This document shows, in pieces, positions 1 to 64,000 of a DNA stretch of 64,000 nucleotides. Where the stretch lies: positions 12,639,039-12,703,038 of the forward strand of contig CM119271.1 of the NCBI GenBank assembly GCA_051294375.1, given 5' to 3'. The notes beneath the pieces were generated by a model. The model was given only the letters and a program-made list of their open reading frames with translations. It made no database searches and was not told the origin of the DNA. This DNA is from Paraspadella gotoi (taxonomy: Eukaryota > Animalia > Chaetognatha). Positions within the stretch are counted from its first letter, which is position 1; every line of letters starts with the position of its first letter. Position numbers and translations under genes: made by a program.

Positions 1-375
1 TTAAGGGCAAAGAGCAAGAGCAAAGAACCAAAGATAACGAGCTGAGGTCGGAGATCATAGGGCAGAGATAAAAGGGCAGAGAACGAAACAAAATGCCAGA
101 AGCCAATGGAGAAATGCAAAGAGACGACAGATAGGTGCAGGGAGCCAGCGGCAGGATAGATGGTCAAGAGGCAGATTGGCCAAGGGCTGATAGGCAAGAG
201 CGGTTGTGCCCAAGAACAGATGGGCCAAGAATGCCAAGGGCATCACCCAGACCAGAGGTCGAATGACGGAGTCGCCATCTTTTGCATAAATTTGTTCTCA
301 ACCAAATTTGGTTTTTTTTTTTGTTTTTTTTTTTGTTCTTTTGTTTTTGATGACGTCATTGAGGAGATAAAGATT

Positions 376-459
<84 letters not shown>

Positions 460-1389
460 TCTTTTCGATTGGCTGGTCACATCGATTGAATGGCCTCATC
501 GTTTGAATTGTTGGCCTTTTGGTGATTGGCCTTTTGGTTGTTTGGCCCTTTGGTTGATTGGACTCTTAAAATGATCGAAAGGCTTCTTCTATTCAGTAAT
601 TCATTCGCGTCATTTCTTTGGCCTCTTTTTTACTTTCAGCTCTCTTGGCCTTTTCTTTGGCCTCTTCTTTGGCCTCTCACCCTCTCACTCTTCTCACGGA
701 TTTTTTTCTTAACCTCGAATTTTTTTCGCGCAAACATGAAGAAAAAAAGAAGTTTGAGAAAAAATGTCGGATCTGCTCGCGATCGTTTACCGGTAATTGA
801 TTGATTAAATAATTAAAATAACGACTTCTTTTATTAAACTTAGATTAAAAATGTCAATTATTAAAATTCGCCGACTGCAGATCTCATGGAACATTATTTA
901 TTAATTAATTTCTGTTTCATATCAAACTGTGATAATAACAAACATATGAAGTCGATTCGATCTGGTTTGAATCTGTGGACGAATTTCCGTTATTTTCGAC
1001 CGACGAGAATGTCGTCCGTCTTTACCGACACTTGGGCCGACGAGGGCAATCGCATCGGCGTCTCGACCGGTCATCTCCCCATCGTCTCGCTCTCTCTCCG
1101 CGGCGCTGAAAACGTCCGACGCCGCCGTCGACGCCCCGAGCAGCGATTCGAAGACCCCGCTGCGGCTGCATTTCGTCTGCCGCCGCGAGAGATGCTTCAA
1201 CGCGGCCGACGCAGCTGCGCAGCCTGGCGATCGAGGACGTGAAGATTGTCGAGGATCAAGACGGAGTGGAAAGTGAGAACGTCTCTGTCTCTCTCTGTCT
1301 CTCTATCTCTCTCTCTCTATTTTATTTGCACTTTGAGCATAATTAATTTATAATCAAAAATTCAAATCGATGTTTCCAATCTTTCCTCT

Positions 1390-1429
<40 letters not shown>

Positions 1430-1673
1430 CTCTCTCTCTCCTCTCTCCCTCTCTCTCTGCTCTCTCTTATTTTTCATATGCATTTTTTTCTCATTTTATA
1501 ATTAATTTAAAAATTTCATTCTCTCTCTCTCTCTTTCTCTCTATCTCTCTCTCTTCTCTCTCCCTCCCTTTCTCTCTTTTAATTTATATCCAATATTTCA
1601 ATTTTTTCCCTATTCTCTCTTTCCATATTTGTCTCTCACTCTCGTTCTCATTGTTTTTTTCTCCCACTCTCCG

Positions 1674-1932
1674 TCCCTTCCCCTCGTTGGGTCGTGGACA
1701 AGTCGCTAAGTGGGATAAAGACCAATATCCGCAACTTCTTTAACCCCTCTAGCAGCCATGGAACGGGTCCTGGCTTGGAACCAGGCTTGAGAGTTTTCCA
1801 TCCCACCCCCAAGGCGGTTTACGGCCGTCCTCACGCTTCCGCAGGGTAGGTTCCATCGGGGATCGATCCCGGTACCTAACGGTCAAAGCTGATGGTATTA
1901 CTCAATGAGCAATTATGCAATGCCGGACTACA
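1674..1932 (-). mobile_element. Family C Pol III-box + twister repeat unit (internally deleted copy)
   Basis: Colinear with 56660-56942: TGTAGTC start, B-box-like GGATCGATCCC, twister core, shared 3' tail GGGGTTAAAGAAGTTGCGG...CCCACTTAG. Confidence 0.8.
1756..1844 (-). ncRNA. Twister ribozyme, type P5 (family C)
   Basis: Minus strand gcgt-GA-GGA-cggccg-TAA-acc-GC-P3-cctgg-TTCC-AA-GC-cagg. One C is missing in P4 relative to the duplicate copy at 8796-8887, a likely sequencing error. Confidence 0.6.
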
Positions 1933-2690
1933 AGATGGATCAGAGAAAAGTCGAGTTTGAAGAAGGTGGGCGAAGAAGGTCGGTGAATACAATATCAGAA
2001 ATCTGATTGGATGAATCGTCGTCCGAATCGAACAATGAGAAGACGGGGCTTCTTCTACTTACTTAAATGTGGTGGCATTAATTTACGCTTAAAGTTGGGG
2101 CATCGTTCATGGACAAAGATGGACAAAAGAAAAAACAAAAGATATGGAACTAAAAATAAAATGAAAATATCTGCTTTGTGGCGAAGGAAAATCAATTTTC
2201 GTTGGATCTAATCGAAAGAGAAAAGAGTTTAATCAATCGCCGGTTTTACAGTCCTGTTCCAAAAAAAAGAGGACTTTCTTCAAACTTAAGTTGCGCTCGT
2301 TTTACGTACATATTATAAAAAAATTTTGAATGATAAATGTAGATTTTTTAAATGTAAATCATATATGTAAGTTTTTAAAATGGGTCCAAGCATTCAAGAG
2401 CTAAAACATTAATCATTTTAGTCACGACAAAAAAATCATTTAAAGATCTGCCTAAAACGAAAATACTTTTTATGCTTAAATTTATGGGCATATTATTTAT
2501 GTTTTCTAAAAAATTATGAATGGAAATAAAGGCTTTTGAAAAAGGAATCCATATGTGTAACTTAAAAGAAAATCGGTCCAGTTATTCCAGAGTTACAGCA
2601 CCTTAAACACAAAAGGTTAAATTTTTTTTTTCTCTTATATTCTGTTTGAGTACTAGTAGTTATAACCTCGTAGTTACTTTAAAGATTACT

Positions 2691-3137
2691 GTTGCAACGG
2701 GATAGCCATGTTAACCGGCGGGATTTCACCAACTGGCTAGGGGCTACCTCTGGCCTCTGTCTGCTTTATGCACCACATTAATAAGATAAGTTGAGGACCA
2801 GATGAAGATGATTTCCGCTCAGCATTAGATGAGTAGACGGAAGGTAGGCATAAGTTGCGACGATCCCCCCAACTTTCAAGGGCCTCATGGTTCTAGAAGG
2901 TGACATTGCTTGGCGCACGACTTTTAAGAGTAACATATATACTGCGTGCTGGCACGTACGTTCTTGTGAGCGCTCACTTTGGAACGGGGTAGCCGATACG
3001 CGGGTATCACCAAGCAGCTGCGCCTCAGACTCTCATGGCTTTACGGCATGTCAATTAACTAGAGATCGGGATTACCACGCAGGATGAATGAGTGTTGCCA
3101 GCCTTGAGCGAGACCGCAAGCAGCTAAGTCTGCTCAC
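2691..3137 (-). mobile_element. Garbled consensus of the family A mini-LTR element (same site as 9838-10462)
   Basis: Deletion-riddled matches to the LTR (ttgcaacgggatagcc, tcaccaactggctaggggct, aagtctgctcaca) at the same position in the duplicated block. Confidence 0.6.
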
Positions 3138-4980
3138 AATTCATAACATGCCACTATACAAATTACAATATTTTTATGATATTATATAGTAGCATTACTG
3201 TCTTATATGTTTTTATTTACATTTCTGAGAACATTTGATACTTTCAAATTGCACCTTCAATAACTACAAATGGCATTACGAATTAACTGCGTTCATTAAA
3301 TTTTCTTTTGGTTCCACTTAAATTTTAGCTTCGGCCGATGACTTAATTGGTAATAAAAAAATGATTTCTTTGATATCTTTTGAACCAAAAATGATATGAA
3401 CGATGAGACTGGTATCATATTAAAGCCATAATTATGGGCATCTTTTCCATATAATTTTCTAAATGTTTCAAAGGATTTTTTTAAAAACTGATCGGAATCT
3501 TAGTCAAAAGTTGACAACTTTTGAAATTAAATTAATACACTTGGCCATAATTAAAAAAAAAAAATAAATGTAGATTCTGAAAGAGAAAAGATTGAATTAT
3601 GTTTCTGATATTAACAAAAATTTTCTATACTTCAAATGTTTAATATAATTACTAAGGATAATGAATTATCATTTTGGTGAAAACACAAAAATTAAAAAAT
3701 TCATGTAGGAACCTTAAAAAACATATGATTTAAATATGAAAATTTAGGAGTTCAAACTTTGTTCCGGCTGATTTAAAACGACTGACATAGGGCTAAAAGA
3801 CTGTATTTCAAAATTTTTAAATTTTTTGTCATCTCAGGTGCAAATTAAAACCTTGCATAATGCCCATTAGCTATATTAATCATAACAATTTTTTATTAAA
3901 AAAAGCACTACATTTTTTTAATAACACGCTAATGCATGTAGCTGTATGTAAAATTGTTGTTTTTATTTTTTATTATAATCAAGGCTTTATCAATAAAGGG
4001 GTAAATTGCAAAGAAAATGTGTTATTTCAAGGCTCCATATTGATACTATAAAAGATCAATGAATTTTCTTTGTTCCCAGTACGAAATATACCTAAGACAT
4101 TGTAGTTCATTACTAATCTTTATTTTTAATTTTAAAGGCATGTTTGGCAAAAACAGTAAGAAACAAAAATGACAACAAAATTTTGAGAAAAAAATGGATT
4201 AACTGCTATTATTTCTACTATGATGTCAATTTATTTTTTCATTATGCGCTTTAAAGTCTAGGCTAAACCCAACAGAATCGAATCAGTGGCATGACCGCTT
4301 TGTATATTTATTTGCTTATACAGTAAAAATACCACAAAATAAAAAAAATTTAACACGAATTCAGACTAAGCGTCGTGTTTATTTTCAGTATTTTTTAATC
4401 AAGACCTTTATGGATTTTCTTTGTTCCGGCGGCGTTGGATAGCCCAAACACTGCAGTTCAGAAATCATCTATGGATTTTGTAATATTTACTGGCTTACTG
4501 GATGCAAAAATGCTAGGAACCAAAATTATCAGAAACCGCTTCGTTCTTTCGATTTTTTTTTTAAGCGCGGAGCNNNNNNNNNNNNNNNNNNNNNNNNNGA
4601 AAACAATCATTTGGAGGGTTGGAGGGTTTTTTTAACCGCGTCGTAACGTTTACGACGACGACGACGACGACGATAAAGTTAGTTTTGAATATAATGTTAA
4701 AAATGAGCTTTGAACTATTGATAGACGTATGCAGAAAACAAATATTTTGTCTTTTCCTTTTTTAACCATTTTTTTTTATAGCAGCTGCATTTCGTTTCAG
4801 TTAAAACTGGAAATAAAAATGCGAATTTGAAATGAAATAAGAATTAAATAAAATTAAAACGAAATGAAATAAAATATCCGCTTTTGCGATGGTCACTTTT
4901 GTCGGTAAAAGCGACGACGCGAAAGAATTAGCAGTTTGGAAATCGTAATTTATTGAGAGAGAGAAGTGAGAGAAGAGAAG

Positions 4981-5051
<71 letters not shown>

Positions 5052-5559
5052 AAACGCTTCTAACCACCAACAGCATCGCGTTTCTACTTTTTCATTTTTC
5101 TTCTCTTCCAATTTATCCCCTTTCCTCTCTCTCCTCGCCCTTCCCCTCCTACTCCTCCTTCTCCTCCTCTTTCTCCCCTCCTCCTCCTCCTCCTCCTCCT
5201 CCTCCTCCACCTCCCACTCCCCCCCCTTAAAATTATCGAATACGAAATTAATCGAACATCGAATATTTTTTCTTCAGTTTAGAAAATCGTCTCTTCTTTA
5301 ATCTACGTTCAAAATCTTTTGGCCAATCATCTGAACATCATCTGCATCGAATCGCAAATCATCTGTAATCCTTCGTCGGGTGTTGGAACTTATCGAAGGG
5401 CTCATCTCCTAATCCGTTTCCGTAAGCGTACAGACAAATTTCCGGGGAAATGCTCTTCGATGCACGAATCTCTCTCGCTCTCTCTCTTTCTCTCTGGCTG
5501 TAAGACTCAGAGTCAGGATCGGGATCGACAAAAACGACGATAATTTGAACGATGGATTG

Positions 5560-5651
5560 TTTAGGGTTTCGGTTAGGGATAAGGTTAGTTTAGGGGATAG
5601 AGATTAGGGATTAGGGTTTAGGGTTAGGGATTAAGGTTAGGGATTAGGGTT
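5560..5651 (+). repeat. Degenerate interstitial TTAGGG telomere-like array
   Basis: About 12 TTAGGG/TTAGGGA/TAAGG variants. Bracketed by ~45-bp imperfect direct repeats at ~5511-5556 and ~5706-5754. Confidence 0.7.
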
Positions 5652-7309
5652 GTCTTTCCCTACACTACTTTTACAACAACAAAATTATGGCTTGCTGGGT
5701 GCATCGGTCAGGATCGAGATAGACAGAAACAACGAAGATAATTTGAACGATGGAGGAAGCAGTTGCGACGGCGAGAGTGACGACAAAAGTAGTGACGCAT
5801 GAAGCGACGATAGAAGTTTTGTACGCGCGTTTTAATCCTCTGCTTCAGGAGCCGCATCAAGGGGGCATCCAAGGAAAAAAGTGCCCATTTCCAACCTTCT
5901 CTCCTTCTCTCTTTAGATCAAAATTCATTCAACCTTACCTTAACTTACTTTTTTTTCGTCCCTCAACCCGAGTCTTTCCTTTTTTTTTTTTTGCTTAAAT
6001 CGTTTTTTCCATTTTCTTTTTGTTAACCTTACCTCATTTCCTTACCTTTCCTTTCATACCTTCCCTTTTAATATTTCTTTTTTTTCTTTACTTCTCATAT
6101 TTCTCCCTTTTTTTTATTTTCCTCTTTTTATTCCTCCCCCCGTTTCTCTTTATAATTCCTATCTTCCTAATCTTCTCCTTTCTATTTTATTTTCTCTTTC
6201 CTTCCCGATTCCCTTTCCTACCTTTTCTCTTTCCTCTTTTACTTCCTCCTTTCCTCCTATTTTTTCTTCTCATTTCTCTTTCCTCTCCGATTCCACTTTC
6301 CTCTCTCTCTTTCCTTCCTCCTTTCCTTCCTTTCCTCTCTCTCTTTCCTTTCCTCCTCTTCCTCCTTTAATTCCATCCGCGTTTCGGCCCAAAACCGATT
6401 TTCTCGCCGTCGACGGATTCGGCCACGCCCCCTTTACACCCCCCCCCCCCCAGTCCCCACCTGCCTCCCCCTCATTCCACCTCCCTCCTCCTCTGGCCCA
6501 ACAAAAAAATGTCCCTTAATGTATCTCTCCCCCCCCCGCCCCCCGGGTCGAAGTTCTACTCTGGGGGGAGAGAAAGAGGGAGGGGAGTTTCGTTGAGGGG
6601 AGGAAGATGGCGGATTGGGATGATGGCAAAGGAAAGGGTTAATGGCCGATTAGGAGATGGCGGCTAAGGTTGGGGGAAGATGGCAGAATGAGGAAATGGC
6701 AGAAATAAGAAGCACGGGGGAAATAGGATGATGGCGGAGGAAGATGGCAGAAAAAAAGTGAAAGTGGAAAAGAATTAAATCTAGAGTAAAACAAGGGAAG
6801 ATAGCAAAGAAAAGAATATGTTAAAGGGCAAAGGAAATCGGAAATTAGTGTGTGATATATACAAAACAAAATGGCGATAAATATATCAGGACAAAAAATA
6901 GCGTGAGGACATAGAATATGTTAAGGGCAAAGAGCCAAGAGCAAAGAACCAAAGATAACGAGCTGAGGTCGGAGATCATAGGGCAGAGATAAAAGGGCAG
7001 AGAACGAAACAAAATGCCAGAAGCCAATGGCAGAATGCAAAGAGACGACAGATAGGTGCAGGGAGCCAGCGGCAGGATAGATGGTCAAAGGGCAGATTGG
7101 CCAAGGGCTGATAGGCCAAGAGCGGTTGTGCCCAAGAACAGATGGGCCAAGAATGGCCAAGGGCATCACCCAGACCAGAGGTCGAATGACGGAGTCGCCA
7201 TCTTTTGCATAAATTTGTTCTCAACCAAATTTGGTTTTCTTTTTTCTTTTTATTTTTTTTTGTTCTTTTGTTTTTTGATGACGTCATTGAGGAGATAAAG
7301 ATTGGAGAG

Positions 7310-7352
<43 letters not shown>

Positions 7353-8405
7353 AGGAGAGAGAGAGAGAGAGAGAGAAAGAAAGAGGAGAGAGAGGAGAGG
7401 AAGAGAGAGAGAGAGAGAGAGAGAGAGAAGAAGAGAGAGAGAGGAGAGAAGAGAGAGGAGAGAGAGAGAGAGAGAGAGAAGACAGTCTTTTCGATTGGCT
7501 GGTCACATCGATTGAATGGCCTCATCGTTTGATTGTTGGCCTTTTGGTTGATTGGCCTTTTGGTTGTTTGGCCCTTTGGTTGATTGGACTCTTAAAATGA
7601 TCGAAAGGCTTCTTCTATTCAGTAATTCATTCGCGTCATTTCTTTGGCCTCTTTTTACTTTCAGCTCTCTTGGCCTTTTCTTTGGCCTCTTCTTTGGCCT
7701 CTCACCCTCTCACTCTTCTCACGGATTTTTTCTTAACTCGAATTTTTTTCGCGCAAACATGAAGAAAAAAAAGAAGTTTGAGCAAAAAATGTCGGATCTG
7801 CTCGCGATCGTTTACCGGTAATTGATTGATTAAATAATTAAAATAACGACTTCTTTTATTAAACTTAGATTAAAAATGTCAATTATTAAAATTCGCCGAC
7901 TGCAGATCTCATGGAACATTATTTATTAATTAATTTCTGTTTCATATCAAACTGTGATAATAACAAACATATGAAGTCGATTCGATCTGTTTTGAATCTG
8001 TGGACGAATTTCCGTTATTTTCGACCGACGAGAATGTCGTCCGTCTTTACCGACACTTTGGCCGACGAGGGCAATCGCATCGGCGTCTCGACCGGTCATC
8101 TCCCCATCGTCTCGCTCTCTCTCCGCGGCGCTGAAAACGTCCGACGCCGCCGTCGACGCCCCCGAGCAGCGATTCGAAGACCCGCTGCGGCTGCATTTCG
8201 TCTGCCGCCGCGAGAGATGCTTCAACGCGGCGACGCAGCTGCGCAGCCTGGCGATCGAGGACGTGAAGATTGTCGAGGATCAAGACGGAGTGGAAAGTGA
8301 GAACGTCTCTGTCTCTCTCTGTCTCTCTATCTCTCTCTCTCTATTTTATTTGCACTTTGAGCATAATTAATTTATAATCAAAAATTCAAATCGATGTTTC
8401 CAATC

Positions 8406-8496
<91 letters not shown>

Positions 8497-8714
8497 GCTC
8501 TCTCTTATTTTTCATATGCATTTTTTCCTCATTTTATAATTAATTTAAAAATTTCATTCTCTCTCTCTCTCTTTCTCTCTATCTCTCTCTCTCTCTCTCT
8601 CCCTCCCTTTCTCTCTTTTAATTTATATCCCAATATTTCAATTTTTTCCCTATTCTCTCTTTCCATATTTGTCTCTCACTCTCGTTCTCATTGTTTTTTT
8701 CTCCCACTCTCCGT

Positions 8715-8976
8715 CCCTTCCCCTCGTTGGGTCGTGGACAAGTCGCTAAGTGGGATAAAGACCAATATCCGCAACTTCTTTAACCCCTCTAGCAGCCATG
8801 GAACGGGTCCTGGGCTTGGAACCAGGCTTGAGAGTTTTCCATCCCACCCCCCAAGGCGGTTTACGGCCGTCCTCACGCTTCCCGCAGGGTAGGTTCCATC
8901 GGGGATCGATCCCGGTACCTAACGGTCAAGAGCTGATGGTATTACTCAATGAGCAATTATGCAATGCCCGACTACA
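8715..8976 (-). mobile_element. Family C Pol III-box + twister repeat unit
   Basis: Duplicate of 1674-1932; homologous to 56660-56942. Confidence 0.8.
8796..8887 (-). ncRNA. Twister ribozyme, type P5 (family C)
   Basis: Minus strand ctgcggga-a-gcgt-GA-GGA-cggccg-T^AA-acc-GC-cttggggg..ctctcaag-cctgg-TTCC-AA-GC-ccagg-acccg-ttccatgg. T1 pseudoknot UCC/GGA; predicted cut 8863^8862. Confidence 0.72.
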
Positions 8977-9837
8977 AGATGGATCAAGAGAAAAGTCGAG
9001 TTTGAAGAAGGTGGGCGAAGAAGGTCGGTGAATACAATATCAGAAATCTGATTGGATGAATCGTCGTCCGAATCGAACCAATGAGAAGACGGGGCTTCTT
9101 CTACTTACTTAAATGTGGTGGCATTAATTTACGCTTAAAGTTGGGGCATCGTTCATGGACAAAGATGGACAAAAGAAAAAACAAAAGATATGGAACTAAA
9201 AATAAAATGAAAATATCTGCTTTGTGGCGAAGGAAAATCAATTTTCGTTGGATCTAATCGAAAGAGAAAAGAGTTTAATCAATCGCCGGTTTTACAGTCC
9301 TGTTCCAAAAAAAGAGGACTTTCTTCAAACTTAAGTTGCGCTCGTTTTACGTACATATTATAAAAAATTTTGAATGATAAATGTAGATTTTTAAATGGTA
9401 AATGCATATATGTAAGTTTTAAAAATGGGTCCAAGCATTCAAGAGCTAAAACATTAATCATTTTAGTCACGACAAAAAATCATTTTAAAGATCTGCCTAA
9501 AACCGAAAATACTTTTTAGTCTTAATTTATGGGCATATTATTTATGTTTTCTAAAAAATTATGAATGGGAAATAAAGGCTTTTGAAAAAGGAATCCATAT
9601 GTGTAACTTAAAAGAAAATCGGTCCAGTTATTCCAGAGTTACAGCACCTTAAACACAAAAGGTTAAAATTTTTTTTTTTCTCTTATATTCTGTTTGAGTA
9701 CCTAGTAGTTATAACCTCGTAGTTACTTTTAAAAGATTACTGCTTCATAACGGATAGCCACATATTAACCAAATTTACACCAATATTTTTTTTTTATGAA
9801 TATTATTTACCTATATAGATAGGCAAGTTACCTGGTC

Positions 9838-10462
9838 GTTTATACCGGCACCGTCACATTTAAGCTAGAACCGGGATACCCAGGGATTGAACCCGGGACG
9901 CACGGATGGAATGAGATGATTTAGCCTGCTCAGCCATTGAGATGAGGCTGAGGAACGGACAGCAGTGAGGCAGCTTTAAGTCTTGCTGCCACAGGATCCC
10001 CCACCAGACTTCTCCACAGGGCCTCACAATCCTGAGGAGATGTCTGAGAGAAGGTTTTTGATCTCATTGCCATAGTGAGAGCGAGCGGGGAGCAGCGAGT
10101 CTGGAGCGTTTACCAGAGAAGTAGGGCATAGGCGTGATATGCATACCCTAAGCGACGTAAGCTGGGCGCACGTGCGCAGCGGTTGCGTGTTCGAGAGTCG
10201 GGCTCACCACTATGCAACGGGGGATAGCCTGTGATACCCGGGGCCGCGGGTATCTCACCAACTGGCGTAGGGGCTGCGGACCCTCAGTGACCGCCTCTGT
10301 CACTGGCATTTTATACCGCACCGGTACATTTAAGCTAGAACCGGGATACCCAGGATTGAACCCGGGAACGCACTATGGAATGAGATGATTTAGCCTGCTC
10401 AGCCATTGAGATGAGGCTGAGGACGGACAAGCAGTGAAGCAGCTTTAAGTCTTGCTGCCACA
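9838..10462 (-). mobile_element. Family A miniature non-autonomous LTR retroelement (TRIM/retrozyme-like): 5' LTR 10462-10211, internal region 10210-9994, 3' LTR from 9993 (cut short in the assembly)
   Basis: Direct repeats starting TGTGGCAGC with a 469-bp period. PBS-like TGGTGAGCCCGAC (10209-10197) and GGTGGGGGATCC before the 3' LTR. LTR matches the solo LTR at 29496-29750. Confidence 0.85.
10262..10338 (-). ncRNA. Twister ribozyme in family A LTR (noisy consensus)
   Basis: Homologous to 29620-29697. P3/P4/L4 intact; several apparent indels in the 5' half. Confidence 0.5.
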
Positions 10463-12304
10463 ACTGCTTCATAACGGATAGCCACATATTAACCAAATTT
10501 ACACCAATATTTTTTTTTTATGAATATTATTTACCTATATAGATAGGCAAGTTACCTGGTCGTTTATAATGTTTTTTTAAATATTTTTACATTTACTGAT
10601 AGGAAATGATGTCAATATTGTTGATATAACATTTCAAATCAATCGACCCACGCGTTCAAAAATAATCTACAAAAAATGGTCATTTTCCACGCCCAATTTT
10701 TAAAACAAATCTGCGTTCATTAAATTTTCTTTTTGGTTCCACTTAAATTTTTAGCTTCGGCCGAGTGACTTAATTGGTAATAAAAAAATTGATTTTCTTT
10801 GATATCTTTTGAACCAAAAATGATAGAACGATGAGACTGGTATCATATTAAAGCCATAATTATGGGCATCTTTTCCATATAATTTTCTAAAATGTTTCAA
10901 AGGATTTTTTTAAAAACTGGATCGGAATCTTAGTCAAAAGTATGAACAACTTTTGAAATTAAATTAAATACACTTGGCCATAATTAAAAAAAAAATAAAT
11001 GTAGATTCTGAAAGAGAAAAGATTGAATTATGTTTCTGATATTAACAAAAATTTTCTATATACTTCAAATGTTTATATAATTACTAAGGATAATGAATTA
11101 TCATTTTGGTGAAAACACAAAAATTTAAAAAATTCATGTAGGAACCTTAAAAAACATATGATTTAAATATGAAAATTTAGGAGTTCAAACTTTGTTCCGG
11201 CTGATTTAAAAACGACTGACATAGGGCTAAAAGACTGTATTATCAAATTTTTAAATTTTGTCATCTTCAGGTGCAAATTAAAACCTTTGCATAATGCCCA
11301 TTAGCTATATTAATATAACAATTTTTTATTAAAAAAAGCACTACAATTTTTTAATAACACGCTAATGCATGTAGCTGTATGGTAAAATTGTGTTTTTATT
11401 TTTATATTATAATACAAGGCTTTTATCAATAAAGGGGTAAATTGCAAAGAAAATGTGTTATTTCAAGGCTCCATATTGATACTATAAAATCAATGAATTT
11501 TCTTTGTTCCGGCAACGAAATATACCTAAGACATTGTAGTTTCATTAGCTAATTCTTATTTTTATAATTTTAAAGGGCATGTTTGGCAAAAAACAGTAAG
11601 AAACAAAAATGACAACAAATTTTGAGAAAAAAATTGGATTAACTGCTATTATTTCTTACTATGATGTCAATTTATTTTTTTCATTATGCGCTTTAAAGTT
11701 AGGCTAAACCCAACAGAATCGGAATCAGTGCATGACCGCTGTATATTTATTTGACTTATACAGTAAATACCACAAATAAAAAAAATTTTAAACGAATTCA
11801 GACTAAGCGTCGTGTTTATTTTCAGTATTTTTTAATCAAGACCTTTATGGATTTTCTTTGTTCCGGCGGCGTTGGATAGCCCAAACACTGCAGTTTCAGA
11901 AATCATCTATGGTTTTGTAATATTTACTGCGCTACTGGTGCAAAAATTGCTAGGAACCAAAATTATCAGAAACCGCTTCGTTTTTTCGGATTTTTTTTTA
12001 AGCGCGGAGCGACATATCTAACCTATAATATCTTTCATTTTAAAGGAATCGAACTATTTGAACATAATGTTTTTGGGTGTCTTCTTTTTTTTGCACAGGA
12101 CTGTACTTCCGGTAAAAATCGCCCTACTTTTTCTGCCAGACGAAAATTAAATTTGACAATGAAAAAAAAGTCGAATAAAAATTGATTAGCGTTTTCGAAC
12201 GGTGACGTGTCAAAAATCGACTTTGCCTGGTTATTCTTTGTCTCTCTACTGCTTGCTTATTCTTACCTTTTTTTTGCTCGTGATAATAAATATAAAGCTG
12301 GCTT

Positions 12305-12366
12305 TGTAGCAGCACGACTTAAAGCTACCTCGCAGCCTCACTGCTCAATAGTGGGTATTCCGGTAC
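12305..12366 (+). mobile_element. Degenerate 5' fragment of a family A LTR
   Basis: tgtagcagcacgacttaaagctacctc...gcctcactgct...gggtattccggt resembles the LTR start tgtggcagcaagacttaaagctgcctcactgct...gggtatcccggt. Confidence 0.6.
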
Positions 12367-12434
12367 TTTTTTAAAAGGCGCATTTGCTCTTTTTTTTTAA
12401 TTAGAATTACTTAACGTAACGTACTTAAGTAACA

Positions 12435-13667
12435 ATGCAATTCGACGTATTGCTCATTGTCAATTCCCTTCTCAACATTGCTGATGTCGGATCAGATTTG
12501 AAAGTCGTTTACAACTATGTCACCTCGTATAACGAAGTTAAAAAGACGATAGGCTATTCTCTTCTTAGCGTACTGATATTTCACGCAGCGCTATCCGGCC
12601 TGATTGGAATGGTACACATCTGCCGTCGGAAATCCGCTTATCCAAGACTCCTTAATAATTTCTTGGGTCTTACTCTGGCCATGCACTTTTTGGGTCTAGG
12701 ATCCTTGCCCATTTCCATCGATAATTATTTGGACGCTCGTCGATCGAAAATCAACGATCGACAAGCGAAAATTAAAAAAAACCTTGAAATAAACATGAAT
12801 CTTCTTCAAATTTTCGTCGAATCTTTTCCGCAACTCATTCTGCAGCATTGCGGCAACTTGTTATCTTGGACGAGCGGCGTGAACACGGTTTGCATCCCGG
12901 GTTACTGGTACGCGCGGAGAGAGAATGAGAAACTTTACGATATTTTACCGAACAAATCTATGATTGAAAGAATAAACGCGACTTGTTCTTGTCGACCATT
13001 GTCCCAGTTCAGCATGTATTATTGCGTCTGGCCGCTCTCCAATTTTTTGGAAATAATTTCCATCGCCCTTTCAACTTTATCGCTGGTCAAATTCGCCGCC
13101 GAGCACCGCCTACAGAGCGCTGTATCGCTGAATCAAATGAAATTGCCCTTCTTGATCCATACTTGCCAAGTTTTTGGCATTTTGTACGGTCTCGTAGGAA
13201 TTAGTACATTTTTTTACCTCGTTTATCTTTTGACATTCAATATTAACTTGTTATTTGTTTTTCTTGCTCCGTTTTCTCTCTTACGAATCTTTACTCCTCT
13301 GGAAATAAAATCTTTCGCTTTAATATTCAAATCAAACTTTGACTTATCGACGAGAAAGTATTTTCTGGGTTCAAACTTTTATACCACGTCTCTATTGATT
13401 GCTCCACTGTGGAACATTGCTTTGTTCTCATTGCTTTTTAATATTCAAAAACGTATTAAAAACACTGACGTGGCAAAAATAAGCTCTGGTACCAATCCAG
13501 GCTTTACATGGTTTAAACGATTTAATTATGATTATGTTCCCCAGCTTTTCATCCTCAGCAGTGTATTTCCAATTACAGGTATTGTTCATAACAGAGGCAA
13601 CTCGCAAAATTTCTCAACTCAGCCACAAAATGTCAGATTAAATCAATGGAAATTTAATTTTTTTTAA
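12435..13667 (+). CDS. XK-related (Xkr) multi-pass membrane protein, intronless
   Basis: 410-aa ORF. N-terminal LLNIADVGSDLKVVYNY and the family hallmark LLQIFVESFPQLILQ; multiple TM segments. Confidence 0.75.
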   Translation: MQFDVLLIVNSLLNIADVGSDLKVVYNYVTSYNEVKKTIGYSLLSVLIFHAALSGLIGMVHICRRKSAYPRLLNNFLGLTLAMHFLGLGSLPISIDNYLDARRSKINDRQAKIKKNLEINMNLLQIFVESFPQLILQHCGNLLSWTSGVNTVCIPGYWYARRENEKLYDILPNKSMIERINATCSCRPLSQFSMYYCVWPLSNFLEIISIALSTLSLVKFAAEHRLQSAVSLNQMKLPFLIHTCQVFGILYGLVGISTFFYLVYLLTFNINLLFVFLAPFSLLRIFTPLEIKSFALIFKSNFDLSTRKYFLGSNFYTTSLLIAPLWNIALFSLLFNIQKRIKNTDVAKISSGTNPGFTWFKRFNYDYVPQLFILSSVFPITGIVHNRGNSQNFSTQPQNVRLNQWKFNFF

Positions 13668-14032
13668 ATACTAAGTCTAAATTTAGGTTTTTCATCGTCA
13701 GGTGGAGCTCTTTTGAATATAGTTTGCGATAAGAGAAAATACTATTTAGACAAGAACTGACGCCTGTCAGTTGGTCTGTTTAGAGTATATAATATGGATT
13801 AAGTATTTTCATTAGGTTGAAGTGAAAATTTGAAATCAAAATTTAGCGAATATATTTTGAAAACTATCTTTATATATAATATATATATCTATATTTTACT
13901 AATATAGTAGCAGACACCTGGTTTTGTATGTAGTACTTCCCCTATATATTGTCAAATTTTTTAAATCTTTTATTTTAAATTCTAATTTCAATATTTATAC
14001 ATTTATATTTTTGTGATTGATACCTGGCTCAG

Positions 14033-15379
14033 TTGATTTATTTTGCCCATCTATGTTATAATTTTTTAAAAGCTGAGAACATAACTTGCATACAGCCATA
14101 TGGATATCTTGATTACAAAAGATGGCTCAATGTGGATTTTCTTGGTTTGAATCGTACGAAGAAAACTTGCGAGAACGAGCTATCTTCGTCAAAAGATGAG
14201 GTTCGCTACAGGTTGGGAAATTTTATGGTTTTAGAATATAACTTGGGTCTCATACTCATCTTGATTCTTCTCGATACGATTTTATTTTCTTTTTACATCT
14301 TTTTACTTTTCTTCTTAAAAAAAGTCAAAAATGAAATTATTTTTGGAGCCATTACATGGGGCACATTAAACGCAGCGATGATGTACGCAAATTTACATCA
14401 CTTTATTAATCACATAAACTATGTTAGTATATACATTCCCAGATATCTTACTCTTCATAATTATAGTTATTTAATCACGAAATCGCGTGTAATTCGTTCA
14501 AAAGTTATTAGAAAAGCACTAGAATCTTATTTACTAAAATCCCAGCGTTTGTTGTACAAATATTGTACGTTCACATCCAATTTTTATATTAGTTTTATTA
14601 CATTTCTAGTTTTGAGCATTTTTCATAAAGTTGTTTTTGAATCAACGAAAGGACGAGTAAAATATTTATTAGTTTCAGTCTTGCTCATTCTCAGCCTATT
14701 CCCCATTTACTTTCTCATAGATATCAAAATGAAAGAAGGATATTGCCTCCACAAATTCTTTATGAAACTTAAAGCGTTTTGTGATTTAGATAAACCTGCT
14801 GAGACCAGCATTAGGCACATGCAAAATACGCTCTCCTCCCTGATAAATCTGCAGACAAAGTGGCTTTTTCTTATGTCGCTTTCCACTCAACCCTTCTTCA
14901 TTTTTTTCGTTGGCTGCTTCATGACGAAAGTCAAGTATAAAAAAAAGAGAGTCGTTTTAAAAATATTAATGCTAAGTTTATGTTTCGTTTTCGTAAGCAT
15001 CACCGAAATAGTAAAATGGAGATCTTCTTCAAAGAAACATTATCATATAAACGAAACATATATATTTCAAAGTTGGGCTTCAGACATAAGTGGGAGAAGT
15101 TTAAATTCAATAATACTCAATCAAATAATCTCTAATGGATTGGAGTATACGCGTCCCGTTAGTATTTTTCAGAGACCATTAAACATTCTAATATTTGAAT
15201 GTCACTACAGCTTTATGAGGGACATCACAAAATCTTTTCATGATAATTTTTACTCAATTAAAAATGGCTATAAGATATTAGTGGAAAAAGCTATTTCTGA
15301 AAGTGAGAGTAGTTCCGTTACGATTTACTGTTTATTAATTCCCTTTTTTATCAATTTTCTTACACTCCACAACTTTTAA
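14033..15379 (+). CDS. Orphan multi-pass membrane protein (possibly a divergent GPCR/chemoreceptor), intronless; true start uncertain
   Basis: 448-codon stop-free frame in AT-rich DNA. N-terminal Cys and N-glycosylation sites (NITC, NRT) followed by ~6-7 hydrophobic segments. The ORF caller's start is TTG. Confidence 0.5.
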   Translation: MIYFAHLCYNFLKAENITCIQPYGYLDYKRWLNVDFLGLNRTKKTCENELSSSKDEVRYRLGNFMVLEYNLGLILILILLDTILFSFYIFLLFFLKKVKNEIIFGAITWGTLNAAMMYANLHHFINHINYVSIYIPRYLTLHNYSYLITKSRVIRSKVIRKALESYLLKSQRLLYKYCTFTSNFYISFITFLVLSIFHKVVFESTKGRVKYLLVSVLLILSLFPIYFLIDIKMKEGYCLHKFFMKLKAFCDLDKPAETSIRHMQNTLSSLINLQTKWLFLMSLSTQPFFIFFVGCFMTKVKYKKKRVVLKILMLSLCFVFVSITEIVKWRSSSKKHYHINETYIFQSWASDISGRSLNSIILNQIISNGLEYTRPVSIFQRPLNILIFECHYSFMRDITKSFHDNFYSIKNGYKILVEKAISESESSSVTIYCLLIPFFINFLTLHNF

Positions 15380-15445
15380 CAATTTTACCTTTGCAACAAC
15401 TCTTTACCAAAAACGCTGGACCGCAAGCAATTTGACTTAAATTCA

Positions 15446-15514
15446 TGAAATTAGATCAACCAATATAAAAATTATCCATTCATTTAAAAAATAAGTTATC
15501 TTGCCCCTGACTTT
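15446..15514. mobile_element. Family D MITE terminal fragment
   Basis: tgaaatt...aaaattatccattcattt...tatcttgcccctgacttt matches the TIR of 43439-43991. Confidence 0.7.
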
Positions 15515-16922
15515 ATATTTTTTTTAACTTATGAATGATTCCACTTACTATATAATTTAGAGTGATACTGTTAAATATTTTGCCTCGCTTAAGCTAGTTT
15601 CCGTCTCTCTCCCTAAATTATTTATAATTCTCCGAATTCTTATTTTTTTTTTTGTTGTTGTTTTTTTTTACATTATAATAAAGTGTTTACTAATTAATTC
15701 TTGTTTACCCTCGTCAAACTTACACGGGACTGGTGACACTTGAACGAGCGAAATTCGCTGACGTGAAATAAGAGGATATTTCACAGATACTAAAGATAAA
15801 ATCTTTATGAAAAACCATCAAACATTAATAAAAAGTAATTACCGGAGTAGTACCCGGTTTGTCGGTTCGAGTTTAACTTAAAATGATTGTTTTTGTCAAT
15901 AATCAACTTTTTCACTTACAATTTTTCGTCGACCTACGGTCTCGTTTTTATGCCTTTTCCCTCTTTAACATACACAATTATATGTATGTTAAATTTTTAT
16001 TTGTTACGAGATAGTCTCTCGGTTGTTTGATGCTTTTTTATTATTGAATTCGTATTTTTGTTGCTTACGAAGTATCTGATTGATCAAGTATTTTAAAAGT
16101 CGCTCTCTGATGGTTAGTCCTTATGATTGTACCTTAACCAAAGATATAAAAGAGATGTGCTTACCTAAAACTAAGAGGATAAGTTACCTATGATTCGTGA
16201 CAGTCGGTAAGCATTTAAATGATATTTTGTAATTTTATGTTTAAGCTTAAAGTTGACTATTTTAATAAGTTCTTTTTTTTTTTGTATCTTTAGAAATAGT
16301 CTCCCTTCTACTTGCTTCACGTCTCACGCTCATGTTATGTCTACTACAATAAATATTACTAAATTTACATTCTTCGAATCTCTATAAATAAATAGCAAGT
16401 CAGAAAACACTAGCTCGCTCACGGCGTTACGGTAAAATCCTCAATAATCTATTTCGACTACGGACTTTTAATAAACGCCCTTTAAAGAATGAACTCAATT
16501 ATCATCGAATCTCTGTTGCGCGTTCCTTCACGATCGGTCAGCGATTCACTTCAACTAAGCGGCGGCGTAAGAATAAGACTAAATAAACTCGCGAAAAAGA
16601 AAAACGAATTTGCTTCTAAAAATCTCGTAATAATTCGAAATGCGAAAATTAAAACGATTTCAACGCGCGTCTTTTATTTCGTAAACGCGAACAATTTAAA
16701 ATAAAGACTCTCTTCCGCGAATCGAATTTGCGCTTTAACTTTAACGAAACGCGTTCTTCTTTATAATCGTTTCTATATGTGATGGAAACTCTTTCGGTTC
16801 TACTCTCTCGCTTTCATTGTTTCTTTATGCCATTATAAGTTTGCTTTCCTCTTATTATAAGGGTTGGCTTTGCTTTTATATCTCGGTTTCGTGTCTTGTT
16901 GGTTTAATGAATTTTTGAAATC

Positions 16923-19297
16923 ATGTCTAACTCGTCAATACTCACAAGGGCGGGTAAATTAAAGAAACATCCATTATCCATAGCATTTCACGATTTTAAA
17001 TACAAGTTGCAAGCTGCCCAAACCTCATGTAAGGAGGAAAGTATTAATATTGCAAAACAAGCTCATGAAAGATTGCATACTCTGGCTAGTGAAACATACA
17101 AAGAATTGAAGGGTGAGGGTTTGACTAAGGAAAGGGAACTGAGAATACAAAAGCATTACAAGAATACGAAAAAGAAGAATCCACATTTCATGATCAAATG
17201 GAAGAGTTACTTAAGTCATTAAATACGCCTGCAATAACAATCTTTTGCTCCCTAATGCTCCCAAGTCCGTTTCCATGTCTGGTAGATCTCAAAGCTCAAG
17301 GGCTTCGTCAAAGGGAACCAAATGTAGTGTCAGGAGTTTAAAATTAAAGGAAACGGAAAGAAATATAAACATCAGGAATTATAAATTAATGAAAAGGATC
17401 GTAGCGATCAAAAAGAAAGGGAAGAAAGGGAAAATGCATTAGAATTTGGAAGAAGCCAAAAGGAAACTGCAAAAGGAATGGGAAGAGAAGCAAAGGGAAT
17501 GGGAAGAGAAGCAAAGGGAATGGGAGGAGAAGCAAGTGGAATTAAACAATTTAGCCTTAAATTAAAAAACCAAAGGGAAGACAATGAGAAAAAGAGGGAA
17601 AGGGAAAAGGATGATGGAAAAGGCTGAATTAAGTAAATTAAATGACGATATCCAAATTTTACAAGATGATGCCTCCATTCCTAACACACCCGGTTTACCA
17701 AAGACTCCTTCTGCCTTTGATAAGGTTACACATTGGAATGATATGAATAAACAAGAGAGGGCAAAGGGCAATGACTTGGTTCATTTTGCCTGAAGCTTCT
17801 ACTTTAAATCATGAAGCTCCCTCATTTAATCCATATAAAAGTACGAATTTAAACCCAAGCTTTAGCACTAAGACTCCGGTTCCTCACGCATTGTTTAAAC
17901 CCCAACCATTGAGATCACCACTTGCCCGCCAACAGCATCTGGCAATTCTGGATTCCCATCCACTCCTCAGGTTCCATCCCAACCAAATCAAAGCAATCAA
18001 TTTAAGCCATGATGCCTCCACCTTTATGTTCTTCAGCTCCTACTCAAGCCTTGATCCCAGCATTATTCTGGCATCTTCGCTAAGCTGGAGCGAGCGCGGC
18101 CTAAGGAAGATAAGAGGTGAAGGGTGACAGCTATAGTTTAGCGTCATTCTTATCTCGGTTTATATTGATGTAGAACGACTTCCTGGGGTAGATGATCGTG
18201 AAAGTATCTTGAGTTGTTGAAATGGACGACTGGTGAGGCTTATAATTCCATTAAGCAATTTGAAAATGAACTGGATGGACTAAAGCTTTAGCTTATGCTA
18301 AACAAAAGTTAGTTCATCACTGGGGTTATAGCAACATACTGCTGCTGAAAGATTAGTGACATTATAACAAGACTACTTTAAGTAAAGGCGATCTTGTTGG
18401 TCTTAGAAACCTGTTATGGAGCCTTGAAGAGGCTAAAAACACTGCTCTCATGTCTGGGGATTATGAAGGTTTTTCTAACATCGATCTTGTAAACAATTTG
18501 ATTGATAAGCGCATTCCATTTCTACGTGATAAATGGCAATACTTCCATCACAAGTTGACTGTTTATCAAAAGCAAAAGGAACAATTTGACCATTTCTTAT
18601 ACTTTCTGGATGATCAAGTCAAACAGCTGGAGTCTCCATATGCTCGTCCAAGTTTTCCTCCAAAAGATGTTATTAAAGTGGCAGCTGCTAACACTTCCAT
18701 GACTTTGCAATACTCTAGTAGCTCCAATCATACAAATGAGGATTCTTGGAATAATGGCTCGGCTGATGAAAAGAAATCTAGTGCTACAAAAAATTTTAAT
18801 GACCAAGTAAAAGTTTTAAACATGCCCTTTGTGCACTAGTAAACATTATTTGTCTGGTTGTCCTACATTTTTGAAATGGGACCAAGTACAAAGATTTGAG
18901 TATGCTAAGAATAATCGTTTATGCTTTCGGTGTTTGAATAAACATAAAATTTCTGACTGCAAGATCACAAAGTTATGCTGTAAAACGTGTAACTCTAAAA
19001 ACCACCATTCTTTGCTTCATCGGCAAACAAAAGAAACTCAAGCAGCTGATGATTCCATAAACCAATGTGAAACAAACAATTTCAATGCCATCGCCATCCA
19101 CAAAGTACAGATTTAACATCTGCACAGGTTCTTGCTACAAATGATGGTGGTGTACTTTATCGACCTATAGTCGCCATTCTAGTGAATTACAAGAACAAAG
19201 GTGCATATGTTTATGCATTATTAGATACGGGTAGTACAAGAACATGTTGTTCCACAGAACTATCAGAAAGATTAAATCTTCCCAGACAAAACCATGG
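16923..19297 (+). mobile_element. Decayed BEL/Pao LTR retrotransposon (gag + aspartic protease), truncated by an assembly gap
   Basis: Frameshifted ORFs with a coiled-coil gag region, BEL-type triple zinc knuckles (C..CTSKHYLSGCPTF...RLCFRCLNKHKISDC...CKTCNSKNHHSLLH) and the protease motif VYALLDTGSTRT. Confidence 0.85.
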
Positions 19298-19397
19298 NNN
19301 NNNNNNNNNNNNNNNNNNNNNNNNNNNNNNNNNNNNNNNNNNNNNNNNNNNNNNNNNNNNNNNNNNNNNNNNNNNNNNNNNNNNNNNNNNNNNNNNN

Positions 19398-19565
19398 CCA
19401 TTGATAGGGAAGCCATATACTCTGGGAGTGAATAAACTGGACTGTGAGAAAGTTCGCGATTGCAGGGTCCTGTAAGAAGATTGTGGCTTTAAACCAAAGT
19501 CAGTGACAAGATAGCTCATTAATTAGATGAAAGGGATAATTTTTCTATTGGTTGTATTATTTTCA
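19398..19565. mobile_element. Family D MITE right half
   Basis: Matches ~43798-43991 (cattgatagggaagcc...ctctgggagtgaataaac...caagatagct...tttcata). Confidence 0.75.
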
Positions 19566-19654
19566 TAAAAAATATCACACTCTCTTGATTTGATTATTCA
19601 TTTATTATTCAAATATTCATCTCCGGATAATTGACTAAGCCATCTCTGAAAGAC

Positions 19655-22216
19655 CTTGAGCATGAACCATCGTCGATTCCAAGTCCTGAAGGCGTTCGTC
19701 GTCCGTTTAAAGAGATAACCTTCGATGGCGGCCAAATTGGCTTCTTCCGTCTCGCTGACGATAGGAGGCGCTTGACCGTTGAACGAAACTGAATCTGGGG
19801 GAATGAGGAAAGTAAGAATGGATGCTGATGATGATCCTTGATGATGTTGACGCCGCGGCGGCTGACTCACCCGTGGAGGCGGCGGCTGACTCACCCGTAG
19901 AGGCGGCGGCGGACTCACCCGTGGAGGCGGCGGCTGACTCACCCGTAGAGGCGGCGGCTGACTCGGCGCGAAGGGACGTCTCTCTCTTCTGCACCAAATC
20001 GTGTCGCTCGTCCATCTCCTTCATGCGACTCGACATCTCTGGGGAGTGAGGAGATGAGATGAGATTATGGGGTGGGTAATAGATGAGGATAGAGGATGAA
20101 ATGATGGGGTGAGGAGATGAAATTAGTGAAAATAAGATGTGACGATGACAATATGGGAAAATTAAGAGATGAGATGACGAGAGGAAATGATGAGAAAATG
20201 AGATGAGGATGGATAGATAACCAAAGGAGATGAGATGAAGAGATAAAGGGATGGATAGATGACCGAAGGAGATGAGATGATGGTATGAGGCCCATAAAAT
20301 GATGACCAGATGAAGAGATGATCGCGAAGTGAAGAGAAGAAGGGATAATGATAAGATGGCCACGAGGAAAAGAGAAGGACATGAGAGAATGTAGCCGAGA
20401 TCCCGTCTCAGAACTCACCCAGAACAAAAACTCACCCAGAGAAAAGTTCTCCAAATTAGTGGCGGCGTTTTTGAGGTCGGACTCGACGTCTTGAAAAGAA
20501 TCTGATCCCTGGTGGAAGAATGTCGACTGGGCGTGGACGAAGGAGAGGAGCTGAGGATTTGAAGATGAGATAAAAGGATCGGAGGTGGTGGTTGTCGTGG
20601 TGGATTGGGGAGTCGGGGGCGAACTCGAAATATCTCTCTCTAGTCTCTAGTCTTTCGAAAAAAATATTTTTCTTTTTTTAAAAAAAAACGATGAATCAAA
20701 AAAAAGAGAACAAGTAAACATTCGACTTTTGCATGAAAAAGATTAAAAAAATAGAGTAATTTCGCGAGTTCGACCCAAATTTTAAGTCATTATAACTTGA
20801 TAATCAAAGGTTGAATATGTAAATACAGAATTTATTATTTAACCAAATTATCGTTGACGAAAACATTTCCAAACTTTGTTAAATCTCTATACTCAACGAA
20901 GCCGAAAGGATTAACACAATGGCTACCAAATTAGTATAAAAGTGGAGGTAAAAAGGAAACTGACCGTATCCAAAACGACGAATCTTTGTCTCCCTTGCAA
21001 GAGTCCGATCTGATAGACGTAGTCCATCGCCGTGTGACTGAAGCAGCCTCGGACGGCGGTCAGATAATTGCTCGCCTCCTCGCACTCCGCCTGTCGGCGA
21101 CGAAACGAAAACTCGTTGCTCTTTTGTTGTTTTTTTTACAAAAAAAGGGGGGGGAAATAAAATCCTGACCGGTTTGAGACGAGAGGCGCCCGCGTTTCGA
21201 CTCAACGCCTGATCCAAATCTCCGCTCATTTTTTCGAAGGATTTCTTGGCCTCGCGAACTTTGCGAATGTCTTCTTTGACGAGATCGTGGAGATTCTTGC
21301 AGATGGACCTGCGTTGCGGTGAGATGCGGTGGATGCGATGAGCTCAAACCTTTTAGCAACCTCGACGTCAACTGCCGTCGACCAAACCTGTGCGCCTGCT
21401 CCATGAGGATATTGAAGTAGCCCTGGATTTCCCGCAACAGATCGGCGAAGATGGAGATGTTGGCTTTGAGGATGTAGTCGCCCTCGCCGCCGAAATGAGC
21501 AGCCAACTCCGCTAAGCCTGACGTTTTAGGCAATTTTCAAAAAATGAGTCTTCTTTGAAGGGGGAAAGAAAAAAGGGAAAGAGAAAATAGAAAATACAAA
21601 GTAATGAAAGAGAAAGAGGAGAGGGAAAGAGAAGAGATTAGGGAGAAAAAGGAAAGAGAAGATTAAGGAATACAGATGATGATGATGATGATGATTTCCC
21701 TGACCTGAAACGAAGAGGCCGTTCGACTGGGAATACTGCTTCCCCACTTCGATCATACTCGCGCAGAGACGAACCACCTTCTCTAACTTCAACTCCAAAT
21801 TGTCCACGCTGCTTTCCGTCTTCGTCAAACTAGACGGAAAATACATTTTTAATAAATTAATTCTTGTTAGAATACATTACAAGCATAGTATAAGTGAGTT
21901 TAATGATTTTATATTTGATAATGTGTGCAACAATAAATCATTTTCAAAATATGTTCAGAATCTTCGCAATAAAATGTAAAAATATTTTAAAGATTAATAA
22001 ATACAATATTTTAATTTACTCTACGTAATTAGTTCGCATCTCGTAAAAACCAAAAACGATAAGATAATTGATACCTTTCAGAAAATTATCTTATCGCGTT
22101 ACAATCAAATCTCTCGCCCTAAACCCCATCAAACTCCATCATCATCAACATCAATACCTGGATCGAAATCGAGGGGAATCCTTCAGACATTCTTCGAAGT
22201 TTAACTCGAACTTCAT
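19655..22216 (-). CDS. ACAP: ACAP/centaurin-beta ArfGAP, BAR and start of PH domain; spliced, 3' part not visible past the gap
   Basis: Exon 1 MKFELNFEECLKDSPRFR; BAR exons (VDNLELKLEKVVRLCASMIEVGK; FEKMSGDLDQALSRNA; LLSFVHAQSTFFHQG); PH start IEGYLFKRTTNAFRTWNRRWF. GT-AG introns. Confidence 0.9.
19855..19965 (-). repeat. 24-bp minisatellite (~4.5 copies) spanning an ACAP exon end and 5' splice site
   Basis: Minus-strand unit gagtcagccgccgcctcYacgggt; each junction creates G|GTGAGT. Confidence 0.85.
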
Positions 22217-22788
22217 TGTTTTTGTTTATTATTTCGCGAGAAAGAGTGAGAGCGAGACGCGGTCGATTTACGAAGCGAGATATTTTAATCCTTTTGGGGA
22301 GAAGGGTCAGAGTTCAAGAGACGACCTCTCGCGACGAACTCGAGACGAAAGTCGTCGTCGAGTTGGAATAGATCGTCGCGCGGCGTCGAAGACTCTTCTC
22401 CATCACTCAGACGTCGGAGGGGGACAAACGGCGCACCTTCAACGCTTCCGTCGAGCGAAGGGTTTTCTTTTCTACGTTTGTAAATGTAATTACAAAAAAA
22501 ATAGCGGGAGTTTTTATAAAAATTCCGGTTTTTTAATTCAGTTTTATCGTCGATTTATCTTTTTTAGATTTTAGTTTACGATTTTAAATCCGACGGTCGA
22601 ATTGAAAGGAGGATCATTTTCTCGATTTTTCAGGAGAAAGAGAGAGAGAGAGAGAGAGAGAGAAAGGAGGAGAGTGTTGGGGGCGGAAGCGCCCTGGTAT
22701 CGATCGGACGATTCACGGATCCGCCCGAGGGGTCAAACTCGCGCGTTCTCGACCATCGAGGGAGAAGAGAGAGAGAGAGACGAGAGAG

Positions 22789-22845
<57 letters not shown>

Positions 22846-23766
22846 GGCCGCGAATTGGATCAAATCTTTGCTACAGTTTCTCTGTTGTCTTCTTTTATTT
22901 TTCGGGGAAAAGGCGAGAGGGAGGGGGGGAGAGATCGCGAAAGATTCCCAGTGGCCGCGCGTGTTTAATGTCGAGAGGAGAAAAAAAGGCTTAGCGTCTG
23001 GATGGAGATTTTTGTAAGTTTGAGAACGAAAATGGGAAAACTGAAGAAAAAAAAAGGTTTAATTCAACGACGCAGTTTTTTTCTTTTTGGATTTACTCTT
23101 TCTTTTTTCTTTTTCTTTTTTTTTGTAGCGAGAGACAATGACGATGAAAAAAAAGGCAATTTCGGCAAGACTTGTTCAAATATCCCCGTTAAAATTTGTA
23201 ATTTTTTGAGCAATGTTTTTTTTTGTCCCGTAACGGATTTAAAAAAAAAATGGGAAAAAAAATTTTGCTGTCAGGAAACAAAAGACATATTATGAGATTG
23301 TGTGGACGAAAGGACATTATAATAAAGAAAAATCATTTTTAATTGTCCATAGGAAGCGATTAGGCTCCGCGAGAATAAATAATATTTATGTATCCGTTAG
23401 CGAATGAATATAAGCAAACAAAAAAATAGGTAATGAAAGGTATATCGGTTGCCGTCTGTACACAGAAGGAAAAAAAAATGGCCGATACAAAGACTACTGA
23501 ATTAAAAAGAAAATATTTTATCATTTTCATCGTGAAAACCCAAAGAGAAAAGAAAAAACTAAATTTTGCGAGTAAAGGACGAACCGGGGATCAATAGACC
23601 AAAATTAAGATAATGATAACTCGGAAATGTGCTCCTCTACATAAACTATTAATGACGAGAGAGAGAGNNNNNNNNNNNNNNNNNNNNNNNNNNNNNNNNN
23701 NNNNNNNNNNNNNNNNNNNNNNNNNNNNNNNNNNNNNNNNNNNNNNNNNNNNNNNNNNNNNNNNNN

Positions 23767-23804
<38 letters not shown>

Positions 23805-24672
23805 ATTGAATATTTTTATCGCTGTAAATGTCTGGACGCGTGGGATTACGATTTCATGCACAATCTACTATTATTGTGCCGATAGCGACTAGATTAAGAT
23901 GCAAAAACGTCGGTCACAGCAAATTTTATTTATGGTACAATTCTTTTTTTTTAACCGATGGTGAAGTTAATAAATTCCTAGGGTTCCTTTTATAATGAAA
24001 AAAAACAATGGGGGGAACACACAAGGGCAGAAAAAGTCAGGATTAAGACTGATAATCATTAAGGCTGAGAATTTTATTCTCTAATTCGTCCAGTTAAATT
24101 TTTTTTTTATTTTGCATTAGTATTTTTCTTTTTACATTTTCGTAATTCATGAAACGAAATTAAAAAAAAAAAAGAAAAAAACACAAATTTAACTAAAAAA
24201 AAAGGAGAAAAACAACTATAGTCTGTAGTTTAAAACTGTCCTCTACAGGAAAAAGGCACGCCAAGAATAACGAGATAGAGTTTCACTGAAACTGTGTGAG
24301 AGAATATATATTTCCCTCCCCCCCCCCCCGACTCCCCAACTTTTACCGGTCTGCCCACCCTTCCCCCCCCCCAAACAAAAAAAAAAACCGAATCAAAACC
24401 ACGGCGTTAATAAAACATCGCCAAATTATAATTCAAAACTCCGCTCCATATAAAACGCACACACGCAACTGTTTATACATTTTTTTTGCAAGCGACATCG
24501 AAGCTGCATATTTCCATTTTCTTCCAAGCTGCGGACAACTCTCCAAACTGCAGCCTTCTTCCAAGCTGCAGCCAACGTTGCCCACTTCCCCCCTTCTTCA
24601 CACAGACCCCCCCCCTAGCCCCAGCTCCCCCGCAATTAGGGTCTCCCCCCCCCAACTCCCCACCGGGCGCGC

Positions 24673-26555
24673 TCATCTGGGAGCGCCGCCGCTGGCCTGG
24701 GCGCCGCCTTCTTCGTCGGCGTCGTTGAGCGACATGGATTTGGCGGCGTCGATCATCTCGTCCTCGACGGCGAGCGCGCCATCCAACTCTCCTCCACCGT
24801 GGAGCGGACGCGCTTCTCGTATTCCTTTCGGTTGTCTTGATAGAGTTGGGCCGCTTGGCTGTTCAGAGGGAGGGGGAAGAGGGGAAGGAGGGTAGTGGGG
24901 CTAGGAAGGGGGGAGAGGGAGAAGAAGGCGGGGAGAAGGGAGAAGGAGGGAGATGAGGAGAAAGGGAAGAGGGGAAAGGGGGGAAAAGTGGGAGAGGGGG
25001 GAGAAGGGGGAAGAGTGGGGAGGGGGGACGAAGGGGGAAGAGTGGGAGAGGGGGAAGAAGGGGGGAAGAGTGGGAGAGGGGGGAAGAGTGGGAGAGGGGG
25101 GAAGAGTGGGAGAGGGGGAAGAAGGGGGAAGAGTGGGAGAGGGGGGAAGAAGGGGGAAGAGTGGAGAGGGGGAAGAGTGGGAGAGGGGGGAAGAAGGGGG
25201 GAAGAGTGGGAGAGGGGGGAAGAGTGGGAGAGGTGGGAAGAGTGGAGAGGGGGGAAGAGTGGGAGAGGTGGGAAGAGTGGGAGAGGGGGGAAGAAGGGGG
25301 GAAGAGTGGAAGAGGGAAGGGAAGGGGGAAGAGGAAAAGGGAGAGGGGAATGAATGAAGTGAAATCAAATAAAAACGAAGGAATGAAATGAAATAAAAAA
25401 ATTTTAAAAAAGATTAAAAAAAAAAACAAAAACCGGAGAGCTAATTCAAAATGAGACGAAGACGGAGGAACTATAAAAAAAAAAATATATAAAAATAAAA
25501 ATAAATTAAAATAAAGTTTACAAATGCAAAAAATGGGGGGGGAGAAATGAAATAATGAAAAACGATTTTGAAGATCAATATACCTTTTCACGCCTTAGAC
25601 CGAATCAATGAAAAAACCAAATCACAAAAAAATATTTTCCGCCCTTCGAGGTCGTCTCGCCCTTCCCGTCAGGCTTGCTTCTTTCACCTCCCACCGCCTG
25701 ATACTGATCCTATCCCACCTTTCGAATCCCCCCCACCCTCACCTGTTGGCGGGAGAATTGGGGTTGGGTTCGTCGAGCAGTGATTGAATGGAGGTGAGGA
25801 TCGCGGAGACGTCGTAGGTCGGGCTCCACTTGTTTTGAAGGATGTCGAGACAGATGCTTCCGTCTGGAGAGATAAACCCGAGACGTTTAGTAATAATGAT
25901 AATAATGCTTGTTGAATGTTACTTTTGGATTTCTCGCCTGCGTAAATGTTGGGATGAAACATTTTCGAAACGAATTTGACCAGCGGAGCTTTGTTAGGAT
26001 ATTCCTCTGAAAAAAAATATGAAGGGGATAAGGTAACAACTAATCAATCACAGGAAATCAACGTTTAGTGGATATATCCGAAATTCGACTTCCGTTCATT
26101 GCCATAATTTACTCCTGTAGGACAAACTCTCGTTGTAGTTCGTCGCTCTCAACTTCCTTTTGTAAAAGTGTTCCCTCCTTGATGAATATCTCTGATACAA
26201 ATGACTCGCTACTAAGTTGCATATAAATTTAAGCGACAAATACGTATTAACTTTTGAAATTTACCCGTGAACCCGAGGGTAAGTCTGAAGGTTCCATCTT
26301 CGAACGGAGTATCGTGTGGACCGAAAATCACCGCGTTCCATTGCAACAGGTTTCCATCGGAAGGCGTTCCCGAAATCCCTGGCCAAAGGGGAGTTTAATT
26401 ATTATTATTATTTTTTAATATCTTTACAGCAAGAAAGTTATGAGTCAAAAACATCCCTCGAGCTTCCATCACTTCCCGAAACCCTCACCCGCTGGAGGAT
26501 CCTCTTGCAATTTCTTGAAATCTCGAATGAGCCTCCGCGACGCGGGGGTGGACAT
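24673..26555 (-). CDS. UBE2A: Ubiquitin-conjugating enzyme E2 A/B (Rad6), 5 coding exons
   Basis: [21 protein letters not shown] / [18 protein letters not shown] / MFHPNIYA / [40 protein letters not shown] / [17 protein letters not shown]. As-read stop at 24753; alternative acidic-tail stop at 24673. Confidence 0.95.
24895..25350 (+). repeat. Purine-rich minisatellite (gggggaagagtgggaga-type) in the last UBE2A intron
   Basis: Almost pure G/A tract with ~18-nt units. The overlapping long ORFs are low-complexity artefacts. Confidence 0.9.
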
Positions 26556-27169
26556 CCTCCACTTCGAAGATGATCTGTATCCCCGTGGACGAGCGACTCG
26601 AGGGGCGGCGGCGTCGAGAACGAGGCTGAGGTTGACGGGCTGTTTGGGACGCCGCGAAGCCGCTCGGGCTCGCGGCACTCTCCTTTCTCGTTGAGAGAGA
26701 GAGAGAAAAAAAATAAACAAAAGTCGATGGATGGTTTTTTCTTTGTTTCTTTTTTTTTGGGGGGGGAGGGTGACGAGTTGACCAGTTTGCGTTTCGGTTT
26801 TGTTTTTTTTGTTTTGTTTTCCGAAGACGTGGGTACGATAGTTCTCCCTTTTCGCGATCAAATTGTCTTTTCGTCAAATCATCTTTAAAAATTAAAAAGC
26901 AGTGCAAAAAAAGTAGGGCACCGCGCGTTAATGATAAAAAAAATGAATACTTAAAAAATAGCAAAACAACCTATATTAAATTAGAAGCAAAGACTAGTAA
27001 AAGCGTATCGTATCACGCAATTTTTTTGAATAAAAAACTAAAATAAAAATTAGATAAAGTTTCACAGCCGTTGAGTACAAAATATATTGCCCTAGGATTA
27101 AATTTTTGAAATCACGCGATTCATTTAGACAAAAAGGAAAATAAAGATCAGATAATAAAAAGGAACTTC

Positions 27170-28614
27170 TCAACCATTGAGCAAGAAGTACTTTGCCCTC
27201 TGATTAAATTCTTTGGCGAATCGAAGGTGCAGAACTGCAGATTGTGTTTTCCCTGAGTCACGTTAATCAACTTGGAGTCTTTGATGTTGTCGCGAAGGAA
27301 AAGCGGATGTTGTGGGTCGATCATGTCATCCTTTGCCCCATGGATGATAAGGGTCGGGCAGGCAATATCTTTGAGTAAATCCTAGGGCAACGATAGTTTA
27401 AAAAAAAAAAATAGCAAAAAGGAATAATAAAGATAAAGACAATATTGTTTTTTCTTTTTGTAATCTATTTGTCACTGCACTGGTACGCATTACAGCAAGA
27501 ACAATCCACATTGCAATAACAATGGCTTAATGCTAACCTTGCAAATATCGCCGTTTTTATGCTGAAAAATTGTGTAAGAGTAATTCATCATTCTGTCCCA
27601 ACATTGTCTTAGGTAGGCATCGCCGTATAAGTCAAGCATCGGCCGACGCATATTTTCTGACCATTGGTCGATATCCCTTAATTTCAAAATTAATAAAATA
27701 ATACAAGTTAACCGAATTATCACAATAAATAGTATTATATATTTTGACTTTCAACCCTTTAAAAGAGCTGGATCTCCCTGTACCATTATATTATGATTAT
27801 TATAATTTCAACCGGCAAAGTACAATAGAAAATAATTTATGTATGATTAATTTTAAATAAATTTACTTTGTAACTTACTTTGACTTTAATAAAAATATAT
27901 TCATCTAAAAATTATAAATACAATGATTATTAATATAAATGATACACTAGCTCATGATTAAAATTTTATATGTAAGTTGATGGTTGTACTAGTTTCATAT
28001 ACACTTACGTGCATAATTTGATCTCTTACAAACCTAATAGACTCAGTAATTTCCATATCTAAATCAGACATGAAGGAGTTCGATCCCCATACAACTAGTT
28101 TCCGAGTTAATTCAGGATACTTGGCTGCAAGGATAAGGGCAGTAATACCGCCATTGCTCCAGCCCCACATTTAAAAGGGTATCAAGTTAAGGGATTTCAT
28201 GAGCGCCACTGCATCGTCAGCATCGCGGACAAATGCATCATTGGGAAAAGTGCGGTCAGGTGGATGGGATTGTCCGTAACCCTTTGAAACATCAGATGAG
28301 AATCAGAATTGCTCGACGCGGAATGACTTTCTACTTGGGTCTCTCACCCTCGGATCCCAGGCAACTAAGTTAAGATGAGGATCATCCTTTAGAAGTTCTA
28401 GTTGAGGGGCAAAGTTGGTCCTTGCTGAACCCAAAACGCCAGGCAAGAGAAGAACCGGATGGTCGCCTTGACCGCTTTTTTCATAGTGAATCTGAACTGC
28501 AATGTGGCCCGGTCGCGCTGGTATAGTAGTTGTTAACATTTGAACACATTTTGGACCAGGCCAAAATATGGGAAACAGTTTAAATGCTAAAAAGCTTTTC
28601 AGAATAGAATTCAT
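27170..28614 (-). pseudogene. BPHL: BPHL/valacyclovir hydrolase-like tandem duplicate, disabled
   Basis: Same exon structure as 29007-30985, but with an in-frame TAA (SLNLIPF*MWGWSNGG) and an 8-nt insertion in the last exon (cacaatctgcagttctgcacctt). Confidence 0.75.
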
Positions 28615-29006
28615 TCTTATTGAGAAAAACCAATTTAATTGGTACTATGTTGTATATGCTTAAAGCAAAGATTAAATATCAAATAATAATCCATTTACAA
28701 AACATATCGTTATTGACATCTACTCTGACTGCTATAATTTAAATTATAGCCTAGTCGAGCTAGGAGTTTTGGAAGACAATAGCTGGAGTTCAGAGGAAAG
28801 TTTTTTCCCTTTTTTTCATTCAACTCATCTTGTTTTAATCAAATAATATCTGCCAAAAAAAAATATTATAAAAATGACATGAGTTACATCATAGATCAAT
28901 AATAAAAATATAAGATGCACAAAATAAAACCCAATAATTAAATAGAAAATATATCACACAATATCTTTAGAACAAAAATGTATAACAAATAAAGAACTAG
29001 AGTTTT

Positions 29007-30985
29007 TTAGCCATTGAGCAAGAAGTACTTTGCCCTGCGATTAAATTCTTGGGCGTATCGAAGGTGCAGATTGTGTTTCCCTTGAGTCACATTGATCAAC
29101 TTGGATCCTTTGATGTTGTCACGAAGGAAGATCGGATGTTGAGGGTCGAGCATCGCGTCCTTTTCTCCGTGGACGATTAGGGTCGGACAAGCGATGTCCT
29201 TAAGCAAATCCTGGGTGAAAAGAGCCAAGTTAAATTAAATAATAAACAAAATCTAAAATGATTGTGCATAATCTTGAATTTATCATCCTGGTCAGAAGGA
29301 CGCCTTGCAACAATAGGTCAATACGCGACAGTAGCTGTCCAACTTGCAACAGAAACTTCTAATGTCAGGAACAAACTTGTGGAATCTCGATTGGATATTT
29401 GTGGATTTAATTTATTCATTGATTATTCATTGTTTCACCATTGATAATTATTTAATTGATTCGTTACTCTTTTCTCTCCTCAGTTATCATGAGTTTGTGG
29501 CAGCAAGACTTAAAGCTGCCTCACTGCTGTCCGTCCTCAGCCTCGTCTCAATGGCTGAGCAGGCTAAATCATCTCATTCCATCCGTGCGTCCCGGGTTCA
29601 ATCCCTGGGTATCCCGGTTCTGGCTTAAATGTGACGGTGTGTATAAACATGCCAGTGACAGGAGGCGGTCACTGAGGGTCCGCAGCCCCTACGCCAGTTA
29701 GTGAGATACCCCGCGCCCCGGGTATTACAGGCTATCCTCCCATTGCCATAAGTTAACGATTAATATTTTATAGCAGAGGTGTTGGGTACTTCTTCGTGTT
29801 TTCTTAGTGACCCCTTTGTGCTCACTAAGCTGTGGCTACTGATCTGGCAATGGTTCTAAATACAATAACAACAGTTAACGTAGAAAAAATTTTATTTCTA
29901 AGGCTTATTCCTTGAAAAAATCCATTCTTCAGGGCTTGATTACCATTTTTACGACATGAAAACAATTTTAAATATTGTTTACTGTTATCACTTTATTATC
30001 TTATTATCTTGTTGTATTCGAATAAAAACGCTTAAATAGTTAAGAGCAATGACTAAACTTGCAACAACAACAACAACCACTCACCTTGCAAAGATCCCCG
30101 TCTTTCCGCTCATGAATCGAATGATAGAAATCCACCCAATCGTTCCAATTTTTACGGAAGTAGGCCTCACCGTACAAATCGACCATCGGCTGACGCATCC
30201 TCTCCGACCATTTGTCAATGTCCCTAAAATAAAAAGGCGACATATAGGCCAGGATATTTATTGTATGAAAGGATAACACCAAATTCGCTAGCAAAATTTT
30301 ACCGCGCGCGTCGCAACTACAACAATCAACATCCCATGGCCCCACCTAACGGCCGCGGCGATCTTCAAGTCCAAATCGGATATGAAAGAGTTTGATCCCC
30401 AAACGACGAGTTTTCGCGTCAACTCGGGATGCTTGGCCGCGAGGATGAGGGCGGTGATCCCGCCGTCGCTCCAGCCCATCAGGGAGAAGGGCGTCAAACC
30501 GAGAGACTTCATGAGCGCGGCGGCGTCGTCGGCGTCGCGATGGAACACGTCGTCGGAAAAAGTGCGGTTTGGCGGACGGGAGAGGCCGTAGCCCTTTTTG
30601 GCGGGAAAAATTGTTGACGAGCGGAATCAGTTGGAGATTAGGAGGAGCGAATGTTCTCCTTCCGTCTACTGCGTCTACAATCTACTTTTCTATTTTCTCT
30701 CACCCTAGGATCCCAGGCCACTAACCCAAGATGAGGATCGTCTTTAAAAAGATCCAGTTGAGGACCAAAATCTGTCCTGGTCGATCCCAGAGCGCCGGGC
30801 AAGAGAAGGACCGGATGATCGCCCCGCCCGCTCGTCTCGTAATGGATCCGGACGGAATCGTGGCCCGGCCGCGCGGGCAGAGTAGTGGTCAAAGTTCTCG
30901 CGGAGCCGGCCGGAACGACGCCGGCCCGAGCGACGCCGGCAACGGGCGGGAGTTTAGAGAAAAATCCACTCAAAATGGCGGACAT
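29007..30985 (-). CDS. BPHL: Valacyclovir hydrolase / BPHL alpha-beta hydrolase
   Basis: VLLLPGALGSTRTDFGPQL, VAWDPR-GYG-SRPP, nucleophile motif GWSDGG, CPTLIVHGEKD, GKHNLHLRYA. Spliced. Confidence 0.93.
29552..29605 (+). promoter_or_regulatory. tRNA-type (type 2) Pol III internal promoter in the LTR
   Basis: A box TGGCTGAGCAGG at 29552-29563; B box GGTTCAATCCC at 29595-29605 within a T-arm-like stem (cccggg/cctggg). Confidence 0.7.
29620..29697 (+). ncRNA. Twister ribozyme, type P5 (family A)
   Basis: P5 ctggc/gccag; P2 acat/atgt; GA; T1 CCG/CGG; T^AA cut at 29644^29645; T2 GC/GC; P3 cagtgac/gtcactg; P4 aggg/ccct; L4 TCCG-CA-GC. Confidence 0.78.
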
Positions 30986-31740
30986 TTTTAAATCTAGAAA
31001 AATAGAGGACGATTGAAAAAAAACCAAATAATTGAATCTGAGAAAATCCAAATTTAGCTAGAAATTCAAATCCAATACTTAAAAATAGTAGCCGAAAAAA
31101 CCTCTCCTCTATACGGAGAAGTAAAAATCGACGTTTTTTTAAAAAACAGTTTCTGTAAAATTGCTTACATAAAAACGGCAAATTCTAGCTGCGAAATAAG
31201 TGTGACCGGCATGCGATAAAATTCTGTCACCCATAGTAGTGCGTGAAATTTTTAGGAAATAATACAAGAATAGCACCTCCCTTCCCTGCAAAAAATAAAG
31301 CAAAACTCTGTAACAGCAAAATTAAAACAAATCATCTTGATTAGTATAAAATTTATCATTCGCTAAGATATAGACAACGTTTGAAAGATTAAAAAAGAAC
31401 AAGAACAGTAACTAAACTGGGCCGAAAACAGTATCGGCCTTGACATCGAAAGAATACAGAGATAAATACGGAAAAAAAAAAACCATTTGTATTCAAATTT
31501 GAAAGATCTACGGAATTTCTCTTTCTGTTAAAGAAGGGATTGAAGGCATCAGACGGCTCGAGGGTTACAGAGTGATCTTGTGGAGCAACTAAATACAAAA
31601 ATGGACGTAGTTTCCGTCGGTACCGGGCTTCAGGTACCGACGAATACAAAAAAAATCCGTCTCAAGAGAACGAGAGAGAGTCAGAGACGAGCGCCGGTGC
31701 AGATTCTCTCCGTCTCTGTTTTCTCATTTCGACACTCCTA

Positions 31741-33217
31741 TCAAACGGCCCTGTAGTGGGGGCTGCGGTTCACGGAGACAGCGTTGAAGAGTGCGCAGGC
31801 CATGATCATCCCGATGAGTTCGACCAGGGCGATTCCGAGGACGACACCCCCCGCGATCCAAAACTGGAAAAATATTAAATGTTTAAATGGCAAAACGGGA
31901 AAAAATATTAAATGTTTAAATGGCAAAACTGGAAAAAATATTAAATGTTTAAATGGCAAAACGGGAAAAATCATTGATAATTTGAAAGTTAAACCCTCCC
32001 ACCTTTGCTTGAATGTTGGACACCAGCTTGTCGAAGCAGTCCTCGGTAGAAAAGATGGAACATCTGCAAATAGAAGAATGGAGTTTAATACAGGGTCTTT
32101 GATTTAAAATGCTACAAAAGAAATGTGACCGTACTTGTAATTCGAGATGCGACTTATAAAATCTGATTTGATTCCGCAGCAATGATTGGCTCTCTCAAAG
32201 TCTTGACGCTGTTCATCGGTCAAAAGTTGCCAGACGTACTTGACGGACTCGACGAAAGCCTGGAGTTAAACACGATGATGAGTCGACGCTTTTCCGAGAA
32301 ATGCTCGGGAATGTTTTTTCAACACTCACGTCTCTTATGTCTTCGGAGACGGGATCGTCCGAGTCGCCAGTGGCCGCGATAAACATGAGAAAACCGCCGA
32401 GGAAAAGAGTGACGAGGAAGCAGAGCAGGAGGAGGACGAAGAAGACGCCGAGACAGCATCTGGCGGGGAAAGAAATGGGTTAATAAAAAAAAAAAGGGCT
32501 CCCGAGACAATGAAACGAATCATTACTTATTAATTAATTTATGGACTGACTTGGACTGCTGGATGGCGCCGAAGCAGCCGAAGAAACCGATGACGGTGAC
32601 GATGCCGCCCAAAACCATGACGAAGATCGACATGTACTTGATGTAAACTAGAAGGAAGAAAAAATAAATAAGTACAATTAAGTACATATGAGGTTAAGTA
32701 CCGTTCGGAAAAAAATTCAATTATTAAACAATTACCCGACATGTCCTCGGCAGAATCCGCGAAACTTCCATCGCCACTTACAGCGACGACCTAAATTATT
32801 TAATATATATATATATATAATATAAACATGAGATACAAAAGTATTTTTAAAAAAATCGTGGTCCAACGTTGACGCGATGATATGAACTGTTATAGGACCT
32901 CCCTTTATCTAATAATGTTTTTTCCACCCACAAATTATCTGAATATCAGTTGTCACCATTTTTACCCTTTCACAAATCTTCTCCAATCATTTCCGTTTTA
33001 AAAAAAACAAACACGAACTAGATTTTCTGGAACAAAAAAGTATCCGTTCCCAGTTCACAATTCACGGTTCACCGATCACCATCGAGAGCTTCACCTTCTG
33101 GACGAACTCGGGATCGAGGTGCGCCCAAACGCCCAAGGCGAGAAGGACGATTCCGATGACGCAGAAGACGAAATTAAAGAAGAAGAGAAGATATTTGGTC
33201 GACGTGTTTCCGCACAT
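31741..33217 (-). CDS. Tetraspanin (4-Cys LEL, CD9/CD81-like architecture), 7 exons
   Basis: MCGNTSTKYLLFFFNFVFCVIGIVLLALGVW; VIGFFGCFGAIQQSKCCL; LEL NHCCG...C.....DC; TM4 GIALVELIGMIMACAL. Confidence 0.9.
31862..31970. repeat. ~33-bp tandem repeat (x3) at a tetraspanin 3' splice site
   Basis: aaaacKggaaaaaatattaaatgtttaaatggc repeated. Confidence 0.8.
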
Positions 33218-33424
33218 CTTTCTTTTTTTGTTAGTCCTCTCTTTTTTTTAAAAAGAGTTTTGTTTTGTTTTATTGTTGTTTTCTTAGGTTTTCTTTGGAT
33301 TTAAAAATTCCGCGCTGAACGGAAAAATATCGAAGAAAGTAAAAACCCCAAAAAAAAAAAAAAACGGAAATGAGTGGACAACGATAAAAAAAATTAATAC
33401 TAGATCCCGCATTAAAAAAAAATA

Positions 33425-34060
33425 TCAAGCCTCGTTTCGACCCGCAGATTCCTCCTCTTTTTCTAGTTTCATCCGATGCCGCAACATTTGATAAGAGTAT
33501 CTGCCGCAAATGGCCAAACTGGCGACGCTCAGCAACTTGGGAGAGACGAAGGAATAATTGTTTTTCAAGTACTTGAATCTGCGAGAAAAAAAAAAGTTCA
33601 AATAATAAATAATGAAATATAATCGTGGAATATTAATTTAGAAATATCCCGAGTTTTTAACAAAAAAAACTTACCCTCCGTAGTATAAAGTTGTTAAGGC
33701 GGAAGCGAAGATCGCCATGTGAGAATTCGATTTCGATTGTGAATAGAAATGAGCGCCAATGGCGATCACAAACGCTGCCGCGTGAAAAAGCGTGAGGGGA
33801 ATAGGAATAAGAATATTATTGAAAAAAAAATAATAATAATAATTAACTATATTATCGTTACCGGGATATACTCCGCTTTCCAAGAGCAGCCCGCCCTTGA
33901 GCGAGGTGGCGATTCCGTTGAGGCCGAACAGCCCGGCGAGGCCGTATCCCGCCAAGTCTTGATCCCAAAGACGGAATTCGGTATCCGCGTCCGGCGGGGA
34001 GGTCGCGTCCGGCGAGATCGCTTCCGCATTAGAAAGTTTCGCGTCCTTTGCCGACGACAT
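33425..34060 (-). CDS. TMEM14-family small membrane protein, 3 exons
   Basis: DLAGYGLAGLFGLNGIATSLKGGLLLESG..AFVIAIGAHF..ALTTLYYGGFKY..SLAICGRY follows the TMEM14 pattern. Confidence 0.6.
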
Positions 34061-34747
34061 TGTACGGAGCCGGTTCAAGATAACATCGAAATTCCAACCC
34101 CTAATATTTCTTTTATCCCTTTTTTTTTAATTAACGAAAACAACAATAAGTAGTAGCAGCTTTAATATTTTTTAAGGTTTTTTGAATTTTCGGCCGGAGA
34201 GATATTTTGTCTCTTCCCTCTTCCCTCCTTTACTCTTTCCTCAGTCCGTTCTTTCCATCTGGTCTCGCGATGCCACGGTTGTTGTTGTTGTTGTTGTTGT
34301 CGTCGTTCTCCTTTTTCCTTCGTTCGCGGACTCATCCCCTCCTCCTCATTCACCCTCCTCCTCTCCTCCACCCTCCTCCTCTGTCTCTTCCTCTCGGCCT
34401 TTTGTTTTTCCTCGATTCTTTTCTCCATTTCCAAGATGGCGGCGGATTTGGCGCCGACTCGAGATTCGAGTTTCTTCGTAGGGAGGAAGATGGCGCGACG
34501 GTTGACGAAAACGCGTTCTGAAGAATCGAGGGGGGGGGAAAGGTTAACAACAACGCTAATAAAAATTATCATAAAAGTAATTAAATAAATTAAATTAATA
34601 AATGTTTAACCTTTCGGATAAGGAAGATCTTTCATGTAGTCGAACTCGGGTCTCCAAGTTAACGTTCGATTTTGAAAATTTCTAAGAAAAAAACCAACGA
34701 ATGAGAGTACACACGTCTGGTGTGTTTTTATTTTCATTCGTTGCGTT

Positions 34748-36309
34748 TCAGCTGTCCTCATCTCTAATATCTGTCCTCTCATAAATTCTTTGTAAAAAAA
34801 AACAAATTCGCTTTAGAGCCGAAACGTGACCCGTATATTTCACGTTCAAATAAATCGTTGTTTGTAAACAAAAAGTACAAATACGAAAACAAATCAATAT
34901 ATTCTCTTTAGGTTGAAAACAATTATAACAGAAGTGACAACTCCCACACATCCGATAATCTCACCTAAAAGAGAAGGGCCAATTGCCGTGGGTGTCCCTG
35001 GCGTCCATGAGCGCGTTGAAGACATGATTGAGCGGCATCGCGCGTCGCCCGTTGATTTTGAAGACGGAGTTGATGTCGAAGAAAGCGTGATTCACGCCCA
35101 AAGCCTTCAAGCGGTCCAGCTCGGACGAACTGCGACTGTAAATGTTTGGTCACGTGAAATGAGCGTTTCCTTTCGAATTTGGCGTATTGCCGTATTGCGA
35201 AAAACTAAACTAATATTCCCGATGTAAGATTTAAGGTTCAATTATTAACCGCTATCTAAATCTCACTTCTTACAAGCTCGTTTATTATTTACGTAATTAT
35301 TAATGGCGTATTATATATATGAAGCGAATTAATTTGTGGATTATTACAAATGGATTATTGCAAATTATTGCAAATACTATACCAAACAAAGGGACTCACA
35401 AAGAAATCATTCCCGGCAAAACGTAAACAGCGTCGTGACTATAAGAGGTCAAGGGATTCTTGGATTCGCTCGTCACGTAAACGATTTTCTCTTTGGGCCA
35501 CAAATCGAGAAAAGACTTTTCCGTCGTTCGCCACATGAAATTGCGAGTCAGGGGGTGATTGAGGAGGCCTGGGGAGGGGGGGAAGATTGGGGAGGGAGAG
35601 ACAAAAGAAGAGAAGGAAAACGAGAGAGAGAGAGAGAGAGAGAGAGATGGGAGAGATAGAGAAACAGAAAGAATAAGAAATAAAATTGGTACAACCATTT
35701 TAAAAATTATTCAATATCAATCCATTTAATAAATAAGCTATCTTGCCCCTGACAAGCTTGCAATCAAGACTATCTCACAGTCTCGTTTATTCACTCCAGT
35801 GTACCTGGCTTCCATATCAATAAAAGTGGTATAATATTTCAAAGAAAGTTTGAAAACCCCGACTATAAAGAAGACCAGGAGAAAATGAATCCATCCCGGC
35901 CGATTCCCTCCCCTTAAACCGCATCCCACCCCCCAGACTCCCCCCCTCCACCTTTCTCCTCCTCGGCCGTTTCCTTTCCAATGTTACAAAGATGGATGTC
36001 GTACGGCTCCCAGTGGCCGCGGTTAGAACTGTAAACGTCCATCATTTGCTTTAAAAAGTCAGACTTTTCCGAATCGATCATCTGTTAAAGAGGACGAGAA
36101 CATTTTGATAGAATAACATCGCGTACGGGCGCGTGCGCATTTCCACGGTCCGAACCCACCTCGTACGGACCTTTGTGCGGACGCCCATGTCGAAGACGAG
36201 GGGTTGACCGAAGTTGAGGGAGTAATTAAATCGAGTGAGATGAATCGAGTTGGCGCGGTTGGAGTTAACGGGTTTTGCGATTGCCTCGAATGAGAATTGT
36301 AAACTTTAT

Positions 36310-36359
<50 letters not shown>

Positions 36360-37135
36360 GGCGTCGGTTCATAGTTGGAACCGTCCCTGATCTGGGTGTC
36401 AATTTCGTATGTCTCTTGCTTCTTCTTTTTTTCCCGATGATTTTCTTTTAACAAATAAAACCTGAAATAATAAATTGACGAAAATGTGCAAGAGATAGAT
36501 TCTTAGAATATTTCTAAATGAAATTGAATTCATACATCTCATTTGCATATAGTAGTAAATTATTTTAAGTTCTTTAGCTTCATGTTCTGTTTTAATATTA
36601 GGGATATTTTTCGGGTTTATAATGCCTTACAATATTGTTCAGTAGTTTTATTCATAGATAATCTTTTTGATATTTTGATAGAATAATTATGACATTGATA
36701 AGTTAGATTTTACCACTAATATCGGCCCGCTTCGATGGATACGACTCATTTGAGATCAAACTTAATTCAATCGCGCACCTATAAAGACGAAGCCTGTCCT
36801 CGAAAGATGACACTTTGGACAATGCTTCAATCGCTTCTTTCGACAGATTCCGCGGAACGTCTTGTCCGGAGTATCTCAAAAACTCGTGCTCGATCTTTAA
36901 GGCTTCGATGTCACCGCCGTCGATTTCAGGTCTAAAATAAAAGCGACGAATCTTTCGTCTCCCATGACACGACAACGCCCTCAACGGATCAATCATTAAC
37001 TACTACCTGCGACCGGATTGTTGAGACAACATGGACTGGAGCTCGGAAAGTGACTCGGCTTTCGACGAGACGAATCGAGGCGAAACTCGACGAGCCACTT
37101 GAGACGATCTTCGAACAGGCCGACACATTACGCAT
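34748..37135 (-). CDS. TRMT10C: Mitochondrial tRNA methyltransferase / RNase P subunit MRPP1 (TRMT10C-like), paralog 1
   Basis: Arg/Ser-rich N-terminus resembling a mitochondrial presequence; LNFGQPLVFDM; YSSNRGHWEPYDIHLCN; TEKSFLDLWPKEKIVYVTSES...HDAVYVL; PLNHVFNALMDARDTHGNW (one frameshift, likely an error). Confidence 0.8.
35683..35840. mobile_element. Family D MITE fragment in an intron
   Basis: TIR aaattggtacaacc...gctatcttgcccctga plus internal sequence matching the reverse complement of 43790-43870. Confidence 0.7.
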
Positions 37136-37342
37136 CCTCGCGTCAGTTTAGAAAATAGCATAACTTGACAAAGAATATAAAAAAACCAACGAACTTAGCC
37201 CCAAAAAATAAACTCAATAACTGAATATTGGTTTTTAAAACGAAAAAATAAAACAAATGTTTCGTCGAATATATCGAGGCTTCCCGCTCTTTGTGAGCGA
37301 AGGCGTCTGACAGCAGCGCGCCGACGCAGCGTCGCCAGCGTC

Positions 37343-38671
37343 TTATTTCTTCTTCGGCGCCTGCTTCTCTTCTTCCGCCTTCTTCTTCGCCTTCATCACT
37401 CGGAACTTGTGAAGGCGTTTGTTGGCGCGGGCCTTTCGTAGCGTCTTAGAAGCGAATGATTAATAAAAGGTTAATCGAGATAATTTACTGAGAGAACTTT
37501 TAGCTTATTCATCATAAGAATAAATATCGTTCGTCTCGCATTCATCTATCAACAAAAACATCCGATCAATACAAATTAACGTTAAACGATGATCGAATTT
37601 GATAATTTAATCATAAAAAAAATGTCATTAATCTAATCGCAAACGAGTACAAAAATCAATTCGGAATGTTTCCCCCCAAAAAAATGTTTAACGAATTGAC
37701 CGACCGACCGACCAAATGTGGCCCCCCAAAAAACCTGATAAGCGGAGAATTTGGCCTCCTCCTCTAGGATTTCTCTCGGCGCCTCCGTCTCCTCCACTTC
37801 CGCCAGAGGGATGATCTCTTTCGATCGCAACTGAGTCGCCATCGACATCTCCTCCTTGGAAGCGTCGCCCTGGGGAGAGAGAGGGGGGAGGGAGGGAGGG
37901 GGGAATTGAAAAAGGGGAGGAGGTTGGAAGATAAAGAGATATTATAGTTAACTATTAAACCATTTTATCGTTTATTCATCTTAAATCGTAGATGAAGCAT
38001 TGACAAAAAGAAGGATACCCAACCTTGTGAGGGTGAGAGAGTTTCTTGGGGAAGAGGATGAGTTTGGATCGATATTCTTTGAGACGTTGAACGTTTTTCT
38101 GCAAAGACTCGATGCTCTTGTTGCGTCGGCGATAATCTACGGCGATGCCGATGGACCTATGTATAATCAGGGTAACCATCATCACAACAGAGATATCCCT
38201 CTGTTAGACCTCAACTCGTCATCGAGGAGATTCGTTAATTGAGCGCGTTATTTCAATTATTTCAATTATTTCAAGTAATTTGAATTATTATATGTATCGA
38301 AATCCATTTTAACTTACAACAACAACAATTCCCCGATAAAATATTTAAAACTGAATAAACTGACAAACGTTTAAACAACCAAAAGAGGCCCTCCGGTACC
38401 TCGCAAAGTTCTTGTTGAGACCCGCGGCCTTGATCTCCTCCAGACTGAAGCCGCGCCCGAGACGCTGCTTCTTGTTGTACTTGATGGTCGGACAACGAAC
38501 GATGGGTCGAAGTTTGGAGAGAGGGCGTGGCACAACCTTGGCCGCTTTGGCGCGACGGGCGTTCTTTCTCCTTACTTTGCGCGCGGGCTGATCGAACCAA
38601 GTCTTGACTCGGTTCTGCCAGTCTTTCTTGAAATGCGCGTTCTGAATCTGGTTGTTGTGTTTGGGAGCCAT
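37343..38671 (-). CDS. RPL13: 60S ribosomal protein L13 (eL13), 4 coding exons
   Basis: [32 protein letters not shown]...[13 protein letters not shown] / [36 protein letters not shown] / ...FSAYQ / [11 protein letters not shown]...KKK*. Confidence 0.98.
37446..37515 (-). ncRNA. Candidate intronic C/D box snoRNA in the last RPL13 intron
   Basis: Box C ATGATGA. The 13-nt TAATCATTCGCTT is antisense to the conserved LSU rRNA AAGCGAAUGAUUA and sits just before CTAA, a non-canonical D box overlapping the 3' splice site. Confidence 0.3.
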
Positions 38672-39664
38672 TGGGTTTTTTTTTTATTGGTTAATTCGAC
38701 GGAAGAGTTTGTTTGTTTGTTTGTTTTACTGAGGGAAGGTGAGGGGGTTTGGAAGCCGGGACCCGGAAGAGACTAGGGAAATATAAGTAGGGATGATGTA
38801 AAATGAATATTTGATCACAGACGCGACGGTTCGTGTCTAATTATACATCAGTCGTTTTTTTTTTTTTAAACGAAGCTAAACACATATGTGAAAGTTTGTC
38901 AATTATCTTTGGAAATAGAACTTCGGGGATTTTGAAACGACAAAACCGAATTAGACTAATTTTAATTTCCAATTTTATTAAAAAAGCTCGCGTAATAACA
39001 AAAGGGTTTCTTAACGAAATAAATTCTGTGGCCTAAGTTAAAAAACGAATTTTTAAAAGATTTACGAATAAATTTGTAAACGATGTTATATAAAAATATT
39101 AATTTGTTTTAAAAATATTTTAAAAATCTTAAAAGCATAAGGATCGTCGTAATCGCATAAGAAAAATCTGGATTGACGACAAATTTTAATACTAAAAAAA
39201 ATAAAATTTGAGAAAAGAAAATTAATTTATAAACAGAAAGAAAAATTCTATTTTGCGATTGTCAATTAAAAAAAATAATAAAGTACCGAAAAAAATAAAT
39301 GTTACAGTTTCTGAAAAAAAAGAAAAAAAATTTTCATTGTCAAAAAATAAATTAATCAGCAGACGCAGTCACTGAGAGAAAAAAAAGAAATAAAAATCCG
39401 ATGTTGCGATAGCAAAATGATAACATGCACGAATGCGATGCCTAATTTTACGAGTTCAATCCTAATTCAATTTTTTTTTTAATAAAACGCAGAGAGAGAG
39501 AGAGAAAAAGAAAGAAATCAAAAGGCAGCAGCTGAAGCAGCAGGAGAAAAGAGGAAAAAAAGAGAGAGCCCCTGCAGAGCTAGCTGCAGACTCAGAAGGC
39601 AGCAGCAGAAGCAGCAGGAAAAAAGAGAGAAAAAGAAAGAGCCCCTACAGAGCCAGCTGCAGAT

Positions 39665-40399
39665 TCGTTTTTCGTCACAAACGCTGAGCAAACAATGTCG
39701 GATCTGCCCACGATCATTATCGGTAATTAATTAATTAATAATTAATTTATTCAAGTTAATTATTTAATTAATTAGGCAATTTGATCCGAAATGTTTGTTT
39801 TGATTGATTAATTGACTGATTAATTAATTATTGATTAATTAATTGACTAATTGATTAATTAACTGATTAATTAATACATCTTGCATTTACATTTAAAATA
39901 AAAAGAAAAAGAAGCATAATCAATTAGTGAAACAGGTTTTTTCAATTTAAACCCATTTACACTCAAACGATTTCCATCGAAACTTGATTTCCAGTTTAAT
40001 CACGCACTTTTCTACCCAAATACAAAATTTCAAGTCAATCGCCCAATCCTCTCATGAGTAATTGGTGTTCAAATAATGAAATATATTTTTTTTGTTTTTT
40101 CTATTTAAACTCATTTCCACTCGGACGATTCTATCGAAACTTCATATCCAGCTCAATCACACACTTCCCTACCCACACAAAATTTCATTCCAATCCATCG
40201 ATCTAATCACGAGTAATTGGTGTTTTTTGCTAAGGTGGGACGGACGGACGGACGAACAGACAAACATTTTTTTTTGCATAATTTATCATAATTCGATGTT
40301 CTGACATGATATAAGTGAATGCCCGACAAGAGGGGGCGGACCGACGGATCGACAAAGTGAATTACAGAGTCGGGATCTGCTGTAAGCAGATCCGACTAA
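39665..40399 (-). mobile_element. Non-autonomous Helentron/DINE-1-like element
   Basis: Minus strand: T-run, then AGTCGGATCTGC-ttaca-GCAGATCCCGACT 5' hairpin (40397-40368), a GTCC/GTCT microsatellite (~40235-40265), and a 3' subterminal repeat GCAGATCCGAC (39707-39697). The same 3' end recurs at ~767 and ~7791. Confidence 0.6.
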
Positions 40400-41637
40400 A
40401 AACTGGAGGAAAAGTAAAAGTAAAAGTTTTCATAAGTCAACGCAGAAATATGTCACTATTATTAATTTGATTTTCGAGAATCCACATCAGTAAAGAGTGG
40501 AATAAACAATCACAGCATCTTCATTTCTGAAAAATGATATCTTTTCCAAGGCTTTCATTAAATATGAGCAACAACAAGAATCACATTTGGGTTTTGTAAG
40601 ACTTTCTTCTGGTGACTCAGTTATTAGAAAATTCGATTCTCTTTCAATGAATATTTAATTCTAGAATCGCAATACTAAAAAAAGGCGAAAACTATTTTTC
40701 AAGTTGGAAAAAGTTAAAAATGTAAAGCCAAGTCGAGACAAGAAGCGGACAAAAACTTTGGACGCAACTTTAAATATCCAACTTAAAATAACACAACACG
40801 CGCAATCATACCAACATCCTCTCGGTAAAATATTGAAATAATAGAGACATTGAGGAAAAATTGCAAAATTGCAAAACTGCGCAAAGTTATAAGCGTCGAT
40901 CAAAACGACCTTAAAATGTAGTTCATATTTGATCGAATTAATTTTTTGTCGGGGGGGGGGGAAAGAGGCGCGGGATGGGATCTAAGAAGCCCCCAAATGT
41001 TAAGAGACCTGGTCAACAGATTAAATGTCAGATTCAGTCAAGCTTTAACAAATTATATGAGGTCGAGCACAAATAAACAAAAAATGGTGGTGAATAATCT
41101 GATGGATTTAACGTCTAAAATATATTTGGTTGATTCTAATTCACATGAGAAAGAAATCGAGTATAACCGAAATATAAGCACACAATGTGGTCGGCGAATC
41201 GATGGGGTTCCCATCCTTTTCAACTTCTCTTTTGGGTTTTCATCCTTTTTCACTATTACTTTCAGTATCTATCTCTAATGTAGTAGTTTTTATCTCCTTT
41301 ACATTTCAAAAGACCAAATCCAAATGCAGCAAAGACCAAAAAAAAAAAAAAAAAATTCATTGATTATTCATGATTAACAAAAAGAGACAAAAAAAAATCA
41401 AAACCAAAACTCGTAAAAAATACTGTAAAAACATAAGAACTCTAGTGTCTCCCCCCCCCCTAAAATCGGCATTCCACAGTTCTTTTTTTTTTTTCAGCCA
41501 ATCAAATTCGTCCCTTGTGGCGGTATATTCACTCCGCCTCACATCCACCATCTGTCAGCCAAATCCATTGGCTCAGAGGGGGAACACACCATCCCAGGCG
41601 TAGTGTTCCATCCACAGTCCTAACGACTTCCCTCTGC

Positions 41638-41718
41638 GTTGGCAAAGCGAGACCGTCCTAGGGTAACCGCGCCAGTGACTGGAGGCGTCACTGAGGGTCG
41701 GAAGCCCCCAAAGCCAAC
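41638..41718 (+). ncRNA. Twister ribozyme, type P5, in the 5' LTR
   Basis: P5 gttggc/gccaac; P2 (c)cgc/gcg(a); GA; T1 CGG/CCG; T^AA cut at 41664^41665; T2 GC/GC; P3 cagtgac/gtcactg; P4 ggg/ccc; L4 TCGG-AA-GC. Confidence 0.8.
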
Positions 41719-42125
41719 AGTGAGATGCCCCATCCCAATGGGCATCACAGGCAACCCGGCTGTTGCCATAAGTGGTGAGCCCTACTATCGAACACGCAAC
41801 CTTCTCAGGGTACGCTATGACAAACGCCTATGCCTGCCGACTTTGGGTACGCTACGACAAACGCCTATGCCCCTGGGGTACGCTACGACAAACGCCTATG
41901 CCCCCACAACTCGCGCTCTCTCTCTCTCTCCCACTATGGTAACAGTCTTGTCAGACACCTCTCAGGCTTGAGGAACCTGAGTGATGTCTTGGCCCGGGGA
42001 TCCTGTGGCGGTATATTCACTCCGCCTCACATCCACCATCTGTCAGCCAAATCCATTGGCTCAGAGGGGGAACACACCATCCCAGGCGTAGTGTTCCATC
42101 CACAGTCCTAACGACTTCCCTCTGC

Positions 42126-42205
42126 GTTGGCAAAGCGAGACCGTCCTAGGTAACCGCGCCAGTGACTGGAGGCGTCACTGAGGGTCGGAAGCCCCCAAAG
42201 CCAAC
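42126..42205 (+). ncRNA. Twister ribozyme, type P5, in the 3' LTR
   Basis: Same as the 5' copy except P1 is tcctagg; predicted cut 42151^42152. Confidence 0.8.
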
Positions 42206-42286
42206 AGTGAGATGCCCCATCCCAATGCGGCATCACAGGCAACCCGGCTGTTGCCATACCCTTTTTTTTTTCTCGAATCATCCCAA

Positions 42287-45200
42287 TCACGAACCCTGAT
42301 ATCCGATCGCCGAGAGAACGACCTCGTCCCCATCGTCGGTGACTCTGCTCGATGGTTTCGCCGTCGACGAGTCGGACTCTCTCGAGGATCCGATGCCGCT
42401 CGTTCCGTCTCCGCTCGACGCCTTCAAGAAGACGACGAAGTCTTCCTCCTCTTCCCGCTCCACCTCCTCGAATTCGAAGCCTTTGAATCGGTTCGTCGGA
42501 GATTCCTCCAACATCATCCGGTCGATGGCGCGAATTCTGAAGACGACGAATCCAACGCAGAACGCGACGAGGGAGACGACGATGACGACGACGACGACGA
42601 CGACGGAAATCGCGACGACGGGGATTCGCGTCGGGGTTCGAGCTACGACCGGCGATGACCAACGGCCGACGCCCCAATCGTTGAAGGGCCGAACTCGAAA
42701 GGAAAATTCGACGCCGGGATCAAGATTCTCTGCCGTAAAACGGCGCCGGTTCTCCCACGGTTTCGATGGCGTGAAAACTTCGCGGCGCCGGATTTTGTCA
42801 GACTTGGTGACTATCTCGAACGAGAGACCGGCGCCGCGTAAATCGCAAGAAAAGGCGTCCCACGTGAGCGAGACGGCGTCATCGGCGATCGGTTCCGCCG
42901 CCACCGAAAAGCTCATATTCCCCGGCGGCGTCTTTTCTCGATAGACGCAGGAATCGCGTCGTCGACGGAATCTGTTTTCCTCGAGGGCGTCGTCGCAATC
43001 GAGCGGAACGTAGGCCCACTCGCGGTCGATGACATCGCCGACGAAGATCGGGACGTCCTCGTCCGGCCGCCGGACGAAGGTCTCGGCGTCGACGCAGTCC
43101 GAACCGCGTTTCCGGCACGTGATGACGCGATAGAGGCGGCAGGGTCCAGGGTCTCGTCTCATTTCGATCCACGCGACGGAAAATCCGATGGAATTTCCGA
43201 GTCTCGTCACTTTCATGCGTCGATCATCTTCGCCGACGAACGAGAGAGAGAGACGCAGCGGCGAAGACGGCGGCGAGCGGCCGGCGGAGTTGACGCTTCG
43301 GAGAGTCAGGTTGGTCCATGGAGGCGTGGAGGATGGCGCCTGTAAGAGATGAATTGAGTTGCTCAATATTATTTGCATGCGGTCTTGTTGGCGTTTGAAA
43401 GATTTAATTAATTAGGTATTTACGGTCTAAAACTTTTATGAAATTGGTACAAACAAGATAAAATTATCTATTCATTTAATAAATAAGCTATCTTGCTCCT
43501 GACTTTGGACAGGCTTTGAAGGTTCAAGGCCTCCATCACTCTTACCAGATAATGACGTTGCAGGACGCTGCAAGCTTTCACACTGGTCATTGGAATACCA
43601 ATTGATCACAATATTTGTTAATTATTGAATTAAATTACATAGTAATATTCATAGTCATATACTGAAAATTAGGATTCTGGTGAAGAACTTATGATCCAAA
43701 AGTTCAATGCTTCCTTAAACGGCTCTCGCTTAATTCAGTCTACCACATCTTGTAAGACATGCTTCCCTTTCATCAAATCAACAAAAATATACCACTTCAT
43801 TGATAGGGAAGCCAGGTACTCTGGGAGTGAATAAACGAGACTGTGAGAAAGTCTTGATTGAAAGCTTGCAGGGACCTGCTATGTTATTATCTTGTAAGAG
43901 TGATGGAGGTCTTAAACCACCAAATTCAGGGGCAAGATAGCTTATTTATTAAAAGAATGGATAATTTTTTATATTGGTTGTACCAATTTCATACATGTAC
44001 TCTAATATTCTTATAATATAATAAGTTAAGTATTACTTAAGACCCTCTTAACACACCGTCCACGAAAGACGATGAAGGCAGCGCCGGTAGCACGAGCGAG
44101 GATGAGAGAGAGCCGCGACGCCGGCGTCGATGACGAATTCCGTCAAGACGCCGTTTGTCTCGCAAGTCGGAGGATCGAGGACGTAGAGAATGAGATGAAC
44201 GACGCCGCTCAAAGGATCCGCGTCTGTCTCGAAGGCCACGAAATCCGGCGCCGTTCGAGGCGGCGCCTCCGCGGTGAGAAAGGAAAGAACGACGGGCGAA
44301 CTGGGGAATCCCTCGGGTCCGGAGATTGTCCGGAGATTGGCCGAGTAGTCGACTCCGGGAACGAGGTCGTCGACGGCGGCGAAGGTCGAGTCCGAGACGG
44401 CAACGGAGGAATTGAGACAAGACGACGTCAGCGAGACTCGAAAATGATGATCGATTCCAAATCGATCCAATATTTTGTTTCGTCGCCAACGGAATTCCGC
44501 TCGAGTCTTCGAGACGTCGACGACGACGAAACCTTCGGCGGGAGAGGGCGTCACGAGTCGAGAAGGCATCGCCAGACGAACATCGCCTGTCAGATTCAGG
44601 CCCGCCGCCTCGACGATCCATCGGAATCGCATGACTTCGTTTTGCGCGAAAGTGAAGACGCAGTTTCGATCCCGCGGCGTCGGATTAAGTCCGAGTGTTG
44701 CTTTTAAGTCGACGGGGTTGTCGGCAAGAGTTTCCCCCGAAGAAGGGTCGAAGGCGCATCTGAATGGCGGCGCCGAGCTGCTGTTCAAGTTGCGGCCCTC
44801 CACGAAATACTCGATCGAAATCTCTTGGGCTTCGGGAAAAGGAAAAGCGAGAGTTCGAAAGACGATTCGTTCAAAGTTGTCGACGAGCAACTCGAGCCGC
44901 GAGGATTTGAGAGAGAGAATCCGTATGGAGGCGAGGATTGGGTTACATCCGGAAGAAGGGCTAGAGTAGTATCCGCAGTAGAGACGATCCACGCGGCTTT
45001 TCCCGCTACATGCGGGTTGAAACCGCGCAACGACGGATGTGGGCGTGGCGTCGACGGACACGAGGGCCGCCTGACGCCATCGACATTCGAAACCGAGGGC
45101 GGAGGCATTCTCAGCGGATTGAATGAGGGGGATCTGTCAGGGATTGTTCAATTGTCAGTTTTAGTTGTTTACATTTTAGTTGACATATAAAAGTCACAAA

Positions 45201-45338
45201 TAATCTTACTTGGACTCGACATTCCTTTCCACACTCGCAAAGAGAGTCACTCTGGACACGCGGATAATCAATCTCCCGACATGCGAAGGTTGAAGAGATC
45301 AAAAGGCAAGAGGCAATGATTATCCAAGATCCAGTCAT
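42287..45338 (-). CDS. Single-pass type I membrane protein with fibronectin type III repeats (orphan receptor-like)
   Basis: Signal peptide MTGSWIIIASCLLISSTFA; FN3 motifs (DDLVPGVDYSANLRTI, ENLDPGVEFSFRVRPFNDWGVGRWS); TM VVAISVVVVVVVIVVSLVAFCVGFVVF; short acidic tail. Apparent frameshifts in exon 2. Confidence 0.75.
43439..43991. mobile_element. Family D MITE, full length (553 bp), ~70-bp TIRs, TA flanks
   Basis: ta|TGAAATTGGTACAA...AATAAATAAGCTATCTTGC.CCTGA ... TCAGGGGCAAGATAGCTTATTTATT...TTGTACCAATTTCA|ta. Intronic. Confidence 0.85.
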
Positions 45339-45565
45339 AATTATAAAAAAAGTTTATTTAATCCATTTTTTTTTTGGTGTTGAGAAAGCCATACACAAAG
45401 TGCTGTTAGTATTCATTACCTAAAGCATAAATTAACAATGAGGTACAATTAAAGTAATAGTAACAAATGTAAAAAAAAAAAATTAAAAAGTAATCTAACG
45501 ACGAGCGGTGGGTTTGAATATTGCCCGCTCGTTGACCAAATATCTATCGGCGATTCGATTGACTA

Positions 45566-45736
45566 TTAATTCCTCTTCAATTCTCGTCGCCGATTTTTTT
45601 CCGGCGGATTTAGAAAGATCGGAGAGTCCCGTCGGCCGGAAGCGAGGACGCCACCGGACGGGGCTCTTCTCGCCTCCGAAGCGACGGAACGCGTAGAACC
45701 AGTTGCCGTCGGTGTCGCGGGCGTCGGCCAGGACCT

Positions 45737-45802
<66 letters not shown>

Positions 45803-48802
45803 TTGATAGATACCCTGTGTCCGTTCGAGAGTGACACCAAAAAAATCTTTACTCTACTTTGAATATTTAATAAACATAATTCATAAGTATATCATTAGTT
45901 TAAGAACTACTTGACGTTTTTTATGTCCAAGTTTCATTTCGTGTTTAATTTATTTACTATTCTTTGTTTAAATTTTTATCTAACACAGTAAAATTGGCAA
46001 AAAAAGACCATTTTTGGCGTGTTCTTGAGATTTTTTATTTATTTTTTTAATTGTAAATCTTAAGTTTTTTTTATATAATTCGTCCAATTAGAAGAAAATG
46101 CTGTCCTGAACATGTTTTTGACTGTTTTGAATAATTATTTTATATCGTAAGGATTCCTAGATAATTCTTAATTTAATGGTGTAAACGAATTTTAATAATT
46201 TTAAGTATTTAATGAGTAATTAATTTATAATATTTTTTTTAAAAGATTCTGTTTTTTACTGAAGATGAAATTGGATGACAATTTAAGAAAAGTTTTTTAC
46301 ATAAGTAAATATCAAATTAATCTTATGAAATTAAAATATAATAAACGTCCAGTACTTTGCTACTGAATGAGGAAAAAAAATTTTAAAAATATTTATCCAA
46401 TGAGAAATGATACGCATATTTTTGGAGTCACTCGCGAACGGACACGGGGTAGATAGATCGATCCGCCCGATCTAAACCTGCAACATCTCGCCGAGTCGAA
46501 AACTCGGTTTCCTCACATTGACGAAAAACGAGTTCGTATCGAGTTTCGCCGCTCGAAGCCCCAACCGTTTGATCTTCGCCGCTTCGGCGGCGAGGAGGCG
46601 TTGACCGCTGAGAGACCGCCAGGAAAAAGAAAAAGAGTTTGACTCTCTCTCTCTTTTAATCAGAATACGACAATATGACGATATCTCAATTCAGATAATT
46701 CACAAATTAATCTGCTACATCTCTCTCTCTCTCTCCCTCTCTCTCTCTCCTCTTACCCTCCGCTGTGAGCGCCCATGACGAGGACGTCGTCGTGGCGATA
46801 TTCCTTCAAAGGCTCCGTCGCTTCCGTCGAGAGATACACGATTCGATCCGAGGGAAATTCTTGGGAAAAAGGAAGAGGAGTCGTCGACCAAACTTGGTTC
46901 CTCGTTGATGGGTGATGGAGGAGATTGAGGTGGTCTGTGGGGGGGGAGGGGGAGAGAGGTGAGGGGAGGGAAAAGGGGAAGGAGAGGAATGAGGGTTTAA
47001 CTAAATGATTCTGGCTGCAGAGTTTTTGGTATAAAATTTTTTTCCAGAGAACAAGAGGCACGAAGACAAATTAAAACAAAAGGTACCAATTTAACGGGTA
47101 CATACGGGATCGTTTACGGTCAAAGTTGGTCACTAAAACAGTTTTGTAGAGTAATTGACTGCGTCGCTGTTTTCGTCGTCGTTTTAACCATCGTCTTAAG
47201 ATATTTCAGCTGATAAAAAGAAGGCATTCATATTTCTCCCACGAGTTCGAACCTTCCCGGTTTTCGTCGAAACCGCAGAGCACAATGTTGAAGGGTTCCC
47301 ACAATGATCGGTTGACGGCGTAGAGTTCCATCAATGGTTGGAGGATGGAAGCGAAGGAAGGAAAGTTCAAATCGAGAGCGATGGTCTGGAAAAGAGAGAA
47401 CACAACTCCGAGGAAGAGTCCATCGGTTTTGACTCTTCCCTCTCCAAGGTTCATCAAGCCATCATGGGACTTATCTAGCGTCAAGAGACTAATACAGCCT
47501 TCAATCTCATTTAGCCAGTTCAAATGTAATCTTTTCCATACTTTAAATAAGCATACAATACTTTGCAGTCTTTTGTTCTTTTATACACCACCATAGATTT
47601 GATCACAGGCATACCGTAAGCGAAGCTATTAAACCGCTGGACGAGTGATACCAATTCCCAAGTGACTATCCCAGAGCCTCGGAGCGAACGCGGCAAATTG
47701 CCCAACCCATTATGGCACTCATGACCTCTCCCAAAAACTTCTCCCCCACGCACTCTCACCTGGCCGAATTTCATTGCGAAATTCATTCGGTGATTGTGAA
47801 CTTTTCTCGCGTAGTTTGAATCGAGTTTGGGAACGATGACGAGCGGAGGTCCGATCGGACTCACGCCTGATTCAACGAAAATTGCTTTTTTTTTGTTCAC
47901 CGGTGAATCTCCTCGACTCTGGTTGAGATCGAATGGAAGGAGAGAGAAGAGTCGTGAATCCTTTTGTTTTCGCTTTGACCGGTGAAGTCGGGTGAATAAC
48001 GTGACTCACCGCGTTCGTCGTAAATCTCGCCGCGAAAATTCTCTTTCATTCTTTCTCTCGTTCTTTTTTCGATGGTTTTCGTTCGATGCTCGGATTGATT
48101 AGAATTTTCTTCTTTTCTGAAATGAAAATCGAAATTGAAATCACAAGCGATTCGTCCCTCGTTCACTGGCGAGTATAACGACGGAGGATAGATAAGGTCG
48201 TCCTCTGTCATCCTTTAAATCGTCTTCTGTCATCTTTCGACGTATTCTGTCATTCTCTATCATCCTCCATCGTCGTTCTCTATCCTCCGTCATACTCGGT
48301 GGTCCGAGGACGTCCTCTATCATCCTTTCAATTGTCTTTTGTCATCTTCAAACGTTCTTCGTCGTCATCCTTCCCGGTTCGTCGTGGTCCTCCACCAGCC
48401 CTTTAGAACCTGAGTTCGTTTCTCTTCTCCATTTCCGCGAAGTTTCGGTACAGTTTCCTTCTTCGCTCCGACGACGTCTCCGCTTCGAGCTGAAAGAGCG
48501 AAAACCAAATTCCAAATCGATCGATTGACTTTTTCACTTCACCTTCGTCTCACCGTTTTCCGCATTTTCTCGGTGAGTTTCCAAGGGACGTCGGCGCCGA
48601 CGAAGCGTAAATAATCCAGGTCCAACTCGAGATTCGATTCGCCTCCGCCGAGATCTAGCGAGTCCGTTTCGCGGGGACCGAGTCGCTCATTTCCTTCGAC
48701 TTTCGATCCCAATGTCCGAAAGGATCGTCTCTGTTGACTTTTTACGATTCGACGCGATACCAGCAGAAAGTTGGACCAAATCCTTTCCCTTCCGACGATC
48801 AT
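45566..48802 (-). CDS. TRMT10C/MRPP1-like, paralog 2 (divergent), ~8 exons
   Basis: LDYLRFVGADVPWKL; RMNFAMKFGQ-TIALDL; MELYAVNRSLWEPFNIVLC; FPSDRIVYLSTEATEPLKEYRHDDVLVMG; VLADARDTDGNWFYAF. Confidence 0.75.
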
Positions 48803-49254
48803 CCCTTTATTTATTTTTAAAAAAATATAAACCTTTTAAAAGAATAAAGAATAATAAACGCTGCAAACAGGGAGAAAAAAAAATAAAGTAACGGCGAAAA
48901 ATTCGAAGTCAACAAGATTTCGAGATATAATTAATACCCTACATTATCTTTTTTTTTTATAATTAGTTGTAAGAGTCGGACGAGGGCTCGATCGATATAT
49001 AACAAGGATGATTTTATAACTTGTTTTATAACATTTAAAACGAGACTTTTCTTTAAAATGATATCTTTTGTGCGATTCGTCGTCTCGTCTTTGGACGTCG
49101 CAGATTTTCGCACAATTTGTAAAGCGTTAAAAAGGACGAAGCAACCGAGATGTCGCCGTCGCGAACGTCGTACTCGTCTTCAAACGAGCTCGACGTCGCG
49201 AGAGTGAAATTTCGAGAGGTAAAGAAATCGAGAGAGAAAGAAGACCGGAAATTT

Positions 49255-52200
49255 CTAAGAAATCGAACCTTCTTCCCCTCCTCCTTCTCTCCCGTCCTTC
49301 GCTTCTTCCTCCTTCCTCGCCTTCTTCCCCGGTTCTTCCGAATCTCCTCCCCTTTCCTCCTCCCCCTCTTCTTCCTCTTCCTCTTCCTCATTTTCCGGCG
49401 AGTTCCTCTTCAAGGGCGGCTCCCCCCTCTCTTCCTCGCCCCGCCTTCCTTCTCCTTGGCCCTCGATCGCCCCCGAAGATCTTTTTCTTTTCAACGGCGA
49501 CGACAACGACGACGCCGAAATCGAATCCGGCGACGACACGAGCGCCGTCGGCGCCGCGACGGACTCCAACGGCGGCTCCGGCGTGGAAATTTGCGCCGTC
49601 GACGAGGAAATTGGCGCCGACGACGCCGATTCTTTATCGGAGATCGAAGATTCGTCCTCTCGCGGGGTCGAATCTGTTCTTGAAGGCGATGACGAGTCCA
49701 TCGACGCCGTCAACTTTGTCGACTCCGCTTCGGCGTCGGTCTCGATCGATTCCGGTTTTGTCGGCACAGATTCCGCCGCAGCCGCCGCCGCCGCCGCCGC
49801 CGTAGATTCCGGCGTCGACATCTGTTCGCTGGTTTCCTCATTCCTTGCGTCGATCGATGCGGCGTCGGCGGCGTCTTTGCTCGTCGTCGCCTCGGCGTCA
49901 TCTTCCATCTCATCGACGCCGGCGTCGTCCAGCGGCGTCGCCCGATCATCTCTTCGCGTAGAGTCGGCGGCTTCGTCGTCTTCGGAGAAGGGGGCGGGAG
50001 GAGCAGCGGACGACGCCGCGGGAGCCGCTGACGGCGTCGCGGAGGCAGCAGCAGACGGCGCGGCAGGGCAGGCGTCAGTTTTGATAACGGAGATCGGCGC
50101 CGGTTTAGTTTCGTCGTCGGGTTTTTCATGAAGCGGAAGATGAGACTCTGGAAAAAGCGGATATGTATTAAAATTAATATAAATTATATAAAATAAAAAT
50201 TGGTTAAATTAAAAAAAAAACTTTCCAACCGGAAGTTGATGAGGATGAAGATTCTGTAGACGCGCCGGCGTCAGCGACCGCAGCTGAAGCGTCGGTGGCG
50301 GCGACCGCGGCAGCGGGAGCGGCGGCCAAGACAGTTGCGGCCGCAGCAGCAGCGGCTGGAGCGTCCGCGGCGGCTGAAGCGGCTGAGGCTGTCATCAGCG
50401 ACTCATCGATGGGCGCGGGGGGAGTCGAGACGGCGGGCAGTGCGGGGCTGACCGTCCTTACAATGCGGACGTTTTTCTCGAATCCGCGCAACAATTTGTC
50501 GATTCGTTTGTAATATTTCTTGGGTTGAGTCAAAAGTTCGCAGAGACGCTGTAAAAAAAAATATATATAATAATTATGTCAAGATAGAGGCTCACCTTAC
50601 CGCCAGAACCTCTCTCTCCCCCGGGCCTTCTCTTCCCCATTACATACTTACCCTACTTACCTCTTTCCCTGATGAGAGACTAGTTAGTACCTACCTTTAG
50701 CTAGATACCCATCTTCCCAGTATGTATTTATCTCTTTCACTTTCTCTCTCCCTCTCTCTTTTTCTCTCTCCCTCCCTCCCTCCGCCATTCCTCTCTCTCT
50801 ATTTCCCGCTCACTCACTCTCTCTCTCTCTCCCCCCCTCCAACCTGAATGGTGAATGGAATCCCCTGAAAATTATTAAGCGCAGTGACGATTCTTTTCTT
50901 CATCTTAAGGATGTGAATCGCGCAGCCGTCGTTCCCGTCGCTGGTCAGAGGTGACCCGTCGCTCGCCGACACCTGGAAATTCGCAAGACGCAATTTAAAG
51001 TCAATCTTGGGGAAAAAATTCGATCGGCTGAAAAAAATTAAATTAAATGAAGAAGTTTGAGGCGTTGAACGGCCCTAAATTTTTTTTAAAGGACGCATTT
51101 CCAAATCTAAAACAACTTAATAATATTAGTAATATTTTATAAATTATGCCAATTTTTGTTTAATTAAAACAGTACTGCACAAGTAATAAATACATTAAGC
51201 ATCTTATATTGCTCAACAATTTTAATTAAATATTTCAGATGTAAAAAGAAAAAAAAACAAAACAACGAACATACCCGACCGATCGACCAAAAGATTGAAA
51301 GATTCCTACCTGAATCTTTTCTTCGAGGAAACTGAGGTCTTCCTCCTCGTTGGTGATCTCCTCGACGACCTTTTCCAACTTGAGGACGACCAAGTGGCGC
51401 AGCTTGGTCCATGGCAGGCATGGCCAGCCTGATATGAGAGGATGGGGGGCAGTTAAGGATACGGGAGAAAGAGGTCAGGATGACCAAGTGGCGCAGCTTG
51501 GTCCATGGCAGCATGCCCACGCCTGATTATGAGAGGAGGGGGGGCAGTTAAGGATACGGGAGAAAGAGGTCAGGATGACCAAGTGGCGCAGCTTGGTCCA
51601 TGGCAGCATCGCCACGCCTGATTATGAGAGGAGGGGGGGAGTTAAGGATACGGGAGAAAGAGGTCAGGATGACCAAGTGGCGCAGCTTGGTCCATGGCAG
51701 CATCGCCACGCCTGATTACGAGAGGAGGGGGGGGCAGTTAAGGATACGGGAGAAAGAGGTCAGGATGACCAAGTGGCGCAGCTTGGTCCATGGCAGCATT
51801 GCCACGCCTGATTATGAGAGGAGGGGGGGGGCAGTTAAGGATGCGGGAGAAAGAGGTCAAGAAGGAAAGGTAGGTAAAAAATGTTTTGAACTAAATAGAA
51901 GATGATAAAAAAAAATGTTGCTCATCTCTCTCTTTAGTTGTCCACAACCCGAACCCCCTGAACGAATGCCGAACAGACGAACCTGTTTTGGCGATCTCCT
52001 CCAAGTATTTCTCGAGGATGTCGGGGATCCCGACGCGCGGCGCTCCCACGCCGTTCATCTCGATAGAAGAGGGAGGCGCGTCTTCCATCTTTCCCTCTTG
52101 AGAAAAAAAAAGTGAGACTTTATGAATATATATTATATATATAATTTATATATATATGAAGGCGACCTTCCTACGAATATCAAAATCCTCCGCTAATTCC

Positions 52201-53054
52201 AATACGTTTCGCCGGAGTCACTTTCTTTCATTTATGTTTCATAAAAATCATATCATTTTAGAACGCATTCCATCTTTTATTATTTATGGTAAAAGTCTTA
52301 GGATGCCTTACTTTTGTACCAAATATAAACTAAATTGATGAAGTATTACCCAAGTTACAAACTTTTTTTAATATCATCAACGGAATAGACTTACAGACGG
52401 ACTTGATTGGCCTCGTGATGTGATTGCTCGTCTCCTTCACGAATCATCAGAAAGTCGACGAATCACAGACCTTAGATTGACCTTAGATTGACCAATGACC
52501 GACAAAGGAACCGACGGAGGGATCGACGGTCGGAATTGCTAAGAGAACTACAGGGCAGGCACTATCCTCAGCACCCAAACTCAAGAAACAACTTCTTTAA
52601 ATAATTAATTGTTATCACCTTCGTCGTAACCTTTGTCATTGTGTCATCGTTACATTTGTCAACAGTTTAAATCATTGTCCGTCGTTAATAAAACTATTGC
52701 CGAACAAATACTTGCCATCAATATTAATTACCCTCGTTATTTGACTAAAAGTCAACGATATAAATAGGACGGACATACATACCGACCGACCAAAAAGTGA
52801 CTTATGGAGTAGTTACAAGACTTTTCGCGGCGCAATTAAAAACGCTATTCGACATTTGCGGGGTTCCGCCCCCCCCTCTCTGTCATTTCTCCGTTTATCT
52901 CCTGCATCAAAGCATCAAAGCAACCAAACAGCCAATCAACCAATCTGCCAATCAACCAAACAGACACTTTCATCCCACCTCCTTTGACCTCCTCGATCGC
53001 CTGGCAGAGTTCGTCCAGGGCGACGCCGACGGATTCTTTGCTAAAAACCGGCAT
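49255..53054 (-). CDS. PPP4R2: Protein phosphatase 4 regulatory subunit 2 with a long acidic low-complexity C-terminus
   Basis: DILEKYLEEIAKTG / MLPWTKLRHLVVLKLEKVV / GIPFTIQ / RLCELLTQPKKYYKRIDKLLRGFEKNVRIVRTVSP match PP4R2 core motifs. The start ATG at 53054 is inferred. Confidence 0.85.
51383..51860. repeat. ~95-bp tandem repeat (x5) duplicating a PPP4R2 intron-exon boundary
   Basis: Units in register at ~51387, 51481, 51576, 51670 and 51766. Each has a pyrimidine tract + CAG + the first ~47 nt of the exon on the minus strand. Confidence 0.9.
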
Positions 53055-54497
53055 CGTCTGTCGGGCCAATGGGGAAGTAGTGGGCGTGGCTGACAACCCG
53101 GCGTCGCCGCTTTTGTTTATTATTTGTTTGTTCGTTTTTTTTTTTATCGAGGAACTAAAACTTCATAAAAACACAAATAAATGGTAAGCGGAGTTAAATA
53201 ATTTTTTGTTTTTGTTTTAAGGGTCAGTCTCGACTGAGTAACAACTAGTATAGCCAAGGGTACGAGGCTTTCGAAAGTGCGATAACAAAATAGTAACGAG
53301 GATACTACGCTAGGACACAGACATTGAAACGGGTTGGCTTTTTTTTTTATTTTGTTTTTTTTTTTGGAGATGGGGTACACGAAAAAAATCAAGAACCTTA
53401 GGCTATTTTTTAGGACCTGAAGAATTCAAGCAATCAACTAAATGCAAGTAATGGCACTTAAGGGAAATAATGAATCGATTTCGATATATTTTAGATTCGT
53501 TTGTTGGTTTAGAGCAGACAGTTAAGATACTAAATATTCCCTGAGAAAAATTTAAAAATTAAGAAATTTTTTTGGTTTCTTTTTGTTTCGAGTAACACTT
53601 GACCTTAATGTCCGAGTTGTTATTGATATATATTATATAAACTTTTATTCACGAATGAGCATCACTACATTAAAGACTAAAGAGTTATCGAAATAACCTT
53701 TTCATAATTTTTGATTTTGATGATTGGAAAAATATCATTTGCAAGGAACCTCACATTTTCAAGTAAAAATTAGCGTTACACAGAGTAAAGCGATAAAAAA
53801 AAGAAGAAAAAAGATGAATTTCTATTTATTAGTCTATGACATAGTCGTAGATCACATAAAAATAACGGTTAAGAAATAAAACGTTAATGAGTGAGATTCT
53901 CTCGCGCCCAATATTACGCTATTTTCCAATGAGGCGACGAAATCGATTCGTTATTTCCCTTAATTCAAAAAGTTTCAATGTATAAGAGAGAGAAAAATGA
54001 GATAATCATGGCAATTTTTTTTATTTCACGAATCACGAATCGAATGTATCATTCATTCATCATTCATTCATGTATCATTCATTCATCATTAATTCCGTGG
54101 GAGATCTTTTTTTCAAGATTAAGCGACACGAAGACCTTTTTAAAACTCTCTCTGAAAATATTAACATCCGATCGAATGATCATATTGACCTCAATTCAAA
54201 AGCTCACGTAACCTTTCTTGTCCGTCAAACAGGAAGTAGGGCACTTTCAAATTCAATGTAAGCGAAAGAAAACTTTTCACTTCTCTTTTGTTAGTTACGT
54301 CTGGAGGAAAGAAACGATGGAAAATCATCAACAGCTCAAAAAGAATTATATTTTGTGAATAAGGTTTCTTTTTGGAATTAAAGGATTTTAATTTCATTTA
54401 AATTTATAATCAATCTGCTACCTATCGTTTGACCCTTAAGAATTAATAAAATATCAGTATAAATTACTAAATACATCTATTACATGTAAACCACCAA

Positions 54498-54575
54498 AGC
54501 CTGTCCAAAGTCAGGGGCAAGATAGCTTATTTATTAAATGAATGGATAATTTTTATATTGGTTGTCCCAATTTCA
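54498..54575. mobile_element. Family D MITE terminal fragment
   Basis: ccaaagtcaggggcaagatagcttatttattaaatgaatggataatttt...ccaatttca. Confidence 0.75.
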
Positions 54576-55218
54576 TGAATAAGGATTTTACAATAATGAA
54601 ATTTTTCATGCGCATGTGCAGACCACAGGAGACGCAAAATTCAACATTTACGAAGACAAAAAAAAGCAAACCGATGATTTTGTCCGACTCGTTTCTTTCT
54701 TCGCCGCTAGAGTTAGTCCTACTCTTTCACTCATTAAAACAAGACACGTTTCTTTCCCTCATTTTTCGTCCATCTTTTTAAAAAATAACTAACAATCGAT
54801 AGAGACAAAATGAAAAGGGAAAAAAAAAGTCGTAAATGACGGTCAAAGTGACGAGTTTCAAAAAAAAACAACAACAAAAACTTTCACGCACGGATATACC
54901 TCATCAAAATATACGACGCGACGTTAAAAAATCCCGTAAACGACTAGTGGAATTTTGTTTGTTTGTTTTTTGTTTTGATAGACAGACGATTATAAATATA
55001 TCGTGGAAAAAGAAGAGTCAAGATGCATGGGTTGGTTTTTTTTTCTCGGAGGGTGAGGGGGTAGAGGGGGGAAAAGAGGGTGTTTTTGAGGGGGAATTTG
55101 GTTGACTTTTTTTTTTTTTGGTCGAACTCGTGACTAGCGATTTGGACATCTAAACGTAGCAACGGAACCACGCCACCCCCCCCCAAAGCCCATCCCCCTC
55201 CCACATGGAGGAGCCACT

Positions 55219-57858
55219 TCAAGCGGACAAATCGATCTGGTCGGGAGGTCGTTGATGGCGAAGTATTGATGTCGAATGTCTTCGTCGAGAACGCGGACGA
55301 TCCTCGCGCCCGAGACGTCTTTCCCCAATTGAGCGCCCACCGCCGACGTCACGATCACCTGCCAAGAGAAAAACGCCAATTCGTTCGTCCAATCCAAAGA
55401 AGAGGATTTTTTTTTTTAAAGTCAACGCGAGACGGACGAACCTCCAAATCGCCCATTGCGCGCCCTCCCGCGTTTCGATGGTAATGCCCGCAAAATATTT
55501 TCCTGATGAAAAAAAGATTTTGATCCGAAGCTCAGGGGGACTGCTTATATTTGAACGGTTCCGTCACTGACACACAACAATGTCTCCAACACAATTCATT
55601 ACCGTCTCTTCACCTTCTCGTTTAAAAACGAGTTAATTTTAACAAAAACTCTAAATTAAACTCGCACCTAATAACCTATAATCAATCGGACCTGATGCCG
55701 CCCCGGTACAACTTTCTGAGCAGAGGCGTCCTTCGCTCCGACGGAAGATTAAAGTAAAGATCGTCGGGTTCTTCTGGATCCGCGAGGAAAGGAGGGATAT
55801 GCATGAACGCGACCCGATGTCGGGGTCGAGCCGAGGAAGCGGAGTCGTCGTCGTCGTCGTTGACTTGAGGGGCCTCCGAGGGGGCCCCGTCCGAGGGGGC
55901 CTCCGAGGGCGGACAGGATAAAGTTTTGTTCAGCCAAGATTCCTGCTCTTTGGCCAAAACTGGGACGAGACTGGGATCCTTGTAGTACTGCGGGAGATGA
56001 ATGAATTAGAAAATAAATCAATTTCAAAATAAACTTGAGTAAAAGCTAAGCGAGATGCCTAGTAACTCGGCAAAGTATTTGGGAAAACAAACTTTCGATA
56101 AACCGTTGGATTTGATTCTAATCCGTTTTCATTTACATTTTTGACTAATAAAACATTACTCTTCATTACGTTTAATTAGTAATTATCAACTGTCGTTTAA
56201 TAATAATTTATCCTATTCTTTTTTTTCCTTTTAATTCAAATCGCGTTACTTTATACTTTTCCGTATCAGATCAACTACTCTCTTGGCTCTTACAATGAGT
56301 ACTATATGTATTTAGTTCCGCTATTCATTAAGCATTTTTTCGCTTGGATTTACGATTCCCGATGCCCGTCTGCTTAATCCACTGACAAAGACCGACCGAC
56401 CAGACCTGGGAATTGACGACGACGAAGTGGACGCCCGCGACCCAAAACTCGAAGTAATCGTCGCCGAATTCGTCCGTGTATCGCTTGACGTCTTTGGGAG
56501 TTGGACGGTCGCCGACGTCGTGATTGCCGCAGACGCAAACGACCGGGATGGAAGGGTCCAACGCCGTCAGGGTTTCTGAGAGGTGAGGCCATTTGAATGG
56601 AGGTAAGTAAAAGGGATCGTGAAAGAGGAAAAAGGGAGTAAGTTAGCGCCTTATCCACACCCCTTCCCTCTAAGTGGGCTGAAGATGACTATCCGTAACT
56701 TCTATAACCCCCTTTAGTAGCCATGGAACGGGTCCTGGGCTTGGAACCAGGCTTGAGGGGTTCCCACGCCCCCCAAGGCGGCTTACGGCCGTCCTCACGC
56801 TTCCCACAGGGTAGGTACCGGGTTGGGATTGAACCCGGTACCTAGTGGTCATGAGCTGATTGCTTTACTCAATGAGCCACCGGGTAGGGACTGAAGGTGT
56901 CATGCTTATAGGCGGGGTGAACCTAGGCAATGCCCGACTACAGGGGTTAAGAGGCCGAGGATGACTTCCGTAACTTCTTTAATCCCTATTTAGCAGCCAT
57001 GGGAACTCGGGCTTGGAACCAGGGCCTCTCTGTCCCCCCCACCCTAGGCGGTTAACGGCCCATACAGAAATATCCGGGTTAAAAGAAAGGTTAGAGACAA
57101 AGTAAAAAAAAAAAAAAAAAGAAAGGCGAGTTGGAGCAAATTAAGCTTAACGACGAAATAGTAAATCTAAACTAAATCTTTATTTCTCACTCTTGAAATC
57201 CTTTTCCTGCTCCTCCCTCCTCGGATCGTCCCAAGGGAAAGAGTCGACCAAATCTCCGCAAATGACGAAGAATTTGGGTTTCGGTCTCATCGCGTTGATT
57301 TTGGCGATGAGTGCGGAGAGGAGCTCGATCTCCGCTTGCCATCCTCCAGTCTTGATCGTCTCAACGTCGTTTATGTCTTCTTTGAAACTGGGAGAGGAAG
57401 GGGGGGGAAATTGAGGGTAGATGGAACTCCGCGCGGGGATTGGTCTCTCCATTCGTAATGTTAATGTAAGAGCGTAATAAACCAGAAAAAAAAAGCCTTA
57501 TATTAATACAGAACATAAACCAATGGGACATGAAATAATTTACTTCTATATGCAAATTAGATTGATGAATTCAATCTCATGTACGGTGTCATTTTAAGAA
57601 TCTAACTCTTACATTATCGGACTGACTGACAGACTGCTCTGATAAAAAAATAATTGAAAGAAAAACTATCAAATCGTCATCATCATCATCATCATCATCA
57701 CCACATTCACATCCAGACCTTTCTATCATCCCGAACTGCGTGTCCGACCCTTGAACGAAGAAATAGGGCTCCAGCCATTGACCCTCTTCTTCGAAGGTCC
57801 ACCCTTCCAGCCCGCGGTCGCGTCCCTTCTTGATGACGAGGTCACCGGATGACGTCAT
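55219..57858 (-). CDS. CPPED1: Calcineurin-like metallophosphoesterase CPPED1
   Basis: FFVQGSDTQFGM; PKPKFFVICGDLVD; VCVCGNHDVGDRPT; FMHIPPFL; FCGHYHRNAGG; VTSAVGAQLG. The end is uncertain because of a frameshift. Confidence 0.93.
56660..56942 (-). mobile_element. Family C Pol III-box + twister unit (most complete copy) in a CPPED1 intron
   Basis: TGTAGTC start; A box TGGCTCATTGAG (56879-56868); B box GGTTCAATCCC (56835-56825) in a 13-bp stem taggtaccgggtt/aacccggtaccta; twister follows. Confidence 0.85.
56721..56809 (-). ncRNA. Twister ribozyme, type P5 (family C)
   Basis: ctgtggga-a-gcgt-GA-GGA-cggccg-T^AA-gcc-GC-cttgggggg/cccctcaag-cctgg-TTCC-AA-GC-ccagg-acccg-ttccatgg. Cut at 56785^56784; P2 is imperfect. 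Confidence 0.72.
56943..57061 (-). mobile_element. Diverged partial family C unit in tandem, starting near the twister cleavage site
   Basis: Minus strand ggccgttaaccgcc...cctggttccaagccc...ccatggctgcta...taaagaagttacgga.gtcatc, directly abutting the TGTAGTC of the next unit. Confidence 0.7.
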
Positions 57859-58368
57859 CGCTCCCTTTCTGTTTTCGCCGTCAAAACGAGAGATGGCGCG
57901 TGAGCGAGCGAGCGAGCGAGACGTTGGGAAGAAAATCCGGTCAGGCGATCGACGAGACCGTTGAACCGGAGGAATGAACCGCCTCAGATCGAAAAGGAAA
58001 GGGTCATTTCCGCTTTGGGTTTAGTTTTTAACTAGCGGGGGTTCAGTTTTTGATTTGAGCGCCTTTAAAAATGCGGTGGGGAAAAAAGCGACTGTTTTTT
58101 TTAAAAAAAAGAAAGCTCTTCCGGTGGCAGTTTATTATCGATCCTAATTGATTAAAACTAATAATAATTGTAATAATATCGATGACTTATCGACGACAAT
58201 AAATAATTACGTACGAATGATTAGTTGTCAAAAAGGTAGGCGTATAAAATACATTAGGAGGCAAAAAAAGAAGCACCGAATTGAAAGAGTTTTTTTTTGT
58301 CGTGTGATTTTAAAGTTTCAGTCAGTACCCTTTTTCGTAACAAAGTAGTAGAGTATTCGACGTGACGA

Positions 58369-62986
<4,618 letters not shown>

Positions 62987-63263
62987 TTTTGTTCTTAGTT
63001 TAATCGTAATTTAAGAGGGGAAACGAACATGGCGAAAAACTCACTTTGTTAAAAATAAAAAAAAAAATAAAAAAAATAACAGACGCGGTAAAAAAAAGAC
63101 GAATCATAAATAGGGATGTAACGAAGGGCGATTTAAATATAACATAACTTGGGGGAAGTTGCTTTAGTCCTCAACTCCGCCCAATAAACGAAGGAACGGA
63201 AGAACAAACGAGGTAACGGACTGACGAATGTCAGTGACCAAGGAACTAAAGGAACTCACTCGA

Positions 63264-63965
63264 CTACTTCTTCCACGCGACCAAAGCGAAACACCGAGGC
63301 GACACGATGGGATCGAAGAGACGAATCAAACCCACGTCGGTCGTCCACTTCGACTCCAACAAATAAACGAATCTGTCCAAGAGGACGAGGCTTTCCACGA
63401 CGGGCGAGAGACAAGTTCGGAGTTGATGAAAGGCCAAGAGGCGATTGCGGAAGGGAAGGAATCCTTCCACGAAGGCTTCCAGTTCTTCGTCGGGCGGGAG
63501 GGTCGAGTCCAGAGTCTCGAGTCCCATCTTGAGGTAGTCTATGTCAGAGCGGCAACGCTTCGAGGCGTTCTTCAATAACTTCTTGCGTTGAGCGGGAAAA
63601 CCGTATTTGTCTGTGGGAGGAAAAAAAAAAGAAATTAAAAAATACGACTTGAAGTTACAAACAAAAAAACAATTGAAGAGAGCAAAGTATATCCTGTCAA
63701 ATCCTTTCCCTCTCACCTTGGATCAAAACGTCGAAAACTGCGCGGGAAAAGATCCGAGGATGTGGCCGACGCTTCGCCCGCCATATTCGATCCGGGGGCT
63801 GACTCGCCAACATCCGGGCGTTTTGACCCAAAACGAAGTCGCGACTTTTGAGAGCGTGGCTCATGGGGAAGTGAGGGGCGGACGAGGCGTTGGGGGAAGA
63901 AGGATCGAGAGTCAGAGGAAAATCGAAGGAGTCGGTTGTACGTTTCGGTCTGGCACAAGTTGAAA
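63264..63965 (-). CDS. METTL25: METTL25-family methyltransferase, 3' exons (gene runs off the window)
   Basis: C-terminal LRTCLSPVVESLVLLDRFVYLLE...IRLFDPIVSPRCFALVAWKK motif of the METTL25/RRNAD1 family. Confidence 0.8.
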
Positions 63966-64000
63966 GGGATTTGATGAAATATATAATGAAATAATAATGA

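What the first reader, a model, noticed from the sequence alone, without database searches (positions are those of the whole stretch)
41516..42258. Miniature LTR retroelement with a twister ribozyme in each LTR: candidate twister-based LTR retrozyme in an animal
Seen: a 743-bp non-coding element with two near-identical 255-bp LTRs (TGTGGC...GCCATA), a 4-bp TSD (CCCT), a PBS-like site and a purine tract. Each LTR contains a twister core in P5 permutation: P5, P2, GA, T1, U^AA, GC/GC T2, P3, P4, and L4 U-NNN-AA-GC. Two other families in this window keep the fold with compensatory changes: T1 CGG/CCG vs CCG/CGG vs UCC/GGA; P2 cgc/gcg vs acat/atgt; P5 ttggc/gccaa vs ctggc/gccag; P4 aggg/ccct vs cctgg/ccagg. 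Established: plant LTR retrozymes carry hammerheads in their LTRs and make circRNAs, known animal retrozymes are non-LTR hammerhead tandems, and twister leaves 5'-OH and 2',3'-cyclic-phosphate ends that RtcB can ligate. Inference: cleavage at 41664^5 and 42151^2 releases a 487-nt monomer holding exactly one permuted LTR plus PBS and PPT. The monomer has no terminal redundancy, so circularisation and reverse transcription by a helper LTR element would be needed to rebuild two LTRs. I do not know of a described twister-LTR retrozyme, but novelty needs a literature check.
Basis: partly seen in the sequence, partly recalled or inferred. Interest (0 to 1): 0.95.

Follow-up and report, generated by a model that had tools for sequence, protein, structure and literature searches.

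The report
Twister-ribozyme mini LTR retrotransposon, arrow worm
This is a small, very abundant non-coding jumping element, likely from an arrow worm, with a twister-shaped RNA fold in each of its two terminal repeats that is predicted to cut itself and would release a 487-base RNA, likely circularised and copied back into the genome by a helper retrotransposon, a life cycle I found described only for plant elements that use a different ribozyme.

Summary
The element is real: 743 bp, two 255-bp LTRs (99.2% alike), CCCT target duplication, and over 100 different flanks at its 3' end in one public run. The host is likely a chaetognath. TGT...ATA ends, a tRNA-Trp primer site and a 4-bp duplication point to a CsRn1-clade gypsy helper (not found). 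Each LTR holds every twister core residue in P5 order; both pseudoknots pair fully, and T1 covaries across three repeat families in the window. Rfam gives only sub-threshold hits, this family has two C.A mismatches, and cleavage, RNA and circles are untested. Two additions: (1) tRNA-like Pol III boxes lie 5' of the ribozyme, as in Helenus/TRIMp3 elements, and the two published Trp-primed wasp Helenus LTRs show, by eye, a hammerhead at the same spot; (2) the P1 helix is replaced by a self-complementary linker, so the two LTR ribozymes may cut as a pair. It works like a plant LTR retrozyme but is not a strict member. Ten literature searches found no twister in an LTR. This scan earlier noted palindrome-armed P5 twisters in Naiad elements of other genomes, not in LTR elements.

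The parts
41512..41515 (+). Left target-site duplication CCCT
   Evidence: sequence
41516..41770 (+). 5' LTR, 255 bp, TGT...ATA ends
   Evidence: contig loose ends with unrelated flanks pile up at 41515 and 41770/41771 in runs X1 and X5, and at 41770/41771 in X9
41569..41580 (+). tRNA-type A-box-like motif (predicted internal Pol III promoter)
   Evidence: same motif in families 2 and 3; 0 of 12 positions vary at 5% or more
41603..41615 (+). T-arm/B-box-like motif (3-bp stem, 7-base loop); atypical: no GGTTC and only 23 bases from the A box, whereas family 2 is canonical with 31
   Evidence: 0 of 11 positions vary at 5% or more
41638..41718 (+). P5-order twister fold, copy 1: P5 41638-43/41713-18; P2 41647-50/41667-70 (one C.A); core GA 41651-52; T1 41653-55/41699-701; U/AA 41664/5; T2 41671-72/41704-05; P3 41673-79/41687-93; P4 41694-97/41706-09 (one A.C)
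   Evidence: Rfam twister-P1 partial hit 15.2 bits, gathering score 67.2
41656..41663 (+). Self-complementary 8-base linker in place of the P1 hairpin
   Evidence: self-duplex -11.0 kcal/mol, no hairpin predicted alone
41773..41805 (+). Primer-binding site for tRNA-Trp, extended into a T-arm-like complement
   Evidence: 11 of the first 13 bases match the tRNA-Trp complement printed in PMC10886601 Fig. S2; fits the CsRn1 PBS consensus in PMC2582038; same extension in family 2 and in locus L001
41806..41995 (+). Non-coding internal region with three ~27-base repeats and a CT run; no T4 run
   Evidence: longest stop-free frame lying wholly inside the element 115 aa, not scanned against protein families
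41996..42003 (+). Short purine tract GGGGA plus TCC before the 3' LTR, shared with family 2
42004..42258 (+). 3' LTR with second A/B-box-like motifs
   Evidence: its two 1-base indels may be assembly errors (the extra C at 42228 is rare among contigs)
42126..42205 (+). P5-order twister fold, copy 2; U/AA at 42151/2; linker 7 bases in this assembly
42259..42271 (+). Right target-site duplication CCCT running into a flanking T10 run (would end Pol III transcription of this copy)
29496..29750 (+). Family 2 solo LTR with AGTT duplication, canonical A/B boxes and a fully paired twister fold (29620-29697)
9838..10462 (-). Family 2 two-LTR element with the same primer site; second LTR cut short here, complete and followed by CAGT in a low-quality duplicate at 2690-3150
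56672..56942 (-). Family 3 unit: tRNA-like head followed by a twister-P5-like fold with a CGGCCG linker; further copies at 8745-8975, 1705-1932 and a 5'-truncated one at 56953-57060; LTR nature not shown
   Evidence: Rfam twister-P5 16.6 bits (E 0.53, gathering 37.6) and tRNA 14 bits (E 5.7, gathering 29), both over the whole model

Best explanation
This is a high-copy, non-coding mini LTR retrotransposon with a twister fold in each LTR, which likely works as a twister version of the plant LTR retrozyme: RNA polymerase III would start at the tRNA-like boxes in the 5' LTR, the two ribozymes are predicted to cut at 41664/5 and 42151/2, the 487-base product would likely be ligated into a circle, and a CsRn1-clade gypsy helper would likely copy it from a tRNA-Trp primer and insert it. 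Shown: LTRs, 4-bp duplication, many independent insertion flanks, primer site, twister core and pairings, covariation between families. From established knowledge: twisters leave 5'-OH and cyclic-phosphate ends, and RtcB circularises such retrozyme RNAs in vitro (PMC7229834). Inferred: with no T4 terminator inside the element, the second ribozyme sets the RNA's 3' end whatever the flank; the first removes the tRNA-like leader; on a circle the reverse transcriptase runs from the primer site across the junction and rebuilds one full LTR without the first strand jump, and the purine tract and the usual second jump rebuild the other. More tentative (about even odds): the self-complementary P1 linkers of the two LTR copies pair with each other, giving two strand-swapped cores, so that only two-LTR transcripts are cut well, the two ends of the product are held together by P2 and P5, and the single ribozyme left in the circle is slow.
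For: Element: (X1: 36+18 contigs with loose ends before the LTR start, 85+113+18 behind its end, agreement 0.43-0.47, i.e. unrelated flanks; the same two ends in X5 of another study, the 3' end in X9 of a third). Both LTRs of this copy share letters that are the minority in the family (LTR positions 18, 38, 39), as expected when both are copied from one template. Helper type: TGT...ATA ends, TGGTGAG/CCCC primer site and 4-bp duplication are listed for CsRn1-like elements in PMC2582038. Ribozyme: descriptor 6 hits vs 2 in 60 shuffles, 0 of 5000 LTR shuffles; T1 pairs C-G/G-C/G-C, C-G/C-G/G-C and U-A/C-G/C-G in the three families, T2 invariant, P2, P4 and P5 with two-sided changes; of 16 LTR positions that vary in 5% or more of contig depth, 0 of 74 lie in the ribozyme outside loop L3, 2 of 7 in L3, 0 of 23 in the A/B boxes, 14 of 151 elsewhere (Fisher p 0.0017). 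P1 and P2 defects are tolerated in tested natural type-P1 twisters (PMC11662667 section 32). Circle model: P5, P2, P3 pair probabilities 0.68, 0.73, 0.67 in the circle. Same layout with a type III hammerhead in Helenus-2_SyJa and -2_SyUm LTRs, the Trp-primed ones (read by eye). Linkers of all three families are self-complementary with different sequences (-10.7 to -11.3 kcal/mol), and Rfam's P5 model aligns family 3 with a P1 loop of length 0.
Against: No Rfam hit at gathering level anywhere in the window; no twister-P5 hit at E up to 10 for family 1 or 2. The focal family has two C.A mismatches and no repaired variant is listed at 5%; A.C in P4 lowered cleavage by 0.14 in PMC11662667, and that study tested type-P1 forms only. 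The variant deficit also covers the 52 bases 3' of the ribozyme (0 of 52), so part of it may be a 5'-to-3' gradient. In the uncut precursor the twister helices have low predicted probability (0.01-0.26) and linker cross-pairing is below 0.001 in a model without pseudoknots; P4 is only 0.12 even in the circle. The predicted circle is not unusually stable (z -1.3 against 40 shuffles, 56% paired), unlike the over 70% pairing reported for animal retrozyme RNAs (PMC4918200). Family 1's B box is atypical. The family 2 solo LTR has a linker with no stable self-duplex (+3.3 kcal/mol). An uncut Pol III transcript would already have a long terminal repeat and could replicate by the ordinary route.
Confidence: 0.55

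Rival explanations
1. An ordinary Helenus-like Pol III TRIM that replicates from uncut, terminally redundant RNA; the twister is active but slow or partial and mainly trims the 3' end of read-through transcripts or limits RNA level, with no circular intermediate.
For: Uncut RNA from about 41558 to the flank has about 210 bases of terminal repeat, enough for the normal strand jump; most Helenus LTRs seen in the supplement show no ribozyme motif (parts 1, 9, 10 read, the rest by motif search only); low predicted folding in the precursor.
Against: Both LTRs carry the same fold, so a copy able to cut in LTR2 should also cut in LTR1, unless folding differs; both pseudoknots are kept by compensatory change across families, which is costly to explain if cutting is marginal.
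Confidence: 0.25
2. The twister is a dead or dying passenger: a tRNA-headed, twister-bearing SINE- or Penelope-like unit (as family 3 may be) was captured into an LTR, supplied the promoter, and the ribozyme now decays.
For: Two C.A mismatches fixed in the focal family and a poor P2 in family 3; family 3 sits in sense orientation inside an intron of a host gene; PMC10886601 proposes SINE capture as the origin of such LTRs.
Against: Families 1 and 2 align by blastn only over the ribozyme-to-primer-site stretch (78% over 134 bases), so the ribozyme half is the best-kept part of the LTR; all core residues are kept; variants fall in loop L3 and not in the core.
Confidence: 0.15
3. The fold is a chance resemblance in a G+C-rich hairpin-prone LTR.
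For: Rfam scores are far below threshold; the descriptor was loosened to admit family 3; a covariance model from families 1 and 2 did not recover family 3.
Against: 0 of 5000 shuffled LTRs and 2 hits in 60 shuffled windows; two-sided changes in a 3-bp pseudoknot across three families.
Confidence: 0.05

Closest known systems
Plant LTR retrozymes (Cervera, Urbina, de la Pena 2016, PMC4918200, passages read; review PMC7761336, passages read)
   Same: Non-coding, two LTRs each with a self-cleaving ribozyme motif, 4-bp duplication, primer site and purine tract, solo LTRs, presumed gypsy helper, cut-to-cut unit without terminal redundancy.
   Different: Twister fold instead of type III hammerhead; animal host; tRNA-Trp instead of tRNA-Met primer; 487 vs about 600-1000 nt unit; tRNA-like Pol III boxes in the LTR; RNA and circles shown there, untested here; predicted circle less self-paired.
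Helenus / TRIMp3 (Kojima 2024, PMC10886601; main text parts 1-4 of 6 and supplement parts 1, 9, 10 of 11 read, rest searched), especially Helenus-2_SyJa and Helenus-2_SyUm of gall wasps
   Same: Short TRIM with tRNA-like A/B boxes in the LTR, 4-bp duplication in animals, gypsy-type primer site. The two Synergus Helenus-2 families use tRNA-Trp, have the tRNA-like part early in the LTR and, by my reading of the printed consensus, a type III hammerhead right after it.
   Different: The paper mentions ribozymes only in a reference title and twister not at all; chaetognaths are not among its six animal phyla; the focal family's B box is atypical; the ribozyme here is twister; the wasp internal regions contain T4 runs, this one has none.
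Type-P5 twister ribozyme (Rfam RF02684; class of Roth et al. 2014, not read)
   Same: Order P2'-GA-T1'-P1-UAA-P2-GC...P4-U-T1-AAGC-P4' as in the Rfam model consensus shown; closed by P5.
   Different: P1 reduced to a 6-8-base self-complementary linker (model: stem plus a 14-position insert); long P3; below gathering score; eukaryotic retroelement setting.
CsRn1-clade Ty3/gypsy elements (PwRn1, AgCR; PMC2582038, passages read)
   Same: TGT...ATA LTR ends, TGGTGAG/CCCC tRNA-Trp primer site, 4-bp duplication, LTR length in range.
   Different: No gag or pol here; no ribozyme term was searched in that paper; the helper itself was not found.
Twister T-variants of Perere-3 (Schistosoma, PMC8501958, abstract and passages read) and dimer-cleaving hammerheads of Penelope-like elements and amphibian retrozymes (PMC7761336, PMC7229834, passages read)
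   Same: Twister processing a retroelement RNA; precedent for ribozymes with a weak helix that cut as pairs.
   Different: Perere-3 is non-LTR with one twister at its 5' end; the dimer precedents are hammerheads in non-LTR elements.

Membership tests
LTR retrozyme | Two direct-repeat LTRs and a 4-bp target duplication | tested here: met
LTR retrozyme | Primer-binding site and purine tract around a non-coding centre | tested here: met
   PBS is for tRNA-Trp, not tRNA-Met; purine tract only 5 bases; no long ORF
LTR retrozyme | Type III hammerhead ribozyme in each LTR | tested here: not met
   no Rfam hammerhead hit and no hammerhead descriptor hit in the window; a twister fold stands in its place
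LTR retrozyme | Abundant unit-length circular RNA in vivo | not testable with these tools
   only contigs are held, and a circle junction reads as an intact LTR
Helenus / TRIMp3 | Short TRIM (311-1263 bp) with PBS, PPT and, in animals, 4-bp duplication | tested here: met
   743 bp
Helenus / TRIMp3 | tRNA-like sequence in the LTR with box A (TRGCY...YGG) and box B (GGTTC) | tested here: inconclusive
   focal family: TRGCY present, box B reads TGTTC with short spacing, no Rfam tRNA hit; families 2 and 3 have GGTTC, family 3 a weak whole-model tRNA hit
Helenus / TRIMp3 | Transcription by RNA polymerase III | not testable with these tools
   also unvalidated for Helenus itself; absence of T4 in the element is compatible
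Twister ribozyme, type P5 | Conserved core residues (U/AA, GA, GC, U...AAGC) in P5 order | tested here: met
Twister ribozyme, type P5 | Both pseudoknots (T1, T2) Watson-Crick paired | tested here: met
   5 of 5 pairs in both focal copies, the family 2 solo LTR and two family 3 copies
Twister ribozyme, type P5 | Helices P2, P4, P5 | tested here: met
   3 of 4, 3 of 4 and 6 of 6 pairs in the focal copies; 4 of 4, 4 of 4, 5 of 5 in family 2
Twister ribozyme, type P5 | P1 as a hairpin | tested here: inconclusive
   at most 2 bp plus a 4-base loop, which costs 1.0 kcal/mol in the model; P1 is reported dispensable in type-P1 forms
Twister ribozyme, type P5 | Rfam gathering score | tested here: not met
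   best 15.2 of 67.2 (P1 model) and 16.6 of 37.6 (P5 model, family 3)
Twister ribozyme, type P5 | Site-specific self-cleavage | not testable with these tools
   needs in vitro transcription
Dependent of CsRn1-clade gypsy | TGT...ATA/AAA ends, tRNA-Trp PBS, 4-bp duplication | tested here: met
Dependent of CsRn1-clade gypsy | An intact autonomous partner with the same PBS and ends in the genome | not testable with these tools
   no genome held; only one TGGTGA(C/G)CC site per strand in the window, both in these elements

The most novel reading that the evidence does not exclude
Animals have true LTR retrozymes: a class of Pol III-driven, tRNA-Trp-primed mini retrotransposons that replicate through circular RNA and take whichever ribozyme is at hand (twister in arrow worms, hammerhead in gall wasps). 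In the arrow-worm families the twister's P1 is a palindrome, so the two LTR ribozymes cut only as a strand-swapped pair: a built-in check that releases only full-length RNA, clamps its ends for ligation and leaves a circle that cannot easily cut itself.
Probability: 0.3. Interest if true: 0.87.

Novelty: new variant of a known kind. Interest (0 to 1): 0.72.

Why it matters
As of a July 2026 preprint (10.64898/2026.07.22.740005, passages read) retrozymes are sorted into LTR forms with type III hammerheads, mainly in plants, and non-LTR forms with type I hammerheads, mainly in animals. A twister-based LTR form in an animal breaks both pairings and would show that the circle-based LTR cycle depends on the cut, not on the hammerhead. 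It would give a natural role to the P5 twister permutation, a natural counterpart to engineered tandem-twister RNA circularisation (mentioned in PMC7229834), and a link between two literatures that do not cite this overlap (Helenus/TRIMp3 and retrozymes). If the palindromic linker enforces pairing, it is a twister analogue of dimeric hammerheads. All of this is testable with short in vitro transcripts and one northern blot, and the family is abundant.

Tried and rejected
No genome is held, so no genome-wide copy count, tandem-array search or helper search. Rfam at gathering level: 0 hits in 64 kb; E-value scans of four stretches of the window gave only weak twister hits. A profile HMM and a covariance model from 3 sequences of families 1 and 2 recovered only family 1 and 2 copies, not family 3. 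MAFFT misaligned family 3, so pairs were counted by coordinates; the family 3 rows were mis-cut after P3 and were redone. Expression: no RNA holder listed; X9 and X10 are only guessed to be RNA, X9 covers both flanks at similar depth and no silent stretch was laid, so nothing is concluded. X10 (organism B) gave 2 contigs, one over 41580-41834 with 2 differences; not interpreted. Contig depth over the element is about 1,300-4,200 times the 3' flank for the internal part in X1 and X5, but the tool warns this is no copy number. A finer variant table (1% level, other organisms) is not available, so the conservation test rests alone. Pattern scans: the ribozyme pattern found 0 loci in metagenome and 0 in viral contigs; the primer-site pattern found 1 and 0; that locus, L001, shares only the extended primer site and shows no ribozyme or tRNA gene. 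Nested folding gave no support for linker cross-pairing (pseudoknots not modelled, and it used the 7-base LTR2 linker). The cut-short second LTR at 9838 near the predicted cut site was considered as a trace of cleavage and rejected: it joins a 106-bp flank duplication through a TATAAAC microhomology, and a low-quality duplicate of the same locus has the LTR complete with a CAGT duplication. The supplement of PMC11662667, which lists tested natural twisters, could not be read, nor those of bioRxiv papers; a related sequence could be listed there. Earlier-finding look-ups by sequence and by place returned nothing.
Full report
1. The observation. The element spans 41516-42258. The two 255-bp repeats are 99.2% alike over 256 columns and differ by two single-base indels; CCCT flanks both ends. 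Public runs confirm a mobile family. In run X1, 9,137 contigs were laid on 41216-42558; 36 and 18 have loose ends before the LTR starts (41515, 42003) and 85, 113 and 18 behind the LTR ends (41770, 41771, 42259), with agreement of only 0.43-0.47, which means unrelated flanks. X5 (another study) shows the same two ends and X9 (a third) the 3' end; 733 further loose-end rows were not shown. X1 may be the source of the window. Both LTRs of this copy carry the same minority letters at LTR positions 18, 38 and 39, the mark of two LTRs copied from one template. The extra C in LTR2 is rare among contigs, and the window holds poorly polished sequence, so the two indels may be errors.

2. Host. An RPL13 exon in the window has its best named match in the chaetognath Spadella cephaloptera (90%; nine unnamed hits at 85-91%; other named hits 72% or less). 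The host is therefore likely an arrow worm. The element lies just beyond the stop codon of a fibronectin-III ORF on the other strand.

3. LTR anatomy. PMC2582038 (passages) lists TGT...ATA or TGT...AAA ends, a TGGTGAG/CCCC primer site for tRNA-Trp and 4-bp duplications for CsRn1-like gypsy elements; all three are here. The site matches the tRNA-Trp complement printed in PMC10886601 Fig. S2 at 11 of its first 13 bases and continues about 20 bases further, as in family 2 and in an unrelated locus L001. The purine tract is short (GGGGA) but the eight bases before the 3' LTR are shared with family 2. Family 2 has a solo LTR with an AGTT duplication and a two-LTR copy whose complete form, with CAGT on both sides, is seen in a low-quality duplicate.

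4. The ribozyme. No Rfam family reaches its gathering score in the window. Below threshold, twister-P1 aligns to the P3-P4-L4 half in both LTRs (15.2 bits), twister-P5 aligns over its whole length to family 3 (16.6 bits, E 0.53), and family 2 has no twister hit. A descriptor of the P5 order gave 6 hits in the window (both focal LTRs, the family 2 solo LTR, two family 3 copies, and one on the opposite strand inside a family 3 unit), 2 hits in 60 shuffled windows and 0 in 5000 shuffled LTRs (the descriptor was loosened to admit a 3-base P2 strand). Counted by coordinates, T1 and T2 are fully Watson-Crick in five copies of three families, and each of the three T1 pairs shows a two-sided change between families; P2, P4 and P5 also show two-sided changes. 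The focal family has one C.A mismatch in P2 and one at the outer end of P4, with no paired variant listed at 5%. PMC11662667 (section 32 part 1 and passages) found P1 and P2 defects tolerated, A.C in P4 mildly harmful and pseudoknot defects harmful, in type-P1 forms. Of 16 LTR positions that vary in 5% or more of contig depth, none lies in the 74 ribozyme positions outside loop L3, 2 lie in the 7-base loop, none in the A or B box and 14 in the other 151 positions (p 0.0017); all 14 are 5' of the ribozyme, so a gradient cannot be excluded. A covariance model built from families 1 and 2 did not find family 3.

5. First, each LTR has tRNA-like boxes 5' of the ribozyme: canonical in families 2 and 3, with a weak whole-model tRNA hit in family 3, and atypical in the focal family's B box. 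That paper has no ribozyme statement. Yet its two Trp-primed families, Helenus-2_SyJa and -2_SyUm from gall wasps, show by eye a type III hammerhead right after the B box. Motif searches of the supplement showed no twister-like L4 in any LTR displayed (not every place was displayed). Second, the stretch that should form P1 is 6-8 bases and self-complementary, with a different sequence in each family (self-duplex -10.7 to -11.3 kcal/mol, no hairpin alone), except in the family 2 solo LTR (+3.3). I noted this before seeing that earlier notes describe palindrome-armed P5 twisters in Naiad retroelements of other genomes; those notes are unchecked leads, not support.

6. Mechanism. Shown: anatomy and mobility. 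Inferred: Pol III starts near 41555-41560, meets no T4 run inside the element and reads into the flank. Cuts at 41664/5 and 42151/2 remove the tRNA-like leader and the trailer and leave 487 bases with no terminal repeat. RtcB circularised such retrozyme RNAs in vitro at 30% to over 80% (PMC7229834, passages). On a circle, reverse transcription from the primer site crosses the junction and copies one whole LTR, replacing the first strand jump; the rest follows the usual LTR route with a helper's integrase. If the linkers pair between the LTRs, each core is built from the 5' half of one copy and the 3' half of the other; one such core consists of the two ends of the product. Folding without pseudoknots gives the twister helices low probability in the precursor (0.01-0.26, the highest being P5 between the product's two ends) and higher in the circle (P5 0.68, P2 0.73, P3 0.67, P4 0.12), gives no support for linker cross-pairing, and allows a 2-bp P1 with a 4-base loop at a cost of 1.0 kcal/mol, so monomer cleavage stays possible. 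The circle is not unusually stable (z -1.3). I put the circle route at 0.55, ordinary replication from uncut RNA with a minor ribozyme role at 0.25, a dead passenger at 0.15 and chance at 0.05.

7. Comparison and novelty. It works like a plant LTR retrozyme but fails the hammerhead criterion; it fits Helenus in layout, with the focal B box inconclusive; it meets the twister core and pseudoknot criteria but not Rfam's score. Ten searches of the held library (twister with retrozyme; twister ribozyme with retrotransposon and LTR; CsRn1 primer site; insect LTR retrozyme; twister with palindrome, dimer, type-P5; ribozyme with TRIM, Pol III, Helenus; chaetognath with ribozyme; chaetognath genome repeats; ribozyme with LTR, twister, gypsy; hammerhead with wasp, LTR, retrozyme) listed no twister in an LTR element and no ribozyme in Helenus; most hits were seen as listings only. 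Passages read: PMC7761336 (twisters at RTE 5' ends; it also alludes to insect elements with type III hammerheads as work in preparation, so the wasp case may be known to that group), PMC8501958 (twisters in a non-LTR element), PMC4918200, PMC6765202, PMC5680766, PMC10085705, PMC13570524, the 2026 preprint 10.64898/2026.07.22.740005 (no 'twister') and PMC12460157 (chaetognath genome; no 'ribozyme' or 'twister' in the main text; supplements not checked). Roth et al. 2014 was not read, subscription papers are not held, and the supplement of PMC11662667 could not be opened.

8. Verdict. A real, young, abundant mini LTR retrotransposon with a well-supported but untested twister fold in each LTR: a new variant that joins retrozymes and Pol III TRIMs. 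Interest 0.72.

Noticed in passing
PMC10886601 supplement DataS1, Helenus-2_SyJa-LTR and Helenus-2_SyUm-LTR: Both gall-wasp LTR consensus sequences show, by eye, a complete type III hammerhead (GUC site, stem I, CUGAUGA, stem II, GAAAC, stem III) just 3' of the B box, with loops 1 and 2 complementary over about 12 bases; the paper does not mention it. Candidate animal LTR retrozymes with a hammerhead.
   Followed up: partly
window 56672-57060 (-), 8745-8975 (-), 1705-1932 (-): Family 3: tRNA-headed, twister-like unit starting TGTAG. At 57060-56672 a partial unit that begins about 7 bases before the predicted cut is followed directly by a full unit, in sense orientation in an intron of a phosphoesterase-like gene (label from recall of the translated exons). 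No duplication or primer site found.
   Followed up: partly
window 41773-41805, 10181-10209 (-); L001 227-264: The primer site runs on for about 30 bases into what reads as the complement of the tRNA T arm, with a 3-base gap relative to L001, an unrelated fragment with the same extension; it may grip the primer tRNA more tightly than the usual 18 bases.
   Followed up: partly
window 42287-43411 (-) and 44048-45136 (-): The element lies 25 bases beyond the stop codon of a fibronectin type III membrane-protein ORF (Pfam fn3, E 1.3e-08) on the opposite strand, so probably antisense in its 3' UTR, where the ribozyme would not cut the mRNA.
   Followed up: partly
window 1-4573 vs 6921-12010: A 7-kb near-duplicate (94-97%), with a deletion-ridden stretch at about 2690-3290; probably an uncollapsed haplotype or poorly polished sequence, which warns that single-base indels in this window may be errors.
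   Followed up: partly
window 15441-15514, 19399-19572, 35680-35833, 43435-43580, 43788-43993, 54489-54582, 61203-61322: At least seven pieces of one dispersed AT-rich repeat family in both orientations.
   Followed up: no
window 51383-51862: Five tandem units of about 95 bases containing CTGATGAG but no matching hammerhead second half.
   Followed up: partly
window 18360-19475 and 47206-48005: Decayed retroelement-like ORF pieces; 19071-19295 has weak aspartyl-protease hits (best E 0.002, below cut-off). No sign that they are the helper.
   Followed up: partly
window 38399-38671 (-): Ribosomal protein L13 exon; best named hit Spadella cephaloptera at 90% identity, all other named hits 72% or less.
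   Followed up: yes

What the first reader, a model, noticed from the sequence alone, without database searches (positions are those of the whole stretch)
41656..41663. Twister P1 replaced by a loop-less palindrome in all three families: likely dimeric (double) twister
Seen: the segment between T1 and the U^AA site is TCCTAGGG/TCCTAGG (family B), TGCCGGTA (family A, minus strand near 9843-9850), TGTGTA (solo LTR) and CGGCCG (family C). The sequences differ, but each is self-complementary (allowing G-U) and too short to close a stable hairpin. Established: minimal hammerheads of tandem satellites and Penelope-like elements use palindromic stems to cleave as dimers, and twister P1 is partly dispensable. 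Inference: P1 forms between two ribozyme copies (5' and 3' LTR), so efficient cleavage would be coupled to full-length two-LTR transcripts. This would yield unit-length monomers while leaving solo LTRs and circles stable.
Basis: partly seen in the sequence, partly recalled or inferred. Interest (0 to 1): 0.85.

Follow-up and report, generated by a model that had tools for sequence, protein, structure and literature searches.

The report
Palindrome-linked twister ribozymes in animal mini-retrotransposons
Three small repeat families in this animal genome carry a twister-type RNA fold, predicted to cut itself, whose first helix has shrunk to a 6-8-base self-complementary stretch that likely lets two copies pair and cut as a pair, as some hammerhead ribozymes do; cutting itself is untested.

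Summary
Three repeat families carry circularly permuted (type-P5 order) twister cores whose T1 pseudoknot covaries; P1 is reduced to UCCUAGGG (B), UGCCGGUA (A) or CGGCCG (C). Each self-pairs at about -11 kcal/mol, while its hairpin is unfavourable. The innermost pair, impossible in a monomer, changes compensatorily between families. Public contigs show the segment conserved in B, TGCCGGTA dominant in A, and a relative with a different perfect palindrome. TGTGTA is a minority form that does not pair; TCCTAGG is probably an assembly indel. No phage or prokaryote control had such a segment. Families A and B are Helenus-like TRIMs (tRNA-like head, PBS, 4-bp TSDs) with a twister in each LTR, i.e. 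animal LTR retrozymes; C is not shown to be an LTR element. Best reading (0.5): P1 forms between two copies in a nested, strand-swapped double twister. Against: published twisters cleave without P1, unconstrained folding prefers a non-catalytic state, and one B variant keeps a YNMG loop but breaks the palindrome. My searches found neither a dimeric natural twister nor a twister LTR element in print. Cleavage is untested.

The parts
41516..42258 (+). Family B element: non-coding two-LTR TRIM (Helenus-like), ends TG...TA, 4-bp TSD CCCT at 41512-41515 and 42259-42262
   Evidence: contig loose ends pile up at 41515/41516 and 41770/41771
41516..41770 (+). B 5' LTR
   Evidence: 99.2% identical to 42004-42258
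41569..41613 (+). tRNA-like Pol III promoter head: A-box-like 41569-41581, degenerate B-box-like 41605-41613
   Evidence: motif scan with recalled box patterns; aligned with A and C heads; promoter function inferred
41638..41718 (+). Twister core, type-P5 order: P5, P2' 41647-50, GA, T1' 41653-55, P1 segment, U^AA 41664-66, P2, GC, P3, P4, L4 41698-41705, P5'
   Evidence: Rfam twister-P1 partial match 15.2 bits, E 0.91
41656..41663 (+). Palindromic P1 segment TCCTAGGG (the finding); predicted cut between 41664 and 41665
   Evidence: only variant listed in it is A41660C, 3.2% of depth in X1 (18 rows hidden)
41773..41785 (+). Primer-binding site, tRNA-Trp type (11 of 13 bases match the Trp PBS printed in Fig. 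S2 of PMC10886601)
42004..42258 (+). B 3' LTR with second twister core 42126-42205; segment TCCTAGG 42144-42150 (likely 1-nt assembly indel); preceded by a weak purine-rich tract
10213..10462 (-). Family A 5' LTR (indel-rich), twister segment TGCGGTA 10320-10314; upstream TSD CAGT
   Evidence: matching downstream CAGT seen in the noisy duplicate near 2690
10197..10209 (-). Family A PBS, 12 of 13 bases match the tRNA-Trp PBS
9838..9993 (-). Family A 3' LTR remnant, segment TGCCGGTA 9850-9843; truncated at a 7-nt microhomology into a 106-nt flank duplication
29496..29750 (+). Family A solo LTR, TSD AGTT; A-box 29552-63, B-box 29595-604; twister core 29620-29697; minority segment TGTGTA 29638-29643
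8746..8975 (-). Family C unit with tRNA-like head and twister core 8884-8804, segment CGGCCG 8869-8864
56671..56942 (-). Family C unit, segment CGGCCG 56791-56786; A-box and B-box 44 nt apart
56948..57060 (-). Degenerate partial tandem copy of family C whose homology begins inside the P1 palindrome
1706..1910 (-). Family C copy in the duplicated assembly segment (same locus as 8746-8975), segment CGGCCG 1827-1822

Best explanation
The segment is the reduced, self-complementary P1 of a permuted twister fold in the terminal repeats of small tRNA-headed retroelements, and it likely pairs with the same segment of a second copy to build a strand-swapped double twister that is predicted to cut much better than a single copy. 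Shown: the twister anatomy, the palindromes and their compensatory changes, the LTR/PBS/TSD layout of A and B. Inferred: Pol III starts at the tRNA-like head of the 5' LTR and reads through both cores (no T4 run inside any element). The two segments then form a 6-8-bp P1. The 3' half of core 1 with the 5' half of core 2 forms an inner type-P1 twister that closes the spacer; the other two halves form an outer one; the whole fold is nested. Cutting at both U^A sites would free a 487-nt unit with held-together ends for host ligation to a circle (retrozyme route). Cutting only at the 3' site would give an R-U5-PBS-internal-U3-R RNA for ordinary LTR reverse transcription. Single cores (solo LTRs, circles) would have only 1-2 bp plus a 4-nt loop and would cut more slowly, not necessarily not at all.
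For: Central 4-mers are Watson-Crick palindromes in 3 of 3 families (CCGG, CUAG, GGCC); the innermost pair differs (C-G, U-A, G-C) although it cannot form in a monomer; chance about 0.0003-0.001 (post hoc). Duplex energies converge at -10.7 to -11.0 kcal/mol from different sequences. One contig of run X11 changes positions 1, 2 and 8 and stays a perfect 8-nt palindrome (AAC-CG/GC-GTT, order of the two inserted letters not given; -10.1 or -9.3 kcal/mol). A minor A form AGCCGGTC keeps a 6-bp core (-10.3). In B the segment has one listed variant at 3.2%, against 19% and 23% at two P3-loop positions. Controls: 16 of 16 distinct P1 segments from 167 phage and prokaryote loci are 12-26-nt hairpins, and 0 of the 10 even-length ones have a Watson-Crick palindromic centre; 0 of 7 descriptor hits in 332 further loci is a 6-8-nt palindrome. 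Swapped fold -254.2 vs two cis cores -248.3 kcal/mol in the native B element; intermolecular swap -11.4 (B) and -15.1 (C). Precedent: axolotl hammerheads with 1 or 2 bp plus a tetraloop cut 6% and 22% as monomers and much better as dimers (PMC7229834 passages).
Against: P1-less twister cuts at almost wild-type rate (PMC5408937 passages), and P1 length, energy and imperfections did not affect cleavage among natural type-P1 twisters (PMC11662667 section 32); neither tested a short closed loop. Unconstrained folding of the B element gives a non-catalytic state 10.8 kcal/mol below the swapped one, with segment-segment pair probability 0.003 (no pseudoknots modelled); free cofolding of two B cores does not pair the segments (it does for C). 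Core 1 can fold in cis about 490 nt before core 2 exists. B's loop CUAG fits the YNMG tetraloop class (PMC5633025 passages), and its one listed variant (CUCG) keeps that class while weakening the duplex to -6.1. Outer positions in A vary and are unphased; some must mismatch. A and B are related, so there are about two independent origins. Each family has a core flaw (B C-A in P2, A C for the first L4 adenine, C a P2 bulge). No cleavage, transcript or circle evidence.
Confidence: 0.5

Rival explanations
1. Each core cuts efficiently on its own: the segment is a 1-2-bp stem with a 4-nt loop stacked on T1, P1 being dispensable; dimers add little and the element works as an ordinary retrozyme.
For: P1 dispensable. 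CUAG and its variant CUCG are YNMG loops closed by C-G. Invertebrate hammerheads with a 2-bp helix III cut as monomers (PMC7761336, PMC7229834 passages). Two published wasp Helenus LTRs carry a type III hammerhead at the same place (my reading by eye of the supplement), so a monomer-type ribozyme suits this layout. Co-transcriptional cis folding comes first.
Against: It does not explain Watson-Crick palindromic loops in all three families and in the X11 relative; CCGG and GGCC are not YNMG loops; controls that cut as monomers keep 12-26-nt P1 hairpins; isolated hairpins are +2.7 to +5.0 kcal/mol.
Confidence: 0.25
2. The palindrome is a dimerisation signal for packaging by a helper Gypsy element (kissing-loop type), displayed on the twister fold about 110 nt upstream of the PBS; cleavage does not depend on it.
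For: A self-complementary loop acts as dimerisation initiation site in the MMTV leader (PMC8096270 passages), and Ty1 RNA dimerises by kissing loops (search listings only). Conserved duplex strength with changing sequence fits. A and B have PBS and 4-bp TSDs.
Against: The palindrome sits exactly where P1 must form, abutting the scissile U. Family C has it without any PBS or TSD found. In a folded monomer only 4 nt would be exposed.
Confidence: 0.15
3. The folds are attenuated or dead twister relics kept as structure; little cleavage occurs in any state.
For: No Rfam hit at threshold; one core imperfection per family; local folds are only weakly better than shuffles (z -2.2 and -1.7) or not better (z +1.1, +0.5).
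Against: General base G, U^AA, both pseudoknots and three different Watson-Crick T1 helices are kept; core positions show few variants across 9025 and 540 contigs of X1; P2 flaws are tolerated in natural twisters.
Confidence: 0.1

Closest known systems
Type-P5 twister ribozyme (Rfam RF02684, clan CL00120)
   Same: Strand order P2'-GA-T1'-P1-U^AA-P2-GC-P4-L4; both pseudoknots; catalytic G and A positions.
   Different: Rfam consensus P1 is an 8-bp hairpin with tetraloop; here 6-8 nt in all. Both P3 and P5 present; non-canonical T1 sequences; no match at the gathering score.
Dimer-dependent (double) hammerheads of amphibian satellites/retrozymes and Penelope-like elements
   Same: Helix next to the cut reduced to 1-2 bp capped by a palindromic tetraloop, in tandemly arranged copies (PMC7229834, PMC6765202 passages).
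   Different: Different ribozyme class; hammerhead helix III matters for catalysis whereas twister P1 is reported dispensable; dimer dependence is shown there and untested here.
Helenus TRIMs (TRIMp3; Kojima 2024, PMC10886601)
   Same: Non-coding two-LTR element within 311-1263 bp, tRNA-like A/B boxes in the LTR, PBS, 4-bp TSD as in animal Helenus; tRNA-Trp PBS occurs in wasp families.
   Different: No ribozyme is described in that paper (twister 0, ribozyme 1 mention, in a reference); 12 L4 motifs gave no twister context in its supplement; our LTRs end in TA; box A lacks the YGG.
Plant LTR retrozymes (Cervera et al. 2016, PMC4918200)
   Same: Ribozyme in both LTRs of a non-autonomous element with PBS and 4-bp TSD; cut sites delimit a unit-length RNA.
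   Different: Type III hammerhead, tRNA-Met PBS, plants, no promoter described; metazoan retrozymes were described as lacking LTR, PBS and PPT.
Twister T-variants of Schistosoma Perere-3 (PMC8501958)
   Same: Twister with irregular P1 in an animal retrotransposon.
   Different: Type P1, at the 5' end of a non-LTR element; P1 is completed by flanking DNA; 'dimer' and 'palindrom' occur 0 times in that paper.

Membership tests
Twister ribozyme (type P5) | Conserved core nucleotides: U^AA, GC, U-NNN-AAGC, GA | tested here: met
   B and C complete; A has C for the first L4 adenine, the X11 relative has A
Twister ribozyme (type P5) | Pseudoknots T1 and T2 | tested here: met
   T1 is CGG/CCG (B), CCG/CGG (A), UCC/GGA (C), all Watson-Crick; T2 GC/GC kept
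Twister ribozyme (type P5) | Stems P2 and P4 | tested here: met
   P4 perfect in all; P2 perfect in A, one C-A in B, one bulge in C
Twister ribozyme (type P5) | P1 as an intramolecular hairpin | tested here: not met
   At most 1-2 bp, +2.7 to +5.0 kcal/mol; controls 12-26 nt
Twister ribozyme (type P5) | Rfam covariance-model score at gathering threshold | tested here: not met
   No twister hit in the window; 15.2 bits vs 67.2 to twister-P1 on a short stretch; controls score 48.7-68 to Twister-P5
Twister ribozyme (type P5) | Self-cleavage at U^A | not testable with these tools
   Only contigs were available; they cannot show RNA ends
Helenus TRIM (families A, B) | Two LTRs, no coding capacity, 311-1263 bp | tested here: met
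   B is 743 bp with 255-bp LTRs; A about 720 bp if complete
Helenus TRIM (families A, B) | tRNA-derived sequence with box A (TRGCY, YGG) and box B (GGTTC) in the LTR | tested here: inconclusive
   TGGCT present in A, B and one C copy; GGTTC in A and C, degenerate in B; YGG absent; ARAGORN finds no tRNA by default and only weak calls when relaxed
Helenus TRIM (families A, B) | PBS and PPT | tested here: met
   PBS 12/13 (A) and 11/13 (B) to the Trp PBS; PPT short and weak, clearer in A
Helenus TRIM (families A, B) | 4-bp TSD (animal families) | tested here: met
   CCCT (B), AGTT (solo A); CAGT (A)
Helenus TRIM (families A, B) | Sequence homology to a published Helenus family | not tested
   Supplement read only through motif look-ups; no alignment made
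Helenus TRIM (family C) | LTR pair, PBS, TSD | tested here: not met
   No PBS match and no flanking duplication seen at two loci
LTR retrozyme | Self-cleaving motif in both LTRs | tested here: met
   Twister folds at 41638-41718 and 42126-42205
LTR retrozyme | Type III hammerhead and tRNA-Met PBS | tested here: not met
   No hammerhead hit; Trp-type PBS
LTR retrozyme | Abundant unit-length circular RNA | not testable with these tools
   No raw RNA reads served
Dimer-dependent ribozyme (double-hammerhead type) | Palindromic mini-stem beside the cut site | tested here: met
Dimer-dependent ribozyme (double-hammerhead type) | Poor monomer cleavage rescued in tandem or at high concentration | not testable with these tools
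   needs in vitro kinetics

The most novel reading that the evidence does not exclude
These are obligate double twisters: a natural, strand-swapped dimeric twister that works as an RNA AND-gate, cutting only when one Pol III transcript holds both LTRs, so that full elements release unit-length circles while solo-LTR transcripts and the circles themselves stay uncut; the hosts are a class of animal LTR retrozymes built on Helenus-type TRIMs with interchangeable ribozymes (twister here, hammerhead in two wasp families).
Probability: 0.3. Interest if true: 0.88.

Novelty: new variant of a known kind. Interest (0 to 1): 0.7.

Why it matters
It would be the first natural twister shown to work as a swapped dimer, extending the double-hammerhead principle to a second ribozyme class and showing convergent use of copy-number sensing by mobile elements. 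It also puts a ribozyme in the LTRs of animal TRIMs, where retrozymes were described as lacking LTRs, and ties Helenus to retrozymes. Even if monomers cut, a twister-bearing animal LTR retrozyme did not turn up in my searches (open-licence library only). The test is cheap: 80-nt transcripts, with three natural palindromes as orthogonal pairing codes, which could also serve in engineered RNA circularisation.

Tried and rejected
No whole genome is held, so palindromes could not be counted copy by copy; variation comes from two lays of public contigs, unphased except for single contigs. Rfam missed all cores in the whole window and did not recognise the inner swapped ribozyme across its 490-nt spacer. 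A metagenome scan for the A/B P3-P4 motif gave 41 loci, 0 with a twister. No RNA holder listed among runs; this is no evidence on expression. Depth profiles of contigs were not used as copy number or expression. The end of the A copy next to U^AA (9838-9845) looked like a cleavage-derived end but is explained by a 7-nt microhomology with a 106-nt flank duplication; rejected as evidence. TGTGTA and TCCTAGG rejected as independent palindromes. Rows dropped from the controls: 2 of 18 segments (L202, a type-P1 twister; L171, an alternative parse). In one search, L258/L286 are junctions of tandem type-P1 twisters, and L296 and L527 are alternative parses of long hairpins. A folding control with the segments forced unpaired was infeasible. 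The 487-nt unit is not unusually structured (z -1.36, 60 shuffles). Lunse et al. 2017 and Kosutic et al. 2015 are not held and are known only through citing papers; Roth et al. 2014 was not read.

Full report
Observation. The window is animal DNA (a gene piece is 89% identical to a BAR-PH-ArfGAP-ankyrin protein) from an indel-prone assembly with a noisy internal duplicate. A twister descriptor, written from the recalled consensus and later matched to the Rfam Twister-P5 consensus, finds cores at 41647-41708, 42135-42195 and 29629-29689. Reading by eye adds the indel-rich family A core near 10330-10270 and family C at 1822, 8864 and 56786. The order is P5, P2', GA, T1', segment, U^AA, P2, GC, P3, P4, L4, P5'. 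T1 has three different Watson-Crick sequences in the three families. The descriptor gives 3 hits in the window and 0 in 100 shuffles. Rfam finds none at threshold and a 15.2-bit partial match on a short stretch.

Which segments are real. With no genome held, I laid public contigs. Family B (41490-42010; X1 9025, X6 234, X9 575, X10 2 contigs laid): LTR ends are sharp at 41515/6 and 41770/1; no G deletion is listed at 2% or more, so the 7-nt form is probably an error; the only listed change in the segment is A41660C (3.2% of depth in X1, under 0.3% in X6 and X9), against 19% and 23% at two P3-loop sites; 18 rows were hidden. Family A (29590-29720; X1 540, X6 12, X11 1, X13 1): TGCCGGTA dominates in X1, X6 and X13; TGTGTA is at most about 10%; a minor form AGCCGGTC appears in loose-end consensus (16 and 19 contigs); the single X11 contig, 12 letters away from the window, reads AAC-(CG or GC)-GTT, a perfect palindrome either way. 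Other changes at the outer positions are unphased and some must mismatch.

More than chance? Self-duplexes are -11.0, -10.9 and -10.7 kcal/mol; hairpins +2.7, +5.0 and +4.1. Random segments of LTR composition reach this in 71 of 4000 8-mers and 0.34% of 6-mers, or 117 of 3000 and 0.9% if a hairpin stem is granted; three Watson-Crick palindromic 4-mers have probability 0.0003, or 0.001 if A and B share one pair. These are post hoc. The telling point is that the innermost pair (C-G in A, U-A in B, G-C in C) cannot form in one strand yet stays complementary. Controls: among 167 phage and prokaryote loci, 18 distinct segments passed the descriptor; 2 were dropped as misparses; the other 16 are 12-26-nt hairpins and 0 of the 10 even-length ones have a palindromic centre. 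In 332 more loci chosen for short segments, 7 hits remained and none is a 6-8-nt palindrome.

What the elements are. B spans 41516-42258 with 255-bp LTRs, TG...TA ends and a CCCT duplication; the solo A LTR has AGTT; A has CAGT. A PBS starts 2 nt after the 5' LTR and matches the tRNA-Trp PBS printed in the supplement of PMC10886601 at 12 of 13 (A) and 11 of 13 (B) bases. All three families have A-box- and B-box-like motifs upstream of the twister, 43-44 nt apart in A and C, and no T4 run inside any element (alone not significant). This is the layout of animal Helenus TRIMs (abstract, results part 1 and section 4.2 read). That paper does not mention twisters, and 12 L4 motifs found no twister context in its supplement (look-ups miss motifs split across lines). 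By eye, two of its wasp consensus LTRs (Helenus-2_SyJa, -2_SyUm), with Trp PBS, hold a type III hammerhead after the tRNA head. So A and B work like plant LTR retrozymes (PMC4918200 passages) but in an animal, where retrozymes were described as non-LTR (PMC7761336, PMC7229834 passages). Family C shares head and twister, but no PBS or TSD was found.

Mechanism. If two segments pair, the strand leaving T1 of one copy sits beside the U^AA of the other, so the cores must be hybrids. In a two-LTR transcript this is fully nested: an inner type-P1 twister closing the spacer, a 6-8-bp shared P1, an outer core. In the native B element this fold scores -254.2 against -248.3 kcal/mol for two cis cores; between separate molecules the swap gains 11.4 (B) and 15.1 (C). 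The same call shows the limits: the free minimum is -265.0 and non-catalytic, segment pairing has probability 0.003 without pseudoknots, and free cofolding pairs the segments for C but not for B. Double cutting would release 41665-42151 (487 nt). The hammerhead precedent is close: 1 bp plus a palindromic tetraloop cut 6% as monomer, 2 bp plus a tetraloop 22%, dimers much more; Penelope hammerheads likewise (PMC6765202 passages).

Against it. Twister without P1 cuts at almost wild-type rate (PMC5408937 passages; PMC6154101 passages) and natural type-P1 twisters were impervious to P1 flaws (PMC11662667 passages and section 32 part 1), although PMC8501958 calls P1-less cleavage inefficient and finds that P1 composition affects activity (passages and section 19). 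None of the passages I read tests a 4-nt closed loop in a permuted core. CUAG is a YNMG loop (PMC5633025 passages) and the CUCG variant favours the hairpin over the duplex. A palindrome upstream of a PBS could be a packaging dimerisation site (PMC8096270 passages). I put the double twister at 0.5, active monomers at 0.25, a packaging signal at 0.15 and dead relics at 0.1.

Novelty. Seven full-text searches combining twister with dimer, palindrome, P1, domain swap, retrozyme, LTR, Penelope or type-P5 returned no natural dimeric twister and no twister-bearing LTR element; I judged most hits from listings and opened those cited above, plus PMC10085705 (passages), which lists P1, P3 and P5 as the known permutations. 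One review mentions an intermolecular dimer of the rice twister as a crystal artefact. The library holds only open-licence papers; Roth 2014 and its alignments were not seen and could contain short-P1 examples. Unchecked AI notes from other genomes report P5-type twisters with palindromic P1 in Naiad elements; I did not test them and do not count them. Verdict: a real feature, a new variant of two known kinds (twister; retrozyme/Helenus), with a specific and cheap test outstanding. Interest 0.7.

Noticed in passing
PMC10886601 supplement, Helenus-2_SyJa-LTR and Helenus-2_SyUm-LTR: Both published wasp LTR consensus sequences appear, by eye, to hold a type III hammerhead downstream of the tRNA head; the paper does not remark on it. 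They would be animal LTR retrozymes too.
   Followed up: partly
window 41557 (run X6): One contig carries a 23-letter loose end resembling a cDNA template-switch adaptor (identity recalled) just before 41557, 12 nt upstream of the A-box: a weak hint of a sense Pol III start.
   Followed up: no
window 56948-57060 (-): A degenerate partial family C copy lies head to tail before a full one, and its homology starts inside the P1 palindrome, 5 nt before the predicted cut; together they would contain just the inner ribozyme. Unexplained.
   Followed up: partly
window 9739-9844 and 10463-10568: Identical 106-nt duplication joined to the A 3' LTR at a 7-nt microhomology and followed by the empty target site: an assembly chimera of filled and empty alleles, or a local rearrangement.
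   Followed up: partly
window 361-4573 vs 7392-12010: Noisy duplicate of the same locus (95-97% in flanks, heavily garbled family A copy near 2690-3150); likely an uncollapsed haplotype or read.
   Followed up: partly
L286 110-209 (+) and L258 129-228 (-): Two phage contigs carry two type-P1 twisters directly in tandem, 6 nt apart; the 5' P1 strand of the first also matches the 3' P1 strand of the second.
   Followed up: partly
window 43435-43993; pieces at 15441, 19399, 35680, 54489, 61203: MITE-like family with long terminal inverted repeats.
   Followed up: no
window 18360-19300 (+): Fragment of an LTR retrotransposon gag-protease region (weak aspartyl protease hits, E 0.002-0.006); not linked to these elements.
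   Followed up: partly
window 41812-41905: Short imperfect repeats (about 30 nt, three copies) and a CT run in the B internal region; shared in part with family A.
   Followed up: no
window 51383-51862 and 62135-62384: Tandem arrays with 95-nt and 50-nt units.
   Followed up: no
window 27174-28536 and 29011-30892 (-): Two neighbouring similar hydrolase-like gene copies (69-82% DNA identity; family name recalled, no Pfam hit for the exon tested); the solo A LTR lies within the second.
   Followed up: no
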